Part shown: one piece after another, positions 1 to 49,470 of the stretch
Position numbering within the stretch: the stretch's first letter is position 1
How the letters are laid out: each line of letters starts with the position of its first letter
DNA from: Lachnospiraceae bacterium
Lineage (GTDB): Bacteria; Bacillota; Clostridia; Lachnospirales; Lachnospiraceae
Length of the DNA stretch: 49,470 bases
Assembly (NCBI GenBank): GCA_024683155.1
Contig: JAIKYN010000036.1
Location: 1-49,470, forward strand
Direction of reading: 5' to 3'
Notes under the pieces: model-generated
Told to the model about the DNA's origin: nothing
Seen by the model: the letters and a program-made list of their open reading frames with translations, nothing else
Databases searched by the model: none
Made by a program: the position numbers and the translations under genes

Positions 1-236
1 AGTTTTTTTATCTCTCTGTCTTCAACTTGAATAAAGCCCTTTACAACACCATCGTCGTATACCCAAATACTGTCCAAATGTCCTTCATACCATTGCATTA
101 CAGTCGGCACTTGCAACGTTACAAAATAAAAATCATCATCCTGGAAAATAGGATAGAAGTACATTCTGTAATTAAAAATCTGAATCTCAGCGATACGTAT
201 GAGATCCGTTTTATCTGCTTTTCTTATATTATCCAT
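1..236 (-). CDS. GNAT-like N-acetyltransferase, first 78 codons only (gene runs off the left edge)
   Basis: Own minus-strand translation from ATG 236-234: MDNIRKADKTDLIRIAEIQIFNYRMYFYPIFQDDDFYFVTLQVPTVMQWYEGHLDSIWVYDDGVVKGFIQVEDREIKK, open to position 1. GGAGG (246-250) lies 9 nt upstream. Absent from the ORF track because no stop is in the window. The N-terminus pattern resembles GNAT. The region is visibly more AT-rich than the rest. Confidence 0.5.
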   Translation of the reverse strand, partial: MDNIRKADKTDLIRIAEIQIFNYRMYFYPIFQDDDFYFVTLQVPTVMQWYEGHLDSIWVYDDGVVKGFIQVEDREIKK

Positions 237-328
237 TTGTCTTATCCTCCAAACTTCGATTTGGTCTCTATGTTATCCTGTAAGATATAGTAGCTACTAT
301 ATCATCTGAAAATGCCTCAAAGCATCCT

Positions 329-1567
329 CTATAGCCTTAACCTTTTCCTCTGGGCATCCGGCTTTTGTTGGGACAGAAGAACAACAGTCTCCACATGTTC
401 CGTATTGGGGAACATATCCACAGGCTGCCCCTTGACCACACGGTAACGATGTTTTGTCAGGTACTCCAGGTCTCTGGCCAGTGTTTCCGGATTGCAACTG
501 ATGTATACGATCCTGTCAGGAGAAAGCTTTACCACTGAGGACAGAAAGGCTTCATCGCTACCGCTTCTGGGAGGATCCATAAAGACCACGTCCACCTTCT
601 CTTTTTTCGCTGCCATTTCCTGCATAAAGGCTCCTGCGTCCTGGCAGTAGAAGGTGACATGCTCCGCCTTGTTTCGTTTGGCGTTACCCACTGCATCCCG
701 AACGGCATCCTTGTTGACTTCCACACCGATCACTTCTCCGGCCTTGTCCGAGGCACACAGTCCGATGGTCCCAATGCCGCAATAAGCATCCAGCACCCGC
801 TCTTTTCCGGAAAGACCAGCGTAGGAAATGGCGGTACTGTACAGTTTTTCTGTCTGCACGGAGTTGATCTGATAAAAGGATCTGGGCGAGATCTTGAAGA
901 TCTTGCCGCACAATTCGTCTTCTATGTACCCTTTTCCGTAGATCACGGATTCTTTTGTGCCCAGCACGACACTGGTGTGTCGGTCGTTTACATTGATGGT
1001 CACGGTGGTGATCTCGGGGTGGGCTTTGCACAACGCCTTCACAAAGTTGTTCTTGGAAGGCAGAATGGGGGAAGCCAACACGAGAGTCACCATGATCTGC
1101 CCGGTCTTATGGGCCGTACGAACCAGCACATGACGGAGCAGTCCGTATCCGGTGTCCTCATCGTATACGGAGATCTTAAAGCTTTTCAGCTGCTCCCGAA
1201 TGGTCACGATGATCGCATCTGCCTTCCCATCCTCCAGAAAACACCGGTCGATATTCACCACGCGGTGTGTTCCCTCCTGATAGATGCCGGATATGGTGTG
1301 ACCACCTTTTCCGCCTCTTCCTCGATTCTTTTCATATGAAAAAACAGCATGAACTTTATTCCGATAATGATAGGGATCGTTCATGCCGATGATAGGGTCG
1401 AGGTTTACATATTTTTTAAGCAGCCGCTGGGTTTTCCGCTGTTTCATGGCAAGCTGCTCTTTATAATCCATATCGATGTACTGGCATCCGCCGCATATGG
1501 CGGATACTTTGCATTTGCTTTTTTTCTCCCCCCCATTGGTACGGGGGGTATTTTCCTTTGCTTTCAT
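329..1567 (-). CDS. 23S rRNA (uracil-C5)-methyltransferase, RumA/TrmA family with Fe-S cysteines
   Basis: Contains the CKVSAICGGC cysteine cluster, the SAM motif LDAYCGIGTIGL, and the C-terminal motifs DPPRSG and ISCNPETLARDL. Start moved to the internal ATG at 1567 (MKAKENT), which has GAGAGG upstream and avoids overlap with the upstream gene. The longest ORF reaches 1669. Confidence 0.85.
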   Translation of the reverse strand: MKAKENTPRTNGGEKKSKCKVSAICGGCQYIDMDYKEQLAMKQRKTQRLLKKYVNLDPIIGMNDPYHYRNKVHAVFSYEKNRGRGGKGGHTISGIYQEGTHRVVNIDRCFLEDGKADAIIVTIREQLKSFKISVYDEDTGYGLLRHVLVRTAHKTGQIMVTLVLASPILPSKNNFVKALCKAHPEITTVTINVNDRHTSVVLGTKESVIYGKGYIEDELCGKIFKISPRSFYQINSVQTEKLYSTAISYAGLSGKERVLDAYCGIGTIGLCASDKAGEVIGVEVNKDAVRDAVGNAKRNKAEHVTFYCQDAGAFMQEMAAKKEKVDVVFMDPPRSGSDEAFLSSVVKLSPDRIVYISCNPETLARDLEYLTKHRYRVVKGQPVDMFPNTEHVETVVLLSQQKPDAQRKRLRL

Positions 1568-1613
1568 AGTTACCTCTCTGCAGGACTCCTGCTTCTTCGG
1601 CTTTCTGTCTGTT

Positions 1614-3086
1614 CTACTCATCCAAAAGGTCTCCTGCTGCCACAATATCTTTCTGGATCTCACGTTCACTCAATTCCTCAAAAGGCACCAGGTCGGCGTG
1701 GAGGCGCTTTAGCGCGTTCTTTTTCTTTTCGGGATGCCCCGGATTGGGTTCCTTTGCGTAGGACCAGTTATTAAAGAAATGGTAATTCATCCATCTGGTA
1801 TGCTGCAGATTTGCCAGGATACGGGCAAATTCCTCTTTGGGCATGTCCTTATAAAAGCTGCGCAGATTTCGGATGATCTCATTAAAATAAACCAGATCCA
1901 GATTGGAGTAGCGGGTAAAGGTATTCAGGCTTCTCCAGGCTTTTTCCATGTTTTCTTCCGTATCCGCCAGGCTTTTGTCTGCATGGAGCTCGTAGTCGAA
2001 ATTGGCTCTCTTGGCCTTCTTAAGCAGGTCTGCTGCCACTATGTTCTGAAGGGTATAAGCATTGACCTTCCAGGGATACAGCACCAGATTTTCCTTCGGA
2101 ATGGTACCACAGCGATGCTGCAGCAGGAATGCGGGATCCAGATCGATGGAAGAAAAAACATACAGCTTATAATCCGGTGATACGGCAAAGAGTTCATTGA
2201 TGAGAGAAGCCTGATCTTCCTGCTCCAGTACCAGGATCCGATCGGCGTTCTTTAACAGCTCCGCTTCTTCATACCATGCACGGTCATAGACACGGATGCC
2301 CAGTTCCTGCAGTTTCGTGTGGGTTCGTGCAAACTTATCGGTATCGCCGAATACATGATAGGTAATCTTCTGTGCCGGATGAAACAGATTGGCCTGTGTG
2401 GCATAATGCAACACTTCTTCTCCCAGACGGCCGAACCCGATGAGCACAATGTCCATCCGGATCTGCTCCGGTGAAGGAGCCTTTGCAAATGCCTGTTCCA
2501 TCAGACTGTAACGTCTCCAGAAATCCTGGGCTGCCAGTTCCTCGCCGCAGAAAAACCGCACGCCCCCTTCTCCGGGAAGCAGGCCCGGCAGAGAATCGGT
2601 CTTGATATAAACTTCCCTGCCGGCCAGGCGTTTCTCATAACGGGAATAGAATCCCAGATTTTCCTCATCGTTTCCAAACAGGATAAAGCGACTGGCATTG
2701 ACATATTTTCCCTTGTAGGTGATCCCCAGTCCTCCCAGTTCATCCATCAGGGACGAGATGCTCTCTTCTTCTCCCAACACCAGCGTGCTGTCCTTTTTGA
2801 GCGCTCTCATATCATCCGCAAAATGCAGAAAGATCTCACGAATGACCAGAACGGCAGCACTGACCGTGGTAGCCGCTGCCAGATATCTGGCGATATTGAT
2901 CAGGATATTGGCAGGATGATCCGCATAGTTTAAGGTAAACAGGACCATGGCCATAAAGATGGAATCCACCAGGTTCTCTCCGGCCTGATAAAATCCTACG
3001 GTTCCCATGATCATCACTACTGCAACGAACAGGATCAGCCAAAGCTTGCCTACTTTTTTTATCCATTTGATCAGTTTCCGAAACAT
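1614..3086 (-). CDS. Membrane protein: channel-like 2-3 TM N-terminus, Rossmann (TrkA-N-like) modules and a C-terminal RyR-type domain
   Basis: Hydrophobic N-terminus (LWLILFVAVVMIMGTVGFY, FMAMVLFTLNYADHP, ARYLAAATTVSAAVLVI). GxGxxG-like IGFGRLG. The C-terminus HTRWMNYHFFNNWSY...KRLHADLVPFEELSEREIQKD follows the RyR-domain pattern H-x-W...GW-x-Y...h-P-x-LVP[YF]eeL. Confidence 0.8.
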   Translation of the reverse strand: MFRKLIKWIKKVGKLWLILFVAVVMIMGTVGFYQAGENLVDSIFMAMVLFTLNYADHPANILINIARYLAAATTVSAAVLVIREIFLHFADDMRALKKDSTLVLGEEESISSLMDELGGLGITYKGKYVNASRFILFGNDEENLGFYSRYEKRLAGREVYIKTDSLPGLLPGEGGVRFFCGEELAAQDFWRRYSLMEQAFAKAPSPEQIRMDIVLIGFGRLGEEVLHYATQANLFHPAQKITYHVFGDTDKFARTHTKLQELGIRVYDRAWYEEAELLKNADRILVLEQEDQASLINELFAVSPDYKLYVFSSIDLDPAFLLQHRCGTIPKENLVLYPWKVNAYTLQNIVAADLLKKAKRANFDYELHADKSLADTEENMEKAWRSLNTFTRYSNLDLVYFNEIIRNLRSFYKDMPKEEFARILANLQHTRWMNYHFFNNWSYAKEPNPGHPEKKKNALKRLHADLVPFEELSEREIQKDIVAAGDLLDE

Positions 3087-3120
3087 CGCTTATTCCCAGC
3101 TTTCCAAAAGGTTTTAACGT

Positions 3121-3142
3121 ATAAAAAGAGCCTTTTCGGCTC
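3121..3142 (-). terminator. Weak intrinsic terminator after hypA copy 1
   Basis: On the minus strand: GAGCC-GAAAA-GGCTC followed by TTTTTAT. The stem is only 5 bp. Confidence 0.35.
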
Positions 3143-3145
3143 CTT

Positions 3146-3490
3146 CTATACGGCTTCTATCTCTTTGATGGTAAACTCATTTCCCTGGAGCAGATAGGTA
3201 TGCTCGCTGCCGCAATAGGGGCAGATCTTGCCGTGCTCCACCGTGGGATATTCCTGTTTACAGTCTTCACAGAAGGTAATGGCCGGGATCTTCTCCACTT
3301 TCAGCTGCGCACCCTTCATCAGGTCCGTACGCTCCACTGCCCATTTCCAGCAATCGACCAGATAACTCTCTATGACCGCTGACACTTCACCCAGCTCCAG
3401 TGTAACGGAACCGATATGGGTCAGTTCATTCTCCTTTGCGACTTCCGTCAGCGAATCAATGACATGAAAAACCACTCCCAGCTCATGCAT
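3146..3490 (-). CDS. hypA: Hydrogenase nickel-insertion metallochaperone HypA (copy 1)
   Basis: MHELGVV N-terminus (Met-His-Glu Ni site) and Zn motif CEDC...CPYCG. The ATG at 3490 has GGAGGG 9 nt upstream. The ORF-track start at 3496 is a TTG two codons upstream. Confidence 0.9.
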   Translation of the reverse strand: MHELGVVFHVIDSLTEVAKENELTHIGSVTLELGEVSAVIESYLVDCWKWAVERTDLMKGAQLKVEKIPAITFCEDCKQEYPTVEHGKICPYCGSEHTYLLQGNEFTIKEIEAV

Positions 3491-3534
3491 GTCCAAATAC
3501 CCTCCAAGCCTGATTTTTCCTAGAATCTTCTACC

Positions 3535-3564
3535 ATTGTAGCGGACAAGCTATTGGCATGTCAA
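3535..3564 (-). promoter_or_regulatory. Sigma-A-type promoter for hypA copy 1
   Basis: Minus strand: TTGACA (3564-3559), 18-nt spacer, TACAAT (3540-3535), about 45 nt upstream of the hypA ATG. Confidence 0.5.
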
Positions 3565-3582
3565 ATTGAGATAGTATATAAT
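3553..3582 (+). promoter_or_regulatory. Candidate promoter for the hybrid kinase gene
   Basis: TTGGCA (3553-3558), 18-nt spacer, TATAAT (3577-3582). Lies back-to-back with the hypA promoter. Confidence 0.45.
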
Positions 3583-3601
3583 TTTCTAAGGAGGTGTTCC
3601 C

Positions 3602-6600
3602 ATGAGCAAACGACGTTCCAAGAGCTCCAGACTAAAGAAGATAGCTGTTAATCTTCCGACTTTGTTCACGCAGGTGATCTGTCTGATCTGTACCATCACC
3701 TATGCCACCCAGATCCGGGATGCTGCAGACTTTGATCTGAATCCCTTCTGGCTGACATTTTTAAAGGACGCCCCCGTCATCATCACCGCTGGGATCTGCG
3801 GGCATGTTCCCGCCATGGCCTGTGTGATCATCCTGTTTTTCTACAAGGCACTTTCCTTTTCCGAACTGGCTTATACAGCCTTTATTTCCATGCTGCTTGC
3901 GGTGATCGCCGATCATTGTTCCAGATACTACTGGTTTGCCAGCAAGCGCAAGACCTTTATCAGTGCGCTCTGGATGGCTGTGGTTTCCGGTCCCGCCTGG
4001 GGTGTGCTCCTGGAGATCACCATCGGCACTCCCCTGAAAGAACTGTCTCTGGTACGTATGGGCATGTATCTGCTCCATGCCCTTCTTCCCTGCTTCTTTG
4101 CCTGCTTCACCATCTATCTTTTCTTTGCCCTGGCTCCCGACTCCGTCAAGAAGTATTATTCCATGGGCAGACGCTATCGAAAGGAATATCTGGAGGAAGC
4201 CATGATCATGGGGCCGAGCCGCTGGAAGAGCAGGCTGAGTACCAAGATCACCTACATGATCGTCATTGAATCGGCACTTTTAGCATTTCTTGCCGCCTGC
4301 TCCGCCAACATCCTGATCCCCACCTTTCTGGATATGGCTCAGGACGGTAGCACCCGGCAGGCTTTTTCCTTCCTGCTGGACCCTGCCATCAAAGTGACCA
4401 ATACCTCCACGCTGGAATACTATATCTCCGCCTATGAGAGCCTGTATACGGTCAACACGGTTTTCCGGCCCAATACCCTGGCTCTGGATCTGCGGATCAT
4501 CATGCTTGTCCTCAGCGCCATCGTACCTCTGGCCAGCTTTACCAATTTCTATGCCCAGAAGCATATTTCCAAACCGATCCAGTCCATGTCTTCCGTTCTG
4601 CGCAAATTAAAGATCTCCGACAACATGGATGCCGACATTTCCAAATTTACGGAGCTGAACATCCATACCAACGATGAGATCGAGGAACTGTTCATGGTAG
4701 CCTGCAATATTGCGTATCTCATGCAGGATTTCATCATCACCGAGCGGGAAAAGAAACAGCTGACCTACGCCCTGGAATCGGCGGAAGCGGCCAATGAAGC
4801 CAAGAACGCATTCCTTTCCAATATGTCCCATGAGATCCGTACCCCTATCAATGCCATTTTGGGTATGGATGAGGTCATCATCCGGGATACGCACGAAAAG
4901 GAAACCCTGCGCTATGCCAATGATATCCGCAACGCCAGCAAGACGCTGATGACCATCGTCAACGATATCCTGGATTTCTCCAAGATTGAAGCAGGTAAGC
5001 TGAATCTGGTGGAGGTGGAATACGATCTGACCTCCATCATCAACGACATCACAAGCATGGCCACGGTACAGGCCCGCAAGAAGAACCTGACCTTCCATGT
5101 GGAAGTCGACAAGACCATGCCCCGTATCCTCTACGGCGATGAAGTGCGGATCAAGCAATGTATGGTCAATCTGGTAAACAATGCCATCAAATACACGGAA
5201 AAAGGATCGGTGACCATGCGACTGGATTACCGGAAGCTGGATGATGCACGGATCCTCATGAATTTTGAAGTTCAGGATACCGGTGTGGGTGTAAAAGCAG
5301 AAGATATCGATCGGATGCTGGCTCCCTTCGAGCGGATCGAAGAGGAAAAACACCGTGCCACCGAAGGCAGCGGCCTGGGTATGAGCATCGTTCAGAACCT
5401 GCTGAAGATGATGAACAGTATGCTGTCCATCCACAGCGTTTACGGAGAAGGCAGTACCTTTGGTTTTCATTTGGAACAGCAGGTCAACCGCTGGGAAGAA
5501 ATGGGTGACTTTAAGGAACGCTATGACAAGTCTCTGGAACTGGCCAATGTCTATCAGGAAACCTTCCAGGCCCCTGAAGCAAGGATCCTGGTGGTGGATG
5601 ATACCGAGACCAATCATCTGGTGGTAAAGGGCCTGTTAAAGCAAACCCTGATCCAGATCGATACGGCCATCAGCGGCTACGAGATGCTGGATCTGATCAA
5701 AGTCAATCATTACGACATCATCCTTCTGGATCATCGTATGCCCGGAATGGATGGTATCGAAACACTGGCAAAAATGCGGGAGCTTCCCAATCACTTAAAT
5801 CAGAAAACACCGGTCATCGCCCTCACGGCCAACGCCCTCTCCGGTGCCCGGGAAATGTATGCGGAAGCCGGTTTTATGGACTATATGGCAAAGCCAGTGG
5901 ACGGCATCCGTCTGGAAAAGCTCCTGGCAGAATATCTGCCACGGGAAAAGGTGTATCTGCCGGATGACGAACGCTATGTAAAACAGGAAGTAAATCCTGA
6001 GGATGAAGGCATGCAGGGACAGGGCTTCTCCAGTCATATCCTGCGGGTCATCTTCGAAGCATGGGGTCTGGACATGGACGCAGCCTTTGGAAATTGCGGC
6101 GATGAAGCCACCCTGCTGCAAGTGCTGGGTCACTTCCACCGAACCATTGATGATAAGGCAGCCCTGATCGAGCATTACCTGGCAGACAGCAATTTCCGGG
6201 ATTATACCATTCAGGTGCACGGTCTGAAGAGTTCTTCCAGACTCTTTGGTGCCAAGGAGCTTTCCAACATGGCAGCGGAACTGGAAAAAGCCGGAAACGA
6301 AGGCAATGTATCCTTTATCCGTGCCACTACTCCGGATTTCCTGAGCCTGTACCGCAGCTATAAGACCCTCCTGGCTCCCTTTGACGCGGAAGAACTGGAT
6401 TCCGGCAAAGAGCTGCCCCTTCTGGAGCGGGATCGTCTCCAGGAGGCCTATCAGGCAATGTATGAGTATGCAGAGGTTTATGATTATAACGGTGCAGACG
6501 AAGTCATCCGGCTTCTGAAAAAATACTCCATTCCGGAGGATCAGCAGAAGATCTATCAGGATATCAAACGTCTGCTTCTCTCGGTGAATCGGGAAGAATT

Positions 6601-6640
6601 GCTGGAAACTTTGCAGAAAGCAATCGAAAATTTGTCATAA
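3602..6640 (+). CDS. Hybrid sensor histidine kinase (multi-TM sensor, HisKA, HATPase, receiver, Hpt)
   Basis: AGGAGG RBS. About 330 aa of hydrophobic helices. H-box FLSNMSHEIRTPINAILGM, N/G boxes (NNAIKYT, DTGVGV, GSGLGMSIV), receiver ILVVDD...LLDHRMPGMDG...ALTA, and an Hpt-like HGLKSSSRLFGA. Confidence 0.92.
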   Translation: MSKRRSKSSRLKKIAVNLPTLFTQVICLICTITYATQIRDAADFDLNPFWLTFLKDAPVIITAGICGHVPAMACVIILFFYKALSFSELAYTAFISMLLAVIADHCSRYYWFASKRKTFISALWMAVVSGPAWGVLLEITIGTPLKELSLVRMGMYLLHALLPCFFACFTIYLFFALAPDSVKKYYSMGRRYRKEYLEEAMIMGPSRWKSRLSTKITYMIVIESALLAFLAACSANILIPTFLDMAQDGSTRQAFSFLLDPAIKVTNTSTLEYYISAYESLYTVNTVFRPNTLALDLRIIMLVLSAIVPLASFTNFYAQKHISKPIQSMSSVLRKLKISDNMDADISKFTELNIHTNDEIEELFMVACNIAYLMQDFIITEREKKQLTYALESAEAANEAKNAFLSNMSHEIRTPINAILGMDEVIIRDTHEKETLRYANDIRNASKTLMTIVNDILDFSKIEAGKLNLVEVEYDLTSIINDITSMATVQARKKNLTFHVEVDKTMPRILYGDEVRIKQCMVNLVNNAIKYTEKGSVTMRLDYRKLDDARILMNFEVQDTGVGVKAEDIDRMLAPFERIEEEKHRATEGSGLGMSIVQNLLKMMNSMLSIHSVYGEGSTFGFHLEQQVNRWEEMGDFKERYDKSLELANVYQETFQAPEARILVVDDTETNHLVVKGLLKQTLIQIDTAISGYEMLDLIKVNHYDIILLDHRMPGMDGIETLAKMRELPNHLNQKTPVIALTANALSGAREMYAEAGFMDYMAKPVDGIRLEKLLAEYLPREKVYLPDDERYVKQEVNPEDEGMQGQGFSSHILRVIFEAWGLDMDAAFGNCGDEATLLQVLGHFHRTIDDKAALIEHYLADSNFRDYTIQVHGLKSSSRLFGAKELSNMAAELEKAGNEGNVSFIRATTPDFLSLYRSYKTLLAPFDAEELDSGKELPLLERDRLQEAYQAMYEYAEVYDYNGADEVIRLLKKYSIPEDQQKIYQDIKRLLLSVNREELLETLQKAIENLS

Positions 6641-6700
6641 ATTTATCATTTTGTATCTTATCGTACTATGGTATGATATTCCTACGAGGTAACAGAAATT

Positions 6701-7453
6701 ATGATCAAGCGTATTTTACTGATCGGTGAAGAGAAGTCCTTCATGGTCAGTTCAATTGCAAACGGTCTTCGCAGAGAGCTTTTTGAAGTGATCATGTCGG
6801 AACCCATAACCGCTGTACTGAAGAAAGTAACCGATGTTCCTCAGGTGATCCTCTTTTACCTGACCGACTCGGTAAGCGATAATGCCGTTCTATTACAATA
6901 TATCAACACCATGGTCGTGGACCACAGATGCCGCTTCTACATCCTGGGTAATCCGCTGGATATGGAAGAGGCTTATAAGCATTTGGACAAAGCCAATGTC
7001 CAGAAGGAATTTTACCGTCCCATCAATGTGCAGAACATCATCGATGAGCTGCTGAAGATCGATGAGATGGATGATGTGCGTCTGCCCGGCAGACGGCGGA
7101 TCCTCCTGGTGGACGACGATGAAGTGACCCTTCGTACCCTGTCCAACTGGCTGCAGGACCGTTATACCGTCTATATGGCCAACAGCGGCAAGGACGCTCT
7201 GCGTTTTCTCCTGAATAACGTGGTAGACCTGGTGTTGCTGGATTATGAGATGCCCGGTCTGTCCGGTCCGGAAGTGCTGGACGGCATCCGCAACGATCCC
7301 ATGACGGAGGACATTCCCGTTATGTTCCTGACCGGCAAGAACGACCAGGAGAGCGTGCTGTATGCCGTATCTCTTCATCCTGCCAAGTACCTGTTAAAGA
7401 CCCTTCCCAAGGATGATATCCTGAAAGCCATTGATGAATTTTTCCTGCCCTGA
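6701..7453 (+). CDS. Response regulator with no output domain: degenerate N-terminal receiver-like module plus canonical receiver
   Basis: C-terminal half: RILLVDDDEVT...DLVLLDYEMPGLSG...VMFLTGK...KYLLK. The N-terminal half (RILLIGEEKSF...) has the receiver layout but lacks the acidic pocket. GAGG RBS. Confidence 0.85.
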   Translation: MIKRILLIGEEKSFMVSSIANGLRRELFEVIMSEPITAVLKKVTDVPQVILFYLTDSVSDNAVLLQYINTMVVDHRCRFYILGNPLDMEEAYKHLDKANVQKEFYRPINVQNIIDELLKIDEMDDVRLPGRRRILLVDDDEVTLRTLSNWLQDRYTVYMANSGKDALRFLLNNVVDLVLLDYEMPGLSGPEVLDGIRNDPMTEDIPVMFLTGKNDQESVLYAVSLHPAKYLLKTLPKDDILKAIDEFFLP

Positions 7454-7488
7454 TCGGCCCAAAAACATGTTCATACTGCCCCCATGGC

Positions 7489-7527
7489 AAAAAAAGAAGG
7501 AGCAACCATTGCTCCTTCTTATTTTTT
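7489..7527. terminator. Bidirectional intrinsic terminator between convergent genes
   Basis: 12-bp perfect stem AAGAAGGAGCAA (7494-7505) / TTGCTCCTTCTT (7509-7520) with a 3-nt loop. An A-run lies on the left and a T-run (7522-7527) on the right. Confidence 0.8.
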
Positions 7528-7532
7528 GCAAT

Positions 7533-8327
7533 TTATCCAAGGATGGCCTTGTCAGAGACGAATTCTTCTCCTGCTACCTTGGAGAACTGATGGAGGAGAT
7601 CCTCCACCGTCAGTTTGGATTTCTCTTCTCCCCGGATATCCAGGATCACCTTTCCTTCATTCATCATGATCAGACGATTGCCGTGGGCAATGGCGTCCTT
7701 CATATTGTGGGTGACCATCAGGGTCGTCAGGTTATCTCTCTGCACCACACGTTCGGTGGCTTCCAGCACCTTTTCCGCTGTTTTGGGATCCAGGGCTGCG
7801 GTATGCTCATCCAGCAGCAGGATCTTGGGTTTCTGGAAGGTTGCCATCAACAGGGTAAGGGCCTGTCTCTGTCCGCCGGATAACAGACCGACCTTTGCGG
7901 TCATACGGTCTTCCAGTCCCAGATTCAGGATCTGCAGTTTCTCACGGAATACTTTCCGCTCTGCGTTGGTAACGCCCCACTTCAGTCCTCTTCTCTTTCC
8001 TCTTCTGGCTGCCAGAGCCATATTTTCTTCGATCTCCATGGTCGCAGCCGTACCGGTCATTGGATCCTGGAAAACACGTCCGATCACTGCCGCACGTTTG
8101 TAATCCGGAAGTCCGGTCACATCCTCTCCGTCGATCACGATGGAGCCTTCATCTACCGGCCATACTCCGGCAATGGCATTGAGCATGGTGGATTTACCTG
8201 CTCCGTTGCCGCCGATGACCGTTACAAAATCCCCTTCCTCCAGGGTCAGATTTACCTTATTAAGGGCGCGTTTCTCATTGACGGTACCCGGATTAAAGGT
8301 TTTGGATACATCCGTAATCTTCAGCAT
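7533..8327 (-). CDS. ABC transporter ATP-binding protein
   Basis: Walker A GGNGAGKST, signature LSGGQRQ, Walker B ILLLDEH. Confidence 0.92.
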   Translation of the reverse strand: MLKITDVSKTFNPGTVNEKRALNKVNLTLEEGDFVTVIGGNGAGKSTMLNAIAGVWPVDEGSIVIDGEDVTGLPDYKRAAVIGRVFQDPMTGTAATMEIEENMALAARRGKRRGLKWGVTNAERKVFREKLQILNLGLEDRMTAKVGLLSGGQRQALTLLMATFQKPKILLLDEHTAALDPKTAEKVLEATERVVQRDNLTTLMVTHNMKDAIAHGNRLIMMNEGKVILDIRGEEKSKLTVEDLLHQFSKVAGEEFVSDKAILG

Positions 8328-8328
8328 A

Positions 8329-9291
8329 TCACTTAGCCTCCTTTCCGTTGCCGTTCTTTCCTGCCTTCTTAAATGAAGTCTTCGCCTGTCCCTTCAGATA
8401 CGGCACCGCCAGGAAGATGGCGACGATCACTGCCGTGAACAGCTTCATCAGGTTGGAATCCAGCTTTAACCACAATACCAGCGTATATACCAGGTAATAC
8501 AGGATACCGCCGATCACCACAAAGGTCAGCTTTCCTGCGAAATTCAGATGTTTTCCCAAAAGGGCTTCACCGATCACTTCACCGATGATCACCGCTGCCA
8601 GACCAATGACAATGGCACCACGGCCGCTGTTTACATCAGCAAAACCGGAATACTGTGCAGCCAGTCCGCCGGATAAGGCAACCAGTCCGTTGGAAAGGGC
8701 AAGACCCAGAACCTTCATGGAGTTGATATTGATCCCCTGTGCCTTGGACATCTGGGGATTGCAGCCGGTGGCACGCAGGGCAGAACCCGTCTCGGTTCCG
8801 AAGAACCAGTACATCACGGCTACGATCACAGCCACAAAGATCAGACCGGTAAGGATCGCAAGGGGAACATTTCGGCCGGAGATAACCAGGCTGTATTTGT
8901 CCACACTGACGGCCTGATTGGCTTTAAAGCCCATAATCGCCAGATTGATGGAATACAGGGCATACTGTGTCAGGATACCGGACAGGATCGCCGGAATACC
9001 CAGTTTGGTATGCAACAATCCGGTGACAGCACCTGCCGCAAGACCAACCACCATAGCGACCAGGATCGCGATCCAGGGATTGACTCCTGCCAGGATCAGC
9101 ATGACCGTTACCGCTCCTCCGGTGGAAAAGGTTCCGTCAACAGACAGATCCGCAACATCCAGCAAACGGAATGTTACATACACGCCCAATGCCATGATGC
9201 CCCAGATCAAACCCTGGGCAACACCTGCGGGAAGTCTGCCGAGCAGGCCCATCAGACTCAGTGAGCTGAAATACGATGCTACTGCGCTCAT
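8329..9291 (-). CDS. ABC transporter permease
   Basis: About 9 hydrophobic helices. Stop is 1 nt from the ATPase start. GGAG RBS. Confidence 0.9.
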   Translation of the reverse strand: MSAVASYFSSLSLMGLLGRLPAGVAQGLIWGIMALGVYVTFRLLDVADLSVDGTFSTGGAVTVMLILAGVNPWIAILVAMVVGLAAGAVTGLLHTKLGIPAILSGILTQYALYSINLAIMGFKANQAVSVDKYSLVISGRNVPLAILTGLIFVAVIVAVMYWFFGTETGSALRATGCNPQMSKAQGININSMKVLGLALSNGLVALSGGLAAQYSGFADVNSGRGAIVIGLAAVIIGEVIGEALLGKHLNFAGKLTFVVIGGILYYLVYTLVLWLKLDSNLMKLFTAVIVAIFLAVPYLKGQAKTSFKKAGKNGNGKEAK

Positions 9292-9324
9292 TACTTGTTA
9301 TCTCCTTCATTTAAAACAAATTGC

Positions 9325-9359
9325 ACAAAAAGAGGTGCTGATGTGCTCGGCACCTCTTT
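9325..9359 (-). terminator. Intra-operon terminator-like hairpin between the binding-protein and permease genes
   Basis: 10-bp stem AAAGAGGTGC (9329-9338) / GCACCTCTTT (9350-9359) with an 11-nt loop. On the minus strand it runs into TTTTTG. Confidence 0.5.
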
Positions 9360-9392
9360 GTCCTTTTCAAAAAAACTCAAACCACTGATAGA

Positions 9393-9440
9393 GCAATTAC
9401 CGCAGGTAATTGCCAGTGTAATTTCCGAAGGACATTACAC
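9393..9440 (-). other. Two further stem-loops directly after the binding-protein stop codon
   Basis: GCAATTAC-CGCAG-GTAATTGC (9393-9413), and GTGTAAT...TCC-GAA-GGA...ATTACAC (9416-9440). Confidence 0.45.
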
Positions 9441-9443
9441 TTA

Positions 9444-10412
9444 TTATCCTTCGTAGGCAACGTAGCCTTCGGGAATGGTCACACCCAGCTCGTCACAGAT
9501 CGCGGGATTGTATTCCTTTACAGGATCGGGATAGTACTGGATCGCCATCTCGGAGATCTTTTCTTCACCCTTTAATACCTTTGCAGCCATCTCACCGGTG
9601 GTATAACCCAGACCGTAGTAGTCGATACTCAAGGTAGCAACACCGCATCCTGCCAGAATACCTTCCTCACCGGCAATGATGGGGGTCTTTGCAGGAAGTG
9701 CTACGTTGTTGATGGCTTCTACGCAGGAAGCTGCTGTGTTATCGGTAGGGATGTAGAGAACATCCACATTTGCACAAGCTTCAGCGGTTACGGAAGCGAT
9801 ATCGTTGGAATCTGCGAAGGTATAGATCTGAACGGTCAGGCCGTCACCTTCCAGAGTATCCTTAACAACCTTTGCCTGGTAGCTGGAGTTTGCTTCTGCG
9901 GAGCAGTACAGGATACCAACGGTCTTTGCATCGGGGAAGATCTCTTCTACCATTCTGGCCTGCTGGTCAAGAGGAGGAAGATCACTGGTTCCGGAAACGT
10001 TGTTTCCAACCACACCGGAGAAATTATCGATACCCAGTGCCACACCGTACTCGGTGATGGCTGTACCCAGTACAGGGATATCGGAAGTAGCTGCTGCTGC
10101 AGACTGCAGGGAAGGAGTTGCGTTTGCCAGGATCAGGTCTACATTTTCCGCAACCAGATTGGTGCAGATCATGGTAGCTGTGGCAGCATCACCTGCTGCG
10201 TTCTGCTCATCAAACTTTACATTCTCGCCAAACTCGGCAACCAGAGCATCCTTGAAGCCCTGGGTAGCTGCATCCAGCGCTACATGCTGTACGAACTGGC
10301 AGATACCTATGGTATAGGTCTTGTTGGCGCTGCTGCCGGAAGCGGAACCGCAACCGGTTAAAGATAAGGCCATTACAGCAGCCATAGCGAGAGCAAATAA
10401 TCTCTTTTTCAT
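9444..10412 (-). CDS. ABC transporter substrate-binding lipoprotein (ABC_sub_bind / BMP-like type)
   Basis: Lipoprotein signal MKKRLFALAMAAVMALSLTGC, followed by YTIGICQFVQHVALDAATQGFKDAL, typical of this binding-protein family. Confidence 0.9.
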   Translation of the reverse strand: MKKRLFALAMAAVMALSLTGCGSASGSSANKTYTIGICQFVQHVALDAATQGFKDALVAEFGENVKFDEQNAAGDAATATMICTNLVAENVDLILANATPSLQSAAAATSDIPVLGTAITEYGVALGIDNFSGVVGNNVSGTSDLPPLDQQARMVEEIFPDAKTVGILYCSAEANSSYQAKVVKDTLEGDGLTVQIYTFADSNDIASVTAEACANVDVLYIPTDNTAASCVEAINNVALPAKTPIIAGEEGILAGCGVATLSIDYYGLGYTTGEMAAKVLKGEEKISEMAIQYYPDPVKEYNPAICDELGVTIPEGYVAYEG

Positions 10413-10470
10413 AATATCCTCATTTCCGCGTCAACCCGTTGACGCTTTAAACTGTTAAATCAACTCTTTT

Positions 10471-10499
10471 ATCTTAATATGTTTTTTCCCGTTCGTCAA
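10471..10499 (-). promoter_or_regulatory. Candidate promoter of the ABC importer operon
   Basis: Minus strand: TTGACG (10499-10494), 17-nt spacer, TAAGAT (10476-10471). Confidence 0.5.
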
Positions 10500-10518
10500 T
10501 TGATGATTTCCCCGGACG

Positions 10519-10553
10519 AAAAAAAGCTCCGAAGAAGCATTTCAACGGAGCTT
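10519..10553 (-). terminator. Intrinsic terminator after the beta-galactosidase gene
   Basis: 9-bp stem AAAGCTCCG / CGGAGCTTT with a 14-nt loop, running into six T residues on the minus strand. Confidence 0.6.
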
Positions 10554-10565
10554 TCGCGTCTTTTT

Positions 10566-13535
10566 CTAGTGGTCTTCCATCCGCACCAGGAAGGAGAATT
10601 CGTAGTCTTCCTTTACGGGATAGGTATATTCCGGCGCACATCCGGGACCACAACTGCCGGTTCCGATGCCCATCTGGAATCCCTGTATGGTCACAAAGCA
10701 GCCGGTGGTCAGTTCGTCCTCCCGGTGTTTCATATGCAGGAGTTCCACGTCGCTGTATGGCTTGATCCCCAGTTCGAAGGGCTTGTCCACCGCTTCGAAG
10801 GTCACGCTGCCGGAAGGTCCCTTGACGGTGGCATAACGGCAATCGCAGCGATTTCCGCTTTCCTGGGGCTTTATATTGGGTTCCGTCATCTGCTGCAGGG
10901 TCGTCTCCACAGCGGTAATGATGGCCTGTTCCTTCATATCAGCGTAGCTCTCGGAATCTCTTCCGAAATAGGAGATCCGGTCAAACTCAGCCGGCAGGCA
11001 GAAGGTCTTGCCGAATCTGGGCAAAAAGCCTTTCCCCTTTGTGCAATGGATCTTGGAGGTGATCAAAAGGCCTTTGTCCGTCATCTGATAGATATCGGCA
11101 AAGGTAAAGTGCTTCTTTTTGCAGGTAATGGTTCCAAGAACCACCATCCTGCCCTCCTGTCTGGTAACAGACTCCACCTGCATCTGCTGGTCATAAAATT
11201 CCTCCATCAGGTTGACTCCCAGCAGATCCTTGTCGTTATCGGTGGCGGCACGGTACAGGATAGTATAGGGATCCGCCGACCGCAGGGTTACGCCGTTTCC
11301 GGTATAGCTGATCCTTCCTTCTTTTTCCAGGAGTGTATCCGGAAGCGTAGTAAGGCGCTCAAGTTCCTCCTGCAGGCAAACCTTTTCCACCAAAAGGATC
11401 TGTTCTCTGGCTACTTCCTGTCCCTCATACAGGGTATGGAAGGTTACGAACAGTTCGGTTCCCGTTTTCCGGGCCTGTTCCATCTTTTCCGCAACCGGAA
11501 GGGTGAAGGTCTCCTTTTTCAGCGGGAACACATCAAAGCACTTCTCCTCCTGCGTGCCGTCGCTGTAACAGATCTTCACGGTAAACTGTGCGGCAATACG
11601 GAACGAACGGGTGTTAAATATACTGAAACGCTCCCCTCCTTCATAGGTAAAACGAAGGGGTCTGTAGCAATGCCGGACGATCCGTGCACCGGTGGAAGGC
11701 CTCCGATCCGGGTAGAACAATCCATCGACGCAGAAATTGCCGTCATGCTCCCACTCTCCGTGGTCACCGCCGTAAGTGTAGGTACCGTCCTCATGGAGAA
11801 CGGCGTGATCCACCATTTCCCAGACGCAGCCGCCCATATTATTGTCAAAGGCATAGATCTCTTTCCAATAGCTCTCGATGTTTCCGGGGCCCACGCCCAT
11901 GGCATGGGCATATTCACACAGAAAATAGGGCCGATCGTTAAGTTCCCGCACCTTGGCGATCCCCAGTCCGGTCTCGTGCAGGCGCTGTGCCGGAGGATAC
12001 ATCTCACTGGCAATGTCATAGGCCTTTCGCAGGGAATGGATGGCGCTTTCATAATGAACCGGGATATTGGACACCTTTTTCAGATATTCATACATCTTAT
12101 CCTGGTTCTGATACCCGCCGGCTTCGTTTCCAAGGCTCCACATCATAATGCTGGCATGCAATTTATCCCGCTGGTAGAGCCGCTTTACCCGGTCCATGTA
12201 ATGCGCTTCCCATCGGCTATCATTGCTGATGCGGTTATAACTGGGCGGCAGACGGTGGGCAAATACCCCATGGGTCTCCAGATCTGCTTCATCCACCACA
12301 TAGATCCCCTTCTCGTCGCACAGCTCCAGCAGATAGGGATCCGGGGGATAATGACTGGTCCGGATGGTATCGATATTATATTCCTTACACAGCTCCACAT
12401 CCCGCTGGATCTCCTCCGGGGTCATGGTATAGCCTGCCGTAGGGGATGTATCGTGATGGTTTACGCCATGCATCTTAAGCAAACGGCCGTTGAGCAGATA
12501 GCGGTTCTTAAGGATCTGAATATCCTTAAAGCCCACCCGCAGTACCACACAACTGTCCGGTGTCTTCACATACAGGTTGTACAGAGTGGGATCTTCCGCC
12601 GTCCATTCGCAGACCCGCAGGTTTTCAAAGCTGTAGAATGCCCTGCCGTTTTCCGTATGCACCTTCAGGGTCCGTTTAAAGGCGATCCCTTCCAGGAGGA
12701 TGGAGATATCCGTATCTTCTCCGCAGGTGGTCAGTGTACCGGATACGCTGTAGGTATCCTCCTCCCGGTTCTTCACCGTGTTCCACTCGATATCCCACAG
12801 GTCCGTGGGGGAATTTATGCGTAGCAGAACATCCCGAAAAATCCCCACATTGCGGAACATATCCTGGCATTCCAGATAGGAACCGTTACACCAGCGACGG
12901 ACGACCACCAGCAGTTCGTTTCTGCCTTCCCTTACCAGGGTGGTCACATCAAATTCGGCAGTATTGTGGGAGCCTTCGGTGTAACCGGCAAAGGTTCCGT
13001 TCACATATACATCTGCGCAGCTGGCCACACCCAGAAATGACAGGGTGTAGAGCTTTGTCATATCATCTGCATCAAAAAAGGTCCGGTACACGCAGGCATA
13101 GTTATACTGCCCTTCCGGGGTCCGATATTCCGGCCCGGGGCCTTTCTTATCGGCGCCCATCCACATAAACACCTTCCCTACCGGTTCCTCTGTCGGGATC
13201 CTGGGAGGATCATAGGGAAACTGGTACCGGTAGTTTACATAGAACGGCTTGTCATACCCCTGAAACTGAATACATCCCGGCACCTTGATCTTGTCAAAGG
13301 GGATCAGATCGGTGTCCAGATTTTCCGGCATTTTGCCGGGCTTCGGAAAGAACTTAAAGTCCCATTCTCCGTTCAGACACTTTACCATAGGAGAGGCATA
13401 GCGTCTCTTTCCCGCCGGAACGGCAAAATAATAATCCGGGGCGGGATAGGGGATAAAATAGGATCTGGCAGGAAGCCGGTTAACCTCTATGGTATGAAAA
13501 TCCTGAAAATGTTCCCGATCTATGTGATAGTACAT
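10566..13535 (-). CDS. lacZ: GH2 beta-galactosidase
   Basis: 989 aa. Motifs IRTSHYPPDPYLLELCDEKGIYVVDEADLETHG, WSLGNEAG and CEYAHAMG, plus a C-terminal small-chain-like domain. Confidence 0.9.
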   Translation of the reverse strand: MYYHIDREHFQDFHTIEVNRLPARSYFIPYPAPDYYFAVPAGKRRYASPMVKCLNGEWDFKFFPKPGKMPENLDTDLIPFDKIKVPGCIQFQGYDKPFYVNYRYQFPYDPPRIPTEEPVGKVFMWMGADKKGPGPEYRTPEGQYNYACVYRTFFDADDMTKLYTLSFLGVASCADVYVNGTFAGYTEGSHNTAEFDVTTLVREGRNELLVVVRRWCNGSYLECQDMFRNVGIFRDVLLRINSPTDLWDIEWNTVKNREEDTYSVSGTLTTCGEDTDISILLEGIAFKRTLKVHTENGRAFYSFENLRVCEWTAEDPTLYNLYVKTPDSCVVLRVGFKDIQILKNRYLLNGRLLKMHGVNHHDTSPTAGYTMTPEEIQRDVELCKEYNIDTIRTSHYPPDPYLLELCDEKGIYVVDEADLETHGVFAHRLPPSYNRISNDSRWEAHYMDRVKRLYQRDKLHASIMMWSLGNEAGGYQNQDKMYEYLKKVSNIPVHYESAIHSLRKAYDIASEMYPPAQRLHETGLGIAKVRELNDRPYFLCEYAHAMGVGPGNIESYWKEIYAFDNNMGGCVWEMVDHAVLHEDGTYTYGGDHGEWEHDGNFCVDGLFYPDRRPSTGARIVRHCYRPLRFTYEGGERFSIFNTRSFRIAAQFTVKICYSDGTQEEKCFDVFPLKKETFTLPVAEKMEQARKTGTELFVTFHTLYEGQEVAREQILLVEKVCLQEELERLTTLPDTLLEKEGRISYTGNGVTLRSADPYTILYRAATDNDKDLLGVNLMEEFYDQQMQVESVTRQEGRMVVLGTITCKKKHFTFADIYQMTDKGLLITSKIHCTKGKGFLPRFGKTFCLPAEFDRISYFGRDSESYADMKEQAIITAVETTLQQMTEPNIKPQESGNRCDCRYATVKGPSGSVTFEAVDKPFELGIKPYSDVELLHMKHREDELTTGCFVTIQGFQMGIGTGSCGPGCAPEYTYPVKEDYEFSFLVRMEDH

Positions 13536-13581
13536 AAATGAATTCTCCTGATAATGCTCTCGTTCTTTACTGTAAAGAAGA

Positions 13582-14955
13582 TCATTTTCCGGCTTTGATC
13601 TGCTGATTGATCTCTTCCAGTTTCTCGTTGGTCAGAATGTATTTCTTAGCAAAGATACCGATGGCGATCAGCAGACCCACAATGGGAACGACGGTCATGA
13701 ACAGACGCAGGATCCCTACGGTGGAAGCGGCCACATTGGTCACGACTTCCGTATCATTCTCTCCGATCTCACTGATGTTGGTGATCTCCAGGCAGATGGA
13801 AACCAGCAGAGTGGAAAGACCACTGGCCAGCTTTACCACAAAGGTCTGCATGGAAAAGATCACGCTGTCATCTCTGCGGTGATTCTTCAGCTCGCCGTAA
13901 TCAACGGTATTGGCCAGGAACACGGTGGTCAGGATGGTCAGCATTCCGAAGGCCGCAAATACGAAGAATGCGGGGATCATCAGAATATACAGATTCATGA
14001 CATTGGCCAGCATCAGCACCAGCATCACGCCATAGCCTCCGATGCACATGAAAAAGCTGGCATAAAATACCTGCATGGAGCTTAAGAACTTACGGATCAG
14101 CGGATAAAACAGCATCATGGAAAGGATCTGAATGCCGCCGCCGAAGGTGGTAAAGAGGGTGTATGCGCCTCTCCATCCTTCACCGCCGAAATCGTACTTG
14201 AAAAAGTAGATCAGAAGGCCGGATGTAATGTACAAAGACAGGTTGATGAGCACGATGGTGATCACCACGGTCATAGCCTGATCGTTCTGCACCAGGGCAC
14301 GGAACATCTCCTTTACAGAAGGGGCGTCCACATCCACGGTGGACTTTTCCTTTACTGCCAGGCAGGTGATCAGAATGAAAACAAAGAATGCCAGGGCGAT
14401 GATCAGAGCAAAACGGCTGAAGCCTGCCCGCTCATTTCCCTGTCCTAATGCTGCTACCGCCATGACACCGATAATGGTGATGAGGGCATCACCCACACCG
14501 GCACAGGAACGGGCCAGCGTGGTCAGGCCTTCCCGCTCGTCCCCGCTTCTGGTAAAGGCAGGGATCATGGACCAGAACGGAATATCCATCATGGTATAGG
14601 TAACACCCCAGATGATGTAAACAACCGCTGCATAAACCACCAGTCCGGTTCCGTTTAATGCGGGCGGAGCAGTATACAGCAGATACAGTACAACGGCATT
14701 TAATAAGGTGCCTGCAAAAAGCCAGGGTCTGAAGCGTCCCCACCGGGATTTGGTCTTGGCAACCAGTACCCCCATAAGGGGATCGTTAAAGGCATCAAAT
14801 ACACGGGCTGCCATGATGATGATACCCATGGCGATGGCACTGACGCCTAAGATGTCCTGATAATAATAGAGAATAAAGTTTGCGGAAAGCATGTAGGCAA
14901 GATCCTTTCCAAAGGCACCTAAGCCGTATCCCGCTTTTTCTTTTGCTGAAAGCAT
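13582..14955 (-). CDS. Glycoside-pentoside-hexuronide (GPH):cation symporter
   Basis: 12-TM profile. N-terminus KAGYGLGAFGKDLAYMLSANFILYYY and DPLMGVLVAKTKSRWGRFRPW are typical of the MelB/LacS family. GGAGG RBS. Confidence 0.9.
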   Translation of the reverse strand: MLSAKEKAGYGLGAFGKDLAYMLSANFILYYYQDILGVSAIAMGIIIMAARVFDAFNDPLMGVLVAKTKSRWGRFRPWLFAGTLLNAVVLYLLYTAPPALNGTGLVVYAAVVYIIWGVTYTMMDIPFWSMIPAFTRSGDEREGLTTLARSCAGVGDALITIIGVMAVAALGQGNERAGFSRFALIIALAFFVFILITCLAVKEKSTVDVDAPSVKEMFRALVQNDQAMTVVITIVLINLSLYITSGLLIYFFKYDFGGEGWRGAYTLFTTFGGGIQILSMMLFYPLIRKFLSSMQVFYASFFMCIGGYGVMLVLMLANVMNLYILMIPAFFVFAAFGMLTILTTVFLANTVDYGELKNHRRDDSVIFSMQTFVVKLASGLSTLLVSICLEITNISEIGENDTEVVTNVAASTVGILRLFMTVVPIVGLLIAIGIFAKKYILTNEKLEEINQQIKAGK

Positions 14956-14997
14956 GTTTCGTAATTCCTCCCAAAACGATCGATTGTTGTTTTTATC

Positions 14998-15468
14998 CTA
15001 GAGACGCTCGGTCTGATCCATCTCCGGATCGTCTGCCTCCATGGGCGGGATATCGCCGTCCTGATCATGATCGGATGCGTCATGTCCTTCTCCGTCATGG
15101 AGATACTCACGGGTGGTCACCCGTTTCTTGTCTCTTTGCTCTTCTACCAGACCGGATAAGAGTTCCTTTACCTGGCGGGGGTGCTTCACACTGATGATGT
15201 CAAAGTCTCCCAATGTCTTATCCGCCGAGCAGCAGTGAATGGTTCCCACGCCGAACAGACGCTGTCCAAGGGTTCTGGTCAGGGACATATCCATGATGCG
15301 GTAAAGTCTTACCTCGTCTTCTCTTTGATTAAAAAAGCCTCTCTTGATGAACAGCCGCTGTGCATCCAGAGAATACACGGTAAAACTGAAGGGAAGCCCA
15401 AAGAGGGTTCTCTTTCTGTCTCTCCATACCTGCGCGGTGCCTGCTACGGTTTTCTTTTCTTTTGCCAT
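14998..15468 (-). CDS. Bacterial PH (YdbS/YdbT-like) domain protein with an acidic tail
   Basis: FTVYSLDAQRLFIKRGFFNQREDEVRLYRIMDMSL...GTIHCCSAD matches the bPH_2 pattern. GGAG RBS. Confidence 0.75.
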   Translation of the reverse strand: MAKEKKTVAGTAQVWRDRKRTLFGLPFSFTVYSLDAQRLFIKRGFFNQREDEVRLYRIMDMSLTRTLGQRLFGVGTIHCCSADKTLGDFDIISVKHPRQVKELLSGLVEEQRDKKRVTTREYLHDGEGHDASDHDQDGDIPPMEADDPEMDQTERL

Positions 15469-15492
15469 GATACCTTCTCCTCGTGATGTGTT

Positions 15493-16092
15493 TTATGATA
15501 ATTCGTCTAGTGTATTTCCGTATGGAGGCAGGAATTCCTCCATAAAATCATGAACCTCGGGAAGCTCGCTTTCCAGCGCCGCAATGGATCGCATGGTGGA
15601 AGTCTTGGCGGTGACAAACTCGGTGTTACCGGCCCGCTCTTCTTCAATGCATTTGATCAGAGCGGAGATCTTATCCGCTGCCTTGATCAGGCGGCGCATA
15701 TAAACTTCCTCTTCGGTTTGTTCTCCGCGAAAAACAGACTCATAAGCGGGGCGCAGATCGGCGGGCAGCTTGTCCAAAAGCCGGTCCTCCGCAATGGCTT
15801 CCACTTCCTTATAAGCCTTTCGTATGTCATCGTTATAGTATTTTACCGGTGTGGGCATGTCTCCTGTGATGATCTCGGAGGCATCATGATAAAGCCCTAT
15901 GAGTGCGGCTTTCTCTGCATCCAGTTGTTTTCCGTAACGGACGTTGCCGATGGTGCACAGCAGATGGGACAGCATGGCAACCTCCAGGGAATGCTCGCTT
16001 AAGGTCTCCGGCCTGGAATTGCGCATAAGGGCCCACCTCTCGATGTATTTCATCCGGGAGATCGTAGCGAAAAAGTTATAGGTCTGACTCAT
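15493..16092 (-). CDS. yfbR: HD-domain 5-prime-deoxynucleotidase
   Basis: Alignable by eye over its full length to E. coli YfbR (RWALMRN...SEHSLEVAM...YHDASEIITGDMPTPVKYYN). Confidence 0.9.
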   Translation of the reverse strand: MSQTYNFFATISRMKYIERWALMRNSRPETLSEHSLEVAMLSHLLCTIGNVRYGKQLDAEKAALIGLYHDASEIITGDMPTPVKYYNDDIRKAYKEVEAIAEDRLLDKLPADLRPAYESVFRGEQTEEEVYMRRLIKAADKISALIKCIEEERAGNTEFVTAKTSTMRSIAALESELPEVHDFMEEFLPPYGNTLDELS

Positions 16093-16397
16093 GCTTTCTT
16101 TCCATCCTTGTTTATGGTCTGGTCCTGCATGAACTTAATGGCCTCTGCTGCTGTTTCAAAGATCAGTGCCATATTCCGGGCGTCGCTTTCGGTAGACTCC
16201 CAGTAATGTCTGGCCATGCCTTCACAATAATTCTTGGCATTCTCCACCGTCTCCCGTGAGATCACATGGCCGTTGCAGTAGATCGTTCCGGTCTCCGGAT
16301 TGAACTTGGCACTGCCGTAAAGGGTCATGAACGCATCTCCAAGACCGGCACTGCGCGCCAGCGCTTCGATCATGGCTGCTCTGTTTTTCTCATCCAT
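16089..16397 (-). CDS. Hypothetical protein (102 aa)
   Basis: ATGA overlap with yfbR. Start placed at the internal ATG 16397 (MDEKNR), which has AAGGAG upstream. The longer ORF start at 16439 has no RBS and sits inside the putative promoter. Confidence 0.6.
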   Translation of the reverse strand: MDEKNRAAMIEALARSAGLGDAFMTLYGSAKFNPETGTIYCNGHVISRETVENAKNYCEGMARHYWESTESDARNMALIFETAAEAIKFMQDQTINKDGKKA

Positions 16398-16441
16398 ATT
16401 GTCGTTGCTCCTTTTGTGTTTGACGAAAAGATTCCTCATCT

Positions 16442-16471
16442 ATTGTACGGCATTTTAGTACATATTTACAA
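16442..16471 (-). promoter_or_regulatory. Candidate promoter for the 16397-to-10566 gene string
   Basis: Minus strand: TTGTAA (16471-16466), 18-nt spacer, TACAAT (16447-16442). Confidence 0.35.
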
Positions 16472-16557
16472 CCAAAATCCAACTTTCGGGAAATCTTTTT
16501 GAGCAAGTGATGGAAACTATTATATATAACGCAGTTTCTCCAACCCTGCCAAGAATC

Positions 16558-16586
16558 TTTACACAAAAATGCAAAAATGATAGATT
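16558..16586 (+). promoter_or_regulatory. Candidate promoter placing the transcription start at or next to the ATG of the GGDEF-EAL gene
   Basis: TTTACA (16558-16563), 17-nt spacer, TAGATT (16581-16586). The ATG at 16593 is 7 nt downstream of the -10 element and has no Shine-Dalgarno sequence. Confidence 0.4.
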
Positions 16587-16592
16587 AATACT

Positions 16593-18872
16593 ATGATCAC
16601 CTTCATAGTTGCACTGGTTATACTATCTATCATCCTGTTATTTTGTATTGCCAGAACCTACTGGAGTACAAAAGCCATTGCCGGATCCGTGCTGCGCCTT
16701 CTGGCCAGTTCACTTTTACCGATCCTGGGCAATGTGATCCTGGTGGCAGGCCAGAATCCGGTTCTTGCAGATGCCGGTTACATCATCTATTTTGTGGGAA
16801 CCGACGTCATGCTGTTGTTCCTTCTGCGGTATGTCCTGCTCTATTGCGGCTATGAGCATGTCCATCTGAGCATCCTGGTTTCCGTCTATTCTCTGTATTC
16901 TCTGGACTGCCTGGCTCTTGTTTGCAATCCCCTGTTTCATCACGTATTTTCGACCAGACAGATCACCCTGCCCAGCGGCCTGATCTATTATCAGCTGGTC
17001 TCTGACTGGTACCACTATCTGCACCTGGTACTTACCCTGCTCCTTGTTCTGTCCATCTTTCTTATCCTGCTCCATAAGCTGTTCACCAGTCCGAAGATCT
17101 ACCGGGAGCGTTATCTGGTGATCCTGTTTTCCATGCTGGTGGTCTTTTTATGGGAAGCCTACTATATCCTGGCCAATATCCCCATCGATATGTCCATGAT
17201 CGGCTACATCGCCTGTGGCGTACTGATCTATTATTTCTCCATCGAATACGTTCCTTATTACCTGATGGACCGCATGCTGTCCAACATCGTCAGCCACCTT
17301 TCCGACGGTCTGCTGTTCTACGACGAGGGCGGTAACTGTATCTACGCTAACGACAGTGCCTATCATCTGTTTCATCTGAAGGAAAAAAGGCTGGAAACTC
17401 TTCGCCAACTGGTGGAGTCCACCATTGGAAGCGACTGGCCGCTTCCCGATAATACCCTTTGTTCCCGCCGTGTGGATGCCGGCAACCAGGAACTGACCCT
17501 GGAATTCAGTATGCGTTCCCTCTATGACAAGCGCCATCTGCTGATCGGCAGCTTTATCAACATCCAGGACCGTACGGAAGAAGAACGCCGTCTGTCTCTG
17601 GAGCGGTATCTGGCAACCCATGATAAACTTACCGGCCTGTACAATGCCGATTATTTCTACCAATGTGCCGAAAAGCTCCTGCGGGATAATCCGGAGCGGG
17701 AATACCTGATGATCGGCTCCGATATCAAGGAATTCAAGCTGATCAACGACATCTACGGCAACCGTACCGGAGATGCCATCCTGGTGAAGCTGGCACGTAC
17801 CATCGACCACTACGCAACGGGGGAGAGTGTCTACGGAAGACTGGACAACGATCGGTTTGGTCTGCTCATGCCCAAGGACCATTTCTCCGAAGAGCTTTTT
17901 GTAGAAGGCAGCAAGACCGTTCCCTATGTGGAAGCGGACATGAATTTCCCCATCGTCATCCATGTGGGTGTGTATGAGATCAAGGACCGTTCCCTTTCCG
18001 TGCAGATCATGATGGACCGTGCTTTTCTGGCCATTGCCGGGATCAAGAACGATCTGGAAAAACGGGTGGGATATTATACCGATCAGATCCGGGACGATAT
18101 CCTCTGGGAGCAGCGGATCTCCGGAACATTGGAAGAAGCCCTGCGAAACGGAGACGTGGTTCCGTACCTGCAGGCACAGATCGGAGCCGGCGGCAAAGTC
18201 GAAGGTGCGGAGGTGCTGGTCCGCTGGAATCATGTTTCCGAAGGATTCCTCTCTCCTGCCCGTTTTATCCCCATCCTGGAAAAGAACGGCATGATCGTCA
18301 ACATGGACCGGTACATCTGGGAATACGCCTGCAAGATCCTTGCCCACTGGAAAAGCCTGGGGCGCACGGACCTGTACCTGTCCGTTAATATCTCTCCCAA
18401 GGATTTCTATTTCCTGAACATCTACGAAACCTTTGTGGACCTGGTGGAAAAATACCGGCTGGATCCCAGATCTCTGCGGCTTGAGATCACAGAGACCATC
18501 ATCATCAGCGATATCAAGCACCGCCTGCAGACCATTATGAAGCTGCGGGAATACGGATTTATCCTGGAAATGGACGATTTCGGCAGCGGCTACTCTTCTC
18601 TGAGTATGTTAAAGGACCTGCCCATTGATATCTTAAAGATCGATATGAAATTCCTGTATCAGACCCAGGCACCTCAGCGGGGCCGCACCATTCTGGATCT
18701 GATCATCAAACTGGCCAAGGAGCTGGATATGCCGGTGATCGCAGAGGGCGTGGAAACCGCAGAGCAGGTAGAATTCCTGACGGAAATGGGCTGCGATATG
18801 TTCCAGGGCTTCTACTTTGCGAAGCCCATTCCACTGGATGCTTTTGAGCAGAATAACCACATTGGCTCCTGA
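16593..18872 (+). CDS. Membrane c-di-GMP phosphodiesterase: multi-TM, PAS, degenerate GGDEF, EAL
   Basis: About 220 aa of TM helices. PAS-like LSDGLLFYDEGGNCIYAND. The GGDEF position reads DNDRF (RLDNDRFGLL). The EAL domain is intact (EVLVRW, NISP, EITET, EMDDFGSGYSSL, KIDMKF, AEGVET, QGFYF). Confidence 0.9.
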   Translation: MITFIVALVILSIILLFCIARTYWSTKAIAGSVLRLLASSLLPILGNVILVAGQNPVLADAGYIIYFVGTDVMLLFLLRYVLLYCGYEHVHLSILVSVYSLYSLDCLALVCNPLFHHVFSTRQITLPSGLIYYQLVSDWYHYLHLVLTLLLVLSIFLILLHKLFTSPKIYRERYLVILFSMLVVFLWEAYYILANIPIDMSMIGYIACGVLIYYFSIEYVPYYLMDRMLSNIVSHLSDGLLFYDEGGNCIYANDSAYHLFHLKEKRLETLRQLVESTIGSDWPLPDNTLCSRRVDAGNQELTLEFSMRSLYDKRHLLIGSFINIQDRTEEERRLSLERYLATHDKLTGLYNADYFYQCAEKLLRDNPEREYLMIGSDIKEFKLINDIYGNRTGDAILVKLARTIDHYATGESVYGRLDNDRFGLLMPKDHFSEELFVEGSKTVPYVEADMNFPIVIHVGVYEIKDRSLSVQIMMDRAFLAIAGIKNDLEKRVGYYTDQIRDDILWEQRISGTLEEALRNGDVVPYLQAQIGAGGKVEGAEVLVRWNHVSEGFLSPARFIPILEKNGMIVNMDRYIWEYACKILAHWKSLGRTDLYLSVNISPKDFYFLNIYETFVDLVEKYRLDPRSLRLEITETIIISDIKHRLQTIMKLREYGFILEMDDFGSGYSSLSMLKDLPIDILKIDMKFLYQTQAPQRGRTILDLIIKLAKELDMPVIAEGVETAEQVEFLTEMGCDMFQGFYFAKPIPLDAFEQNNHIGS

Positions 18873-18917
18873 TTTTACTGGTTTTTTCAGTTTTTTAACA
18901 AAATTCAAAAAAAGGAC

Positions 18918-18946
18918 TTGCGTTTCCATGGGGAACAAGATATAAT
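18918..18946 (+). promoter_or_regulatory. Near-consensus promoter of the tRNA gene
   Basis: TTGCGT (18918-18923), 17-nt spacer, TATAAT (18941-18946). The tRNA 5-prime end lies 13 nt downstream. Confidence 0.7.
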
Positions 18947-18959
18947 CAATTTTGCGCTT

Positions 18960-19034
18960 CGGGGTGTGGCTCAGTTTGGCTAGAGCGCCACGTTAGGGAC
19001 GTGGAGGTCGCAAGTTCGAATCTTGTCACTCCGA
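18960..19034 (+). tRNA. tRNA-Pro, anticodon AGG (A34), no encoded CCA
   Basis: Hand-folded cloverleaf. Acceptor CGGGGTG/CACTCCG (C1:G72, A73). D arm GCTC-AGTTTGGCTA-GAGC. Anticodon arm CCACG-TTAGGGA-CGTGG (U33, A34 G35 G36, G37). Variable loop AGGTC. T arm GCAAG-TTCGAAT-CTTGT. Confidence 0.9.
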
Positions 19035-19039
19035 CGAGG

Positions 19040-19071
19040 ACACGGATCAGATTTCTGATCCGTGTTTTTTT
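19040..19071 (+). terminator. Intrinsic terminator of the tRNA gene
   Basis: 11-bp perfect stem ACACGGATCAG / CTGATCCGTGT with loop ATTT, followed by a run of T residues. Confidence 0.88.
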
Positions 19072-19118
19072 ATGCCCTATAATATTGCCCTGTCATATCC
19101 GGTTCAACAAGGTGCAAC

Positions 19119-19153
19119 AAAAAAGAGACGCCGCAGATTGCCTGCGCCGTCTC
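19119..19153 (-). terminator. Intrinsic terminator ending the ech-hyp operon (usable on both strands)
   Basis: 12-bp stem with one mismatch, GAGACGCCGCAG (19125-19136) / CTGCGCCGTCTC (19142-19153). The minus strand reads into TTTTTT and the plus strand into CTGTTTTTCTTTTT. Confidence 0.65.
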
Positions 19154-19207
19154 CTGTTTTTCTTTTTGATCCCTTATATTTCTTCGTTTCTTTCGTTTTT
19201 ACATAGG

Positions 19208-20212
19208 TCAGCAGATCCTGGGTAGTCCTTCTCCCTGCAGTACGTCCAGTGCCCGGATGCCGCCGATGGGAGTCTTTAAAAGCAGGTCTCCTGCCTTTCC
19301 ATCCGCTGCCTGACCGGGGTCTTCCACCCGTCCGATCACAACGGCATGTTCGCCGTAGGCTGCCCTGCGGATGGCGTTCAGTGCCTTCTCTGCTTCTTCA
19401 GCAGGTACTGCCGCGATCATCTTTCCTTCATTTCCCATATAAAGGGGATCCAGGCCCAGGAGGCCGCAGAAATCTCTTACCGCATTTGTAACCGGCAGTT
19501 TTTCTTCTTCCAGTGTGATCACTACGCCGGACGCTACCGCCAGTTCCTTTAACACCGATGCCAGACCGCCTCTGGTCACATCCCGCATGGTATGAACGTC
19601 CACCCGGTCCTTTTCCAGATTGGCTACCATTTCCGTTAAGGGCGCATTGTCGCTGACGATATCGTTGCTGATACTAAGGCGGCTGCCTAAGATAGCGGCG
19701 TGATGGTCTCCCAGATTACCGGAGAGGATCAGTACATCCCCCACCTGCAGGTTCTTTGCGGAGATCTCCACTCCGTCGGGAATAAAGCCTACACCGGCGG
19801 TATTGATCAAAATCCCGCCGTTTCCTTCGATCACCTTGGTATCACCGGCTACAATCTGTACACCGGCTTCCCGGGCCGTCTGTGCCATGGAGGACACGAT
19901 CCGCTTTAAAACCTCTGTATCCGCCCCTTCCTGCAGGATAAAACCACAGGTCAGATATTTGGGCACGGCTCCCCGCATCAGCAGGTCATTGACCGTTCCG
20001 CACACACACAGCCGGCCGATATCTCCTCCCGGAAATTCAATGGGGGTTACCACAAAGCTGTCGGTGGTGACAGCGATCCTTCCGCTTCCTTCCACTACAG
20101 CAGAATCTTCCATTTCATTGAGCACATCGTTGTCGAAGGCTTTTGCAAATATATCCCGGATCAGCTCGGAAGTAGCCGCTCCGCCGCTTCCGTGGGCCAT
20201 AGTTACGATCAT
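19208..20212 (-). CDS. hypE: Hydrogenase maturation protein HypE
   Basis: AIR-synthase-like fold motifs and the diagnostic C-terminus ...GEGLPRIC. Confidence 0.93.
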   Translation of the reverse strand: MIVTMAHGSGGAATSELIRDIFAKAFDNDVLNEMEDSAVVEGSGRIAVTTDSFVVTPIEFPGGDIGRLCVCGTVNDLLMRGAVPKYLTCGFILQEGADTEVLKRIVSSMAQTAREAGVQIVAGDTKVIEGNGGILINTAGVGFIPDGVEISAKNLQVGDVLILSGNLGDHHAAILGSRLSISNDIVSDNAPLTEMVANLEKDRVDVHTMRDVTRGGLASVLKELAVASGVVITLEEEKLPVTNAVRDFCGLLGLDPLYMGNEGKMIAAVPAEEAEKALNAIRRAAYGEHAVVIGRVEDPGQAADGKAGDLLLKTPIGGIRALDVLQGEGLPRIC

Positions 20213-20242
20213 GTTTATCCTTTCTGCCGCAATCGGCAGGGA

Positions 20243-21307
20243 CTAATTGTCCCGATTTAAATAATTCTGATAGCAGCTTCCCTCGGAGGAAACCATGCAG
20301 GCTCCCTGGGGCGAAAGCGGCGTACATACCTTTCCGAAAAGCGGACACTCCTTCGATGCGATCTTGCCCATCAGAACCTGATCGCAGCGGCAGGCCTTGT
20401 TGATCTTCTGATCATCGTCCAGCCCTCTGCTGCCTGCATCATACAAGGAAAATTCCGGCTTTAAATACAGCCCGGAGCCCGGGATATTTCCCATTCCCCG
20501 CCATACTGCGGGACCGGGTTCAAAATAGGTCTCCATCTTTTCAAGCGCCCTGGTATTTCCCTGCTCTGTGACCACGGAGGTATAGAAGTTCTTTACCAGT
20601 ACTTTGCCGGCCGAAAGGAGTTCTTCTTTCTTTTCACACATCCGCACGATGCCGTAGATCCCCGCCACCAGTTCTTTGGGGTTAAATCCCGTGATCCCGA
20701 AGGGGATCCGGTATTTTTGCGCCAAGGGGATATAGTAACTGCTTCCCGTGATCACGCTCACATGTCCGGGGGCAATAAAACCATCCAGCTTTGCACCGCC
20801 CTCGCACAGCCAGTCGATCACCGGCGGCATACATTTCAGGGCTGTGAGAAGCTGGAGATTGGTCAGTTTTTCTTCCCGGATGGCATCCAGCAGCACGGTG
20901 TATACCGGAATGGTGGTTTCAAAACCAACCGCCCCAAATACGTACCGCACCTGGGGATTTTCCTTGGCCAGACGGATCACATCCATGGGAGAATAGACCA
21001 TCTCTACCTTTGCCCCCAGCCCTTTGCTTTCATTCAGGGTCATCCTGCTTCCGGGAATCCGGAGCAGATCGCCGAAGGTGGTAATGGTCACCCCTTCCTC
21101 CAGGGCCAGATGGATCAGCTGATCCACATAGCCGGAGGGAGATACGCACACTGGGCATCCGGGTCCCGAAACCAGTTTGATCTTCGGGGACAAAACGCTG
21201 CGGATACCGGACTTTGCAATGGCCGCCGTATGGCTCCCGCACACTTCCATAAGGGTAATGGAAGGTCCGTCATATTGTTTCAGATACTCCATGTATTGTT
21301 CGATCAA
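20243..21307 (-). CDS. hypD: Hydrogenase maturation Fe-S protein HypD
   Basis: Motifs MEVCGSHT, GPGCPVCV, GFETT and PGHVS, with a C-terminal Cys cluster. Confidence 0.93.
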   Translation of the reverse strand: MIEQYMEYLKQYDGPSITLMEVCGSHTAAIAKSGIRSVLSPKIKLVSGPGCPVCVSPSGYVDQLIHLALEEGVTITTFGDLLRIPGSRMTLNESKGLGAKVEMVYSPMDVIRLAKENPQVRYVFGAVGFETTIPVYTVLLDAIREEKLTNLQLLTALKCMPPVIDWLCEGGAKLDGFIAPGHVSVITGSSYYIPLAQKYRIPFGITGFNPKELVAGIYGIVRMCEKKEELLSAGKVLVKNFYTSVVTEQGNTRALEKMETYFEPGPAVWRGMGNIPGSGLYLKPEFSLYDAGSRGLDDDQKINKACRCDQVLMGKIASKECPLFGKVCTPLSPQGACMVSSEGSCYQNYLNRDN

Positions 21308-21519
21308 AACGCATCCAGCTCCTTAAACAGATCTTCCAATTCGTCCGCTTCATCCTGACTGACGGTCTGAATGATACAGCCCGCGTGGACCAGAACCCGA
21401 TCTCCCGGTTTTACCTCCACCAGGCCGGTGGCTGCTTTTACGATGTTACCGTTAAAATCCACACTGGCATATTTATCGTCGATCAGTTCCGTTACTTTTC
21501 CGGGTAACGCTACACACAT
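21304..21519 (-). CDS. hypC: Hydrogenase assembly chaperone HypC
   Basis: Start set at the ATG-TGT codon pair at 21519 (MCVALPGKV), because HypC needs an N-terminal Cys. AAGAGG lies 6 nt upstream. The ORF-track start at 21537 is a GTG six codons upstream. ATGA overlap with hypD. Confidence 0.88.
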   Translation of the reverse strand: MCVALPGKVTELIDDKYASVDFNGNIVKAATGLVEVKPGDRVLVHAGCIIQTVSQDEADELEDLFKELDAF

Positions 21520-21533
21520 ATAAAACCTCTTTC

Positions 21534-23963
21534 TCACTGCCCAAGGGGCAGTACATACATCTGTCCCAGAGCTATGCCGCCATCGCCGCTGGGAACAAGC
21601 CGGTTGATATATACGGGAAGCCCTGTCTTTTTCAGGCTTTCCTCCAACAGTCCGGTCAGCAGGCGATTGTTCATGGTGCCGCCTCCCAGACAGATCCCTT
21701 CGATCTCACTTCTCTTTGATAATACCATATCTGCGATCCTGCGCGCCATGTCCGCCAGTGCTGCATGAAACTCCAGGGCAAGGGTCAAAGGATCCTCCCC
21801 GGCATTTCTTCGCAGGACCAGATCTGCCATAAACCGGGGAACATCCGCCCGGTAAATGGTCTTTTCCCCATCCTGCAGCGGCGTGATCGTAAAGGAAAGA
21901 CGTCCTTCTTTTTCCAGCAGCTTTTTGTATAAGGCTTTCCTGCTGCAAGGCGCTCCTTCCCTCTCCAGCAGACGCTGTACTTCCTCTTCGGCAGCTTTTT
22001 GCAGCAATTGCGGGCATTCTCCCTCAAAACTGTTTTCCCTCTCCAGTCCCAAGATGGCACAGGCTCCGTCAAAGAGTCGTCCCGCAGAGGACGTATAAAC
22101 TGTTTGCAGACCGTTTGCTCTGGCTGCCATGACCAGTTGCGCCTGCGGCTCCAGTGCAAAGGGGATCTCCTCTTTTGTAAGGTATCCCGCATCCGCCGCA
22201 GCAAGCCCGTAGCAAAGAGCTGCCTGCCAGGCATTTCTGGCTGCTGCATCACCGCCGGTGAGAGGAATATAGGATAATTGACCAACTCGGTCAAAGTTCT
22301 TTCGGTCACATACCAGAAACTCGCCGCCCCAGATGGCTCCGTCAGTTCCGTAGCCTGTTCCGTCAAAGGCGATGCCCAGTACGTTGTTCAGACCATATTC
22401 TGCCATCACAGCAGCGATGTGGGCATAGTGGTGCTGCACCGCTATCGGGTCGGAGCATCGTTTCCCGGTTTCCTGCACCGAAACATACCCGGGATGCAGA
22501 TCGCATCGGTATTCCTCCGGTGTGATCCCAAGAAGCTCCTCCATATGGTCAATGCCTTCTCTTCTCTTTTGAGCTGCCCGATAATCCTCCAGGTCTCCGT
22601 AATGACCGCTGAGGTAAACAGCCTTTTCCCGTCCCAAGGCAAACACAGCTTTCAGATCCCCGCCTGCGGCAAAGGTATCCCGGGGCAAAGCTTCCTTTAG
22701 GAAAACCGGTTCCGGCACATAGCCTCTGGCTCTCCGAATGATCTGTACCTGTTCTCTTCCGGACATTTCCACCACCTGGACCACAGAATCATCCAGACCG
22801 TTGTAGATGGGCCGATCGTTTCCCAGCACCAGGTCAATACCGTCTTCCCGGAGATAGTCCAGGATATGGGAATCCTCCGTGACAATGGGCTCTCCGCCCA
22901 GATTTCCGGAGGTCATGACCAGAGGACCTGCCTGTTGCATCAGCAGAATCTGCACCGGGTCACAGGGCAGCATGGCACCGATATAGGCACTTTGGTCGCA
23001 CACACCCTGCGCAAAACTCTTCCCCTTTGGCAGAGTTCTCTTCTTCGTCAGTACAATAGGGCGTTTGGAAGATTCCAACAATTCCCTTTCCAGCGGAGAG
23101 AGAATGCAATATTGTTCCACCCAGTCAATATCCGGAAACATAATGGCAAAGGGTTTGCGCTCCCGTTTTTTAAAGCTGCGGAGCTTTTGAGCCGCTTTTT
23201 CGTTATACGGATCGAAGGCGAAATGGTATCCGCCCACATTTTTGACAGCCAGGATCTTTCCCTGCTTTAAGGCTTCCCCTGCTTTGATCAGCAGACGATC
23301 GTCTGCCTCCTCCGACTCTTCCCGCAGGATCTGTCCCTTTTCCAGGCGGCACAAAAACAGCTTCGGCCCGCACTTCCTGCAGGCAATGGTCTGGGCGTGT
23401 CTTCGGATGTTATGAAGCTCTCCGTACTCTCTCTCACAGTCCGGACAGAAGGGAAAGATCTTCATGGTCAGGCTTTCCCGATCATAGGGCACCCGCTCCA
23501 TGATGGAGTACCTGGGACCACAGGATACACAGCTGATAAAGGGATGATGATATCTGCGGTTAGCCGGATCTTCCAGCTCTCTTTGGCATCTGGGACAGGT
23601 GGCCACATCCGCAGGCAGGATCCGGATCCGGTCTGCCTCCCTGCCACTTTCCCGGATCACAAAGCGCTCCGGATCACCGGAAAGCAGCCTGTATTCTTCC
23701 TGCGTCAGAAAAAGGGTTTCGATCCGCTCCACCCTTGCCCCTGGCAGCTCCTGATTTTTTCCATCAAAAGAAGAAAGGCGATAAGAAAAATCTTCTATCA
23801 CCTTTCTGTTTCCACATGCCAAAATGTGGACGATGCCGCCCACATTTTTTACAGTTCCCCGTATATTCAGTTTTTGTCCAAGCTCAGCGACATACGGTCT
23901 GAAGCCCACACCCTGGACCAGACCATATACCACCAGCTTGCACATCATAGTTTCATTCGTCAT
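21534..23963 (-). CDS. hypF: Carbamoyltransferase HypF
   Basis: Acylphosphatase domain VYGLVQGVGFRP, two CxxC-x18-CxxC zinc fingers, and YrdC and Kae1-like domains. Start set at ATG 23963 (MTNETMM). The 103 upstream codons of the ORF-track entry are an out-of-frame read-through of the echF tail. Confidence 0.9.
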   Translation of the reverse strand: MTNETMMCKLVVYGLVQGVGFRPYVAELGQKLNIRGTVKNVGGIVHILACGNRKVIEDFSYRLSSFDGKNQELPGARVERIETLFLTQEEYRLLSGDPERFVIRESGREADRIRILPADVATCPRCQRELEDPANRRYHHPFISCVSCGPRYSIMERVPYDRESLTMKIFPFCPDCEREYGELHNIRRHAQTIACRKCGPKLFLCRLEKGQILREESEEADDRLLIKAGEALKQGKILAVKNVGGYHFAFDPYNEKAAQKLRSFKKRERKPFAIMFPDIDWVEQYCILSPLERELLESSKRPIVLTKKRTLPKGKSFAQGVCDQSAYIGAMLPCDPVQILLMQQAGPLVMTSGNLGGEPIVTEDSHILDYLREDGIDLVLGNDRPIYNGLDDSVVQVVEMSGREQVQIIRRARGYVPEPVFLKEALPRDTFAAGGDLKAVFALGREKAVYLSGHYGDLEDYRAAQKRREGIDHMEELLGITPEEYRCDLHPGYVSVQETGKRCSDPIAVQHHYAHIAAVMAEYGLNNVLGIAFDGTGYGTDGAIWGGEFLVCDRKNFDRVGQLSYIPLTGGDAAARNAWQAALCYGLAAADAGYLTKEEIPFALEPQAQLVMAARANGLQTVYTSSAGRLFDGACAILGLERENSFEGECPQLLQKAAEEEVQRLLEREGAPCSRKALYKKLLEKEGRLSFTITPLQDGEKTIYRADVPRFMADLVLRRNAGEDPLTLALEFHAALADMARRIADMVLSKRSEIEGICLGGGTMNNRLLTGLLEESLKKTGLPVYINRLVPSGDGGIALGQMYVLPLGQ

Positions 23964-23988
23964 ATACTTGGATCTAAATTGCGAAGAA

Positions 23989-24483
23989 TCACTCCGTTTT
24001 GGGTGCTTCCGCTGCCGAAGCTGCTTCTGCTGCTTTGGCTGCTTCAGCAGCTTTTGCTGCTTCCGCTGCTTTCTTTGCTGCCATAGCGGCAGCGGCCTTC
24101 TCAGCTGCTTCCTTACGCTTTGCTTCTTCCGCAGCAAGGACCTCGGGAGACTTGGTATAAGTTGCAGCAACCTTCTCTCCGCCGGGTTCCTGATAACCGG
24201 GAACAACGCTGAGACACTTCTTAGGACATTTCTCTGCGCAGTAACCACAGACGATACAATTGAAACGGTCAATGGTCCAGGTTCCCTTGTTACGATCTAC
24301 TTCCAGAGCACCGCAGGGACATACGCGCACGCACATACCACAGGAAATACAGTCATCTACACTGATCTCAATGTGGCCGCGGCTTCTCTCCGGATATACA
24401 GCCGGCTCAGCAGGATAGCTGGTCGTTACCGGCTTTTTAAACATATTTTTCAGCGCCGTAGGCGCAAATTGCATGATTGCCAT
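23989..24483 (-). CDS. echF: Ech hydrogenase 2x[4Fe-4S] subunit (EchF/NuoI-like) with an Ala/Lys/Glu-rich C-terminal tail
   Basis: CISCGMCVRVCP and CIVCGYCAEKCP motifs. Start at ATG 24483 (MAIMQF) with AGGAGG upstream. The tail is AAEEAKRKEAAEKAAAAMAAKKAAEAAKAAEAAKAAEAASAAEAPKTE. Confidence 0.88.
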   Translation of the reverse strand: MAIMQFAPTALKNMFKKPVTTSYPAEPAVYPERSRGHIEISVDDCISCGMCVRVCPCGALEVDRNKGTWTIDRFNCIVCGYCAEKCPKKCLSVVPGYQEPGGEKVAATYTKSPEVLAAEEAKRKEAAEKAAAAMAAKKAAEAAKAAEAAKAAEAASAAEAPKTE

Positions 24484-24529
24484 ATTAACCTCCTGTGTCA
24501 CTTCATAGCGACTTCCACGTGAATGTTCA

Positions 24530-25612
24530 TTACCGCTCGGTACAACTGATACAAGGATCAATTGTAAGCACCAGAAGGCCTACATCCGCCAGTTCTGTGT
24601 TCTTAAGCATCTCACAGAGACCGGGAACGTTTGCGAAGGTCGGTGTGCGGACTCTCATACGCTGCAGGTTCGGCTTACCGTTGGCTTTTACATAGTAGAA
24701 CGCTTCACCACGGGGCTGCTCAACACGCATGAAATATTCACCATCGGGGTTACCCTTAATGGCTACAGCCAGATCGCCTTCTGCAGGGATCTTTGCCACC
24801 GCCTGACGGATCAGATCGATGGACTGGAACAGCTCCTGCATACGAACGTAGCATCTTGCATAGCAGTCACCGTCTTCACTGATGATCGGCTCAAAATCAA
24901 GCATCGGATATGCGGCATACCCTAAGGTTCTCATATCGGAAACCACTCCGCTGGCTCTTGCAAACGGTCCAACGGCACCAAGGCGATTGATCTGTTCCTT
25001 GGTCAGTACACCGACACCCTTTAATCTGGACTGTACGGAATAGTCGTTGAAGAAGGTCTTCTTCATCTCCTTCAGTTCTTCTTCCACTTCATCCATGGTG
25101 GTTAAAATGATCTTCAGCATATCCGCGGGGATGTCTTTCATTACACCACCCACTTTATTTACAGAGAAGATCAGACGTCCGCCGGAGGTCATCTCCTGCA
25201 GATCCAGAACCTTCTCACGTACTCTCCAGCACTGATAGAACAGGTTCTCAAAACCAAAACCGTCTGCCAGAAGACCCAGCCATAACAGGTGGCTGTGCAT
25301 TCTTCCGATCTCAGCCCAGATGGTACGAAGGAATTTCGCACGATCGGGGATATCTACACCAAAGATATGCTCCACTGCTTCGCAATAGCCCATACCATGC
25401 TGGAAAGAGCAGATACCACAGGTTCTCTCTACAACATATGTCATCTGGTTAAAATCACGCTTATCAACCAGACCTTCCAAACCTCTGTGAATAAATCCGA
25501 TGGAAGGAATTGCTTCAATGACTCTCTCATCTTCTACTACCAGGTCAATATGAATTGGCTCCGGAAGAACGGGATGCTGAGGACCAAAAGGAATTACGCT
25601 TCTTTTACCCAT
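24530..25612 (-). CDS. echE: Group-4 [NiFe] hydrogenase large subunit (EchE/NuoD-like)
   Basis: N-terminal Ni-Fe motif RTCGICSFQH. The C-terminal DPCISCTER is followed directly by the stop codon. Confidence 0.93.
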   Translation of the reverse strand: MGKRSVIPFGPQHPVLPEPIHIDLVVEDERVIEAIPSIGFIHRGLEGLVDKRDFNQMTYVVERTCGICSFQHGMGYCEAVEHIFGVDIPDRAKFLRTIWAEIGRMHSHLLWLGLLADGFGFENLFYQCWRVREKVLDLQEMTSGGRLIFSVNKVGGVMKDIPADMLKIILTTMDEVEEELKEMKKTFFNDYSVQSRLKGVGVLTKEQINRLGAVGPFARASGVVSDMRTLGYAAYPMLDFEPIISEDGDCYARCYVRMQELFQSIDLIRQAVAKIPAEGDLAVAIKGNPDGEYFMRVEQPRGEAFYYVKANGKPNLQRMRVRTPTFANVPGLCEMLKNTELADVGLLVLTIDPCISCTER

Positions 25613-25613
25613 A

Positions 25614-25994
25614 TCAGTTCTCCTCCTCTGTCTTCTGAGGGCCCATCGGTGCTTCCTGACGGATCCGGTACAACTTGTTCTCGTAGTCCAGATTGATCAT
25701 CTTGATCTTCACACCAAAGAGTTCCTTCATCTCATTTTCGTAAAATACTGCAGCCGGTACGATCTCGGTGATACTGGGGATCTCGGTTGCGGGATCGATC
25801 ACCACACGAAGATTGTGCAGCTGATACGTCTCATAATCGGAAAAGGAATAGCTCAGCTCGAACTTTCCGTCTACAAAGGCAGCACATGCCTGAGAGAAAC
25901 GATATCCGGACTTGGTCAGTTCCAGAGATCTCTTAAGAAGATCGTCTGCTTCGATGACTTCCAGAATGTTTTCAGGATTTCTGATTTCACCCAT
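25614..25994 (-). CDS. echD: Ech small hydrophilic subunit (EchD, truncated NuoC-like)
   Basis: 126 aa. AVFYENEMKELFGVKI resembles the NuoC ERE-x-x-D-x-FG motif. Start is tightly coupled to the echC stop (TAATG). Confidence 0.8.
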   Translation of the reverse strand: MGEIRNPENILEVIEADDLLKRSLELTKSGYRFSQACAAFVDGKFELSYSFSDYETYQLHNLRVVIDPATEIPSITEIVPAAVFYENEMKELFGVKIKMINLDYENKLYRIRQEAPMGPQKTEEEN

Positions 25995-26467
25995 TAGTTC
26001 TGTGCTCCTTTCTTTGCAGCCTTCTTCTTTTCCTTCACCTGCGCCTTGTATTCATTGGAGCGCTGCTGGAAAATACCGACTGCCTTAATGATGCCGTCCA
26101 TGATGGCCTGCGGTCTTGCCGCACATCCGGGAACGTATACGTCCACGGGAATGGTAGTATCCGCACCACCTAAGATGTTGTAGCAATCCTTGAACACGCC
26201 GCCGGTACAAGCGCATACGCCAACTGCAACCACAACTTTGGGTCTGGGCATCTGATCATATAACTGCTTTACTGTATCCTGGTTCTGGGAATTAATACCG
26301 CCGGTTACCAGGAGAATATCTGCCTGCATCGGGTCACCTGTGTTCATGACACCCAGTCGTTCTGCGTCATAAACAGGAGTCAGGCAGGCAAGTACTTCAA
26401 TATCACATCCGTTACAGCTGGATCCATCGTAATGGAGCAGCCAGGGAGATCTTGTAATGTTTGCCAT
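25994..26467 (-). CDS. echC: Ech hydrogenase small subunit (EchC/NuoB-like)
   Basis: Fe-S ligand cysteines CNGCDIE, GVCACTGG and PGCAARP. Confidence 0.92.
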   Translation of the reverse strand: MANITRSPWLLHYDGSSCNGCDIEVLACLTPVYDAERLGVMNTGDPMQADILLVTGGINSQNQDTVKQLYDQMPRPKVVVAVGVCACTGGVFKDCYNILGGADTTIPVDVYVPGCAARPQAIMDGIIKAVGIFQQRSNEYKAQVKEKKKAAKKGAQN

Positions 26468-26485
26468 CGTTTCTACCTCTTACCT

Positions 26486-27349
26486 TTACTTCATAATCAT
26501 GAGAACCACCAGGTTAACGCCTGCAGAGAAGAAGGTGAGGATCCAGGTGATCTTCAACATATCCTGCCACTTCATACGGGCACTGGAGTTATCAATCAGG
26601 ATTTCCAGGAAATATACTGCCAGGATCACCAGAACCGCTGCGAGGATGCTGATGGGATTGGTATTTACAACAAACAGACCGATCACACCTAAAAGGAATA
26701 CATTCTCGTACCACTCGGTTACCTGGAACAGAGCCAGGTTCTTGGAACCCATCTCTGTGGTAAGGCCCTTGACCAGCTCCTGATGCATATGATGAGAAGT
26801 ACTGGTATCAAAGGGAGACTTACGCATCTTAATGGTAAGGATAAATACAAAGGCTACAAAACAACCGGGTAAATATACCAGATAGCTGACAGATGTCTGA
26901 GCGATATCCCCTACGTTAAAGCTGCCGGCTGCCAGATAGAAACCTACGCAGGTAAGCAGTACGGCAGGCTCATAAGCCATCATCTGGATCAGCTCTCTCT
27001 GTGCTCCGATGGAAGAATAAGGAGAACTGGTTACCACTGCTGCAAAATACAGGAAAGTTGCAGCGGTGGATAAGATGAAGAAGCACATCAGCATATCACT
27101 GCCTGCCCAGAACATAACACCGGTCAGGACCATGAGAATAAAATAGGTCAGGATCAGGAATGTCTGAGCGGTTGCCACGTTAATGGTTTCCTTGTTAAAT
27201 AACTTGATCACATCGTAGAACGGCTGTAAAAGCGGAGGTCCTACTCTTCGCTGCATCTTTGCGGAGATCTTACGATCGATCCCCTCCAGCAGACCACCGA
27301 TAAAAGGTGCCAGCAGAATATAGCAGATCACTAAAATCCATTTACTCAC
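26486..27349 (-). CDS. echB: Ech membrane subunit (EchB/NuoH-like)
   Basis: 8-TM profile. RRVGPPLLQPFYDVIKL is a NuoH/HycD-type motif. GTG start overlaps the echA TGA (GTGA). Confidence 0.9.
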   Translation of the reverse strand: MSKWILVICYILLAPFIGGLLEGIDRKISAKMQRRVGPPLLQPFYDVIKLFNKETINVATAQTFLILTYFILMVLTGVMFWAGSDMLMCFFILSTAATFLYFAAVVTSSPYSSIGAQRELIQMMAYEPAVLLTCVGFYLAAGSFNVGDIAQTSVSYLVYLPGCFVAFVFILTIKMRKSPFDTSTSHHMHQELVKGLTTEMGSKNLALFQVTEWYENVFLLGVIGLFVVNTNPISILAAVLVILAVYFLEILIDNSSARMKWQDMLKITWILTFFSAGVNLVVLMIMK

Positions 27350-29265
27350 AGACTCACACCTCCTAAGATCATACTTAACATAATTACCAGAAATGCAAGT
27401 GCAAAGATCTGGCTGGGGATCATCAGCTTACGCTGACCGATCACCTTGTGGAAATAGAAATTGGACAACCACAGAGTCTTCTCATCGCCGAAGGAATCGG
27501 TAAACTTGCGGTTATCACCGGTATTGATACCGTTCATATAAGAAAGCACGAACGTCTTACGCATTCTCTTACTGTATGCATAGGAAAGCACCGGTACTGC
27601 AAATACCACAACGATAACGGCCACCAGGGTATACAGGACACCCTGCGGGAGAACGTTCTGTGCCTCACCGAACATGCTGGTGATCAGAGGATTCACATAA
27701 ACCTCGGACAGCATGGGGAATAACATACACAGCAGAACCATAAGGACTGCATGGATGGTCAGGGAGAAAGTCTCATTGGGCTTGGTCACATCCCGGAAGG
27801 TCTTCTCTTTCAAATGGCTGGCACTGATGATCTTGCCCATCCACTTGGTCCAGTAGAAGGAAGTGGTGGCAGAACCGAAGCAGATGAAGAATACCAGCAT
27901 GATATTACGCTCATCTACAGATGCCTTCAGGGCAGACCACTTGGAGATCAGCATACCGAAGGGTGCCAGGAACATACCTGCGATACCGATGAACATGAAA
28001 ATGGCCAGTCTGGGCAGAATGAACAGCAGACCGTGCATATCTTCCACATCTCTGGAATGGAGGCAGTTCTCGGTTGCTCCAACGTCCTGGAATAACAGGG
28101 ACTTGGAGATCGCATGGAACAGCATTAAGAATACAGCAGCCCAGATGGTTTCCGGAGTACCTACGCCGGCGCAGGCAACCATCAGACCTAAGTTGGAGAT
28201 GGTGGAGAACGCCAGAACCTTCTTGGCATCACTTTGTGCGATGGCCATGAAGGAGGTGATCAGGAATGTGAAGCCGCCGATGAAAGCGATCATGGTACCG
28301 GTTGTGGTCTCAGCCATTGCAGGAGACAGACGAAGGAGGACATAGATGCCTGCCTTAACCATCGTGGCACTATGCAGCAGTGCGGAAGAAGGTGTGGGCG
28401 CAACCATGGCTCCGATCAGCCAGGTTGAGAACGGCATCTGTGCTGCCTTGGTCAGTGCTGCAAAAGCGATCAGTGCAACGGGAATGGTAGCAACTACCTT
28501 GCCGGCTACACCTGCTTCAACCAGAGCATGCAAAGAAACAGTACCTGCATTGTATCCGAAATAAACAATTCCGATCGCCAGCGCAGTACCGCCGAATAAG
28601 TTCATCCATAATGCACGGAAGGAATTGTGGATCGCCTGCTCTTCCTTGGTATAACCGATCAGCAGGAAGGAAATGATGCTGGTCAGTTCCCAGAAGAAAT
28701 CGATCCAAAGCAGATCCTCGGAAAGTACAAAGCCAAACATCGCACCTAAAAACAGGAACAGCAGAGAGAAGAAATAATATCTGCGATCTTCCAGGTCCGC
28801 ATGATGCTTGTGATAACCGTGCATGTAACCTACGGCATAGATGATGATCAGAGTTCCGATCACCGCAATGATCAGTACCATTAAAATGGAAAGATGATCG
28901 ATGTAAATGTGATCACACTCTTCCACCTCCGGGCCGTAAAGCTCAAAATATGCGATTAACATTGTGGGAATGATAGAAAGTAAACTGATCCAGTACTTTC
29001 TATACTTGAAACACAATACCGTTACAAATACCATGAGCAACAGCTCTGCGCCAAGGATCACATGATCCACCAGCTCCGTATCTGCATAACAGGTAATGGT
29101 CGTGCATCCACCCATGATCCACTGAACCAGCAACGTAAGTGCGGCACCGACGATCACGGCTGAACAGACATACGCAAGCGCTGCTCTCGCCTTGCTGTTT
29201 CTTGTTAAAAACATAACGAACGAAACGCAAAAAGGGAACAGTACTAAGAATGGAACAACTGCCAT
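27346..29265 (-). CDS. echA: Ech membrane antiporter-like subunit (EchA/NuoL-like)
   Basis: 639 aa, about 16 TM helices. Antiporter-type motifs (WLIGAMVAPTPSSALLHSATMVKAGIY). GGAGG RBS. Confidence 0.9.
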   Translation of the reverse strand: MAVVPFLVLFPFCVSFVMFLTRNSKARAALAYVCSAVIVGAALTLLVQWIMGGCTTITCYADTELVDHVILGAELLLMVFVTVLCFKYRKYWISLLSIIPTMLIAYFELYGPEVEECDHIYIDHLSILMVLIIAVIGTLIIIYAVGYMHGYHKHHADLEDRRYYFFSLLFLFLGAMFGFVLSEDLLWIDFFWELTSIISFLLIGYTKEEQAIHNSFRALWMNLFGGTALAIGIVYFGYNAGTVSLHALVEAGVAGKVVATIPVALIAFAALTKAAQMPFSTWLIGAMVAPTPSSALLHSATMVKAGIYVLLRLSPAMAETTTGTMIAFIGGFTFLITSFMAIAQSDAKKVLAFSTISNLGLMVACAGVGTPETIWAAVFLMLFHAISKSLLFQDVGATENCLHSRDVEDMHGLLFILPRLAIFMFIGIAGMFLAPFGMLISKWSALKASVDERNIMLVFFICFGSATTSFYWTKWMGKIISASHLKEKTFRDVTKPNETFSLTIHAVLMVLLCMLFPMLSEVYVNPLITSMFGEAQNVLPQGVLYTLVAVIVVVFAVPVLSYAYSKRMRKTFVLSYMNGINTGDNRKFTDSFGDEKTLWLSNFYFHKVIGQRKLMIPSQIFALAFLVIMLSMILGGVSL

Positions 29266-29325
29266 ATTTTAACCTCCGTGGCTTTCAATATAAATTATTT
29301 ACTCGCGCCTTTTTACCAAATATAG

Positions 29326-29354
29326 ATTATAGGATATTACGATATAAAAGTCCA
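29326..29354 (-). promoter_or_regulatory. Candidate promoter of the ech-hyp operon
   Basis: Minus strand: TGGACT (29354-29349), 17-nt spacer, TATAAT (29331-29326), about 55 nt upstream of the echA ATG. Confidence 0.5.
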
Positions 29355-29440
29355 CGCAGAAAACGAACAAAAAAACATTTTTGTGTATTTTTTAACGAAC
29401 ATTTTTCCAATCCCCCCTCCCCCCATAAAAAAAGCCCTGT

Positions 29441-29469
29441 TTTTCAGTAAAACAGTGCTGTGCTATAAT
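29441..29469 (+). promoter_or_regulatory. Candidate extended -10 promoter of hypA copy 2
   Basis: TTTTCA (29441-29446), 17-nt spacer, TGcTATAAT (29461-29469). Confidence 0.5.
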
Positions 29470-29500
29470 AACAGAAAATGAGGATTGGAAATATAAAAAA

Positions 29501-29845
29501 ATGCATGAAATGAGCTACATGATCCGCCTGATCAACCTGGCGGAACAAACTGCCCGAGAGCAGAATATCACGGATATCAAAACCATGACGGTAGAGGTAG
29601 GAGCCATGACCGGCGTCCTTCCCTACTATCTGAATAAGTATTTCCCCACTGCAGCGCAGGGGACTTTGCTGGAGCATGCTACCCTGGAGATCATCGAGAT
29701 CCCCGTTACCACAAGGTGCGATGATTGTGGGAAAGAATACGCTCCTTCCAAAGACAACGAATATTCCTGTCCCCACTGCGGCAGCAAGAACGGCACCGTG
29801 ATCGCAGGACGGGAAGTAACCCTTCGCAGTATCATGGCCGAATAA
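29501..29845 (+). CDS. hypA: Hydrogenase nickel-insertion metallochaperone HypA (copy 2)
   Basis: MHEMSYM N-terminus and Zn motif CDDC...CPHCG. Same length class as copy 1 but clearly diverged in sequence. Confidence 0.9.
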   Translation: MHEMSYMIRLINLAEQTAREQNITDIKTMTVEVGAMTGVLPYYLNKYFPTAAQGTLLEHATLEIIEIPVTTRCDDCGKEYAPSKDNEYSCPHCGSKNGTVIAGREVTLRSIMAE

Positions 29846-29874
29846 ACCAATATCTCACAGATCAGGAGGAAATC

Positions 29875-30510
29875 ATGCCGGAAGTAAAAGAAGTCAGAGA
29901 ACCCGTTATCATTGGTATTGCAGGCGGAACCGGATCCGGTAAATCCACCTTTACCAATCGGATCAAAGATATGTACGGAGATCGTGTCTCCGTGCTGTAC
30001 CATGACAGCTATTACAGGGCACAGGACAATCTGTCCCTGGAAGAGCGGATGAAAGTAAACTACGATCATCCCGACTCACTGGAAACGGAACTGCTGCTGG
30101 AGCATTTAAAGGAGCTGAAGGCCGGAAAAGCCATTGAATCTCCTGTTTATGATTATACCCAGCACAATCGTTCCAAAGAAACCGTAACCGTAAAACCCAC
30201 GGATGTCATCCTTCTGGAAGGCATCCTGGTCCTGGCAGACGCAAAACTGCGTAAGCTTCTGGATATTAAGATCTTCGTGGATACCGATGCCGACGAACGG
30301 ATCCTTCGCCGTGTCCGCAGAGATACACTGGAACGGGGAAGGTCCATTCAAAGCATCATCGATCAGTATCTGGCAACCGTTAAGCCCATGCACAACAAGT
30401 ACGTGGAGCCCAGTAAGGCTTACGCCGATATCGTGGTAAACGGCGGGCTCAATGACGTAGCCCTGGACATCGTCGCAACCAAGGTTGCCAAGATCCTGAA
30501 ACTGGATTAA
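29875..30510 (+). CDS. udk: Uridine kinase
   Basis: Start at ATG 29875 (MPEVKEV) with AGGAGG upstream. P-loop GIAGGTGSGKST plus YDHPDS and the full Udk pattern. The longer ORF-track N-terminus overlaps hypA. Confidence 0.92.
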   Translation: MPEVKEVREPVIIGIAGGTGSGKSTFTNRIKDMYGDRVSVLYHDSYYRAQDNLSLEERMKVNYDHPDSLETELLLEHLKELKAGKAIESPVYDYTQHNRSKETVTVKPTDVILLEGILVLADAKLRKLLDIKIFVDTDADERILRRVRRDTLERGRSIQSIIDQYLATVKPMHNKYVEPSKAYADIVVNGGLNDVALDIVATKVAKILKLD

Positions 30511-30515
30511 ATCCT

Positions 30516-31961
30516 TTATTTCATTTCTTTCAGAACTTCCAGAAGATATTCCCATACTCTCTGAGAAGAAGAGATACTCAGCTTCTCGTTGGGGGTATGG
30601 ATATCTTTCATATCAGGTCCGATGGAAACCGCATCCAGATCCGGTTTCTTATCCATCAGAAGACCGCATTCAAGGCCGGCGTGGATCACAACCACTTCCG
30701 GCTCTTTGTTATATACCTTCTTATATACCCGGATCATTTCCTCTCTAAGAGGGGATTCCTGCTTATAAGCCCATCCCGGGTACAATCCTCTCAAAGAACT
30801 TTCACACCCTGCAAGGGATGCTACGGCACGAACCTTTTGGATCAGAGCTTCCTTCTCCGATGCAACGGAACTACGCACGGAGAATCCCAGGCTGACCACC
30901 TTATTTTCCGTACGTACCAGACCCATGTTCAGAGAAGTCTGAACCAGTCCTTCCACATCGGAACTCATGGTCTGTACGCCGCCCGGCATTACAAGGATCA
31001 GCTGCGCAAATTTCGCCGTATCTTCCGCAGACATAACTTCTGCGTCCTGATCGTTCTTCTGTGTGATCAGGATCTCCACTTCCGGATCCCGTACATACAA
31101 TTCCTGCCGGATCTCTTTTTCCAGTGCATGGATCTGATCCACCACTGCTTCCGTATCTTCCGGAGAAACGAGGATCACTGCCGTGGCCTCTCTGGGGATG
31201 GCATTGTCCGCATTGCCGCCTTCCATTTCCTTAAGATATATACCACGCCCTGCAAGCACATTCAGTACGCGTCCCATAAGGCAGTTGGCATTTCCTCTGG
31301 CCTTATGGATCTCTTCACCGGAATGACCTCCCAGAAGACCGGTAATGGTAACGGTGAGCAGATTTCCTTTACGGATACTATAGGGTGCCTTATACAGCAC
31401 ATCCACACGTCCGCCACCGGCACAACCAACGGTAAACACTCCTTCTTCTTCGGAATCGATGTTGATCAGCTTCTTACCCTTCAGGGCAGAAAGATCAATA
31501 TCTCTTGCTCCGTCCATGCCGCCTTCTTCGTTCACCGTAAGGATCACTTCCAAAGCCGGGTGGGGAATATCCTTTGCATCCAGCAGAGCCAGGGCATATG
31601 CTACTGCAATACCGTCATCGCCACCCAGGGTGGTTCCTTCCGCATAAAGATAATCTCCTTCTACGCCCAGGCGTAAAGGATCGGTGAGCAGATCCATATC
31701 CACACCGGGATCCTTGGCCAGCACCATATCCATATGTCCCTGCAGGATCACAGGTTCGCACTGTTCATAACCGGCAGTGGCAGGTTTCTTGATGATCACA
31801 TTCTTTGCAGCATCCTGGATGTACTCCAGACCTCGCTGTCTGGCAAAATCTGCCGCGTAATCGCTGATCGCATCCACATGATAGGTTCCTCTGGGGATCT
31901 GGCTGATCTCCTCAAAGAAATGAAAAACGTTCTGTGGCTGCAGTCCGTCTAACTTACCCAT
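30516..31961 (-). CDS. pepD: Aminoacyl-histidine dipeptidase (M20C)
   Basis: Alignable by eye to E. coli PepD (KKPATAGYE...LQGHMDMV...GTTLGGDDGIAVAYALALL). Confidence 0.9.
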   Translation of the reverse strand: MGKLDGLQPQNVFHFFEEISQIPRGTYHVDAISDYAADFARQRGLEYIQDAAKNVIIKKPATAGYEQCEPVILQGHMDMVLAKDPGVDMDLLTDPLRLGVEGDYLYAEGTTLGGDDGIAVAYALALLDAKDIPHPALEVILTVNEEGGMDGARDIDLSALKGKKLINIDSEEEGVFTVGCAGGGRVDVLYKAPYSIRKGNLLTVTITGLLGGHSGEEIHKARGNANCLMGRVLNVLAGRGIYLKEMEGGNADNAIPREATAVILVSPEDTEAVVDQIHALEKEIRQELYVRDPEVEILITQKNDQDAEVMSAEDTAKFAQLILVMPGGVQTMSSDVEGLVQTSLNMGLVRTENKVVSLGFSVRSSVASEKEALIQKVRAVASLAGCESSLRGLYPGWAYKQESPLREEMIRVYKKVYNKEPEVVVIHAGLECGLLMDKKPDLDAVSIGPDMKDIHTPNEKLSISSSQRVWEYLLEVLKEMK

Positions 31962-32016
31962 AGCTTATCTCATCCCTTCTGTTTATTTCCCGTATGACGG
32001 GATCTGTCTAAATACG

Positions 32017-32044
32017 AACAAAAGCCTGTGTTTCCACACAGGCT
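32017..32044 (-). terminator. Intrinsic terminator after rplT
   Basis: 8-bp stem AGCCTGTG (32023-32030) / CACAGGCT (32037-32044). The minus strand reads into TTTTGTT. Confidence 0.65.
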
Positions 32045-32058
32045 TTCCATATTCATGA

Positions 32059-32415
32059 TTAGTTCAGTTTGCTCTTTGCAAGCTCTGCAAGGGTTGTAAA
32101 ACCTTCTGCATCGTTTACTGCCAGCTCAGCCAGCATCTTACGGTTGATATCAACATTTGCCAGCTTTAAGCCATGCATTAACTTGCTGTAAGATAAACCG
32201 TTCAGTCTTGCTGCTGCATTGATACGAACGATCCACAGCTGTCTGAACTGACGCTTTCTCTGCTTTCTGCCTGCATAAGCAGATGTTAATGCTCTCATAA
32301 CAGACTGCTTTGCGATTCTGTACTGCTTTGATCTTGCTCCGTAATAACCCTTTGCAAGCTTTAATACTCTATTATGCTTCTTTCTGGCGTTCATGCCGCC
32401 TTTAACTCTAGCCAT
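32059..32415 (-). CDS. rplT: 50S ribosomal protein L20
   Basis: [29 protein letters not shown]... Confidence 0.97.
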
Positions 32416-32464
32416 TTTAAATAACTCCTTTCAAACATATGATCCATCTTTAAAATCTGCGAAA

Positions 32465-32662
32465 TTATAAATAAGGTAAGATCTTCTTCATTGTCTTAAC
32501 ATTGGTTGCATCTGTAATCGCAGACTTTCTCAGATCTCTCTTACGCTTAGTAGTCTTCTTGGTCAGAATATGAGACTTGTACGCCTTATTTCTCTTTAAC
32601 TTTCCTGTACCTGTAGCTTTAAAACGCTTTGCAGCTGCTCTGCTTGTTTTCATCTTGGGCAT
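32465..32662 (-). CDS. rpmI: 50S ribosomal protein L35
   Basis: [33 protein letters not shown]... Confidence 0.97.
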
Positions 32663-32676
32663 AACTAAACTTCCTC

Positions 32677-33183
32677 CTATCGTTTCTCACATAAAAACAT
32701 TGTCATACTTCTGCCTTCCACTTTCGGAGCTTTCTCCACGGAAGCAATATCTGCCAGTGCCTCGGCAATATCGTCTAAGATATGCTTGCTGCTGTTCATA
32801 TGTGCCATCTCACGGCCACGGAAACGCAGTGTGATCTTAACGCGATCTCCCTTGGACAGGAACTTTCTGGCAGCAGACACCTTAGTGTTCAGATCATTGG
32901 TATCGATGTTGGGAGAAAGACGAATCTCCTTGATCTCAATGGTCTTCTGCTTCTTCTTAGCTTCTTTTTCTTTTCTGGTCTGTTCGTATTTGAACTTACC
33001 ATAATCAACGATTTTACAAACGGGAGGCTTAGCGGTAGGCGCAATCTTAACCAGGTCAACGCCGGCTTCCTGTGCCAGTGCCATGGCTTCTTTGGTGCTC
33101 ATTACTCCCAGCTGCTCTCCGTCCGCGCCGATAACACGAACTTCTTTGTCTCTGATCTGTTCATTGATGAATAAATCGCTAAT
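32677..33183 (-). CDS. infC: Translation initiation factor IF-3, ATT start codon
   Basis: The ORF-track entry starts at an internal Met. The frame stays open upstream and reads [27 protein letters not shown] from ATT (33183-33181), with GGAGGG 7 nt upstream. A non-AUG start is the known infC autoregulatory feature. Confidence 0.9.
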
Positions 33184-33189
33184 GGTTTT

Positions 33190-33345
33190 TCCCTCCTGTA
33201 AACGGGTGCATAAAAAAAGTGGATAGCATAACTATCCACTTTCAAATCTCATAAATAAGACCGGAACGCTTACCAGCAACTTAGGCCGTAAGGTGAGAGC
33301 GGATACTCTGCTTGTTGTCTTGCATCAATATGCAACTTACTTTGA
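33190..33345 (-). ncRNA. Ribosomal-protein L20-type leader / transcription attenuator upstream of infC
   Basis: Minus strand: candidate promoter TTGACT-17-TATCTT at about 33376-33348, then a structured leader. It ends in a 9-bp hairpin AGTGGATAG-TTATG-CTATCCACT plus seven T residues (33211-33240), just before the infC RBS. Position and layout fit the Firmicutes L20 leader. No covariance model was run. Confidence 0.55.
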
Positions 33346-33430
33346 TAAGATAACACCTGACTTACGGTAAGTCAAGCATTATTTTGATCTTCTTTCGTTG
33401 ATCTTTTTCGACCGCCTTACTTCACTGAAC

Positions 33431-33760
33431 TTATTTCTTTGCAGCTGCTTTCTTAGCCACTGCTGTCTTAGCGGTTGTGGTCTTGGTTGCTGCAGCCTTT
33501 ACGGTTGCTGTCTTAGCTGCTGCTGTCTTGGCTGCTGTCTTGGTTGCTGCTGTCTTAGCGGTTGCTGTCTTGGCAGTTGTGGTTTTTGCTGCTGCAGTCT
33601 TAGTGGCTGCTGTCTTGGCAGTTGTAGTTTTTGCTGCCGCAGTCTTAGCGGTTGCTGTCTTCTTTGCTGCAGTGGTCTTCTTTGCAACGGTGGTCTTCTT
33701 TGCTACTGCAGTCTTAGCAGTTGTGGTCTTGGCAGCAGTTTTCTTTACAGGGGCCTTAAA
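33431..33760. repeat. Coding low-complexity tandem repeat (GCTGC/TGTCTT periodicity, including one 45-nt duplication)
   Basis: Units 33564-33608 and 33609-33653 are the same 45-mer with about 5 mismatches. The surrounding 330 nt are variations on GCTGCTGTCTTGG. Confidence 0.8.
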
Positions 33761-34072
33761 AGAGATGGCATCAAATGCCAGCGCATCTTCATAGCTTCCT
33801 TCTGCCGCATTCTCTTCAAATAACTTGGAAAGCTTCTTCTTTCCGGTTACAACAGCGAGAGCATCCTCTGTGGAAACAAAGACGAGTACATTTCTGTCAT
33901 TGTATTCCCAGGGTTGTACATCGATCTGGCCGTCTTCCTTCACTTCTACGTAGAAAGCTCCTTCGCCTTCGCCTCTTACGTTGAACTGCACTGCAACATG
34001 CCGACCGACTCTTTCAGCACTTGCCTTTGCATATTCAGCTTCTGCCTTAGCAACTAACTCAAAAAAATTCAT
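33431..34072 (-). CDS. SCP2-like domain protein with a 105-aa Lys/Thr/Ala repeat tail
   Basis: N-terminus: VAVQFNVRGEGEGAFYVEVKEDGQIDVQPWEYNDRNVLVFVSTEDALAVVTGKKKL (SCP2-type pattern). The C-terminus consists only of K, T, A and V residues (TAKTAATKTAAAKTT...). GGAGGAG RBS. Confidence 0.8.
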   Translation of the reverse strand: MNFFELVAKAEAEYAKASAERVGRHVAVQFNVRGEGEGAFYVEVKEDGQIDVQPWEYNDRNVLVFVSTEDALAVVTGKKKLSKLFEENAAEGSYEDALAFDAISFKAPVKKTAAKTTTAKTAVAKKTTVAKKTTAAKKTATAKTAAAKTTTAKTAATKTAAAKTTTAKTATAKTAATKTAAKTAAAKTATVKAAATKTTTAKTAVAKKAAAKK

Positions 34073-34159
34073 AATAGAACAACTCCTCCCTTCAGATTGT
34101 CCCCGCAGCCCTATGCTACGTTTGCATCTTCTAGCATTATTACTTTTATCAGTAACCCC

Positions 34160-34666
34160 TTACCGATTCTTCCCACAGCACTTTTTGTATTTCTTACCGC
34201 TGCCGCAAGGACAAGGATCATTGGGGTATACCTTCGGTCCCTTACGAATGGTGGTAGACTGCTTCTGTTCCTTATAGAGTTCCTTACGCTTCTCTTCATC
34301 GAAGATCTCGTTCCACTCTTCCAGATTGTAAAGCCAGTCAGCATCTGCTGCCACCATGTTCTTATATAACAGTTCGGTATCAAAGCCCAGATTGACCTCG
34401 GTATCCTCGGTCATCTCCTCAATGGGATTGGCCTCCTTCAAACTGTCGTTAATGCCATCCAGAAAACCTGTCATGGTCATTAAGTCTACGCCGTACTTCT
34501 CCGCCAGTTCCTTAACAGTTCCCTTTACCACCTTCTTGGGAGAAGCCAGAAGCTGCTGATAGATCTCCTTCTCCTTCAGGAAATAATTCTGCCATAACTG
34601 CTGAAGTTGCTGCTTATTTGCGTTCTCATCATATGCTTTGGAACGCCACTGCTCTAATAAAGCCAT
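34160..34666 (-). CDS. SEC-C motif domain protein
   Basis: C-terminal [16 protein letters not shown] metal-binding motif. Confidence 0.8.
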
Positions 34667-34843
34667 GTTTTTTATCCTTTCAATATCAAAAAACGCTCTC
34701 TCCCATTACTTCGCAACAAGAAATCAGCGCTTTCCCTTGTACTCGAATAGTATACTCAATTCAAGATTGCTTTTCAAGTACGCTTTATGTTACCGTATCC
34801 TTACAAAAGGCTCTAAACAAAAGATTTTCAAGAGGTTGAACCC

Positions 34844-35161
34844 ATGACAGAAGAACGTAACACAAAGAAAAAACCCACTATGAAGCAGATCGCAGCCATT
34901 GTGTGCATCGTGATCCTGGTCTTACTGTACATCGTTACCCTGATCGCCGCCATCTTTGATCGCAGTGCGGGCATGCGCATGTTCAGCGGTTGCCTGGTAG
35001 CCACCATCGGCCTTCCCATTTTGCTCTGGATCTATCTGCTCTGCTACGGATACTATACCAAAAAGCACACCATTGCAGACCTGGATATCCTCCGGAACAC
35101 CAATCTTGCTTCTTCCAAAGAGGAGCCGGAAAATGATCCCGACTCCACAAATGATCTATGA
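34844..35161 (+). CDS. Small two-TM membrane protein
   Basis: Two hydrophobic helices (IAAIVCIVILVLLYIVTLIAAIF, LVATIGLPILLWIYLLCYGYY) and an acidic tail. AGAGG RBS. Confidence 0.6.
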   Translation: MTEERNTKKKPTMKQIAAIVCIVILVLLYIVTLIAAIFDRSAGMRMFSGCLVATIGLPILLWIYLLCYGYYTKKHTIADLDILRNTNLASSKEEPENDPDSTNDL

Positions 35162-35163
35162 TC

Positions 35164-36462
35164 TTATAAAGTAGCGCCCTGCCGGGTTAACAGCTTTTCC
35201 ACGCTGACCAGTTTCACGCAGACGGTAAGCAGCTCGGCGGCTACTTTCAGATCTTCCGCAGGCGGGAAGGACGGAGCGATCCGGATATTGGCATCCTTAG
35301 GATCCTTGCCGCCGGGATAGGTCGCTCCTGCAGGAGTCATTACCACACCCGCCTTGGCGCATCTGGATACTACCTGCTTTGCGCAGCCATCCAGGGTGTT
35401 AAAGGAAATAAAATAGCCTCCCTTGGGCTTGGTCCAGGTGGCAATGCCCAGTCCGGACAATTCTCTGTCCAGAATCTCCAGAACCGCTTCAAACTTAGGT
35501 CTTAAAATATCCGCATGCTTGCGCATGTGTTCCTTCATGCCGTTAATATCCCCGAAGAAACGCACATGACGCAGCTGATTTACCTTATCATGTCCGATGG
35601 TCTGGATCTTCAGCTGCTTTTTAATATCTTCCAGATTGTTCAGAGATGTTGCCAGGCAGGCAATACCGGAGCCGGGGAAACTTACCTTGGACGTGGAAGC
35701 AAACTTATAAACCATATCCGGATTGCCGGCTTTCTTACACTCTGCCAGGATCTCGATGAGCTGATCCTGATCGTCGTCATACAGATGGTGGATGGTATAT
35801 GCATTGTCCCAGTAAATACGGAAATCCTTGGCTGCCGGCTTTAATCTTGCAAACCGTCGTACCACTTCATCGGAATAGGAATTGCCGGTGGGATTGGAAT
35901 ACTTGGGTACACACCAGATACCTTTGATGCTCTCATCGGAAGATACCAGCTGTTCTACCATATCCATATCCGGTCCGTCTTCCAGCATGGGAACGCACAC
36001 ATTCTCAATGCCGAAATACTGGGTGATGGCAAAATGACGGTCATACCCGGGAACCACGCAGATAAACTTTACCTGATCCAGCTTGCACCAGGGGGTCTGT
36101 CCCATAACACCGTGGGTATAGGAACGGGAAATGGTGTCATACATAACGTTCAAAGAGGAATTACCGTAGATCAGCAGATTATCTGCAGGAACTTCCATCA
36201 TGGCACCCATAAGCTCTTTGGCTTCGGGAATACCATCCAGCACACCGTAGTTGCGGCAGTCGGTTCCGTCTTCGTCTGTAAGATCCGCATCACTGGTCAG
36301 CACATCCATCATACCCATGGAAATGTCCAGCTGGTCCACACAGGGCTTACCGCGGCTCATATTGAGGTTCAGTTCTCTGTCCTGGAACTCCTTGTATTTT
36401 GCGGTAAGATCCTTCCGCAGTTCCTGTAATTCTTCCACGCTTAATTCCGTGTACGCTTTCAT
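35164..36462 (-). CDS. PLP-dependent aminotransferase (class I/II fold)
   Basis: 432 aa. Motifs NLNMSRGKP, YGNSSLN and FASTSKVSFPGSG (candidate PLP lysine), and ANIRIAPSFP. Confidence 0.85.
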   Translation of the reverse strand: MKAYTELSVEELQELRKDLTAKYKEFQDRELNLNMSRGKPCVDQLDISMGMMDVLTSDADLTDEDGTDCRNYGVLDGIPEAKELMGAMMEVPADNLLIYGNSSLNVMYDTISRSYTHGVMGQTPWCKLDQVKFICVVPGYDRHFAITQYFGIENVCVPMLEDGPDMDMVEQLVSSDESIKGIWCVPKYSNPTGNSYSDEVVRRFARLKPAAKDFRIYWDNAYTIHHLYDDDQDQLIEILAECKKAGNPDMVYKFASTSKVSFPGSGIACLATSLNNLEDIKKQLKIQTIGHDKVNQLRHVRFFGDINGMKEHMRKHADILRPKFEAVLEILDRELSGLGIATWTKPKGGYFISFNTLDGCAKQVVSRCAKAGVVMTPAGATYPGGKDPKDANIRIAPSFPPAEDLKVAAELLTVCVKLVSVEKLLTRQGATL

Positions 36463-36480
36463 AAACTCCTCCTTAGCATC

Positions 36481-37104
36481 TTATGCTCTTCCGGATCCGG
36501 AAAGCATCCGCTCCAGATCCCGGTCCACCTGTTCCTTTGTCATAAAAGGGATGGTATGAATCCCCATATTCTCTGCTGCAGGCAGATTCCGGGGCGTATC
36601 ATCAATAAACACACATTCATCGGCCACCAGATCATAACGGTCCAGCAGCAGCTTATAGATCTCAGGATAGGGCTTGATCACCTTATCCCGGAAGGAAAGG
36701 ATGCCACCGTCTGTCTCTTTTAAAAAGGACAGCGCATCGGCACATTCGTAGTAAGCTTTCTCCGAAAAATTGGACAGTACAAAGACCTTATAGCCCCGTT
36801 TTTTCAGGCTGCGGATCCAGGGAATGGCATACTCCCTTTTGACCACCAGATCGGTAACATCCGCAAAGGTCTCACGGATCTCCTTCTCGATCCCCGGATC
36901 ATTCTCCACAAAATGATCCATCAGTTCTTCAAAGCTCCAGACGCCCCGGTCAAATTCATGCCAGTCTTCGTCTTCCACCGTGGCTTTGCCGATCCGCTTT
37001 CCGATCTCCGGAGCATAGCCTCTGTCTTTTATAAAATCCTGCCACCGAAAATCAGTGAGCACGTTTCCGATATCAAAAATAATATTCCTGATCAATGCTT
37101 CCAT
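36481..37104 (-). CDS. HAD-IA family hydrolase
   Basis: Motif I IIFDIGNVL, motif II VLSNFS, motif III/IV FIDDTPRNL. Confidence 0.85.
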   Translation of the reverse strand: MEALIRNIIFDIGNVLTDFRWQDFIKDRGYAPEIGKRIGKATVEDEDWHEFDRGVWSFEELMDHFVENDPGIEKEIRETFADVTDLVVKREYAIPWIRSLKKRGYKVFVLSNFSEKAYYECADALSFLKETDGGILSFRDKVIKPYPEIYKLLLDRYDLVADECVFIDDTPRNLPAAENMGIHTIPFMTKEQVDRDLERMLSGSGRA

Positions 37105-38008
37105 CTCCGTCTGTGATCATCATTCCGTTATAGATCAGATCCAGCAGATTACGGGCCGCTTCCGACAACGGATTGCGGTTGTCCGTGATCACACAGAACT
37201 GCCGCTTGGGGATCATCTTATTGAACCGCAGTTCAAACAGCTTACCGCTGGAGAGCTGTTCCGATGCAAATTCCTTCATCACCGAGCCGATGCCCAGATT
37301 GCGAAGGGCAAACTGTACGATCATATCACTGGTGGAAAGTTCGAATTCCGGATGGATCACCACGCCGTTGGAATCCAGGAACTGATCCATATACCGTCTG
37401 GTACTGGTATTTTGTTCCAGGGAAATGAGCGGCAGATGTTCTAGCTCCTGGAAGTCCAGCGTTTTATTTTTGTACTGCATAAAACGTCTTCCCGCCACAA
37501 ATACATCCTCGATCTCCCGCACCTTCACCGCGCTGATATTGTCTCCCGCTTCAAAGGGTGTGCTGACCACACCGAAATCGATCTTGCCTTCCTGCAGGAA
37601 CCGGATCGTCTCCGGCGTAGGCGCGTTGGAAACAATCGCCTTAATGGAAGGGTGGGATTCGTGGAACTTCTCAAGATAAGGAAGAAGGAAGAAACGAAGG
37701 GTCATGTCACTGGCCCCGATACGGATCTCTCCGATGTCCAGGTTCAGCATCTGCCCCAGCTTCTGCTCTCCCATTTCAAACTGCTCGTATCCCTTGGATA
37801 CATAAGAATACAGCAGTTCCCCCTCTGCCGTCAGACGGATGCCTTTGGTAGAGCGGGAAAATAATTTGGTACCCAGGCTGGTCTCCAGCTGTTTCATGGA
37901 CTGGCTCACCGCGGGTTGGGATATATTCAGCTGTACGGCAGCCTCTGTGAGACTGCCGTAGCGAGCTACATAATAAAAGACTTTATAGTATTCCAGATTG
38001 TTCAACAT
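37073..38008 (-). CDS. LysR-family transcriptional regulator
   Basis: N-terminal wHTH YKVFYYVARYGSLTEAAVQLNISQPAVSQSMKQLE and a LysR substrate-binding domain. Confidence 0.92.
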   Translation of the reverse strand: MLNNLEYYKVFYYVARYGSLTEAAVQLNISQPAVSQSMKQLETSLGTKLFSRSTKGIRLTAEGELLYSYVSKGYEQFEMGEQKLGQMLNLDIGEIRIGASDMTLRFFLLPYLEKFHESHPSIKAIVSNAPTPETIRFLQEGKIDFGVVSTPFEAGDNISAVKVREIEDVFVAGRRFMQYKNKTLDFQELEHLPLISLEQNTSTRRYMDQFLDSNGVVIHPEFELSTSDMIVQFALRNLGIGSVMKEFASEQLSSGKLFELRFNKMIPKRQFCVITDNRNPLSEAARNLLDLIYNGMMITDGDGSIDQEYYF

Positions 38009-38048
38009 GTCGCTGTCTCCTCATACAGAAACGGCACGTCGCCCATCA

Positions 38049-39344
38049 TTATTTCTTCAGGGGACTTTCACGATAAATGATATCACTTCTTCCGGGTCCG
38101 TTACTTACCATGGTGATGGGGTAACCGATCTGCTCCTCGATGAATTCCACATACTTGCGGCAGTTCTCGGGAAGATCCTCATATTTCTTAATGCCGCGGA
38201 TCTCGCATTTCCATCCGGGAAGGGTCTTATATACCGGCTTCGCCTTGGCAAGCTGTGTGGTTACGGGGAAATCGGTGGTCACGGTTCCGTCCACATCGTA
38301 CCCTACGCAAACCGGGATCTCATCCAGATAGCCCAGAACATCCAGTACCGTAAAAGCAACATCGGTGGTTCCCTGCAGTCTGCAACCGTACTTGGAAGCT
38401 ACGCAGTCAAACCATCCCATTCTTCTGGGACGACCGGTGGTTGCGCCGTACTCTCCGCCGTCACCGCCGCGTCTTCTAAGCTCATCGGCTTCCTGTGCAT
38501 CTTCGATCTCGGATACGAAAAGGCCGGCTCCTACTGCAGAAGAATAAGCCTTGCAAACCGTTACGATCTGCTTGATCTCATAAGGCGGAAGACCTGCTCC
38601 GATGGCACCGTAGGCTGCCAGTGTGGAGGAAGAGGTAACCATGGGATAGATACCGTGATCGGGATCCTTCAGGGTTCCCAGCTGACCTTCCAAAAGGACG
38701 GTCTTGCCTTCCTTCAGCGCTTTATCCAGATATAAGGAAACATCGCATACGTAAGGCTCTACCATGGTGCGATATTCCTTCAGGGTATTCATTAATTCTT
38801 CCACATCCAGTAAAGGCTTGTGATACAGATGCTCTAACAGGATGTTCTTGGTGACCACAACCCGCTCCAGTTTCTCTCTGAGAGCTGCTTCATCAAAGAG
38901 CTCGCTGACCTGGAAACCGATCTTGGCATACTTATCGGAATAGAAAGGCGCGATACCGGACTTGGTGGAACCGAAGCTCTTGCCGGCCAGACGTTCTTCC
39001 TCATACTGATCAAATAAAATATGATAAGGCATTACGATCTGTGCACGATCGGATACCAGGATGTGAGGCATGGGAACATTACGATCCGTAATGGACTTGA
39101 TCTCGTTAAACAGGATCGGGATGTTTAATGCCACACCGTTACCGATGATGCTGGTGGTATGCTGATAAAATACACCGGAAGGAAGGGTATGTAATGCGAA
39201 CTTACCGTAGTTGTTCACAATGGTATGTCCTGCATTGGCACCACCCTGAAAGCGAATGATAATGTCCGCATTCTCTGCCAGCATATCTGTGATCTTTCCT
39301 TTACCTTCGTCGCCCCAGTTGGCGCCGACTACTGCCTTAACCAT
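38049..39344 (-). CDS. purA: Adenylosuccinate synthase
   Basis: GANWGDEGKGK P-loop, GNGVAL, TTGRPRR. Confidence 0.96.
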   Translation of the reverse strand: MVKAVVGANWGDEGKGKITDMLAENADIIIRFQGGANAGHTIVNNYGKFALHTLPSGVFYQHTTSIIGNGVALNIPILFNEIKSITDRNVPMPHILVSDRAQIVMPYHILFDQYEEERLAGKSFGSTKSGIAPFYSDKYAKIGFQVSELFDEAALREKLERVVVTKNILLEHLYHKPLLDVEELMNTLKEYRTMVEPYVCDVSLYLDKALKEGKTVLLEGQLGTLKDPDHGIYPMVTSSSTLAAYGAIGAGLPPYEIKQIVTVCKAYSSAVGAGLFVSEIEDAQEADELRRRGGDGGEYGATTGRPRRMGWFDCVASKYGCRLQGTTDVAFTVLDVLGYLDEIPVCVGYDVDGTVTTDFPVTTQLAKAKPVYKTLPGWKCEIRGIKKYEDLPENCRKYVEFIEEQIGYPITMVSNGPGRSDIIYRESPLKK

Positions 39345-39566
39345 GAAAACCTCCGTTCCGGAGAAAGGTATCTCCCATCTCCCACAAAAAAGGGAGACAG
39401 TCCTGTAAAACCGCTCCCTTGCGTTTTTACTTCATGAGTATACCAAAGGAATACTTATAAGTAAAATCAATATATTTTATGTTATTCATAAGTAGCGCTT
39501 ATAGGAACGGAACATTCCTTTATTTACGGCATTTTCCAGTGCAGCCGTTTCTCCCGTCATGCATCT

Positions 39567-41000
39567 TTATACATTGATGGTGGCGGTTACACCCAGCAGA
39601 TCCTTGTTGGCATCCAGAATGGGCTGTACGGTATTCTTAAGGAAATTCGTGGTCTGCTGCGGCGCATACCCTACATAAAGCTTCGGATCCATGGACTTCA
39701 TCAGGTCCTCTTTCTTAAGACCGAACTTGGGATCGGCTGCGATAAGATCCAGCAGATTATTCTCCAGGCCCTCTTCCTTCACATGCTTGCCTGCTTCCAT
39801 GGAAAGGACACGAATGGCTTCATGGAGTTCCTGACGGTCTCCGCCGGCATTGACCGCATCCATCATGATATTCTCGGTAGCCATGAAAGGAAGCTCTGCC
39901 ATCATATGCTTCTCGATCACCTTGGGATATACCACGAGGCCATCCACCACGTTGAGACACAGATCCAGAATACCGTCCGTTGCCAGGAATCCTTCGGGCA
40001 CGGAAAGCCGCTTGTTGGCGGAATCATCCAGGGTACGCTCAAACCACTGGGTTGAAGATACAATGGCGGGGTTTAATGCGTCTGCGATGACGTAATCGGC
40101 CAGAGAGCAGATTCGCTCGCTTCGCATGGGATTTCTCTTATAAGCCATGGCGGAAGATCCGATCTGTTTCTTCTCGAAGGGTTCTTCCACTTCCTTCAGA
40201 TGCTGCAGCAGACGGATGTCATTGGCCATCTTGTGGGCGCTGGCTGCGATCCCTGCCAGTACGTTCAGTACCCGGGTATCCACCTTACGGGAATAGGTCT
40301 GTCCGGATACGGGATAGCATCCGCTAAAGCCCATCTTTTCCGCGATCATGGGATCCAGACGATCCACCTTGGACGTATCTCCGTGGAACAGTTCCATGAA
40401 AGAAGCCTGGGTTCCGGTGGTTCCCTTACAGCCCAGAAGCTTCATATGATCCAGGGTAAATTCCAGTTCTTCCAGATCCAGTAAGAATTCCTGCATCCAC
40501 AGCGTCGCACGTTTTCCGACGGTGGTGGGCTGTGCGGGCTGGAAATGTGTAAAGGCCAGGGTAGGCTGTGCCTTATATTTATCCGCAAACTTAGAAAGCT
40601 CTGCCAGTACGTTGATCAGCTTCTTACGGACCAGCTTCAGGGCTTCGGTCATTACGATGATGTCGGTATTATCGCCTACATAACAGGAGGTAGCTCCCAG
40701 ATGGATGATCCCCTTGGCACCGGGACACTGCACGCCGTAAGCATATACATGGCTCATAACGTCATGGCGCACTTCCTTCTCCCGGGCGATGGCCACTTCG
40801 TAATTGATATCCTCTGCGTGAGCCTTCAGCTCGGCGATCTGTTCGTCGGTGATGTTAAGACCCAGTTCCTTCTCGGTTTCCGCAAGGGCGATCCACAGTT
40901 TTCTCCAGGTGTGGAACTTCATGTCCTGTGAAAAGATGAACTGCATCTCCTTGCTGGCATAACGCTGGGAAAGCGGGCTTTGATAGATTGCTGTTTCCAT
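39567..41000 (-). CDS. purB: Adenylosuccinate lyase
   Basis: 477 aa. Fumarate-lyase signature GSSAMAYKRNP. Confidence 0.95.
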   Translation of the reverse strand: METAIYQSPLSQRYASKEMQFIFSQDMKFHTWRKLWIALAETEKELGLNITDEQIAELKAHAEDINYEVAIAREKEVRHDVMSHVYAYGVQCPGAKGIIHLGATSCYVGDNTDIIVMTEALKLVRKKLINVLAELSKFADKYKAQPTLAFTHFQPAQPTTVGKRATLWMQEFLLDLEELEFTLDHMKLLGCKGTTGTQASFMELFHGDTSKVDRLDPMIAEKMGFSGCYPVSGQTYSRKVDTRVLNVLAGIAASAHKMANDIRLLQHLKEVEEPFEKKQIGSSAMAYKRNPMRSERICSLADYVIADALNPAIVSSTQWFERTLDDSANKRLSVPEGFLATDGILDLCLNVVDGLVVYPKVIEKHMMAELPFMATENIMMDAVNAGGDRQELHEAIRVLSMEAGKHVKEEGLENNLLDLIAADPKFGLKKEDLMKSMDPKLYVGYAPQQTTNFLKNTVQPILDANKDLLGVTATINV

Positions 41001-41100
41001 TGTATTCTCCTGTCTGAATCAGGGAAATGTCCGGCTTTTTCCGGCCACTCCGATATTTTTACGCTCCATTACAAATGATACGTGAGGTGCTTTTGCAAAA

Positions 41101-42291
41101 TCAATGGTATTTTTCTCTGATTTCATCTGCATATTGCGGATAAGATACAAGCAGATTGTCTAATTCGGATCTTGTCATCTCCAGCGTCGCCTTGTTGTAA
41201 TCCATCTGCTTGCGCAGTTCCTGACGCTGCAGGATCAGACGATGGCGGATCTCCACCATTTCCCGGTTGTCGAAGATGGCCTGGGCCTGGTGGATCCAGA
41301 TCTCCGGTGTCTTTACCCGGTATCTTCGAAGCAGCTGCACCAGAAGGGACTTGTACCGGTTCAGGTCATCCTCCATCTCCATGAAATGCTGGCGCTCTTC
41401 CTTTTCTTCCAGATACTTTTTATACATCCGCTCAAACTGCTGCCCGTTCTTCACTTTATACTTCAGGCACAGATAGTCGATGAGGTTCTTATTGTTCACA
41501 TAGCGGATCTTCACCGTATTTTGCAGACCGATGAGACGGTTGATGGTATTCTCCACCCGGCGAAGCTCCTTTTTGGCATCCATATAGCGGGCAAACAAAA
41601 AAGCCGTGACCACAGCCGCTGCTGCCGCTGTAAGCATATATCCCAGCTGGGTATCCAGATGAAACGCCATCTGCAGGATCACCAGCATCACAAAGCAGAC
41701 CATCAGGGCTACCAGACAGATCATGGCCATTCCCTTATAATTGGCCATATCCCTCTGCAGCTCCCGTCTGCGGTACTGATAGGCACTTCTTTCTCCGTCC
41801 AGGCGGCGCAGATCCTTCCGGATCTTCTCATGGTACTCTTCCGCTCCTTTTAATTTAGCGATGCCTTCCTCCGCTTCTTCACCGATGCGTTCCATGGCTT
41901 CAAACTGATCATCGGGAAGGCGGTCCTTCTTCTCTCTGTATTTTACCCGGTCTACCTGAAGATTCTCGATCTTCAGAGCATAGGAACAGAGCTCCGTCTT
42001 ATCTTCCGGAGGAAGGGACTCGATCTCCTCCATATCCGTTAAAAGGGAGGTGACCCGGGCATATTCTTCTTCCAGGCGCTCTAACTCCGCGCCGGCTTCT
42101 TCCACCCTTGCCACGCAATTGTCCACGTAGTCTCCCCGTTGCATGGGATTGTGCATATCCAACTTGCGCTGGCGCACCGGGATCAGCTGTTCCGGATTTT
42201 TGACCAGTTCTTCTTCAGAGCTTAGCTCCTCGGGAGCATCCAGGTCTTCTTCTGTCATCTTACGTCGGAAAAAATCAAAAAATCGACTCAT
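41101..42291 (-). CDS. Unknown: coiled-coil protein with a central two-helix membrane hairpin (gene 4 of the operon)
   Basis: 396 aa. Acidic, heptad-rich N-terminal 185 aa. TM1 at about 188-209 (MAMICLVALMVCFVMLVILQMAF) and TM2 at about 217-235 (GYMLTAAAAAVVTAFLFARY). Basic helical C-terminal 160 aa. Start is 3 nt after the upstream stop. Confidence 0.85.
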   Translation of the reverse strand: MSRFFDFFRRKMTEEDLDAPEELSSEEELVKNPEQLIPVRQRKLDMHNPMQRGDYVDNCVARVEEAGAELERLEEEYARVTSLLTDMEEIESLPPEDKTELCSYALKIENLQVDRVKYREKKDRLPDDQFEAMERIGEEAEEGIAKLKGAEEYHEKIRKDLRRLDGERSAYQYRRRELQRDMANYKGMAMICLVALMVCFVMLVILQMAFHLDTQLGYMLTAAAAAVVTAFLFARYMDAKKELRRVENTINRLIGLQNTVKIRYVNNKNLIDYLCLKYKVKNGQQFERMYKKYLEEKEERQHFMEMEDDLNRYKSLLVQLLRRYRVKTPEIWIHQAQAIFDNREMVEIRHRLILQRQELRKQMDYNKATLEMTRSELDNLLVSYPQYADEIREKYH

Positions 42292-42294
42292 AGG

Positions 42295-43128
42295 TTATGC
42301 CTCGTCCGATGCACTTTCTCGGTAGTCATACTTCAGGTTCTGGATCCGGCGATGGATCTCGTCAAAATAATCGTACTGCTTGCCATCGGTGATCTCTTTG
42401 GTCTTTACATATTCCGGAGAGTAGGTCCAATCCCGCTCCAGGGTGCTCACATCGGCCTCCAGCGCCATGGATGCACGGTTCCATTCGGGATGGGCCGAGA
42501 TAAACCGGATATATTCTTCCGTAGGCGCATACATCCTTACAGCTGCCAGATACGCCTGGATAATGGTCTGATCCTCCGGCAGAAGATCCGCCGCCCGGGC
42601 AAACGCATCCGCCGCTTCCTGATACAGAAACAGGTTAGCCAGGGCCGTTCCCATGTTGCACAGAACATCCCCATGGAACTTCCGGTCTGCATCGGGCATA
42701 TCTCCCAGCAGCTCCTGGTATTCCTCCACCGCACGGATGTACTTCCCTACAGAGAGCATGTAATCCGCATGATGACGGCGTTTCTCATAGGTGGTAAGGC
42801 CGGAGCCCGTCTGCAGGATATTCTCTACATAATTCACCTGCCTGGTATCATAGTTCCCGGTGTAATCCAGGATGATCCCCGCCAGTGCCCCTGCCGAACC
42901 GTTCTGGTTCATCAGCTCGTGAAGACTCTTGGCCAGATCCTTTAATCCCAGAGAATGATCGATCCAGCTGACCAGATCCCGATCCACCAGAGAATCCTCC
43001 AGCACAAAGGCATTCTCACAGATGACATAGCACAGCTCTTCGATGCTGTACACATGAATGTCCGCGTTCTTAACATAATATGGAGTTTGGGCACGGTTCC
43101 CGATGGGAACAAATACTCTTCCTGCCAT
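42295..43128 (-). CDS. Unknown: small alpha/beta N-domain plus TPR-like helical repeats (gene 3 of the operon)
   Basis: 277 aa. TPR-like stretch ADYMLSVGKYIRAVEEYQELLG...CNMGTALANLFLYQEAADAFARAADLLP. Start is 6 nt after the upstream stop. Confidence 0.85.
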   Translation of the reverse strand: MAGRVFVPIGNRAQTPYYVKNADIHVYSIEELCYVICENAFVLEDSLVDRDLVSWIDHSLGLKDLAKSLHELMNQNGSAGALAGIILDYTGNYDTRQVNYVENILQTGSGLTTYEKRRHHADYMLSVGKYIRAVEEYQELLGDMPDADRKFHGDVLCNMGTALANLFLYQEAADAFARAADLLPEDQTIIQAYLAAVRMYAPTEEYIRFISAHPEWNRASMALEADVSTLERDWTYSPEYVKTKEITDGKQYDYFDEIHRRIQNLKYDYRESASDEA

Positions 43129-43134
43129 AGTGCT

Positions 43135-44460
43135 CTATAACTGCTCCTTCTCTCCTACATCCAGTTCTTCCATCCAGCGCCGCATGGTGGCCTGGAAGAT
43201 CTCTCCGAAGCCCAGATCCTGTACCTGGATCCGTGCCCTGGAAGGACTGATCATAGCGATGTGTATGTGTAATCTTGTGGTCATACGGGGGCGTTCCGGA
43301 AGTCCGTCCAGCACCATCTCCGCCTGCCAGGGCTTGGACCCTGTAAGAGGGGTAATGGTAAAAGTCAGCACATTGCCGCTTTCCATCATCAGGTCGTACT
43401 CTTTCTCCGCCTCATACCAGTTCTGTCCCGCATCGATCAGTGCCAGATAACTGCCGCTTCCGCGACGAAATACCGGCATACCGATGTTAGACTTACATTT
43501 CTCCTCCCCCAGAAAAACGATCTTGCGATCTTCCTCCGGAGGGCGGGATTTATCCACAGCTGCATAAGCAGCCCCTTTGCTGTACAGGTTGCTTCCCTTG
43601 AACACATGCCGTCCCCGGCACAGAAACTGCAGGGAAGCCTTCATCCATTCCTGCCGGAACCCGTCTCCGATGAGATAAACGGAAGACACTACACGCTCTG
43701 CGCACAGCTCTTCACAGGCCTTCAGGAAATCGTTGTCCAGATTCTCTTCTATGGTCCTGCGGTATACCCCGTCCTCCGGCCACTGGGTGATCCCCGGTAC
43801 ATCCGGATGCTCCTTCTTCTCGATGAAGGCTACCACCGGTTTGGTATGGTGATTGCACTCCATCCGGTAGCTGGTCAGGGGGCCGTCTTCCAGGTCGAAG
43901 ACAATGGTCTGGTAGGTCCATAACGCTTCCGGTTGATGGACATTGTATTCAAAGATACTCTCGGTATAATTCTGGAACATGACCCGGGTCTTCTTAAGGA
44001 CCAGACCTGCCGTCACCTCCTGCAGCACCTGTACCATTCGGGAATCAAAATTACTGCAGGTGATCATCAGCACTTCCGGTGTACCGCTCTGCTGCACGGA
44101 AAGCATGGACAGTGACCTGCGGACATACAAGGTAAGCAGTGCCACCGGATCGAATTCCTCCTGATCCACGGTAACGCTCTGCCCCTCATAGGCCAGGGAC
44201 ACCAGATGATCCACCAGGACCCCTTCACCGTTCTGCGCCCGTTTTACCGCCTCCCGGCCAAAGAACCACTGACCGGCGCCGTACCGTTTACACAGGCAGG
44301 TGGGAATGTTGAACTGCTCCGCACCGGGTACCATGGAAACGGTCTCCGCTTCCCGGCTGCCCTCTTTCACAAAGCTGATCTGGGAGAAACGGTCGTTGAG
44401 ATCGTATCCTACATAGATCTTTTCATTCAGTTGTCTCTCCTGTTCCGGTCGCAGCATCAT
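43135..44460 (-). CDS. Divergent compact Hsp70-like protein with degenerate nucleotide-binding loops (gene 2 of the operon)
   Basis: 441 aa, alignable by eye to Dna[17 protein letters not shown] vs [38 protein letters not shown] vs [38 protein letters not shown] vs [23 protein letters not shown] vs [44 protein letters not shown] vs [33 protein letters not shown]. ATGA overlap with gene 1. Confidence 0.85.
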   Translation of the reverse strand: [441 protein letters not shown]

Positions 44461-47400
44461 GTGTCTCGACTAATCCTCGGTTTAAATAGTTTTCGGGTCA
44501 TATACAGATTCTTATGGTAATCCATATACAGCGTATTGACGGTCTCGTAATCCTGCAGGATCTCTGCCGTCACCATATCGTTCAGCATACCGAACCGGCT
44601 GCCGGCGAAGAACTCGGTGGTTCCGATATCGTTCCTGAGCACCGTGGCAGATTCCGTGATCTGCTGGCTGTCGCCTTCCCGTTCGGTAATGTAATATTGC
44701 AGGCTCTCCCCGAAGAACAGGATAAAGCTCATACCGCACACCCCGCCGAACATATCCCGCATGGGTTCGCTGCGATACTCTTCCTCGTCTTCTTCGTCCT
44801 GTATGATCCGGTAATGGATCTCTGTAATGGCTCCCGGACGGGAGCGGTATTCGATCATGGTCCGGTCTGCAAAGCGCCACATTTCCGGAATGATATCAAT
44901 GTATTCCTGAAAATAAGGAAGGGCGATATTTCTTGCAGTAAGGTTAAGAAGAAAGGTTCTGAGATGCTTCTTTTCTTCCTCTCCGATCTCTTCCCGGTTC
45001 TTGGAGTAATAACGGGTATAGGCCAGTTCCACCGCTTCGGAGAATTCTTCCCCGTTGGCCGTCATCCTGGAAATACATTGCAGGATGTAGCCGGGAAGCA
45101 GGTTGTCTTTTACAAAATAACCGAAGCAGTTCAGCTCGATAAAGGCACGGATCAGATCATGGTTCCCCGCTGCCTTCACGTAGCGGGAGAAGATCTCCAT
45201 CTTATCGCCGATAAAGAAACCGGTGTACATCATCTGTACCAGCAGTTGTTCCACCAGATCGTAGGTATCGATATCGAAGGCATCGGCTGCTTTCCACAGG
45301 CTTCGAAGATCCCGCAGCCGTCCGTGGAAGAATTTCACCAGATAGCGCAGCAGCACTTCATCGTACTTCCCCCGGGAGAAGGCATAATATGCCACCTTGA
45401 CCCGCAGCAGTTCCTCCTCGTCAGGCGTCTCCGCGATGATGCTGCTGATCAGGCGAACGATCACCTTGGGGTCTTCCCCGTCAATGCCGTAAATGCAGAT
45501 CCAGTTGTAGGCTTTCTCCTGCATGCCTCTTGCTATGAAGAAACGAATGGCCTCTGCTCTGGCCGCCGCGTCCAGTCCTTCCGGCCGAAGATCCTGCAGG
45601 CAGGCATCCAGTCCCGCCATATCGTCCTTGCTGTAGCTGTAAGAAGCCAGTTTTACCGGCAAATGTCTGCGCAGCTCCACATCCACGGCTTCCGCATTCA
45701 TCAGCTGACGGAGTCTCACTTCATTTTCTTCCGTCACCTTGATCTCGTCGTCTTCCCCGCAGCACAGATACATGTTAAGACCGGTATGGTCCTTGATCTC
45801 CTGGGAGATCTGCTTTAAGAACTTGCCGGGAAGCATAAGCTTTTCCAGCACGAAATCATCTTCGGCACTGCTGCGGTTGCCCTGATCATCCTCCAGCAGC
45901 AGGTAATAATCTCTGGAATAAATGGGGAATTTAGCTTCCCCGTCCATTAAGGGGAACTTCTGCTCCGTGGCAGCCCCTTTCTGAAGAAGTACCACAAAGC
46001 GGGCATTCTTTCGCTCGGTCTGCACCCGGTTCATAAACAGGATCGGGATAAATGCACGGGCTGTCTCATCCTTCAGCATCTGATCCGTTACCACCACACG
46101 GTAGAGATAGGCCAGATTGCGGTTCACATTTCCCCGATGGATCTGATCCAGTACAAAGCTTTCGATCTGCTCGCTGTAATTATCAACGATCTCCCGATAG
46201 TCATCCTTATTCTGCCGGCGCAGCAAATTGGCATAGAGGAAGGCCTTGTGCTCGCTGTCCAGTTCACTGCGGTATGCATAATAAAGCAGCACCATCTTAG
46301 GCACCGCCCGGTCGCTTTCGGGATCCACGCTCATCATGTAATATTCGATGAGATTGGTGATCTTAAGACCCGCTTCCACCCCTTTCTCGTACCAGGTAAG
46401 ATACCTGGGGCCGGTGCAGTTTCCTTTGATCAGATAGGCACAGATGGTTTCCAGCGTCTCCGGATCGGGAGACTGGGCATAAGCCGCTTCCAGGATCCGC
46501 AATACCCGAACGTCGAACTCCTGCATACGAGGCGCCATATAATGCAGCTGGCGGATGATCTCTTCCGTCAGGTATCCGTTCCTTGCCGCAAACAGCAGGA
46601 TACGGATCTCAAAGGTGTTCAGATGGAATAACAGGGCGGGATCGTTCCGCCACAGGATCAGTGCCTCAATATAAAGCACCGGACTGATGCAGCCTCTTTC
46701 AAACTGTTCCTGCAAAAGCATCCATTTTCCCGAAGAGGAATCATAAAACTCCGGAGAAAGATATAACAGGAGCCAGGCCAGGCACCAGTTATCCGGATAT
46801 TGTTCATACAAACGGCGTACATCCACCGCCGTGCTGTTTACATAGGTTTCATCCCGCTTCAGCAGGGTGGTAAGATACAGATAATACCCCCAGATGGCAG
46901 GGTTCTTGTCATCACTGCCCATAATGGCATTACGGGCTCTGTCCAGAGTCCACTGGGCCTCATTTAACTTCGCCTGGGTTGCCAGCACCTGGGCACGATA
47001 TAACTGAGGAACCGGATCCTCCGGACGCTCTCCCTGCATCTGGCTCAGCACCCGGTCCGTCTCTTCCATCCAGGCCGACTTGCTCTTTTTCTTCATGCGA
47101 TAGGCCTGATAGGATCGGATCAGCTCGAAGATCTCCTGTTCCTCCTTCAGTTTATCCTTGGCATGGATGTAATTGGGATCGGCTTTTTCCACTTCAATGG
47201 GAACCTGCAGCGTGTTCTCATGAAACCGCACCAGGATCTTGCCGAAGTTCTTGCCGGTATGAAGTTTTTCTCCATGAAGATCAAAAAGGATCTTGCCCTG
47301 ATTGCCCAGAAAATCGTTGTCGGTAAGATGAGACTTCTCTAAGACGATGAAATCCCCTTCGGCTTCCACATCCACCGATGTGGCGCCCCATCCGTTCCGG

Positions 47401-48047
47401 ACGATGGACAGGAAATGACGGCTGACCAGATCGTCTACCGTTACCTGCAGACGGGAGTCTTCTACTATATATTCGATCCGCTGTTTCTTACCGATGGAGA
47501 CCAGGAACTCTTCCATGTTCTCTTCCCGGCCGGGAATAACGGAAAGTCCCCGATACAGCGAAAGATATACGGCATCATTGCCGATGAGGATGCTTTCAAA
47601 GGAAGGGCTGTAAAAAACCGTAAGCGCTTCTTCCCAGCTGGCCTTGGCCAGGTTGGCAAAATGGATCAGATTACGGATCTCTCCCAGGGAAGAATGCATG
47701 GGAGCCATAGACATGACAACAGACCAGGAAAGGGTATACTCTCCCTGGTTACTGACAATACAGAATTCTCCGGTCGCTGTGTCTCCAAAGCGCATGCCTC
47801 TGGCATTGAAGCGAAATGCGATCTCCTCATCGGTACCCACAAAATGCGGTGTAAGACACTCCATGCGGACATCGCAGGAATAGACATATCCTTCGGTCAG
47901 ACGCCCTGACTCTCCCAGGATATGGAAAGACCCTTCGAATTCCCCCGGCTCTGTTAATGTGATCTCCACCTTCTCGCAGGAGAACGACAACGAGCCGACC
48001 TCATAATCAAATTTTCCCCTTAATATCTGATCGATGATCTGCTTCAA
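44457..48047 (-). CDS. Unknown 1196-aa cytosolic protein: two N-terminal beta-sandwich-like modules plus long helical-repeat regions (gene 1 of the operon)
   Basis: Uninterrupted 3.6-kb ORF with the window's typical codon bias. TTG start (48047-48045) with AGGA about 10 nt upstream. No signal peptide and no TM segment. Confidence 0.85.
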   Translation of the reverse strand: MKQIIDQILRGKFDYEVGSLSFSCEKVEITLTEPGEFEGSFHILGESGRLTEGYVYSCDVRMECLTPHFVGTDEEIAFRFNARGMRFGDTATGEFCIVSNQGEYTLSWSVVMSMAPMHSSLGEIRNLIHFANLAKASWEEALTVFYSPSFESILIGNDAVYLSLYRGLSVIPGREENMEEFLVSIGKKQRIEYIVEDSRLQVTVDDLVSRHFLSIVRNGWGATSVDVEAEGDFIVLEKSHLTDNDFLGNQGKILFDLHGEKLHTGKNFGKILVRFHENTLQVPIEVEKADPNYIHAKDKLKEEQEIFELIRSYQAYRMKKKSKSAWMEETDRVLSQMQGERPEDPVPQLYRAQVLATQAKLNEAQWTLDRARNAIMGSDDKNPAIWGYYLYLTTLLKRDETYVNSTAVDVRRLYEQYPDNWCLAWLLLYLSPEFYDSSSGKWMLLQEQFERGCISPVLYIEALILWRNDPALLFHLNTFEIRILLFAARNGYLTEEIIRQLHYMAPRMQEFDVRVLRILEAAYAQSPDPETLETICAYLIKGNCTGPRYLTWYEKGVEAGLKITNLIEYYMMSVDPESDRAVPKMVLLYYAYRSELDSEHKAFLYANLLRRQNKDDYREIVDNYSEQIESFVLDQIHRGNVNRNLAYLYRVVVTDQMLKDETARAFIPILFMNRVQTERKNARFVVLLQKGAATEQKFPLMDGEAKFPIYSRDYYLLLEDDQGNRSSAEDDFVLEKLMLPGKFLKQISQEIKDHTGLNMYLCCGEDDEIKVTEENEVRLRQLMNAEAVDVELRRHLPVKLASYSYSKDDMAGLDACLQDLRPEGLDAAARAEAIRFFIARGMQEKAYNWICIYGIDGEDPKVIVRLISSIIAETPDEEELLRVKVAYYAFSRGKYDEVLLRYLVKFFHGRLRDLRSLWKAADAFDIDTYDLVEQLLVQMMYTGFFIGDKMEIFSRYVKAAGNHDLIRAFIELNCFGYFVKDNLLPGYILQCISRMTANGEEFSEAVELAYTRYYSKNREEIGEEEKKHLRTFLLNLTARNIALPYFQEYIDIIPEMWRFADRTMIEYRSRPGAITEIHYRIIQDEEDEEEYRSEPMRDMFGGVCGMSFILFFGESLQYYITEREGDSQQITESATVLRNDIGTTEFFAGSRFGMLNDMVTAEILQDYETVNTLYMDYHKNLYMTRKLFKPRISRDT

Positions 48048-48113
48048 ATTCGTAATTCCTATAGTTTTTTACATACATAATGAGTATATCATAAAAAACT
48101 TTCAAAAAATATA

Positions 48114-48142
48114 TTGACATGATTGTATCATTGTTTTATTGT
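48114..48142 (+). promoter_or_regulatory. Candidate promoter of the gntR-ABC operon
   Basis: TTGACA (48114-48119), 17-nt spacer, TATTGT (48137-48142). Confidence 0.45.
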
Positions 48143-48176
48143 ATTAGTAGCTTAATACAGTAATTCAAATTTGAAT
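48140..48176. promoter_or_regulatory. Two palindromic candidate operators (GntR/YtrA type)
   Basis: TGTATTA-GTAGCT-TAATACA (48140-48159) overlaps the -10 element. The perfect 14-bp palindrome ATTCAAATTTGAAT lies at 48163-48176. Confidence 0.45.
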
Positions 48177-48229
48177 GCAACATTACGTAACTGCAAACAA
48201 CGCAAACGAACAAAGAGAAAGGAAACCAT

Positions 48230-48604
48230 ATGGCATGGAATTTTGACAACGACAGGCCCATCTATTCACAGTTGGTTGAGATCCTCCAGACCCAGATCGT
48301 TTCCGGCGAATATAAACCCGGGGACAAGCTTCCTTCCGTTCGGGAACTGGCCATTACCGCTGCGGTGAATCCCAACACCATGCAGCGGGCTTTCAGCGAA
48401 CTGGAACGGGAAGGTCTGGTAAGTACCAACCGAACCACCGGACGCACCGTAACCGAAGATCCTGCACTGATCTCCGAGGTACGTAAAGAACTGGCGTCCA
48501 ACCACGTAACCTGCTTCTTCCGCAAGATGAAGGAACTGGGTTATACCAATGAGGAGATTACCGCTCTCACCAGTGAGGCGGCTACCAGGGAGGAGAATGA
48601 GTAA
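48230..48604 (+). CDS. GntR-family transcriptional regulator, YtrA subfamily (short)
   Basis: 124 aa. PIYSQLVEILQTQIVSGEYKPGDKLPSVRELAITAAVNPNTMQRAFSELEREGLV wHTH with a short C-terminal helical tail. Confidence 0.92.
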   Translation: MAWNFDNDRPIYSQLVEILQTQIVSGEYKPGDKLPSVRELAITAAVNPNTMQRAFSELEREGLVSTNRTTGRTVTEDPALISEVRKELASNHVTCFFRKMKELGYTNEEITALTSEAATREENE

Positions 48605-49305
48605 TGGAAAACATTGTAGAATTACGGAATCTTACCAAATCCTACAACGGAAAACACAACGCCGTAGATCATGTGAATCTGGATATTCCCGGGGGACGGA
48701 TCATCGGTCTTTTAGGACCTAACGGCAGTGGTAAGACCACGATCATTAAGATGATCACCGGGCTTTTAACGCCCACCAGCGGTTCCATCATGATCGGGAA
48801 CTGCAAACCGGGCCCGGCCACCAAGGCGCATATTGCCTACCTGTCCGAGCACTCGGCATTAAACCGGAACCGGAGGATCAAGGATGCATTATATCTGCAT
48901 CAGGATTTCTTCGCGGATTTCTCCATGGATCGTGCACTGAACATGCTGGAGAACCTGAAGATCGATCCCAATGCGGCTGTAAAGACCTTATCCAAAGGTA
49001 CGCAGGAGAAGGTAAACCTGATCCTGGTCATGAGCCGTGTGGCAGACCTTTATATTCTGGATGAGCCCATTGCAGGTGTGGATCCTGCAGCCAGAGACTA
49101 CATCCTTAAGACCATCCTGACCAACTATCAGGAGCGCTCTTCCATCCTGCTTTCCACCCATCTGATCTCGGATGTGGAGAATATTCTGGATGATGTGATC
49201 TTTATCAAAGAAGGACAGATCCTGATGCAGACCACCGTGGAGAACATCCGCGAGACCCAGGGCAAGTCCGTCGACCAGTATTTCAGGGAGGTATTCGTAT
49301 GTTAG
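48604..49305 (+). CDS. ABC transporter ATP-binding protein (ABC-2 type)
   Basis: Walker A GPNGSGKTT, signature LSKGTQEK, Walker B LYILDEP. TAATG junction with the gntR gene. Confidence 0.92.
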   Translation: MENIVELRNLTKSYNGKHNAVDHVNLDIPGGRIIGLLGPNGSGKTTIIKMITGLLTPTSGSIMIGNCKPGPATKAHIAYLSEHSALNRNRRIKDALYLHQDFFADFSMDRALNMLENLKIDPNAAVKTLSKGTQEKVNLILVMSRVADLYILDEPIAGVDPAARDYILKTILTNYQERSSILLSTHLISDVENILDDVIFIKEGQILMQTTVENIRETQGKSVDQYFREVFVC

Positions 49306-49470
49306 GCAAATTGATCAAACATGAATGGAGAGACACCTGGCGCATGCCTGCAGGTCTCATGTTAGTTCTGGCTCTGCTGACCCTCATCGGCGTTTTTATG
49401 ACACTGCCTCTGGACAGCTTTTTGGAGTTCGAGGGAAACGGTGTTGCACAGACAGCCATCGGCTTTTATG
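49299..49470 (+). CDS. ABC-2 type permease, N-terminal fragment (runs off the right edge)
   Basis: The ATG at 49299 overlaps the ATPase stop. It reads MLGKLIKHEWRDTWRMPAGLMLVLALLTLIGVFMTL and stays open to the window end. Confidence 0.6.
   Translation, partial: MLGKLIKHEWRDTWRMPAGLMLVLALLTLIGVFMTLPLDSFLEFEGNGVAQTAIGFY

Follow-up and report, generated by a model that had tools for sequence, protein, structure and literature searches.

What is the function of four tightly packed genes of a Lachnospiraceae bacterium whose products are assigned to no characterised family by profile libraries? The genes lie consecutively on the minus strand of the window (the whole stretch of DNA analysed, 49,470 nucleotides), and an initial annotation, made from the sequence alone, had described them as a probably co-translated operon encoding a giant scaffold, a pseudo-Hsp70, a TPR protein, and a membrane-anchored coiled-coil protein. 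The gene calls, designated g1 to g4, were as follows.

44457-48047, minus strand: g1, 1196 aa, TTG start, soluble DUF5717 protein
43135-44460, minus strand: g2, 441 aa, DUF5716 protein with an Hsp70 fold
42295-43128, minus strand: g3, 277 aa, conserved N-terminal domain followed by a predicted TPR region at residues ~110-200
41101-42291, minus strand: g4, 396 aa, membrane protein with a TM hairpin at residues ~182-237

Gene calls, protein families, and conservation of the four-gene order

The ORF list and direct reading of the sequence reproduced the four minus-strand genes with the lengths, coordinates, and junctions originally proposed. The g1 and g2 genes overlap by 4 nt in an ATGA at 44457-44460 (gac aca TGA over ATG ATG), g2 and g3 are separated by 6 nt (TAG-agcact-ATG), and g3 and g4 are separated by 3 nt (TAA-cct-ATG). 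The median intergenic gaps in 66 related loci, in a few of which the ORF boundaries are wrong, were 16-21 nt. The four ORFs are genuine genes and not chance ORFs, because g1 and g2 match Pfam families and all four have homologues: 1020, 1463, and 3370 protein homologues were retrieved for g1, g2, and g4, respectively, and g3 homologues in related loci were recovered by tblastn.

Both g1 and g2 are full-length, high-scoring members of families already catalogued in Pfam as known unknowns. The g1 protein matched PF18984 (939 bits) and PF18983 (307 bits) against a cutoff of 25, over residues 1-874 and 883-1188, with E values of 2e-282 for DUF5717_N and 2e-91 for DUF5717. Residue 1 of g1 aligned to position 1 of the DUF5717_N model and its relatives aligned from residue 1, which supports the TTG start. 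The g2 protein matched PF18980 (DUF5716_C) with 332 bits against a cutoff of 34.7 over residues 131-434 (E 3e-99). Neither g3 nor g4 was assigned to any family by Pfam, NCBIfam, or per-member Pfam scans of both alignments; apart from TPR repeats, the candidates raised in these scans (DUF2207_C, Holin-X, Bestrophin-like, and SLATT_4) were dismissed as TM-driven noise, with none above cutoff, g4 included. Sequence and profile searches of the PDB with g1, g2, and g4 returned nothing or coiled-coil noise, and a full-text literature search found no study of DUF5717, DUF5716, or such an operon. The claim that g1, g3, and g4 belong to no characterised family was thus upheld, with Pfam giving only DUFs and NCBIfam, PADLOC, and PHROGs giving nothing usable, and the profile searches likewise placed none of the four proteins in a characterised family.

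Related loci were collected by a metagenome scan with an alignment query; a genome-contig search with a single sequence returned two loci. The order g1-g2-g3-g4 on one strand was found in 75 of the 86 related loci, and the remaining 11 were cut by contig ends. The same order was present in Butyrivibrio sp. AE3009 and in one Lachnospiraceae MAG, and it was kept in distant loci of the family that share 22-33% identity, among them that of Eshraghiella crossota, in which every gene adjoining the four-gene set is different. Strict co-localisation in related genomes, which had been proposed as a check on the operon, was therefore observed.

Predicted structures of the four proteins

The AF2 model of g2 (pLDDT 90.4, pTM 0.83) was compared with the PDB using Foldseek, and the best 50 matches were all Hsp70-family chains (DnaK, BiP, Hsc70, Ssb, and Ssz1), with a best E value of 1.6e-20, TMq up to 0.59, and ~500-550 aligned columns spanning both the nucleotide-binding domain and the substrate-binding beta-domain. 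As in DnaK, BiP, and Hsc70, a two-lobed actin-like domain is followed by a peptide-binding beta-sandwich. At the sequence level, no HSP70 profile matched g2 at E values up to 0.1 in Pfam or NCBIfam, and with g2 as the query neither phmmer nor a profile search recovered any Hsp70 from the full set of PDB sequences. An hhalign comparison of the g2 family with an E. coli DnaK sequence aligned only the end of the beta-domain with a non-significant E value of 0.12. This end is collinear between the two, L-[DE]-G-L-P-E-R-P...D-L-G-F-G-E in g2 and L-D-G-I-N-P-A-P-R-G...K-D-K-N-S-G-K in Hsp70, a resemblance that is not statistically significant. Identity to Hsp70 was only 11-14%, and the domain is ~70 residues shorter.

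Canonical Hsp70s carry the motifs D-L-G-T-T-N-S (phosphate-1), D-L-G-G-G-T-F-D (phosphate-2), and G-G-x-x-R-x-P (adenosine), together with the catalytic residues Lys70 and Glu171. We assigned the corresponding residues of g2 by motif and secondary-structure order rather than by superposition with DnaK. In an alignment of 40 sequences, the g2 phosphate-1 loop read G-Y-[DE]-L-G-x-x-x-S, with the Thr-Thr positions variable; the phosphate-2 loop read [DE]-Y-x-(indel)-x-x-L-K, conserving neither Gly nor Thr where Hsp70 has GGG-T; and the adenosine loop read G-[ED]-G-F, without the GG motif. No Lys was conserved at the DnaK K70 position among the 40 homologues, and the only surviving ATP-site residues were the phosphate-1 and phosphate-2 Asp/Glu and one Glu (E167). 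The model also lacks a helical lid, the last structured element being a strand at residues 428-434 of 441. Given the loss of the lid and of the Gly/Thr phosphate loops, g2 probably does not cycle with ATP. The interdomain cleft is strongly conserved (D20, Q27, S29, E167/S168, G265, and W272), and judging from this conservation g2 may bind some ligand, perhaps nucleotide in a non-canonical manner. The model, the Foldseek matches, and the column analysis agree with the earlier description of g2 as an Hsp70 fold with degenerate ATP loops.

The g3 protein combines a unique conserved N-terminal domain of ~100 aa (G10, Y17, EELCY 30-34, and W55) with a predicted TPR region. In the window protein, a single repeat (residues 154-186) scored 23.7 bits (E 4e-5), short of the 27 bits required by TPR_2, and among 29 orthologues TPR_12 matched 16 and TPR_2 matched 15. 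The g3 family profile matched TPR proteins in the PDB over residues 110-230 with E values of 8e-4 to 7e-3, the best being Tah1. These orthologue and PDB matches favour the proposal that g3 is a TPR protein, and its two to three predicted TPR motifs recall Tah1, Hop, SGTA, Tom70, and UNC-45, co-chaperones and adaptors that bind Hsp70/Hsp90. Generic TPR proteins nevertheless score like Tah1, and the position of the Tah1 clamp residue Asn N12, matched by eye in the alignment, is a conserved Asp in g3.

Seven representative proteins of 685-765 aa consist of g2 fused to g3; one comes from the isolate genome of Butyrivibrio sp. NC3005, and one fusion cluster has 1109 members. The C-terminal halves of fused proteins matched full-length g3 with E values of 5e-41 and 3e-23, and the g3 portion sits exactly at the position of the Hsp70 lid. 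We retained only fusions that exist as full-length database proteins; in loci L022, L023, L031, and L086, g1-g2 and g2-g3 had at first looked fused, but stop codons separate them, and these cases were rejected as ORF-boundary artefacts. The closest relatives of each fused protein are unfused, and the fusion apparently arose in several independent lineages. Such repeated fusion points to a complex of g2 and g3.

A stable pairing of this kind would have a counterpart in yeast, where Ssz1 and Zuotin form the ribosome-associated complex (RAC); there, an Hsp70-fold protein does not cycle as an ATPase but stays bound to a helical co-chaperone. Ssz1 chains (6sr6 and 7x3k) were among the structural matches of g2, and the fusions suggest that g2 is likewise obligately paired with one partner. 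Ssz1, however, still binds ATP and keeps recognisable Hsp70 sequence motifs of the kind missing from g2, and its partner is a J-protein on ribosomes, whereas the putative partner of g2 is a predicted TPR protein in a set with a membrane anchor. Common descent of g2 and Ssz1 beyond the Hsp70 superfamily is not indicated. An Hsp70 fold combined with membrane-associated TPR proteins also recalls Tom70 and Sec72.

For g1, the AF2 model (pLDDT 85, pTM 0.55) showed three to four Ig-like beta-sandwiches and two TPR-like solenoids, arranged as a beta-sandwich (20-124), helices (127-184), a beta-sandwich (193-288), an alpha-solenoid (294-670), a beta-domain (672-736), an alpha-solenoid (741-1059), a beta-sandwich (1063-1137), and C-terminal helices. 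Foldseek returned only generic TPR scaffolds, UNC-45 among them, and Ig/ASH-like sandwiches at TMq ≤0.16, and neither Pfam nor Foldseek of the model revealed a catalytic or enzyme domain. The predicted architecture of beta-sandwiches and helical repeats was thus as first described. A proto-coatomer or clathrin-like reading of g1 was dropped because Ig-like sandwiches are present and beta-propellers are absent.

Hydropathy analysis detected no TM segment in g1, g2, or g3. In g4, hydropathy and positive-inside analysis predicted a single hydrophobic hairpin with K/R-rich flanks and a cytoplasmic location for both large domains; along the chain, the parts are a hydrophobic-basic N-terminal peptide, an acidic linker with a conserved Trp, a helical cytoplasmic domain, the hairpin, and a C-terminal cytoplasmic domain. 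Homologues of g4 share ~50% identity, and the alignment showed the C-terminal domain to be strongly conserved. The hairpin with both ends in the cytoplasm agreed with the initial annotation, but the long coiled coils that it placed on both sides were not borne out; the C-terminal half of g4 contains prolines together with sharply conserved motifs and resembles a folded domain.

Genomic context of the operon

To characterise the surroundings of the four genes, we considered the following features of the same strand.

48077..48105, minus strand: promoter-like region, with an extended -10 TGATATACT at 48091-48083, located 35 nt upstream of the TTG of g1
41001..41100, minus strand: 100-nt spacer between g4 and purB, with a weak promoter-like match at 41104-41075
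39567-41000, minus strand: purB, downstream of g4
38049-39344, minus strand: purA, downstream of purB

The region upstream of g1 (182 nt, 48048-48229) is AT-rich and separates g1 from a divergent gene whose 124-aa product has a GntR HTH (E 1e-15) and which is directly followed by an ABC ATPase gene. A consensus scan identified TTGAAA/CATTAT at 48105-48077, and an extended -10 (TGnTA[TC]A[AC]T) within 150 nt upstream of g1 was found in 32 of 40 loci, compared with a mean of 0.7 in shuffles. Rfam detected only one tRNA in the whole window and no riboswitch or RNA leader. The AT-rich region proposed previously and a divergent regulator, putatively of the YtrA type, are both present, but the GntR-family gene is absent from that position in other genomes. 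Since the shared promoter region is not conserved there, the GntR/YtrA-like regulator is probably not dedicated to the operon.

Downstream, the initial annotation had overlooked purine-biosynthesis genes. In most loci, the same strand continues after g4 with purB, purF, purC, and purA, sometimes with gaps of ~20-60 nt; the linkage is absent from E. crossota, two other distant loci in which the four genes are kept, and locus L050. No intrinsic terminator was recognised in the 100-nt spacer between g4 and purB, and the pur genes are possibly co-transcribed in part with the four-gene module. We regard them as neighbours linked to the module rather than as established parts of it. The earlier contrast between the operon and a metabolic pathway has to be qualified by the presence of these pur genes in most loci.

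A proposed membrane-anchored complex and competing explanations

The reading we favour, which we place slightly short of an even chance, is that the operon encodes one membrane-anchored complex on the cytoplasmic face, without an enzyme, and constitutes a housekeeping operon that is specific to the family Lachnospiraceae and inherited vertically. From the fusions and the operon structure, we infer that the four proteins join in one complex. In such a complex, g4 would be the anchor, its two-helix hairpin leaving both large domains facing the cytoplasm. The Hsp70-derived g2, keeping the actin-like domain and the peptide-clamping beta-sandwich, would bind no nucleotide and act as a permanent clamp or adaptor, with g3 as its obligate partner conjecturally substituting for the lid. 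The g2 beta-domain would clamp a linear peptide, for which the conserved hydrophobic-basic N-terminus of g4 is a conjectural candidate, and the 1196-aa g1 would provide a platform recruiting or organising other proteins. The fusions involve only g2 and g3, which limits the case for a single complex, and the conserved linkage to purine genes is a feature that the scaffold model does not explain.

A bolder form of this proposal, rather unlikely in our estimation, is an undescribed membrane machine, in which a nucleotide-independent Hsp70-fold clamp, a separate TPR protein capping it where the lid would be, and a giant Ig/TPR platform mounted on the clamp would serve a Lachnospiraceae-specific process apart from general folding. 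In its concrete version, such a machine would organise or regulate the downstream purine enzymes and so be the bacterial equivalent of a scaffold for a purinosome.

The Hsp70 fold of g2 also admits an active, client-specific chaperone machine, in which g2 would use nucleotide through non-canonical loops, g3 and g1 would be TPR co-chaperones, and g4 a tether, for example for assembling or inserting one membrane or envelope complex. The peptide-binding beta-domain, the strongly conserved cleft residues, Tah1 (an Hsp90/Hsp70-binding co-chaperone) as the solved TPR nearest to g3 in sequence (E 8e-4), and the likeness of g1 to UNC-45-type TPR chaperone and adaptor scaffolds, at a generic repeat level only, would fit this explanation. 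We nevertheless judge it unlikely, given the missing Gly/Thr phosphate-2 loop with its indels, the variable phosphate-1 Thr-Thr, and the absence of a K70 equivalent. Moreover, Pfam and NCBIfam detected no J-domain protein (DnaJ) or GrpE-like exchange factor among the operon proteins to accompany the lidless g2, the alignments showed no conserved EEVD-like tail in any of them, and the Tah1 match is no better than those to the generic TPR proteins IFT88, Cdc27, and PilF. The actin-like domain of g2 could alternatively suggest a cytoskeletal or morphogenetic system, in which g2 polymerises on the g4 anchor and g1 and g3 serve as shape or division scaffolds. ASKHA filament formers include MreB, FtsA, and ParM, the first two of which associate with membranes; the module belongs to the core genes of a single bacterial family and has a predicted housekeeping-type promoter. 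This possibility appears improbable, as the best 50 structural matches were Hsp70-family proteins with the beta-sandwich and included no actin-like filament former (0/50), actin-like polymerisation normally needs ATP, for which the g2 loops are missing, and division or cell-wall genes are not consistently adjacent.

Two further explanations rest on genomic context. A module tied to purine biosynthesis, either as a membrane scaffold or regulator for PurC, PurF, PurB, and PurA or as a purine-nucleotide sensor via the Hsp70-like cleft, would account for the pur genes found after g4, in the same orientation, in nearly all main-clade loci with enough downstream DNA, for the short terminator-free gaps (~20-60 nt) in loci such as L037, L077, L063, and L060, and for the conservation of this downstream linkage in contrast to the non-conserved gene content upstream of g1. 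It has a low likelihood in our view: besides the loci lacking the linkage, some lineages have an amino-acid ABC transporter inserted between g4 and purC, promoter-like TATAAT elements precede the pur gene in many loci, and ancestral synteny or a mixed housekeeping super-operon explains the pattern equally well. An anti-phage or conflict system, or part of a mobile element, might be considered because Hsp70-like and TPR proteins occur in some predicted conflict systems (the term "Hsp70-like" appears 12 times in the text of the CoCoNuT paper, PMC11090510) and because tblastn of g2 gave four matches in a phage collection. All four, however, are UNVERIFIED faecal scaffolds; a scan of the neighbouring genes on two of them revealed housekeeping genes of bacterial type (MgsA and ValRS; GltX and FeoB), one carries an E. 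crossota protein that also lies on a 2.5-Mb contig, and the phage association of g2 was rejected. None of the four proteins matched PADLOC-DB, there was no usable PHROG family match and no plasmid match, and no effector domain of the nuclease, protease, pore-forming, or NTPase type was found. With the module at a fixed chromosomal position beside the pur genes across the family, this explanation is already largely refuted and retains only a very slight probability.

Lachnospiraceae rank among the most abundant gut bacteria of humans and animals, and genes of the four-gene module were found widely among their members; a family-restricted module of 7 kb without an assigned function represents a clear knowledge gap for this family. 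The g2 protein illustrates an unusual fate of an Hsp70: it is lidless, its ATP loops have been erased, strong selection maintains it, and fusion to a TPR partner has occurred repeatedly. The parts list, the predicted g2-g3 pair, the predicted topology, and the candidate ligand peptide define testable predictions, and the identity of whatever g2 clamps would show whether bacteria use pseudo-Hsp70s structurally, as eukaryotes use Ssz1.

Operon layout, conservation and promoter

The ORFs found in the window matched exactly the four consecutive minus-strand genes, g1 (upstream-most) to g4 (downstream-most), that the initial annotation had described by size and position.

44457-48047, minus: g1, 1196 aa, TTG start (ORF call)
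43135-44460, minus: g2, 441 aa (ORF call)
42295-43128, minus: g3, 277 aa (ORF call)
41101-42291, minus: g4, 396 aa (ORF call)
39567-41000, minus: purB (translation and identity to related loci)
38049-39344, minus: purA (translation and identity to related loci)

Direct reading of the sequence showed an ATGA stop/start overlap between g1 and g2, TAG-agcact-ATG between g2 and g3, and TAA-cct-ATG between g3 and g4. A 434-aa ORF was located antisense within g1 (44514-45818, plus strand), and further long antisense ORFs were found within g2-g4 (e.g., 41242-41853 and 42352-42945); in all likelihood these shadow the real genes and are non-coding. The remaining window contained ordinary chromosomal housekeeping genes, including those for a LysR regulator, HAD hydrolase, aspartate aminotransferase, M20 peptidase, and NADH-dehydrogenase/antiporter-like subunits. 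The minus-strand cluster at 24530-29265 encodes membrane subunits of the Proton_antipo_M and NADHdh types and represents an Mrp/complex-I-like or hydrogenase-associated module that appears unrelated to the operon.

Protein homologues numbered at least 1020 for g1, 1463 for g2, and 3370 for g4, mostly at 40-50% identity, and all named sources among the matches listed were Lachnospiraceae. An exhaustive profile search with g2 yielded 1779 clusters at 50% identity. Isolate genomes, MAGs, and metagenomes supplied 86 loci in which gene order was read, many of them near-duplicates, so that they represent fewer, roughly 40, independent lineages. The order g1-g2-g3-g4 on one strand was found in 75 of the 86 (tblastn); the remaining 11 each lacked a gene whose place fell past the contig end. 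Median intergenic gaps were 16-21 nt, with the ORF boundaries of our routine wrong for a few loci. Three distant copies (L087, L088, and L089) encoded proteins with 22-33% identity to those of the window. L087 retained the full block (1180, 423, 270, and 392 aa), and g1 and g4 of L088 and L089 were cut by contig ends. The neighboring genes of L087 and L088 differed (MgsA, ValRS, GT2, MCP, FeoB, and GltX), which makes the four-gene block itself the conserved unit; co-conservation, raised as a check in the initial annotation, extended to distant relatives.

These three copies are deposited as UNVERIFIED 'Bacteriophage sp.' records from human faeces (GenBank MT835486.1, MT835719.1, and MT835988.1). 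Housekeeping genes were present in L087 (MgsA and ValRS) and L088 (GltX and FeoB), and L087 carries an Eshraghiella crossota protein also found on a 2.5-Mb contig; L089 was examined for the four-gene block only. The records appear to be pieces of bacterial chromosome contaminating a phage collection.

Upstream of g1, the AT-rich region of about 180 bp previously proposed to be shared with a divergent regulator measured 182 nt and was followed by a divergent 124-aa GntR-family gene and an ABC ATPase gene. An extended -10 element, TGnTA[TC]A[AC]T, was present upstream of g1 in 32 of 40 loci, compared with a mean of 0.7 in shuffled sequences. Half of the 32 elements were located 28-37 nt before the g1 start codon and the others up to 110 nt before it; that of the window is TGATATACT at 48091-48083. 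These data place g1 at the head of the transcription unit, under a housekeeping-type promoter and with a short leader. A search of the window for riboswitches found none. A perfect 14-bp palindrome, ATTCAAATTTGAAT (48163-48176), between g1 and the GntR-family gene probably serves as the operator for this regulator. In the closest relative (L001), the sequence was nearly identical up to the half-site AAATTGAAT, where the excerpt read came to its end.

Fold and ATP site of g2 and its fusions with g3

Profile searches found no characterized family for any of the four proteins, in line with the initial annotation of g1, g3, and g4: g1 and g2 belong to the uncharacterized Pfam families DUF5717 and DUF5716, g3 showed TPR matches only, and g4 had none, leaving g3 and g4 in no described family. 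A full-text literature search returned no relevant mention of DUF5717 or DUF5716.

The g2 protein matched DUF5716_C (E 3e-99) and no HSP70 profile in Pfam or NCBIfam, and searches of PDB sequences with the single sequence and a 40-sequence profile did not find Hsp70. The AlphaFold2 model was confident (pLDDT 90.4, pTM 0.83), and its best 50 Foldseek PDB matches were all Hsp70-family chains (DnaK, BiP, Hsc70, mortalin, Ssb, and Ssz1; E 1.6e-20 to 4e-15, identity 10-14%). The alignments spanned the nucleotide-binding domain and the beta-sandwich substrate-binding domain; the modeled chain ends directly after the latter, leaving no helical lid.

We matched the ATP-site motifs to those of Hsp70 by motif and secondary-structure order in a 40-sequence family alignment. 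The phosphate-1 loop read G-Y-[DE]-L-G-x-x-x-S with both Thr positions variable, the phosphate-2 loop read [DE]-Y-x-(indel)-x-x-L-K and lacked any conserved Gly or Thr, and the adenosine loop read L-I-G-[ED]-G-F. No conserved Lys was found in this alignment at the position of DnaK K70; Glu E167, which was invariant, is probably the equivalent of DnaK E171. Loss of the ATP loops was common to all 40 members, so that the earlier description of g2 as an Hsp70 homologue with degenerate ATP loops is supported at the fold level and applies across the alignment. The cleft was strongly conserved despite this loss, suggesting that some ligand may still bind there.

The window g3 protein gave a single, sub-threshold TPR_2 match. 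Among 29 orthologues from related loci, 16 matched TPR_12 and 15 matched TPR_2. Over residues 110-230, the g3 family profile matched TPR proteins of known structure; yeast Tah1 ranked first (E 8e-4), with IFT88, Cdc27, and PilF scoring about the same. A distinct conserved domain (G10, Y17, EELCY, and W55) covers residues 1-100, and no match to it was found.

Among the best 150 g2 representatives, seven, from several Lachnospiraceae lineages, were longer, with the g2 beta-domain followed by a short linker and full-length g3.

P0368, P0404, P0405, P0406, P0414, P0472, P0496: g2-g3 fusion proteins, 685-765 aa, relatives of window 42295-44460

BLASTP of fusion proteins against window g3 gave E values of 5e-41 and 3e-23. 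One fusion comes from an isolate, Butyrivibrio sp. NC3005 (WP_026504008.1), and the 1109 members of one fused cluster are spread over many contigs, indicating that the fusions are not assembly artefacts. The nearest relatives of each fused protein among the g2 representatives were unfused, a nearest-neighbor test rather than a phylogeny, which suggests several independent fusion events. In these proteins, g3 is attached at the site of the alpha-helical lid in canonical Hsp70s. The fusions point to a putative complex of g2 and g3.

The scaffold protein g1 and the membrane protein g4

The g1 protein is a full-length DUF5717 member (PF18984, E 2e-282; PF18983, E 2e-91). Its AlphaFold2 model, built on 36 homologues (pLDDT 85, pTM 0.55), showed the following layout.

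20-124: beta-sandwich
127-184: helices
193-288: second beta-sandwich
294-670: alpha-solenoid
672-736: small beta-domain
741-1059: second alpha-solenoid
1063-1137: last beta-sandwich
after 1137: two terminal helices

Foldseek against PDB returned generic TPR superhelix scaffolds (Naa15, Ski3, Ctr9, IFT-A, and UNC-45) and tandem Ig/ASH-like sandwiches (ciliary central-pair proteins and titin). TM-scores were at most 0.16 and only these generic matches were obtained, indicating no global relative and no catalytic domain. No hydrophobic segment was found, and the view of g1 as a soluble beta-sandwich/helical-repeat protein holds.

No family match for g4 was found in Pfam, NCBIfam, or a per-member Pfam scan. 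Hydrophobic sequence is confined to one hairpin (about 182-237), whose loop is 9 residues long and whose flanks are rich in K/R; the topology predicted from this places both large domains in the cytoplasm. An alignment of g4 homologues showed a conserved N-terminal hydrophobic-basic peptide (MSRFFDFFRRKM in the window; MGLFKWLFGKK and MGFIKNLLARF elsewhere), an acidic linker carrying a conserved Trp, the helical-region motif Y..VTSYL.DMEEIEALP, and the C-terminal motifs LQN.VKIRYVNN.NL.DYL.LKY, EKEER, Y.VKDP..W.HQ, EMVEIRH.LI.RRQ.LR..MDYN, and YPQY. Residues 1-30 (window about 42202-42291) read M-[GSK]-x-F followed by a [KR]-rich segment, an acidic stretch, and a nearly invariant Trp. Two roles are conceivable for the N-terminal peptide: an amphipathic membrane helix, or a short linear motif recognized by the g2 clamp or by a TPR groove. 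The C-terminal pattern suggests a folded domain for interactions more readily than a simple coiled coil, and the coiled-coil label is therefore not established. Hydropathy upheld the transmembrane hairpin with cytosolic flanks proposed earlier.

Possible assembly and alternative readings

The finding in the initial annotation was real, and its anatomy of the four proteins agreed with our ORFs, models, profiles, and topology. The best-supported reading, which we hold tentatively as a little short of evenly balanced, is a complex without enzymes that is anchored in the membrane and faces the cytoplasm. From the directly supported features (folds, motif loss, co-localization, fusions, topology, and promoter), we infer an assembly of all four proteins. 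In this assembly, g4 would be the membrane anchor; g2 an Hsp70-derived clamp that has lost ATP cycling and would act independently of nucleotide; g3 its obligate TPR partner, possibly substituting for the lid; and g1 a large Ig/TPR platform for additional partners. We conjecture that a linear peptide from a partner protein is held by the g2 beta-domain. Hydrophobic-basic composition such as that of the conserved g4 N-terminus suits DnaK-type clefts, and this N-terminus is a candidate for the clamped peptide. Although it shares the Hsp70 fold, g2 departs from Hsp70s in sequence profile, ATP motifs, lid, and co-chaperones, and can at most be likened to Ssz1, a non-cycling structural Hsp70.

An active, non-canonical chaperone is unlikely. 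We regard an actin-like cytoskeletal system as improbable. A defence or mobile system is scarcely credible, with PADLOC, PHROG, and plasmid signals all absent and the block at a fixed locus.

A purine-linked scaffold or sensor seems about as improbable as the cytoskeletal system. The names purB and purA rest on translations and 75-95% identity to the corresponding genes in related loci. Among main-clade loci with sufficient downstream sequence, almost all had purine-biosynthesis genes (purB, purA, purF, and purC) past g4 in the same orientation, with purB starting 47-205 nt past g4 or, alternatively, purC/purF 44-216 nt past it; the initial annotation did not mention this linkage. No recognizable intrinsic terminator was found in the 100-nt g4-purB spacer of the window, and in L037, L077, L063, and L060 the real gap was about 20-60 nt without a terminator. 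In some lineages an amino-acid ABC transporter lay between g4 and purC, and the linkage was absent from L050 and three distant loci (Eshraghiella crossota and two others). Neighbors upstream of g1 were not conserved across loci. Possible explanations of the linkage are a functional tie, synteny that was simply retained, and a super-operon of mixed housekeeping genes.

Returning to the membrane-anchored complex, there is a fair chance, though well below even, that it represents an entirely new type of machine. The four genes form a family-specific set under strong conservation, which we rate as an assembly of the Hsp70/TPR type in a degenerate, lidless form tethered to the membrane.

Follow-up and report, generated by a model that had tools for sequence, protein, structure and literature searches.

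Three types of prokaryotic Hsp70 are distinguished in a 2021 review, namely DnaK, HscA and HscC, all of which are driven by ATP and retain the ATP-binding and allosteric residues (PMC8215388). The remaining DnaK derivatives are described in a 2026 review as unexplored 'dark matter' (PMC13580251). Derivatives such as YegD, which consists of the nucleotide-binding domain (NBD) only, as a rule retain this domain, whereas their linker, basket and lid are altered or gone. The yeast protein Ssz1 is lidless with a complete beta part of the substrate-binding domain (SBD-beta); a canonical cycle is impossible for this protein, and it forms an obligate, stabilising heterodimer with Zuo1 (PMC7083937).

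The protein described here, g2, is encoded in a window of 49,470 nucleotides (the whole stretch of DNA that was analysed) from a Lachnospiraceae bacterium, contig JAIKYN010000036.1. The gene (43135..44460) is the second of a cassette of four, g1 to g4, and all features given below are on the minus strand of the window. g2 belongs to the DUF5716 family, which is the reverse of the YegD-type derivatives in that the linker and basket are kept while the nucleotide site decays. g2 shares the two-domain architecture of DnaK, HscA and HscC, in which a hydrophobic linker joins the actin-like NBD to an SBD-beta basket of eight strands. Unlike them, it has no lid, no subdomain IIB, none of the TT, GGG and T199 loops and neither K70 nor E171, and there is no J-protein or GrpE nearby. 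Vestiges of Hsp70 sequence in the family include G-x-D-L at phosphate-1, IP(T/S) in IB, AGL, and L-x-G-(L/I)-P...P ... D-x-x-x-G at the end of the basket.

The closest analogue of g2 may be Ssz1 with Zuo1. Ssz1 (and likewise HSPA14) is the atypical Hsp70 of the eukaryotic ribosome-associated complex. Like g2 it has a lidless Hsp70 fold; for g2, a stable pairing with a specific helical partner is indicated indirectly, by gene fusion and synteny. The partner of Ssz1 is a J-domain protein whereas that of g2 is a TPR protein without a J-domain, and the Ssz1-Zuo1 complex is bound to the ribosome whereas the g2 operon points to the membrane. Ssz1 retains recognisable Hsp70 sequence and a nucleotide-binding site; the loops of g2, unlike those of Ssz1, are degenerate and IIB is missing. 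The kinship between the two proteins is that of the Hsp70 fold, with none at the sequence level beyond it.

Family and fold of g2

The g2 open reading frame is intact (441 aa) and contains the three motifs named in the original prediction, DLNDRFS, DLEDGPLT and GDGFR, at residues 20-26, 189-196 and 265-269. Over residues 131-434 the protein scores 332 bits (E 3e-99) with Pfam DUF5716_C (PF18980), for which the cut-off is 34.7. There are 1786 DUF5716 relatives among 50%-identity representatives, and the family occurs in at least 588 species-level Lachnospiraceae genomes. Pfam and NCBIfam gave no match of g2 to HSP70, MreB, FtsA or actin, and none of 50 DUF5716 members matches Pfam HSP70 (PF00012), even at E<=10. 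No Hsp70 link was found for g2 by sequence search of the PDB with phmmer or with the family profile; hits to rotavirus VP6 at E 0.05-0.14 are noise. Membership of a defence system was rejected with PADLOC. A full-text search of the literature on DUF5716, DUF5717 and Hsp70-like proteins of Lachnospiraceae returned nothing relevant.

The sequence kinship of g2 with Hsp70 is detectable by profile-profile comparison only. A 247-sequence DUF5716 profile aligned with a DnaK profile in hhalign at E 2e-5, residues 16-257 corresponding to DnaK 4-248, and in the SBD-beta residues 381-419 aligned with DnaK 456-494 (E 0.0019). This broader DUF5716 profile and a DnaK profile were required for a significant result, as comparing a 50-sequence DUF5716 alignment with one DnaK sequence in hhalign yielded only a weak match, in the basket (E 0.13). 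The DnaK profile was built by tblastn from 80 loci, which match an E. coli DnaK query over nearly the full length at 64-72% identity. Residues 258-375 of g2 were misaligned with DnaK in the global hhalign alignment because IIB is missing; this part is statistically unsupported and was not used.

The AF2 model of g2 has a pLDDT of 91 and a pTM of 0.84. When it was compared with the PDB in Foldseek, all 50 matches listed were Hsp70 chains over both domains (E 1e-20 to 5e-15), the best being DnaK 4ani_C (E 1e-20). Among the matches listed, the TMq is at most 0.60, the identity is 10-14%, and both lidless constructs and Ssz1 (6sr6, 7x3k) are present. At the level of the fold, g2 fits the Hsp70 superfamily, in which a two-lobed actin-like NBD is followed by a beta-sandwich SBD in one chain.

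The NBD comprises residues 14-310 (43531..44421), as delimited by DSSP of the model and by hhalign. Domain II of the modelled NBD is a bare beta-beta-beta-alpha-beta-alpha-beta-alpha core from which subdomain IIB is absent. The model and hhalign place the hydrophobic linker (IVFLG) and the eight-stranded basket in residues 311-434 (43159..43530), the eight strands lying at residues 324-434. The chain ends only 7 residues past the last strand (428-434) and therefore has no helical lid, and most DUF5716 homologues stop directly after the last basket strand. The lidless Hsp70 fold that had been read from the sequence by eye is thus recovered in the model, and the loss of the lid was correctly named as a source of the compact size. 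That account was incomplete, since g2 is compact because IIB has been lost as well. The model superposes best on docked states (7kru/7krv, TMq 0.58-0.60), and the undocked ADP states 2kho and 4ani give a lower TMq of 0.46-0.47. The docked NBD-SBD arrangement therefore appears to be retained in the predicted structure.

The NBD has the ASKHA fold common to bacterial actins, and the products of the operon also include a coiled-coil protein with a membrane anchor and a scaffold-like protein of very large size. These features would suit a filament-forming protein similar to actin, ParM or FtsA, with a cytoskeletal or membrane-organising role and a basket that is a mere structural appendage. However, the 50 structural matches listed are Hsp70s and not actins, MreB, ParM or FtsA, and residues 321-348 of the basket are conserved above the protein average, with a family entropy of 1.71 bits compared to 2.16. 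The known bacterial actins also, to our knowledge, retain their nucleotide-binding loops. Such a role is highly improbable. g2 is better described as a very divergent Hsp70 relative in which the client-binding basket persists but the lid, the ATP-binding loops and a lobe of the ATPase domain are gone.

Nucleotide-binding site

The equivalent of phosphate-1, DLNDRFS (residues 20-26; 44383..44403), does not fit the Hsp70 motif D-x-G-T-T-x-S. In the hhalign register D20 corresponds to DnaK D8, N22 to G10, and D23/R24 to T11/T12. Position 20 is D or E in 97% of the family, G22 is found in only 59%, positions 23-25 are variable, and D.G[TS][TS] occurs in 3 of 247 members. The predicted replacement of the first glycine is real in g2 but is specific to its lineage (G to N) and is not a trait of the family. 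The equivalent of phosphate-2, DLEDGPLT (residues 189-196; 43873..43896), does not fit D-L-G-G-G-T-F-D either; D189 corresponds to DnaK D194 in hhalign, and equivalents of the GGG and of Thr199 are absent. GGG is found at this position in none of the 247 members. The length of the phosphate-2 loop varies across the family, and one lineage, the P0173 cluster, carries a 31-aa insertion within the hairpin.

Both of these registers had originally been assigned by eye and were reproduced exactly by the profile-profile alignment (E 2e-5), which keeps D8 as D20 and does not restore the catalytic Lys, Thr and Gly positions. DnaK K70 aligns to D84 of g2, a position that is D/E in 62% of the family and K in 6%. 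DnaK E171 aligns to Q163 (Q in 76%, E in 5%), in a register which may be off by 1-2 residues. An E167 without variation is one helical turn downstream of Q163, and E167-S168 is conserved in more than 92% of DUF5716. The positions of DnaK G196-198 and T199 align to variable residues, and the position of D201 is mostly K/R. g2 therefore does not have the catalytic pair of Lys70 and Glu171 that is characteristic of Hsp70.

The equivalent of the adenosine motif, GDGFR (residues 265-269; 43654..43668), is preceded in the domain II core by strand 258-264. In the family the motif reads G-[DE]-G-F, with G265 in 100%, D/E266 in 86% and F268 in 90%. The match of G265 to DnaK G341 in hhalign (VSSVYLIG with IDDVILVG) spans 13 columns at E 0.11, which is non-significant; therefore, this register rests on the strand order and topology of the model. 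g2 does not fit the Hsp70 combination of G-G-x-T/S-R and IIB, and only the first Gly of the motif is conserved.

Across the 247 members the entropy of the two phosphate loops is 2.94 and 3.03 bits compared to a mean of 2.16, with several positions in the 94th-100th percentile, which shows that constraint on these loops is relaxed. Whether orthologues conserve the same degenerate loops had been posed as a check; the degeneracy is shared, but the residues are not, and few positions of the family vary as much as those of the loops. The canonical ATPase seems to have been lost across the whole DUF5716 family, because the phosphate loops are highly variable, GGG is never found and one lineage tolerates the 31-residue insertion. 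These sequence features strengthen the suggestion of the original prediction that g2 is a pseudo-ATPase, in which ATP binding and hydrolysis would be lost or strongly altered.

Some residues near the former active site are still conserved, namely D/E189 (85%) together with D/E20, Q163 and G265 at the frequencies given above. D/E20, D/E189, Q163, E167-S168 and G-[DE]-G-F could form a non-canonical site for a nucleotide or another ligand. One alternative is that g2 is still a nucleotide-dependent machine, in which ATP or another nucleotide is bound, and perhaps hydrolysed, in a remodelled site made from D20, Q163, E167/S168, D189 and G265-[DE]-G-F and the basket switches its affinity in a cycle. 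g3 or g1 would then take over the regulation that J-proteins and exchange factors provide elsewhere. The Asp pair that coordinates the metal in the ASKHA fold does remain D/E, G265 is invariant, the hydrophobic linker and a docked NBD-SBD are kept in the model, and a recent review allows for continued ATP hydrolysis by DnaK derivatives of bacteria (PMC13580251). However, no part of the family varies more than the loops for the beta- and gamma-phosphates, which tolerate changes of length as large as the insertion described, the equivalents of Lys70 and Glu171 are lost, and the IIB lobe, which holds the adenosine clamp and the exchange-factor site, is missing. We regard this alternative as unlikely. 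It is most likely that g2 no longer runs an ATP-driven chaperone cycle.

The TPR protein g3 and its fusions to g2

The gene downstream of g2 encodes g3 (277 aa; 42295..43128), which has a novel N-terminal domain, about three TPR repeats and C-terminal helices according to AF2, Foldseek and a profile search of the PDB. The AF2 model has a pLDDT of 90. The TPR core (residues 110-212; 42493..42801) consists of helix pairs at 113-143, 149-182 and 187-212. In Foldseek the model matches the three-repeat consensus TPR (CTPR3) with a TMt of 0.8-0.9 and also matches Sti1 TPR2AB. The profile finds TPR proteins at residues 110-195, including Tah1 at E 1.6e-5. The neighbour that had been called TPR-like is thus a real TPR protein, with a fold of about three repeats. 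A search with g3 alone finds 7 proteins only, and homologues beyond these required a profile built from syntenic orthologues. g3 also has a conserved N-terminal segment, R-x-L-L-C-x-G-x-Y-A-x-x-P-Y.

Full fusions of g2 and g3 were found in 8 of the best 150 family representatives, with linkers of 14-20 aa. One is a protein of the isolate Butyrivibrio sp. NC3005 (WP_026504008.1), one fusion cluster contains 1109 sequences, and the genes are fused in 3 of 84 genome loci. A direct interaction of the two gene products had been proposed as a testable idea, and a physical g2-g3 complex is now strongly supported at the sequence level because these natural fusions recur. In the window, g2 and g3 are in one reading frame, separated by a stop and 2 codons. 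Programmed read-through from g2 into g3 was rejected because the shared frame is not conserved, both spacing and frame differing among loci.

The mode of contact between g2 and g3 is something that we infer. The pairing of an Hsp70 fold with a TPR protein of about three repeats resembles that of eukaryotic Hsp70/Hsp90 with the TPR co-chaperones Hop/Sti1, CHIP and Tah1, and the idea of an interaction had been drawn from such docking in eukaryotes. In those systems an EEVD tail is held by a two-carboxylate clamp, formed by K and N of repeat 1, N of repeat 2, and K and R of repeat 3. In g3, K/R118 and N158 fit such a clamp, but the position of the repeat-1 Asn, as mapped onto the TPR consensus, is an invariant Asp (D122). 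An acidic EEVD-type C-terminal tail is not conserved in the g2 family, most members of which end in a hydrophobic residue. The pair does not fit the clamp with regard to either its residues or the tail, and this docking mode was not upheld. The fusions suggest that the association of g2 and g3 is permanent, unlike the transient docking of eukaryotic TPR co-chaperones.

The four-gene cassette

The first gene of the cassette, g1 (44457..48047), encodes a DUF5717 protein of 1196 aa (Pfam DUF5717_N, E 2e-282; DUF5717, E 2e-91). The last gene, g4 (41101..42291), encodes a protein of 396 aa without a family match, in which a two-helix membrane hairpin separates an N-terminal part of coiled-coil type from a helical C-terminal part. 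The profiles of g1 and g4 found no sequence relatives in the PDB. Residues 186-237 of g4 (41581..41736) contain two predicted transmembrane helices with a short loop and basic flanks (Kyte-Doolittle windows >1.6), and g4 is the only one of the four proteins with hydrophobic membrane segments. DnaJ or GrpE domains are found neither in g1, g3 and g4 nor in the genes called within 8 kb on either side of the cassette at four orthologous loci (L001-L004), although such partners could be encoded elsewhere in the genome.

All 84 Lachnospiraceae loci compared have the order g1-g2-g3-g4, at only 30-48% identity. DUF5717 is upstream of DUF5716 in 82 of these, the remaining two being cut by contig ends, and g4 is present in 83. 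The stop of g1 overlaps the start of g2 by 4 nt (ATGA), and the gaps are 6 nt between g2 and g3 and 3 nt between g3 and g4; the overlap and short gaps show that the four genes are translationally coupled. The extended -10 promoter element TGATATACT (48083..48091) is located 35 nt upstream of the g1 start. Of 74 orthologous loci, 63 have the pattern TGnTA[TC]A[AC]T in the 150 nt that precede g1, in most cases at a distance of 30-60 nt. Promoters of the sporulation (SigE, SigF/G, SigK, SigH) or flagellar (SigD) type are essentially lacking upstream of g1 in the 75 loci scanned.

The gene purB, which presumably has an unrelated function, is also syntenic in 60 of the 84 loci. When all genomes are from a single bacterial family, common descent and not function may account for part of the synteny. 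In another reading, the adjacency would be inherited synteny only, with g2 acting alone as a low-affinity holdase for unfolded clients in general and g1, g3 and g4 functionally unrelated to it. All loci are from Lachnospiraceae and purB shares the synteny, both of which would agree with this; however, g2 and g3 are independently fused, the stop and start codons overlap or nearly abut, and the upstream flanks vary among genomes while the four genes remain together. This reading is very unlikely. g2 is probably the fixed binding subunit of a four-protein, membrane-tethered complex of Lachnospiraceae, because it is always encoded beside the TPR protein and is fused to it in some bacteria.

Proposed function and significance

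The best explanation, which we consider probable, is that DUF5716 is a Lachnospiraceae-wide family descended from Hsp70 and that g2 is an ATP-independent basket module, stably associated with g3 within a larger membrane-tethered assembly of g1 to g4. In g2 the core of the actin-like NBD is retained together with the hydrophobic linker and all of the SBD-beta basket, whereas the lid, IIB, the Gly/Thr loops, Lys70 and Glu171 are lost, and with them probably ATP binding and hydrolysis. It would thus be a nucleotide-independent, conformationally fixed binding module whose conserved basket holds a defined peptide segment. g2 and the TPR protein encoded downstream would be stably bound to each other, and the pair may belong to a larger assembly in the cytoplasm that includes the 1196-aa DUF5717 protein and is anchored at the membrane through g4, the coiled-coil hairpin protein. 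The presence of g1 and g4 in one complex with g2-g3, and the cellular role of this complex, are the parts that we infer.

A more far-reaching reading is put forward tentatively, as a possibility somewhat short of probable. DUF5716 may represent a fourth prokaryotic Hsp70 lineage and the first bacterial 'pseudo-Hsp70', which works without ATP or a lid and holds a peptide permanently, as one subunit of a membrane-tethered machine of four proteins that is specific to Lachnospiraceae, in parallel to Ssz1-Zuo1. The machine would consist of a DUF5717 scaffold, the pseudo-Hsp70, its TPR partner and a coiled-coil membrane anchor. The basket would be occupied by a built-in pseudo-substrate, which might be the conserved N-terminal segment of g3 or a segment of g1 or g4.

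DUF5716 illustrates a different evolutionary route for an Hsp70, in which the ATPase engine decays, selection continues to act on the linker and the client basket, and a TPR partner becomes firmly joined to the protein. The family is a natural test of the Hsp70 basket without nucleotide control, and an entry point for assigning functions to DUF5716, DUF5717 and the family-less g3 and g4. Lachnospiraceae are among the dominant bacteria of the gut and the rumen. Since the four genes always form one operon, with a promoter of the housekeeping type in front, the cassette probably has a core cellular function in these bacteria.

Fold of the DUF5716 protein

The second gene of the cassette, g2, is an uninterrupted ORF at 43135-44460 on the minus strand and encodes 441 aa. 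The sole Pfam match is DUF5716_C (E 3e-99, residues 131-434), and g2 is a member of this already catalogued, uncharacterised family. DUF5716 occurs in at least 588 species-level genomes; among 80 genomes listed, nearly all are labelled Lachnospiraceae (Butyrivibrio, Acetatifactor, Kineothrix and others). A literature search on DUF5716 and DUF5717 found no paper. There was no match to g2 in NCBIfam or PADLOC, searches of all PDB sequences (phmmer and the family profile) gave only noise, and at a threshold as loose as E<=10 none of 50 DUF5716 members matched an actin-like family or Pfam HSP70. Since ordinary searches gave no link to Hsp70, the original prediction of an Hsp70 homologue, made by eye, called for structural and profile-profile tests.

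A homologue search with g2 returned 1463 matches, 50 of which were aligned, and the AlphaFold2 model has a mean pLDDT of 91 and a pTM of 0.84. All 50 PDB matches listed by Foldseek are Hsp70 chains, at 10-14% sequence identity. The top example is Geobacillus DnaK (4ani_C, E 1e-20); E. coli DnaK (7kru/7krv, TMq 0.58-0.60), Hsc70, BiP, mortalin, Ssb and the atypical Ssz1 are also among them. With every listed match an Hsp70, it is unlikely that g2 is an actin-like polymer. The matches span two domains: residues ~14-310 form a nucleotide-binding domain (NBD) of the actin-like type, and eight strands between 324 and 434 make up a beta-sandwich, the substrate-binding basket (SBD-beta). The model, Foldseek and the profile alignment described below (E 2e-5) agree on this resemblance.

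There is no alpha-helical lid because the chain ends at residue 441, after the last basket strand, as had been predicted. In the model, domain II consists of just a beta-beta-beta-alpha-beta-alpha-beta-alpha core, with strands at 184-189, 194-203, 209-222, 258-264 and 285-288 and helices at 231-253, 274-280 and 292-305. In Hsp70 and actin, subdomain IIB is inserted after the third strand; since the model shows the core and nothing more, this lobe is absent from g2. The shortfall of ~200 residues relative to DnaK thus results from the loss of both IIB and the lid, so that lid loss, the original account of the compactness, is only part of the cause. The model fits docked DnaK states (ATP-like or 'stimulating', TMq 0.53-0.60) better than undocked ADP states (0.46-0.47), which suggests that in the predicted structure the NBD and SBD may be held in a fixed docked arrangement.

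Degeneration of the ATP-binding loops

A DUF5716 profile (247 sequences from pooled homologue matches) was aligned by hhalign to a profile of 78 DnaK genes from IMG/VR. The latter were retrieved with a query for E. coli DnaK, a sequence that tblastn confirms almost from end to end at 64-72% identity. Residues 16-257 align with DnaK 4-248 (probability 77%, E 2e-5), and a 39-aa segment at the end of the basket (residues 381-419) with DnaK 456-494 (E 0.0019). The by-eye register of phosphate-1 (DLNDRFS, residues 20-26) and phosphate-2 (DLEDGPLT, 189-196), both strings verified, is identical to that of hhalign, in which the catalytic residues stay replaced. DnaK D8 and D194 correspond to D20 and D189 of g2. 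G10 corresponds to N22, T11/T12 to D23/R24, K70 to D84, E171 to Q163, G196-G198 to E191-D192-G193, T199 to P194 and D201 to T196. The adenosine-motif equivalent (GDGFR, 265-269, also verified) was sited by topology, in the loop that follows strand 258-264, and by a weakly scoring alignment (VSSVYLIG to IDDVILVG, E 0.11). In this register G265 is DnaK G341, and D266-G267-F268 replace G-Q-T.

Loop degeneration is a property of the whole DUF5716 family and not of g2 alone. Position 20 is D/E in 97% of the 247 members, and the first phosphate-1 glycine is present in only 59%; the Asn found there in g2 is a peculiarity of its lineage. The two phosphate-1 Thr positions vary freely (D.G[TS][TS] in just 3/247), and the phosphate-2 loop is variable in length and never contains GGG (0/247). 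Mean column entropy, 2.16 bits over the protein as a whole, rises to 2.94 bits in the phosphate-1 loop and 3.03 bits in the phosphate-2 loop, and positions 24, 191, 192 and 194 rank in the 94th-100th percentile for variability. Genuine Hsp70s conserve the phosphate-loop residues more than any others in the protein; the DnaK consensus lines likewise show them as highly conserved. One well-populated lineage, family cluster P0173 (17 sequences, one found on 38 contigs), has a 31-residue insertion exactly within the phosphate-2 hairpin. The inserted segment (residues ~195-227 of 765-aa fusion proteins) is charged and of low complexity (GEGEQQGSLTGSENAELVELENRKKSDKKRE).

Whereas the phosphate loops vary, a new motif, L-I-G-[DE]-G-F-x-x-W (G265 100%, F268 90%, W272 93%), the E167-S168 pair and basket segment 321-348 (1.71 bits) are strongly constrained; thus selection has shifted from phosphate binding to other surfaces. 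This shift is the strongest evidence short of biochemistry and supports the reading of DUF5716 as a putative pseudo-ATPase. The main rival reading, considered improbable, is a nucleotide site that has been remodelled but still works, formed by the acidic residues that persist together with the G-[DE]-G-F motif. The Hsp70-like observation is confirmed, and its interpretation as a pseudo-ATPase is supported with the corrections noted.

The probable TPR partner

For the neighbouring gene g3 (42295-43128, 277 aa), the one Pfam TPR match falls below threshold. Its profile (59 orthologues) matches PDB TPR proteins over residues 110-195 (e.g. Tah1, E 1.6e-5), and its AlphaFold2 model (pLDDT 90) superposes on three-repeat consensus TPRs at TMt 0.8-0.9 and on MamA, PilF and Sti1 TPR2AB, in line with its earlier description as TPR-like. 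An N-terminal domain peculiar to the g3 family (residues 1-107) precedes the core, and long C-terminal helices follow it.

In 8 of the 150 best 50%-identity DUF5716 representatives, a linker of 14-20 aa connects a full DUF5716 protein with a full g3 homologue (685-765 aa in all). These include an isolate protein, WP_026504008.1 (Butyrivibrio sp. NC3005), and one fusion cluster holds 1109 member sequences. The genes are fused in 3 of 84 genome loci (L088, L090, L156). Gene fusion is the decisive evidence, and supports a predicted g2-g3 partnership.

Docking by the eukaryotic TPR-EEVD mode is not supported: DUF5716 has no conserved acidic tail, and an invariant Asp occupies the clamp Asn position of g3 repeat 1. 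Residues 1-16 of g3 (43081-43128) are conserved as M-G-R-x-L-L-C-x-G-x-Y-A-x-x-P-Y, with G10 and P16 invariant, and are modelled without regular secondary structure in the g3 monomer. Where g2 and g3 are fused, this segment comes straight after the last basket strand, and it could act as a pseudo-substrate or add a strand. One g3 orthologue (L160:9509-10363, an Acetatifactor MAG) has an internal stop codon, which could reflect a pseudogene or an assembly error.

The four-gene cassette

The order DUF5717 (g1, 1196 aa), g2, g3 and a 396-aa protein (g4) is identical in 84/84 loci, at pairwise identities of just 28-50%, and genes are missing solely where contigs end. The genes upstream vary from locus to locus. 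That the adjacency is synteny only is unlikely given these differing neighbours, the conserved cassette and the g2-g3 fusions. Here the stop codon of g1 and the start codon of g2 overlap (ATGA), and gaps of 6 nt (g2-g3) and 3 nt (g3-g4) follow. The genes g2, g3 and g4 (41101-44460) share one reading frame, with a stop codon and two codons between g2 and g3 and a stop codon and one codon between g3 and g4; losing one stop would recreate the g2-g3 fusion of other lineages. The shared frame is probably coincidental, since the frame relation is not conserved among the 84 loci. Hydrophobic segments occur in g4 alone, as a pair of helices (~186-237) bordered by basic residues and set between coiled-coil-like cytoplasmic regions.

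An extended -10 element (TGnTAYAMT) lies upstream of g1 in 63/74 loci, mostly 30-60 nt away, and occupies 48083-48091 here; sequences fitting the consensus of sporulation or flagellar sigma factors are essentially absent upstream of g1 in 75 loci. Within 8 kb downstream of the cassette, purB occurs in 60/84 loci and purA in 11 (window 38049-41000; L001-L164); this proximity to genes of purine biosynthesis may be functional or may be no more than synteny by descent. A 124-aa protein that looks GntR-like by sequence and an ABC-transporter-type ATP-binding protein are encoded in the opposite direction at 48230-49305; the pair is not conserved beside the cassette in L001-L004. Two loci with an identical DUF5716 protein (L003/L004, 694-2766) carry genes for HtpG (Hsp90) and a peptidoglycan-binding-domain protein immediately upstream. 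Elsewhere in the window, a 490-aa minus-strand ORF (1614-3086) matches no Pfam family at E<=1e-5. At 21534-29265, the gene for a 912-aa HypF carbamoyltransferase lies close to one for a 639-aa membrane subunit resembling those of Mrp/complex-I-type antiporters, which suggests a region for maturation and assembly of a membrane-bound hydrogenase.

Proposed function

The account judged most likely, and fairly probable, is that g2 serves as an Hsp70-fold adaptor that works independently of nucleotide. The basket would hold one specific conserved segment, and g2 would be in permanent association with g3; the DUF5717 protein would scaffold the cytoplasmic assembly containing both, and g4 would tether it to the membrane. 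In function, the nearest analogue is Ssz1, a subunit of the ribosome-associated complex of yeast; Ssz1 is lidless with a full SBD-beta, cannot perform the canonical cycle, and owes its stability to strands and a pseudo-substrate motif contributed by its obligate partner Zuo1 (PMC7083937). Both proteins are lidless with a complete SBD-beta. Unlike Ssz1, g2 has degenerate loops, lacks IIB, is partnered by a TPR protein instead of a J-protein, and has a membrane rather than a ribosomal context. Bacterial Hsp70s have been described as three types, all ATP-driven (PMC8215388), and other DnaK derivatives, called unexplored, are thought to lose the substrate domain and not the ATPase (PMC13580251). 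What is new is the recognition of DUF5716 as a lidless, IIB-less Hsp70 with degenerate ATP loops, tied to a TPR partner within a conserved operon of four genes.
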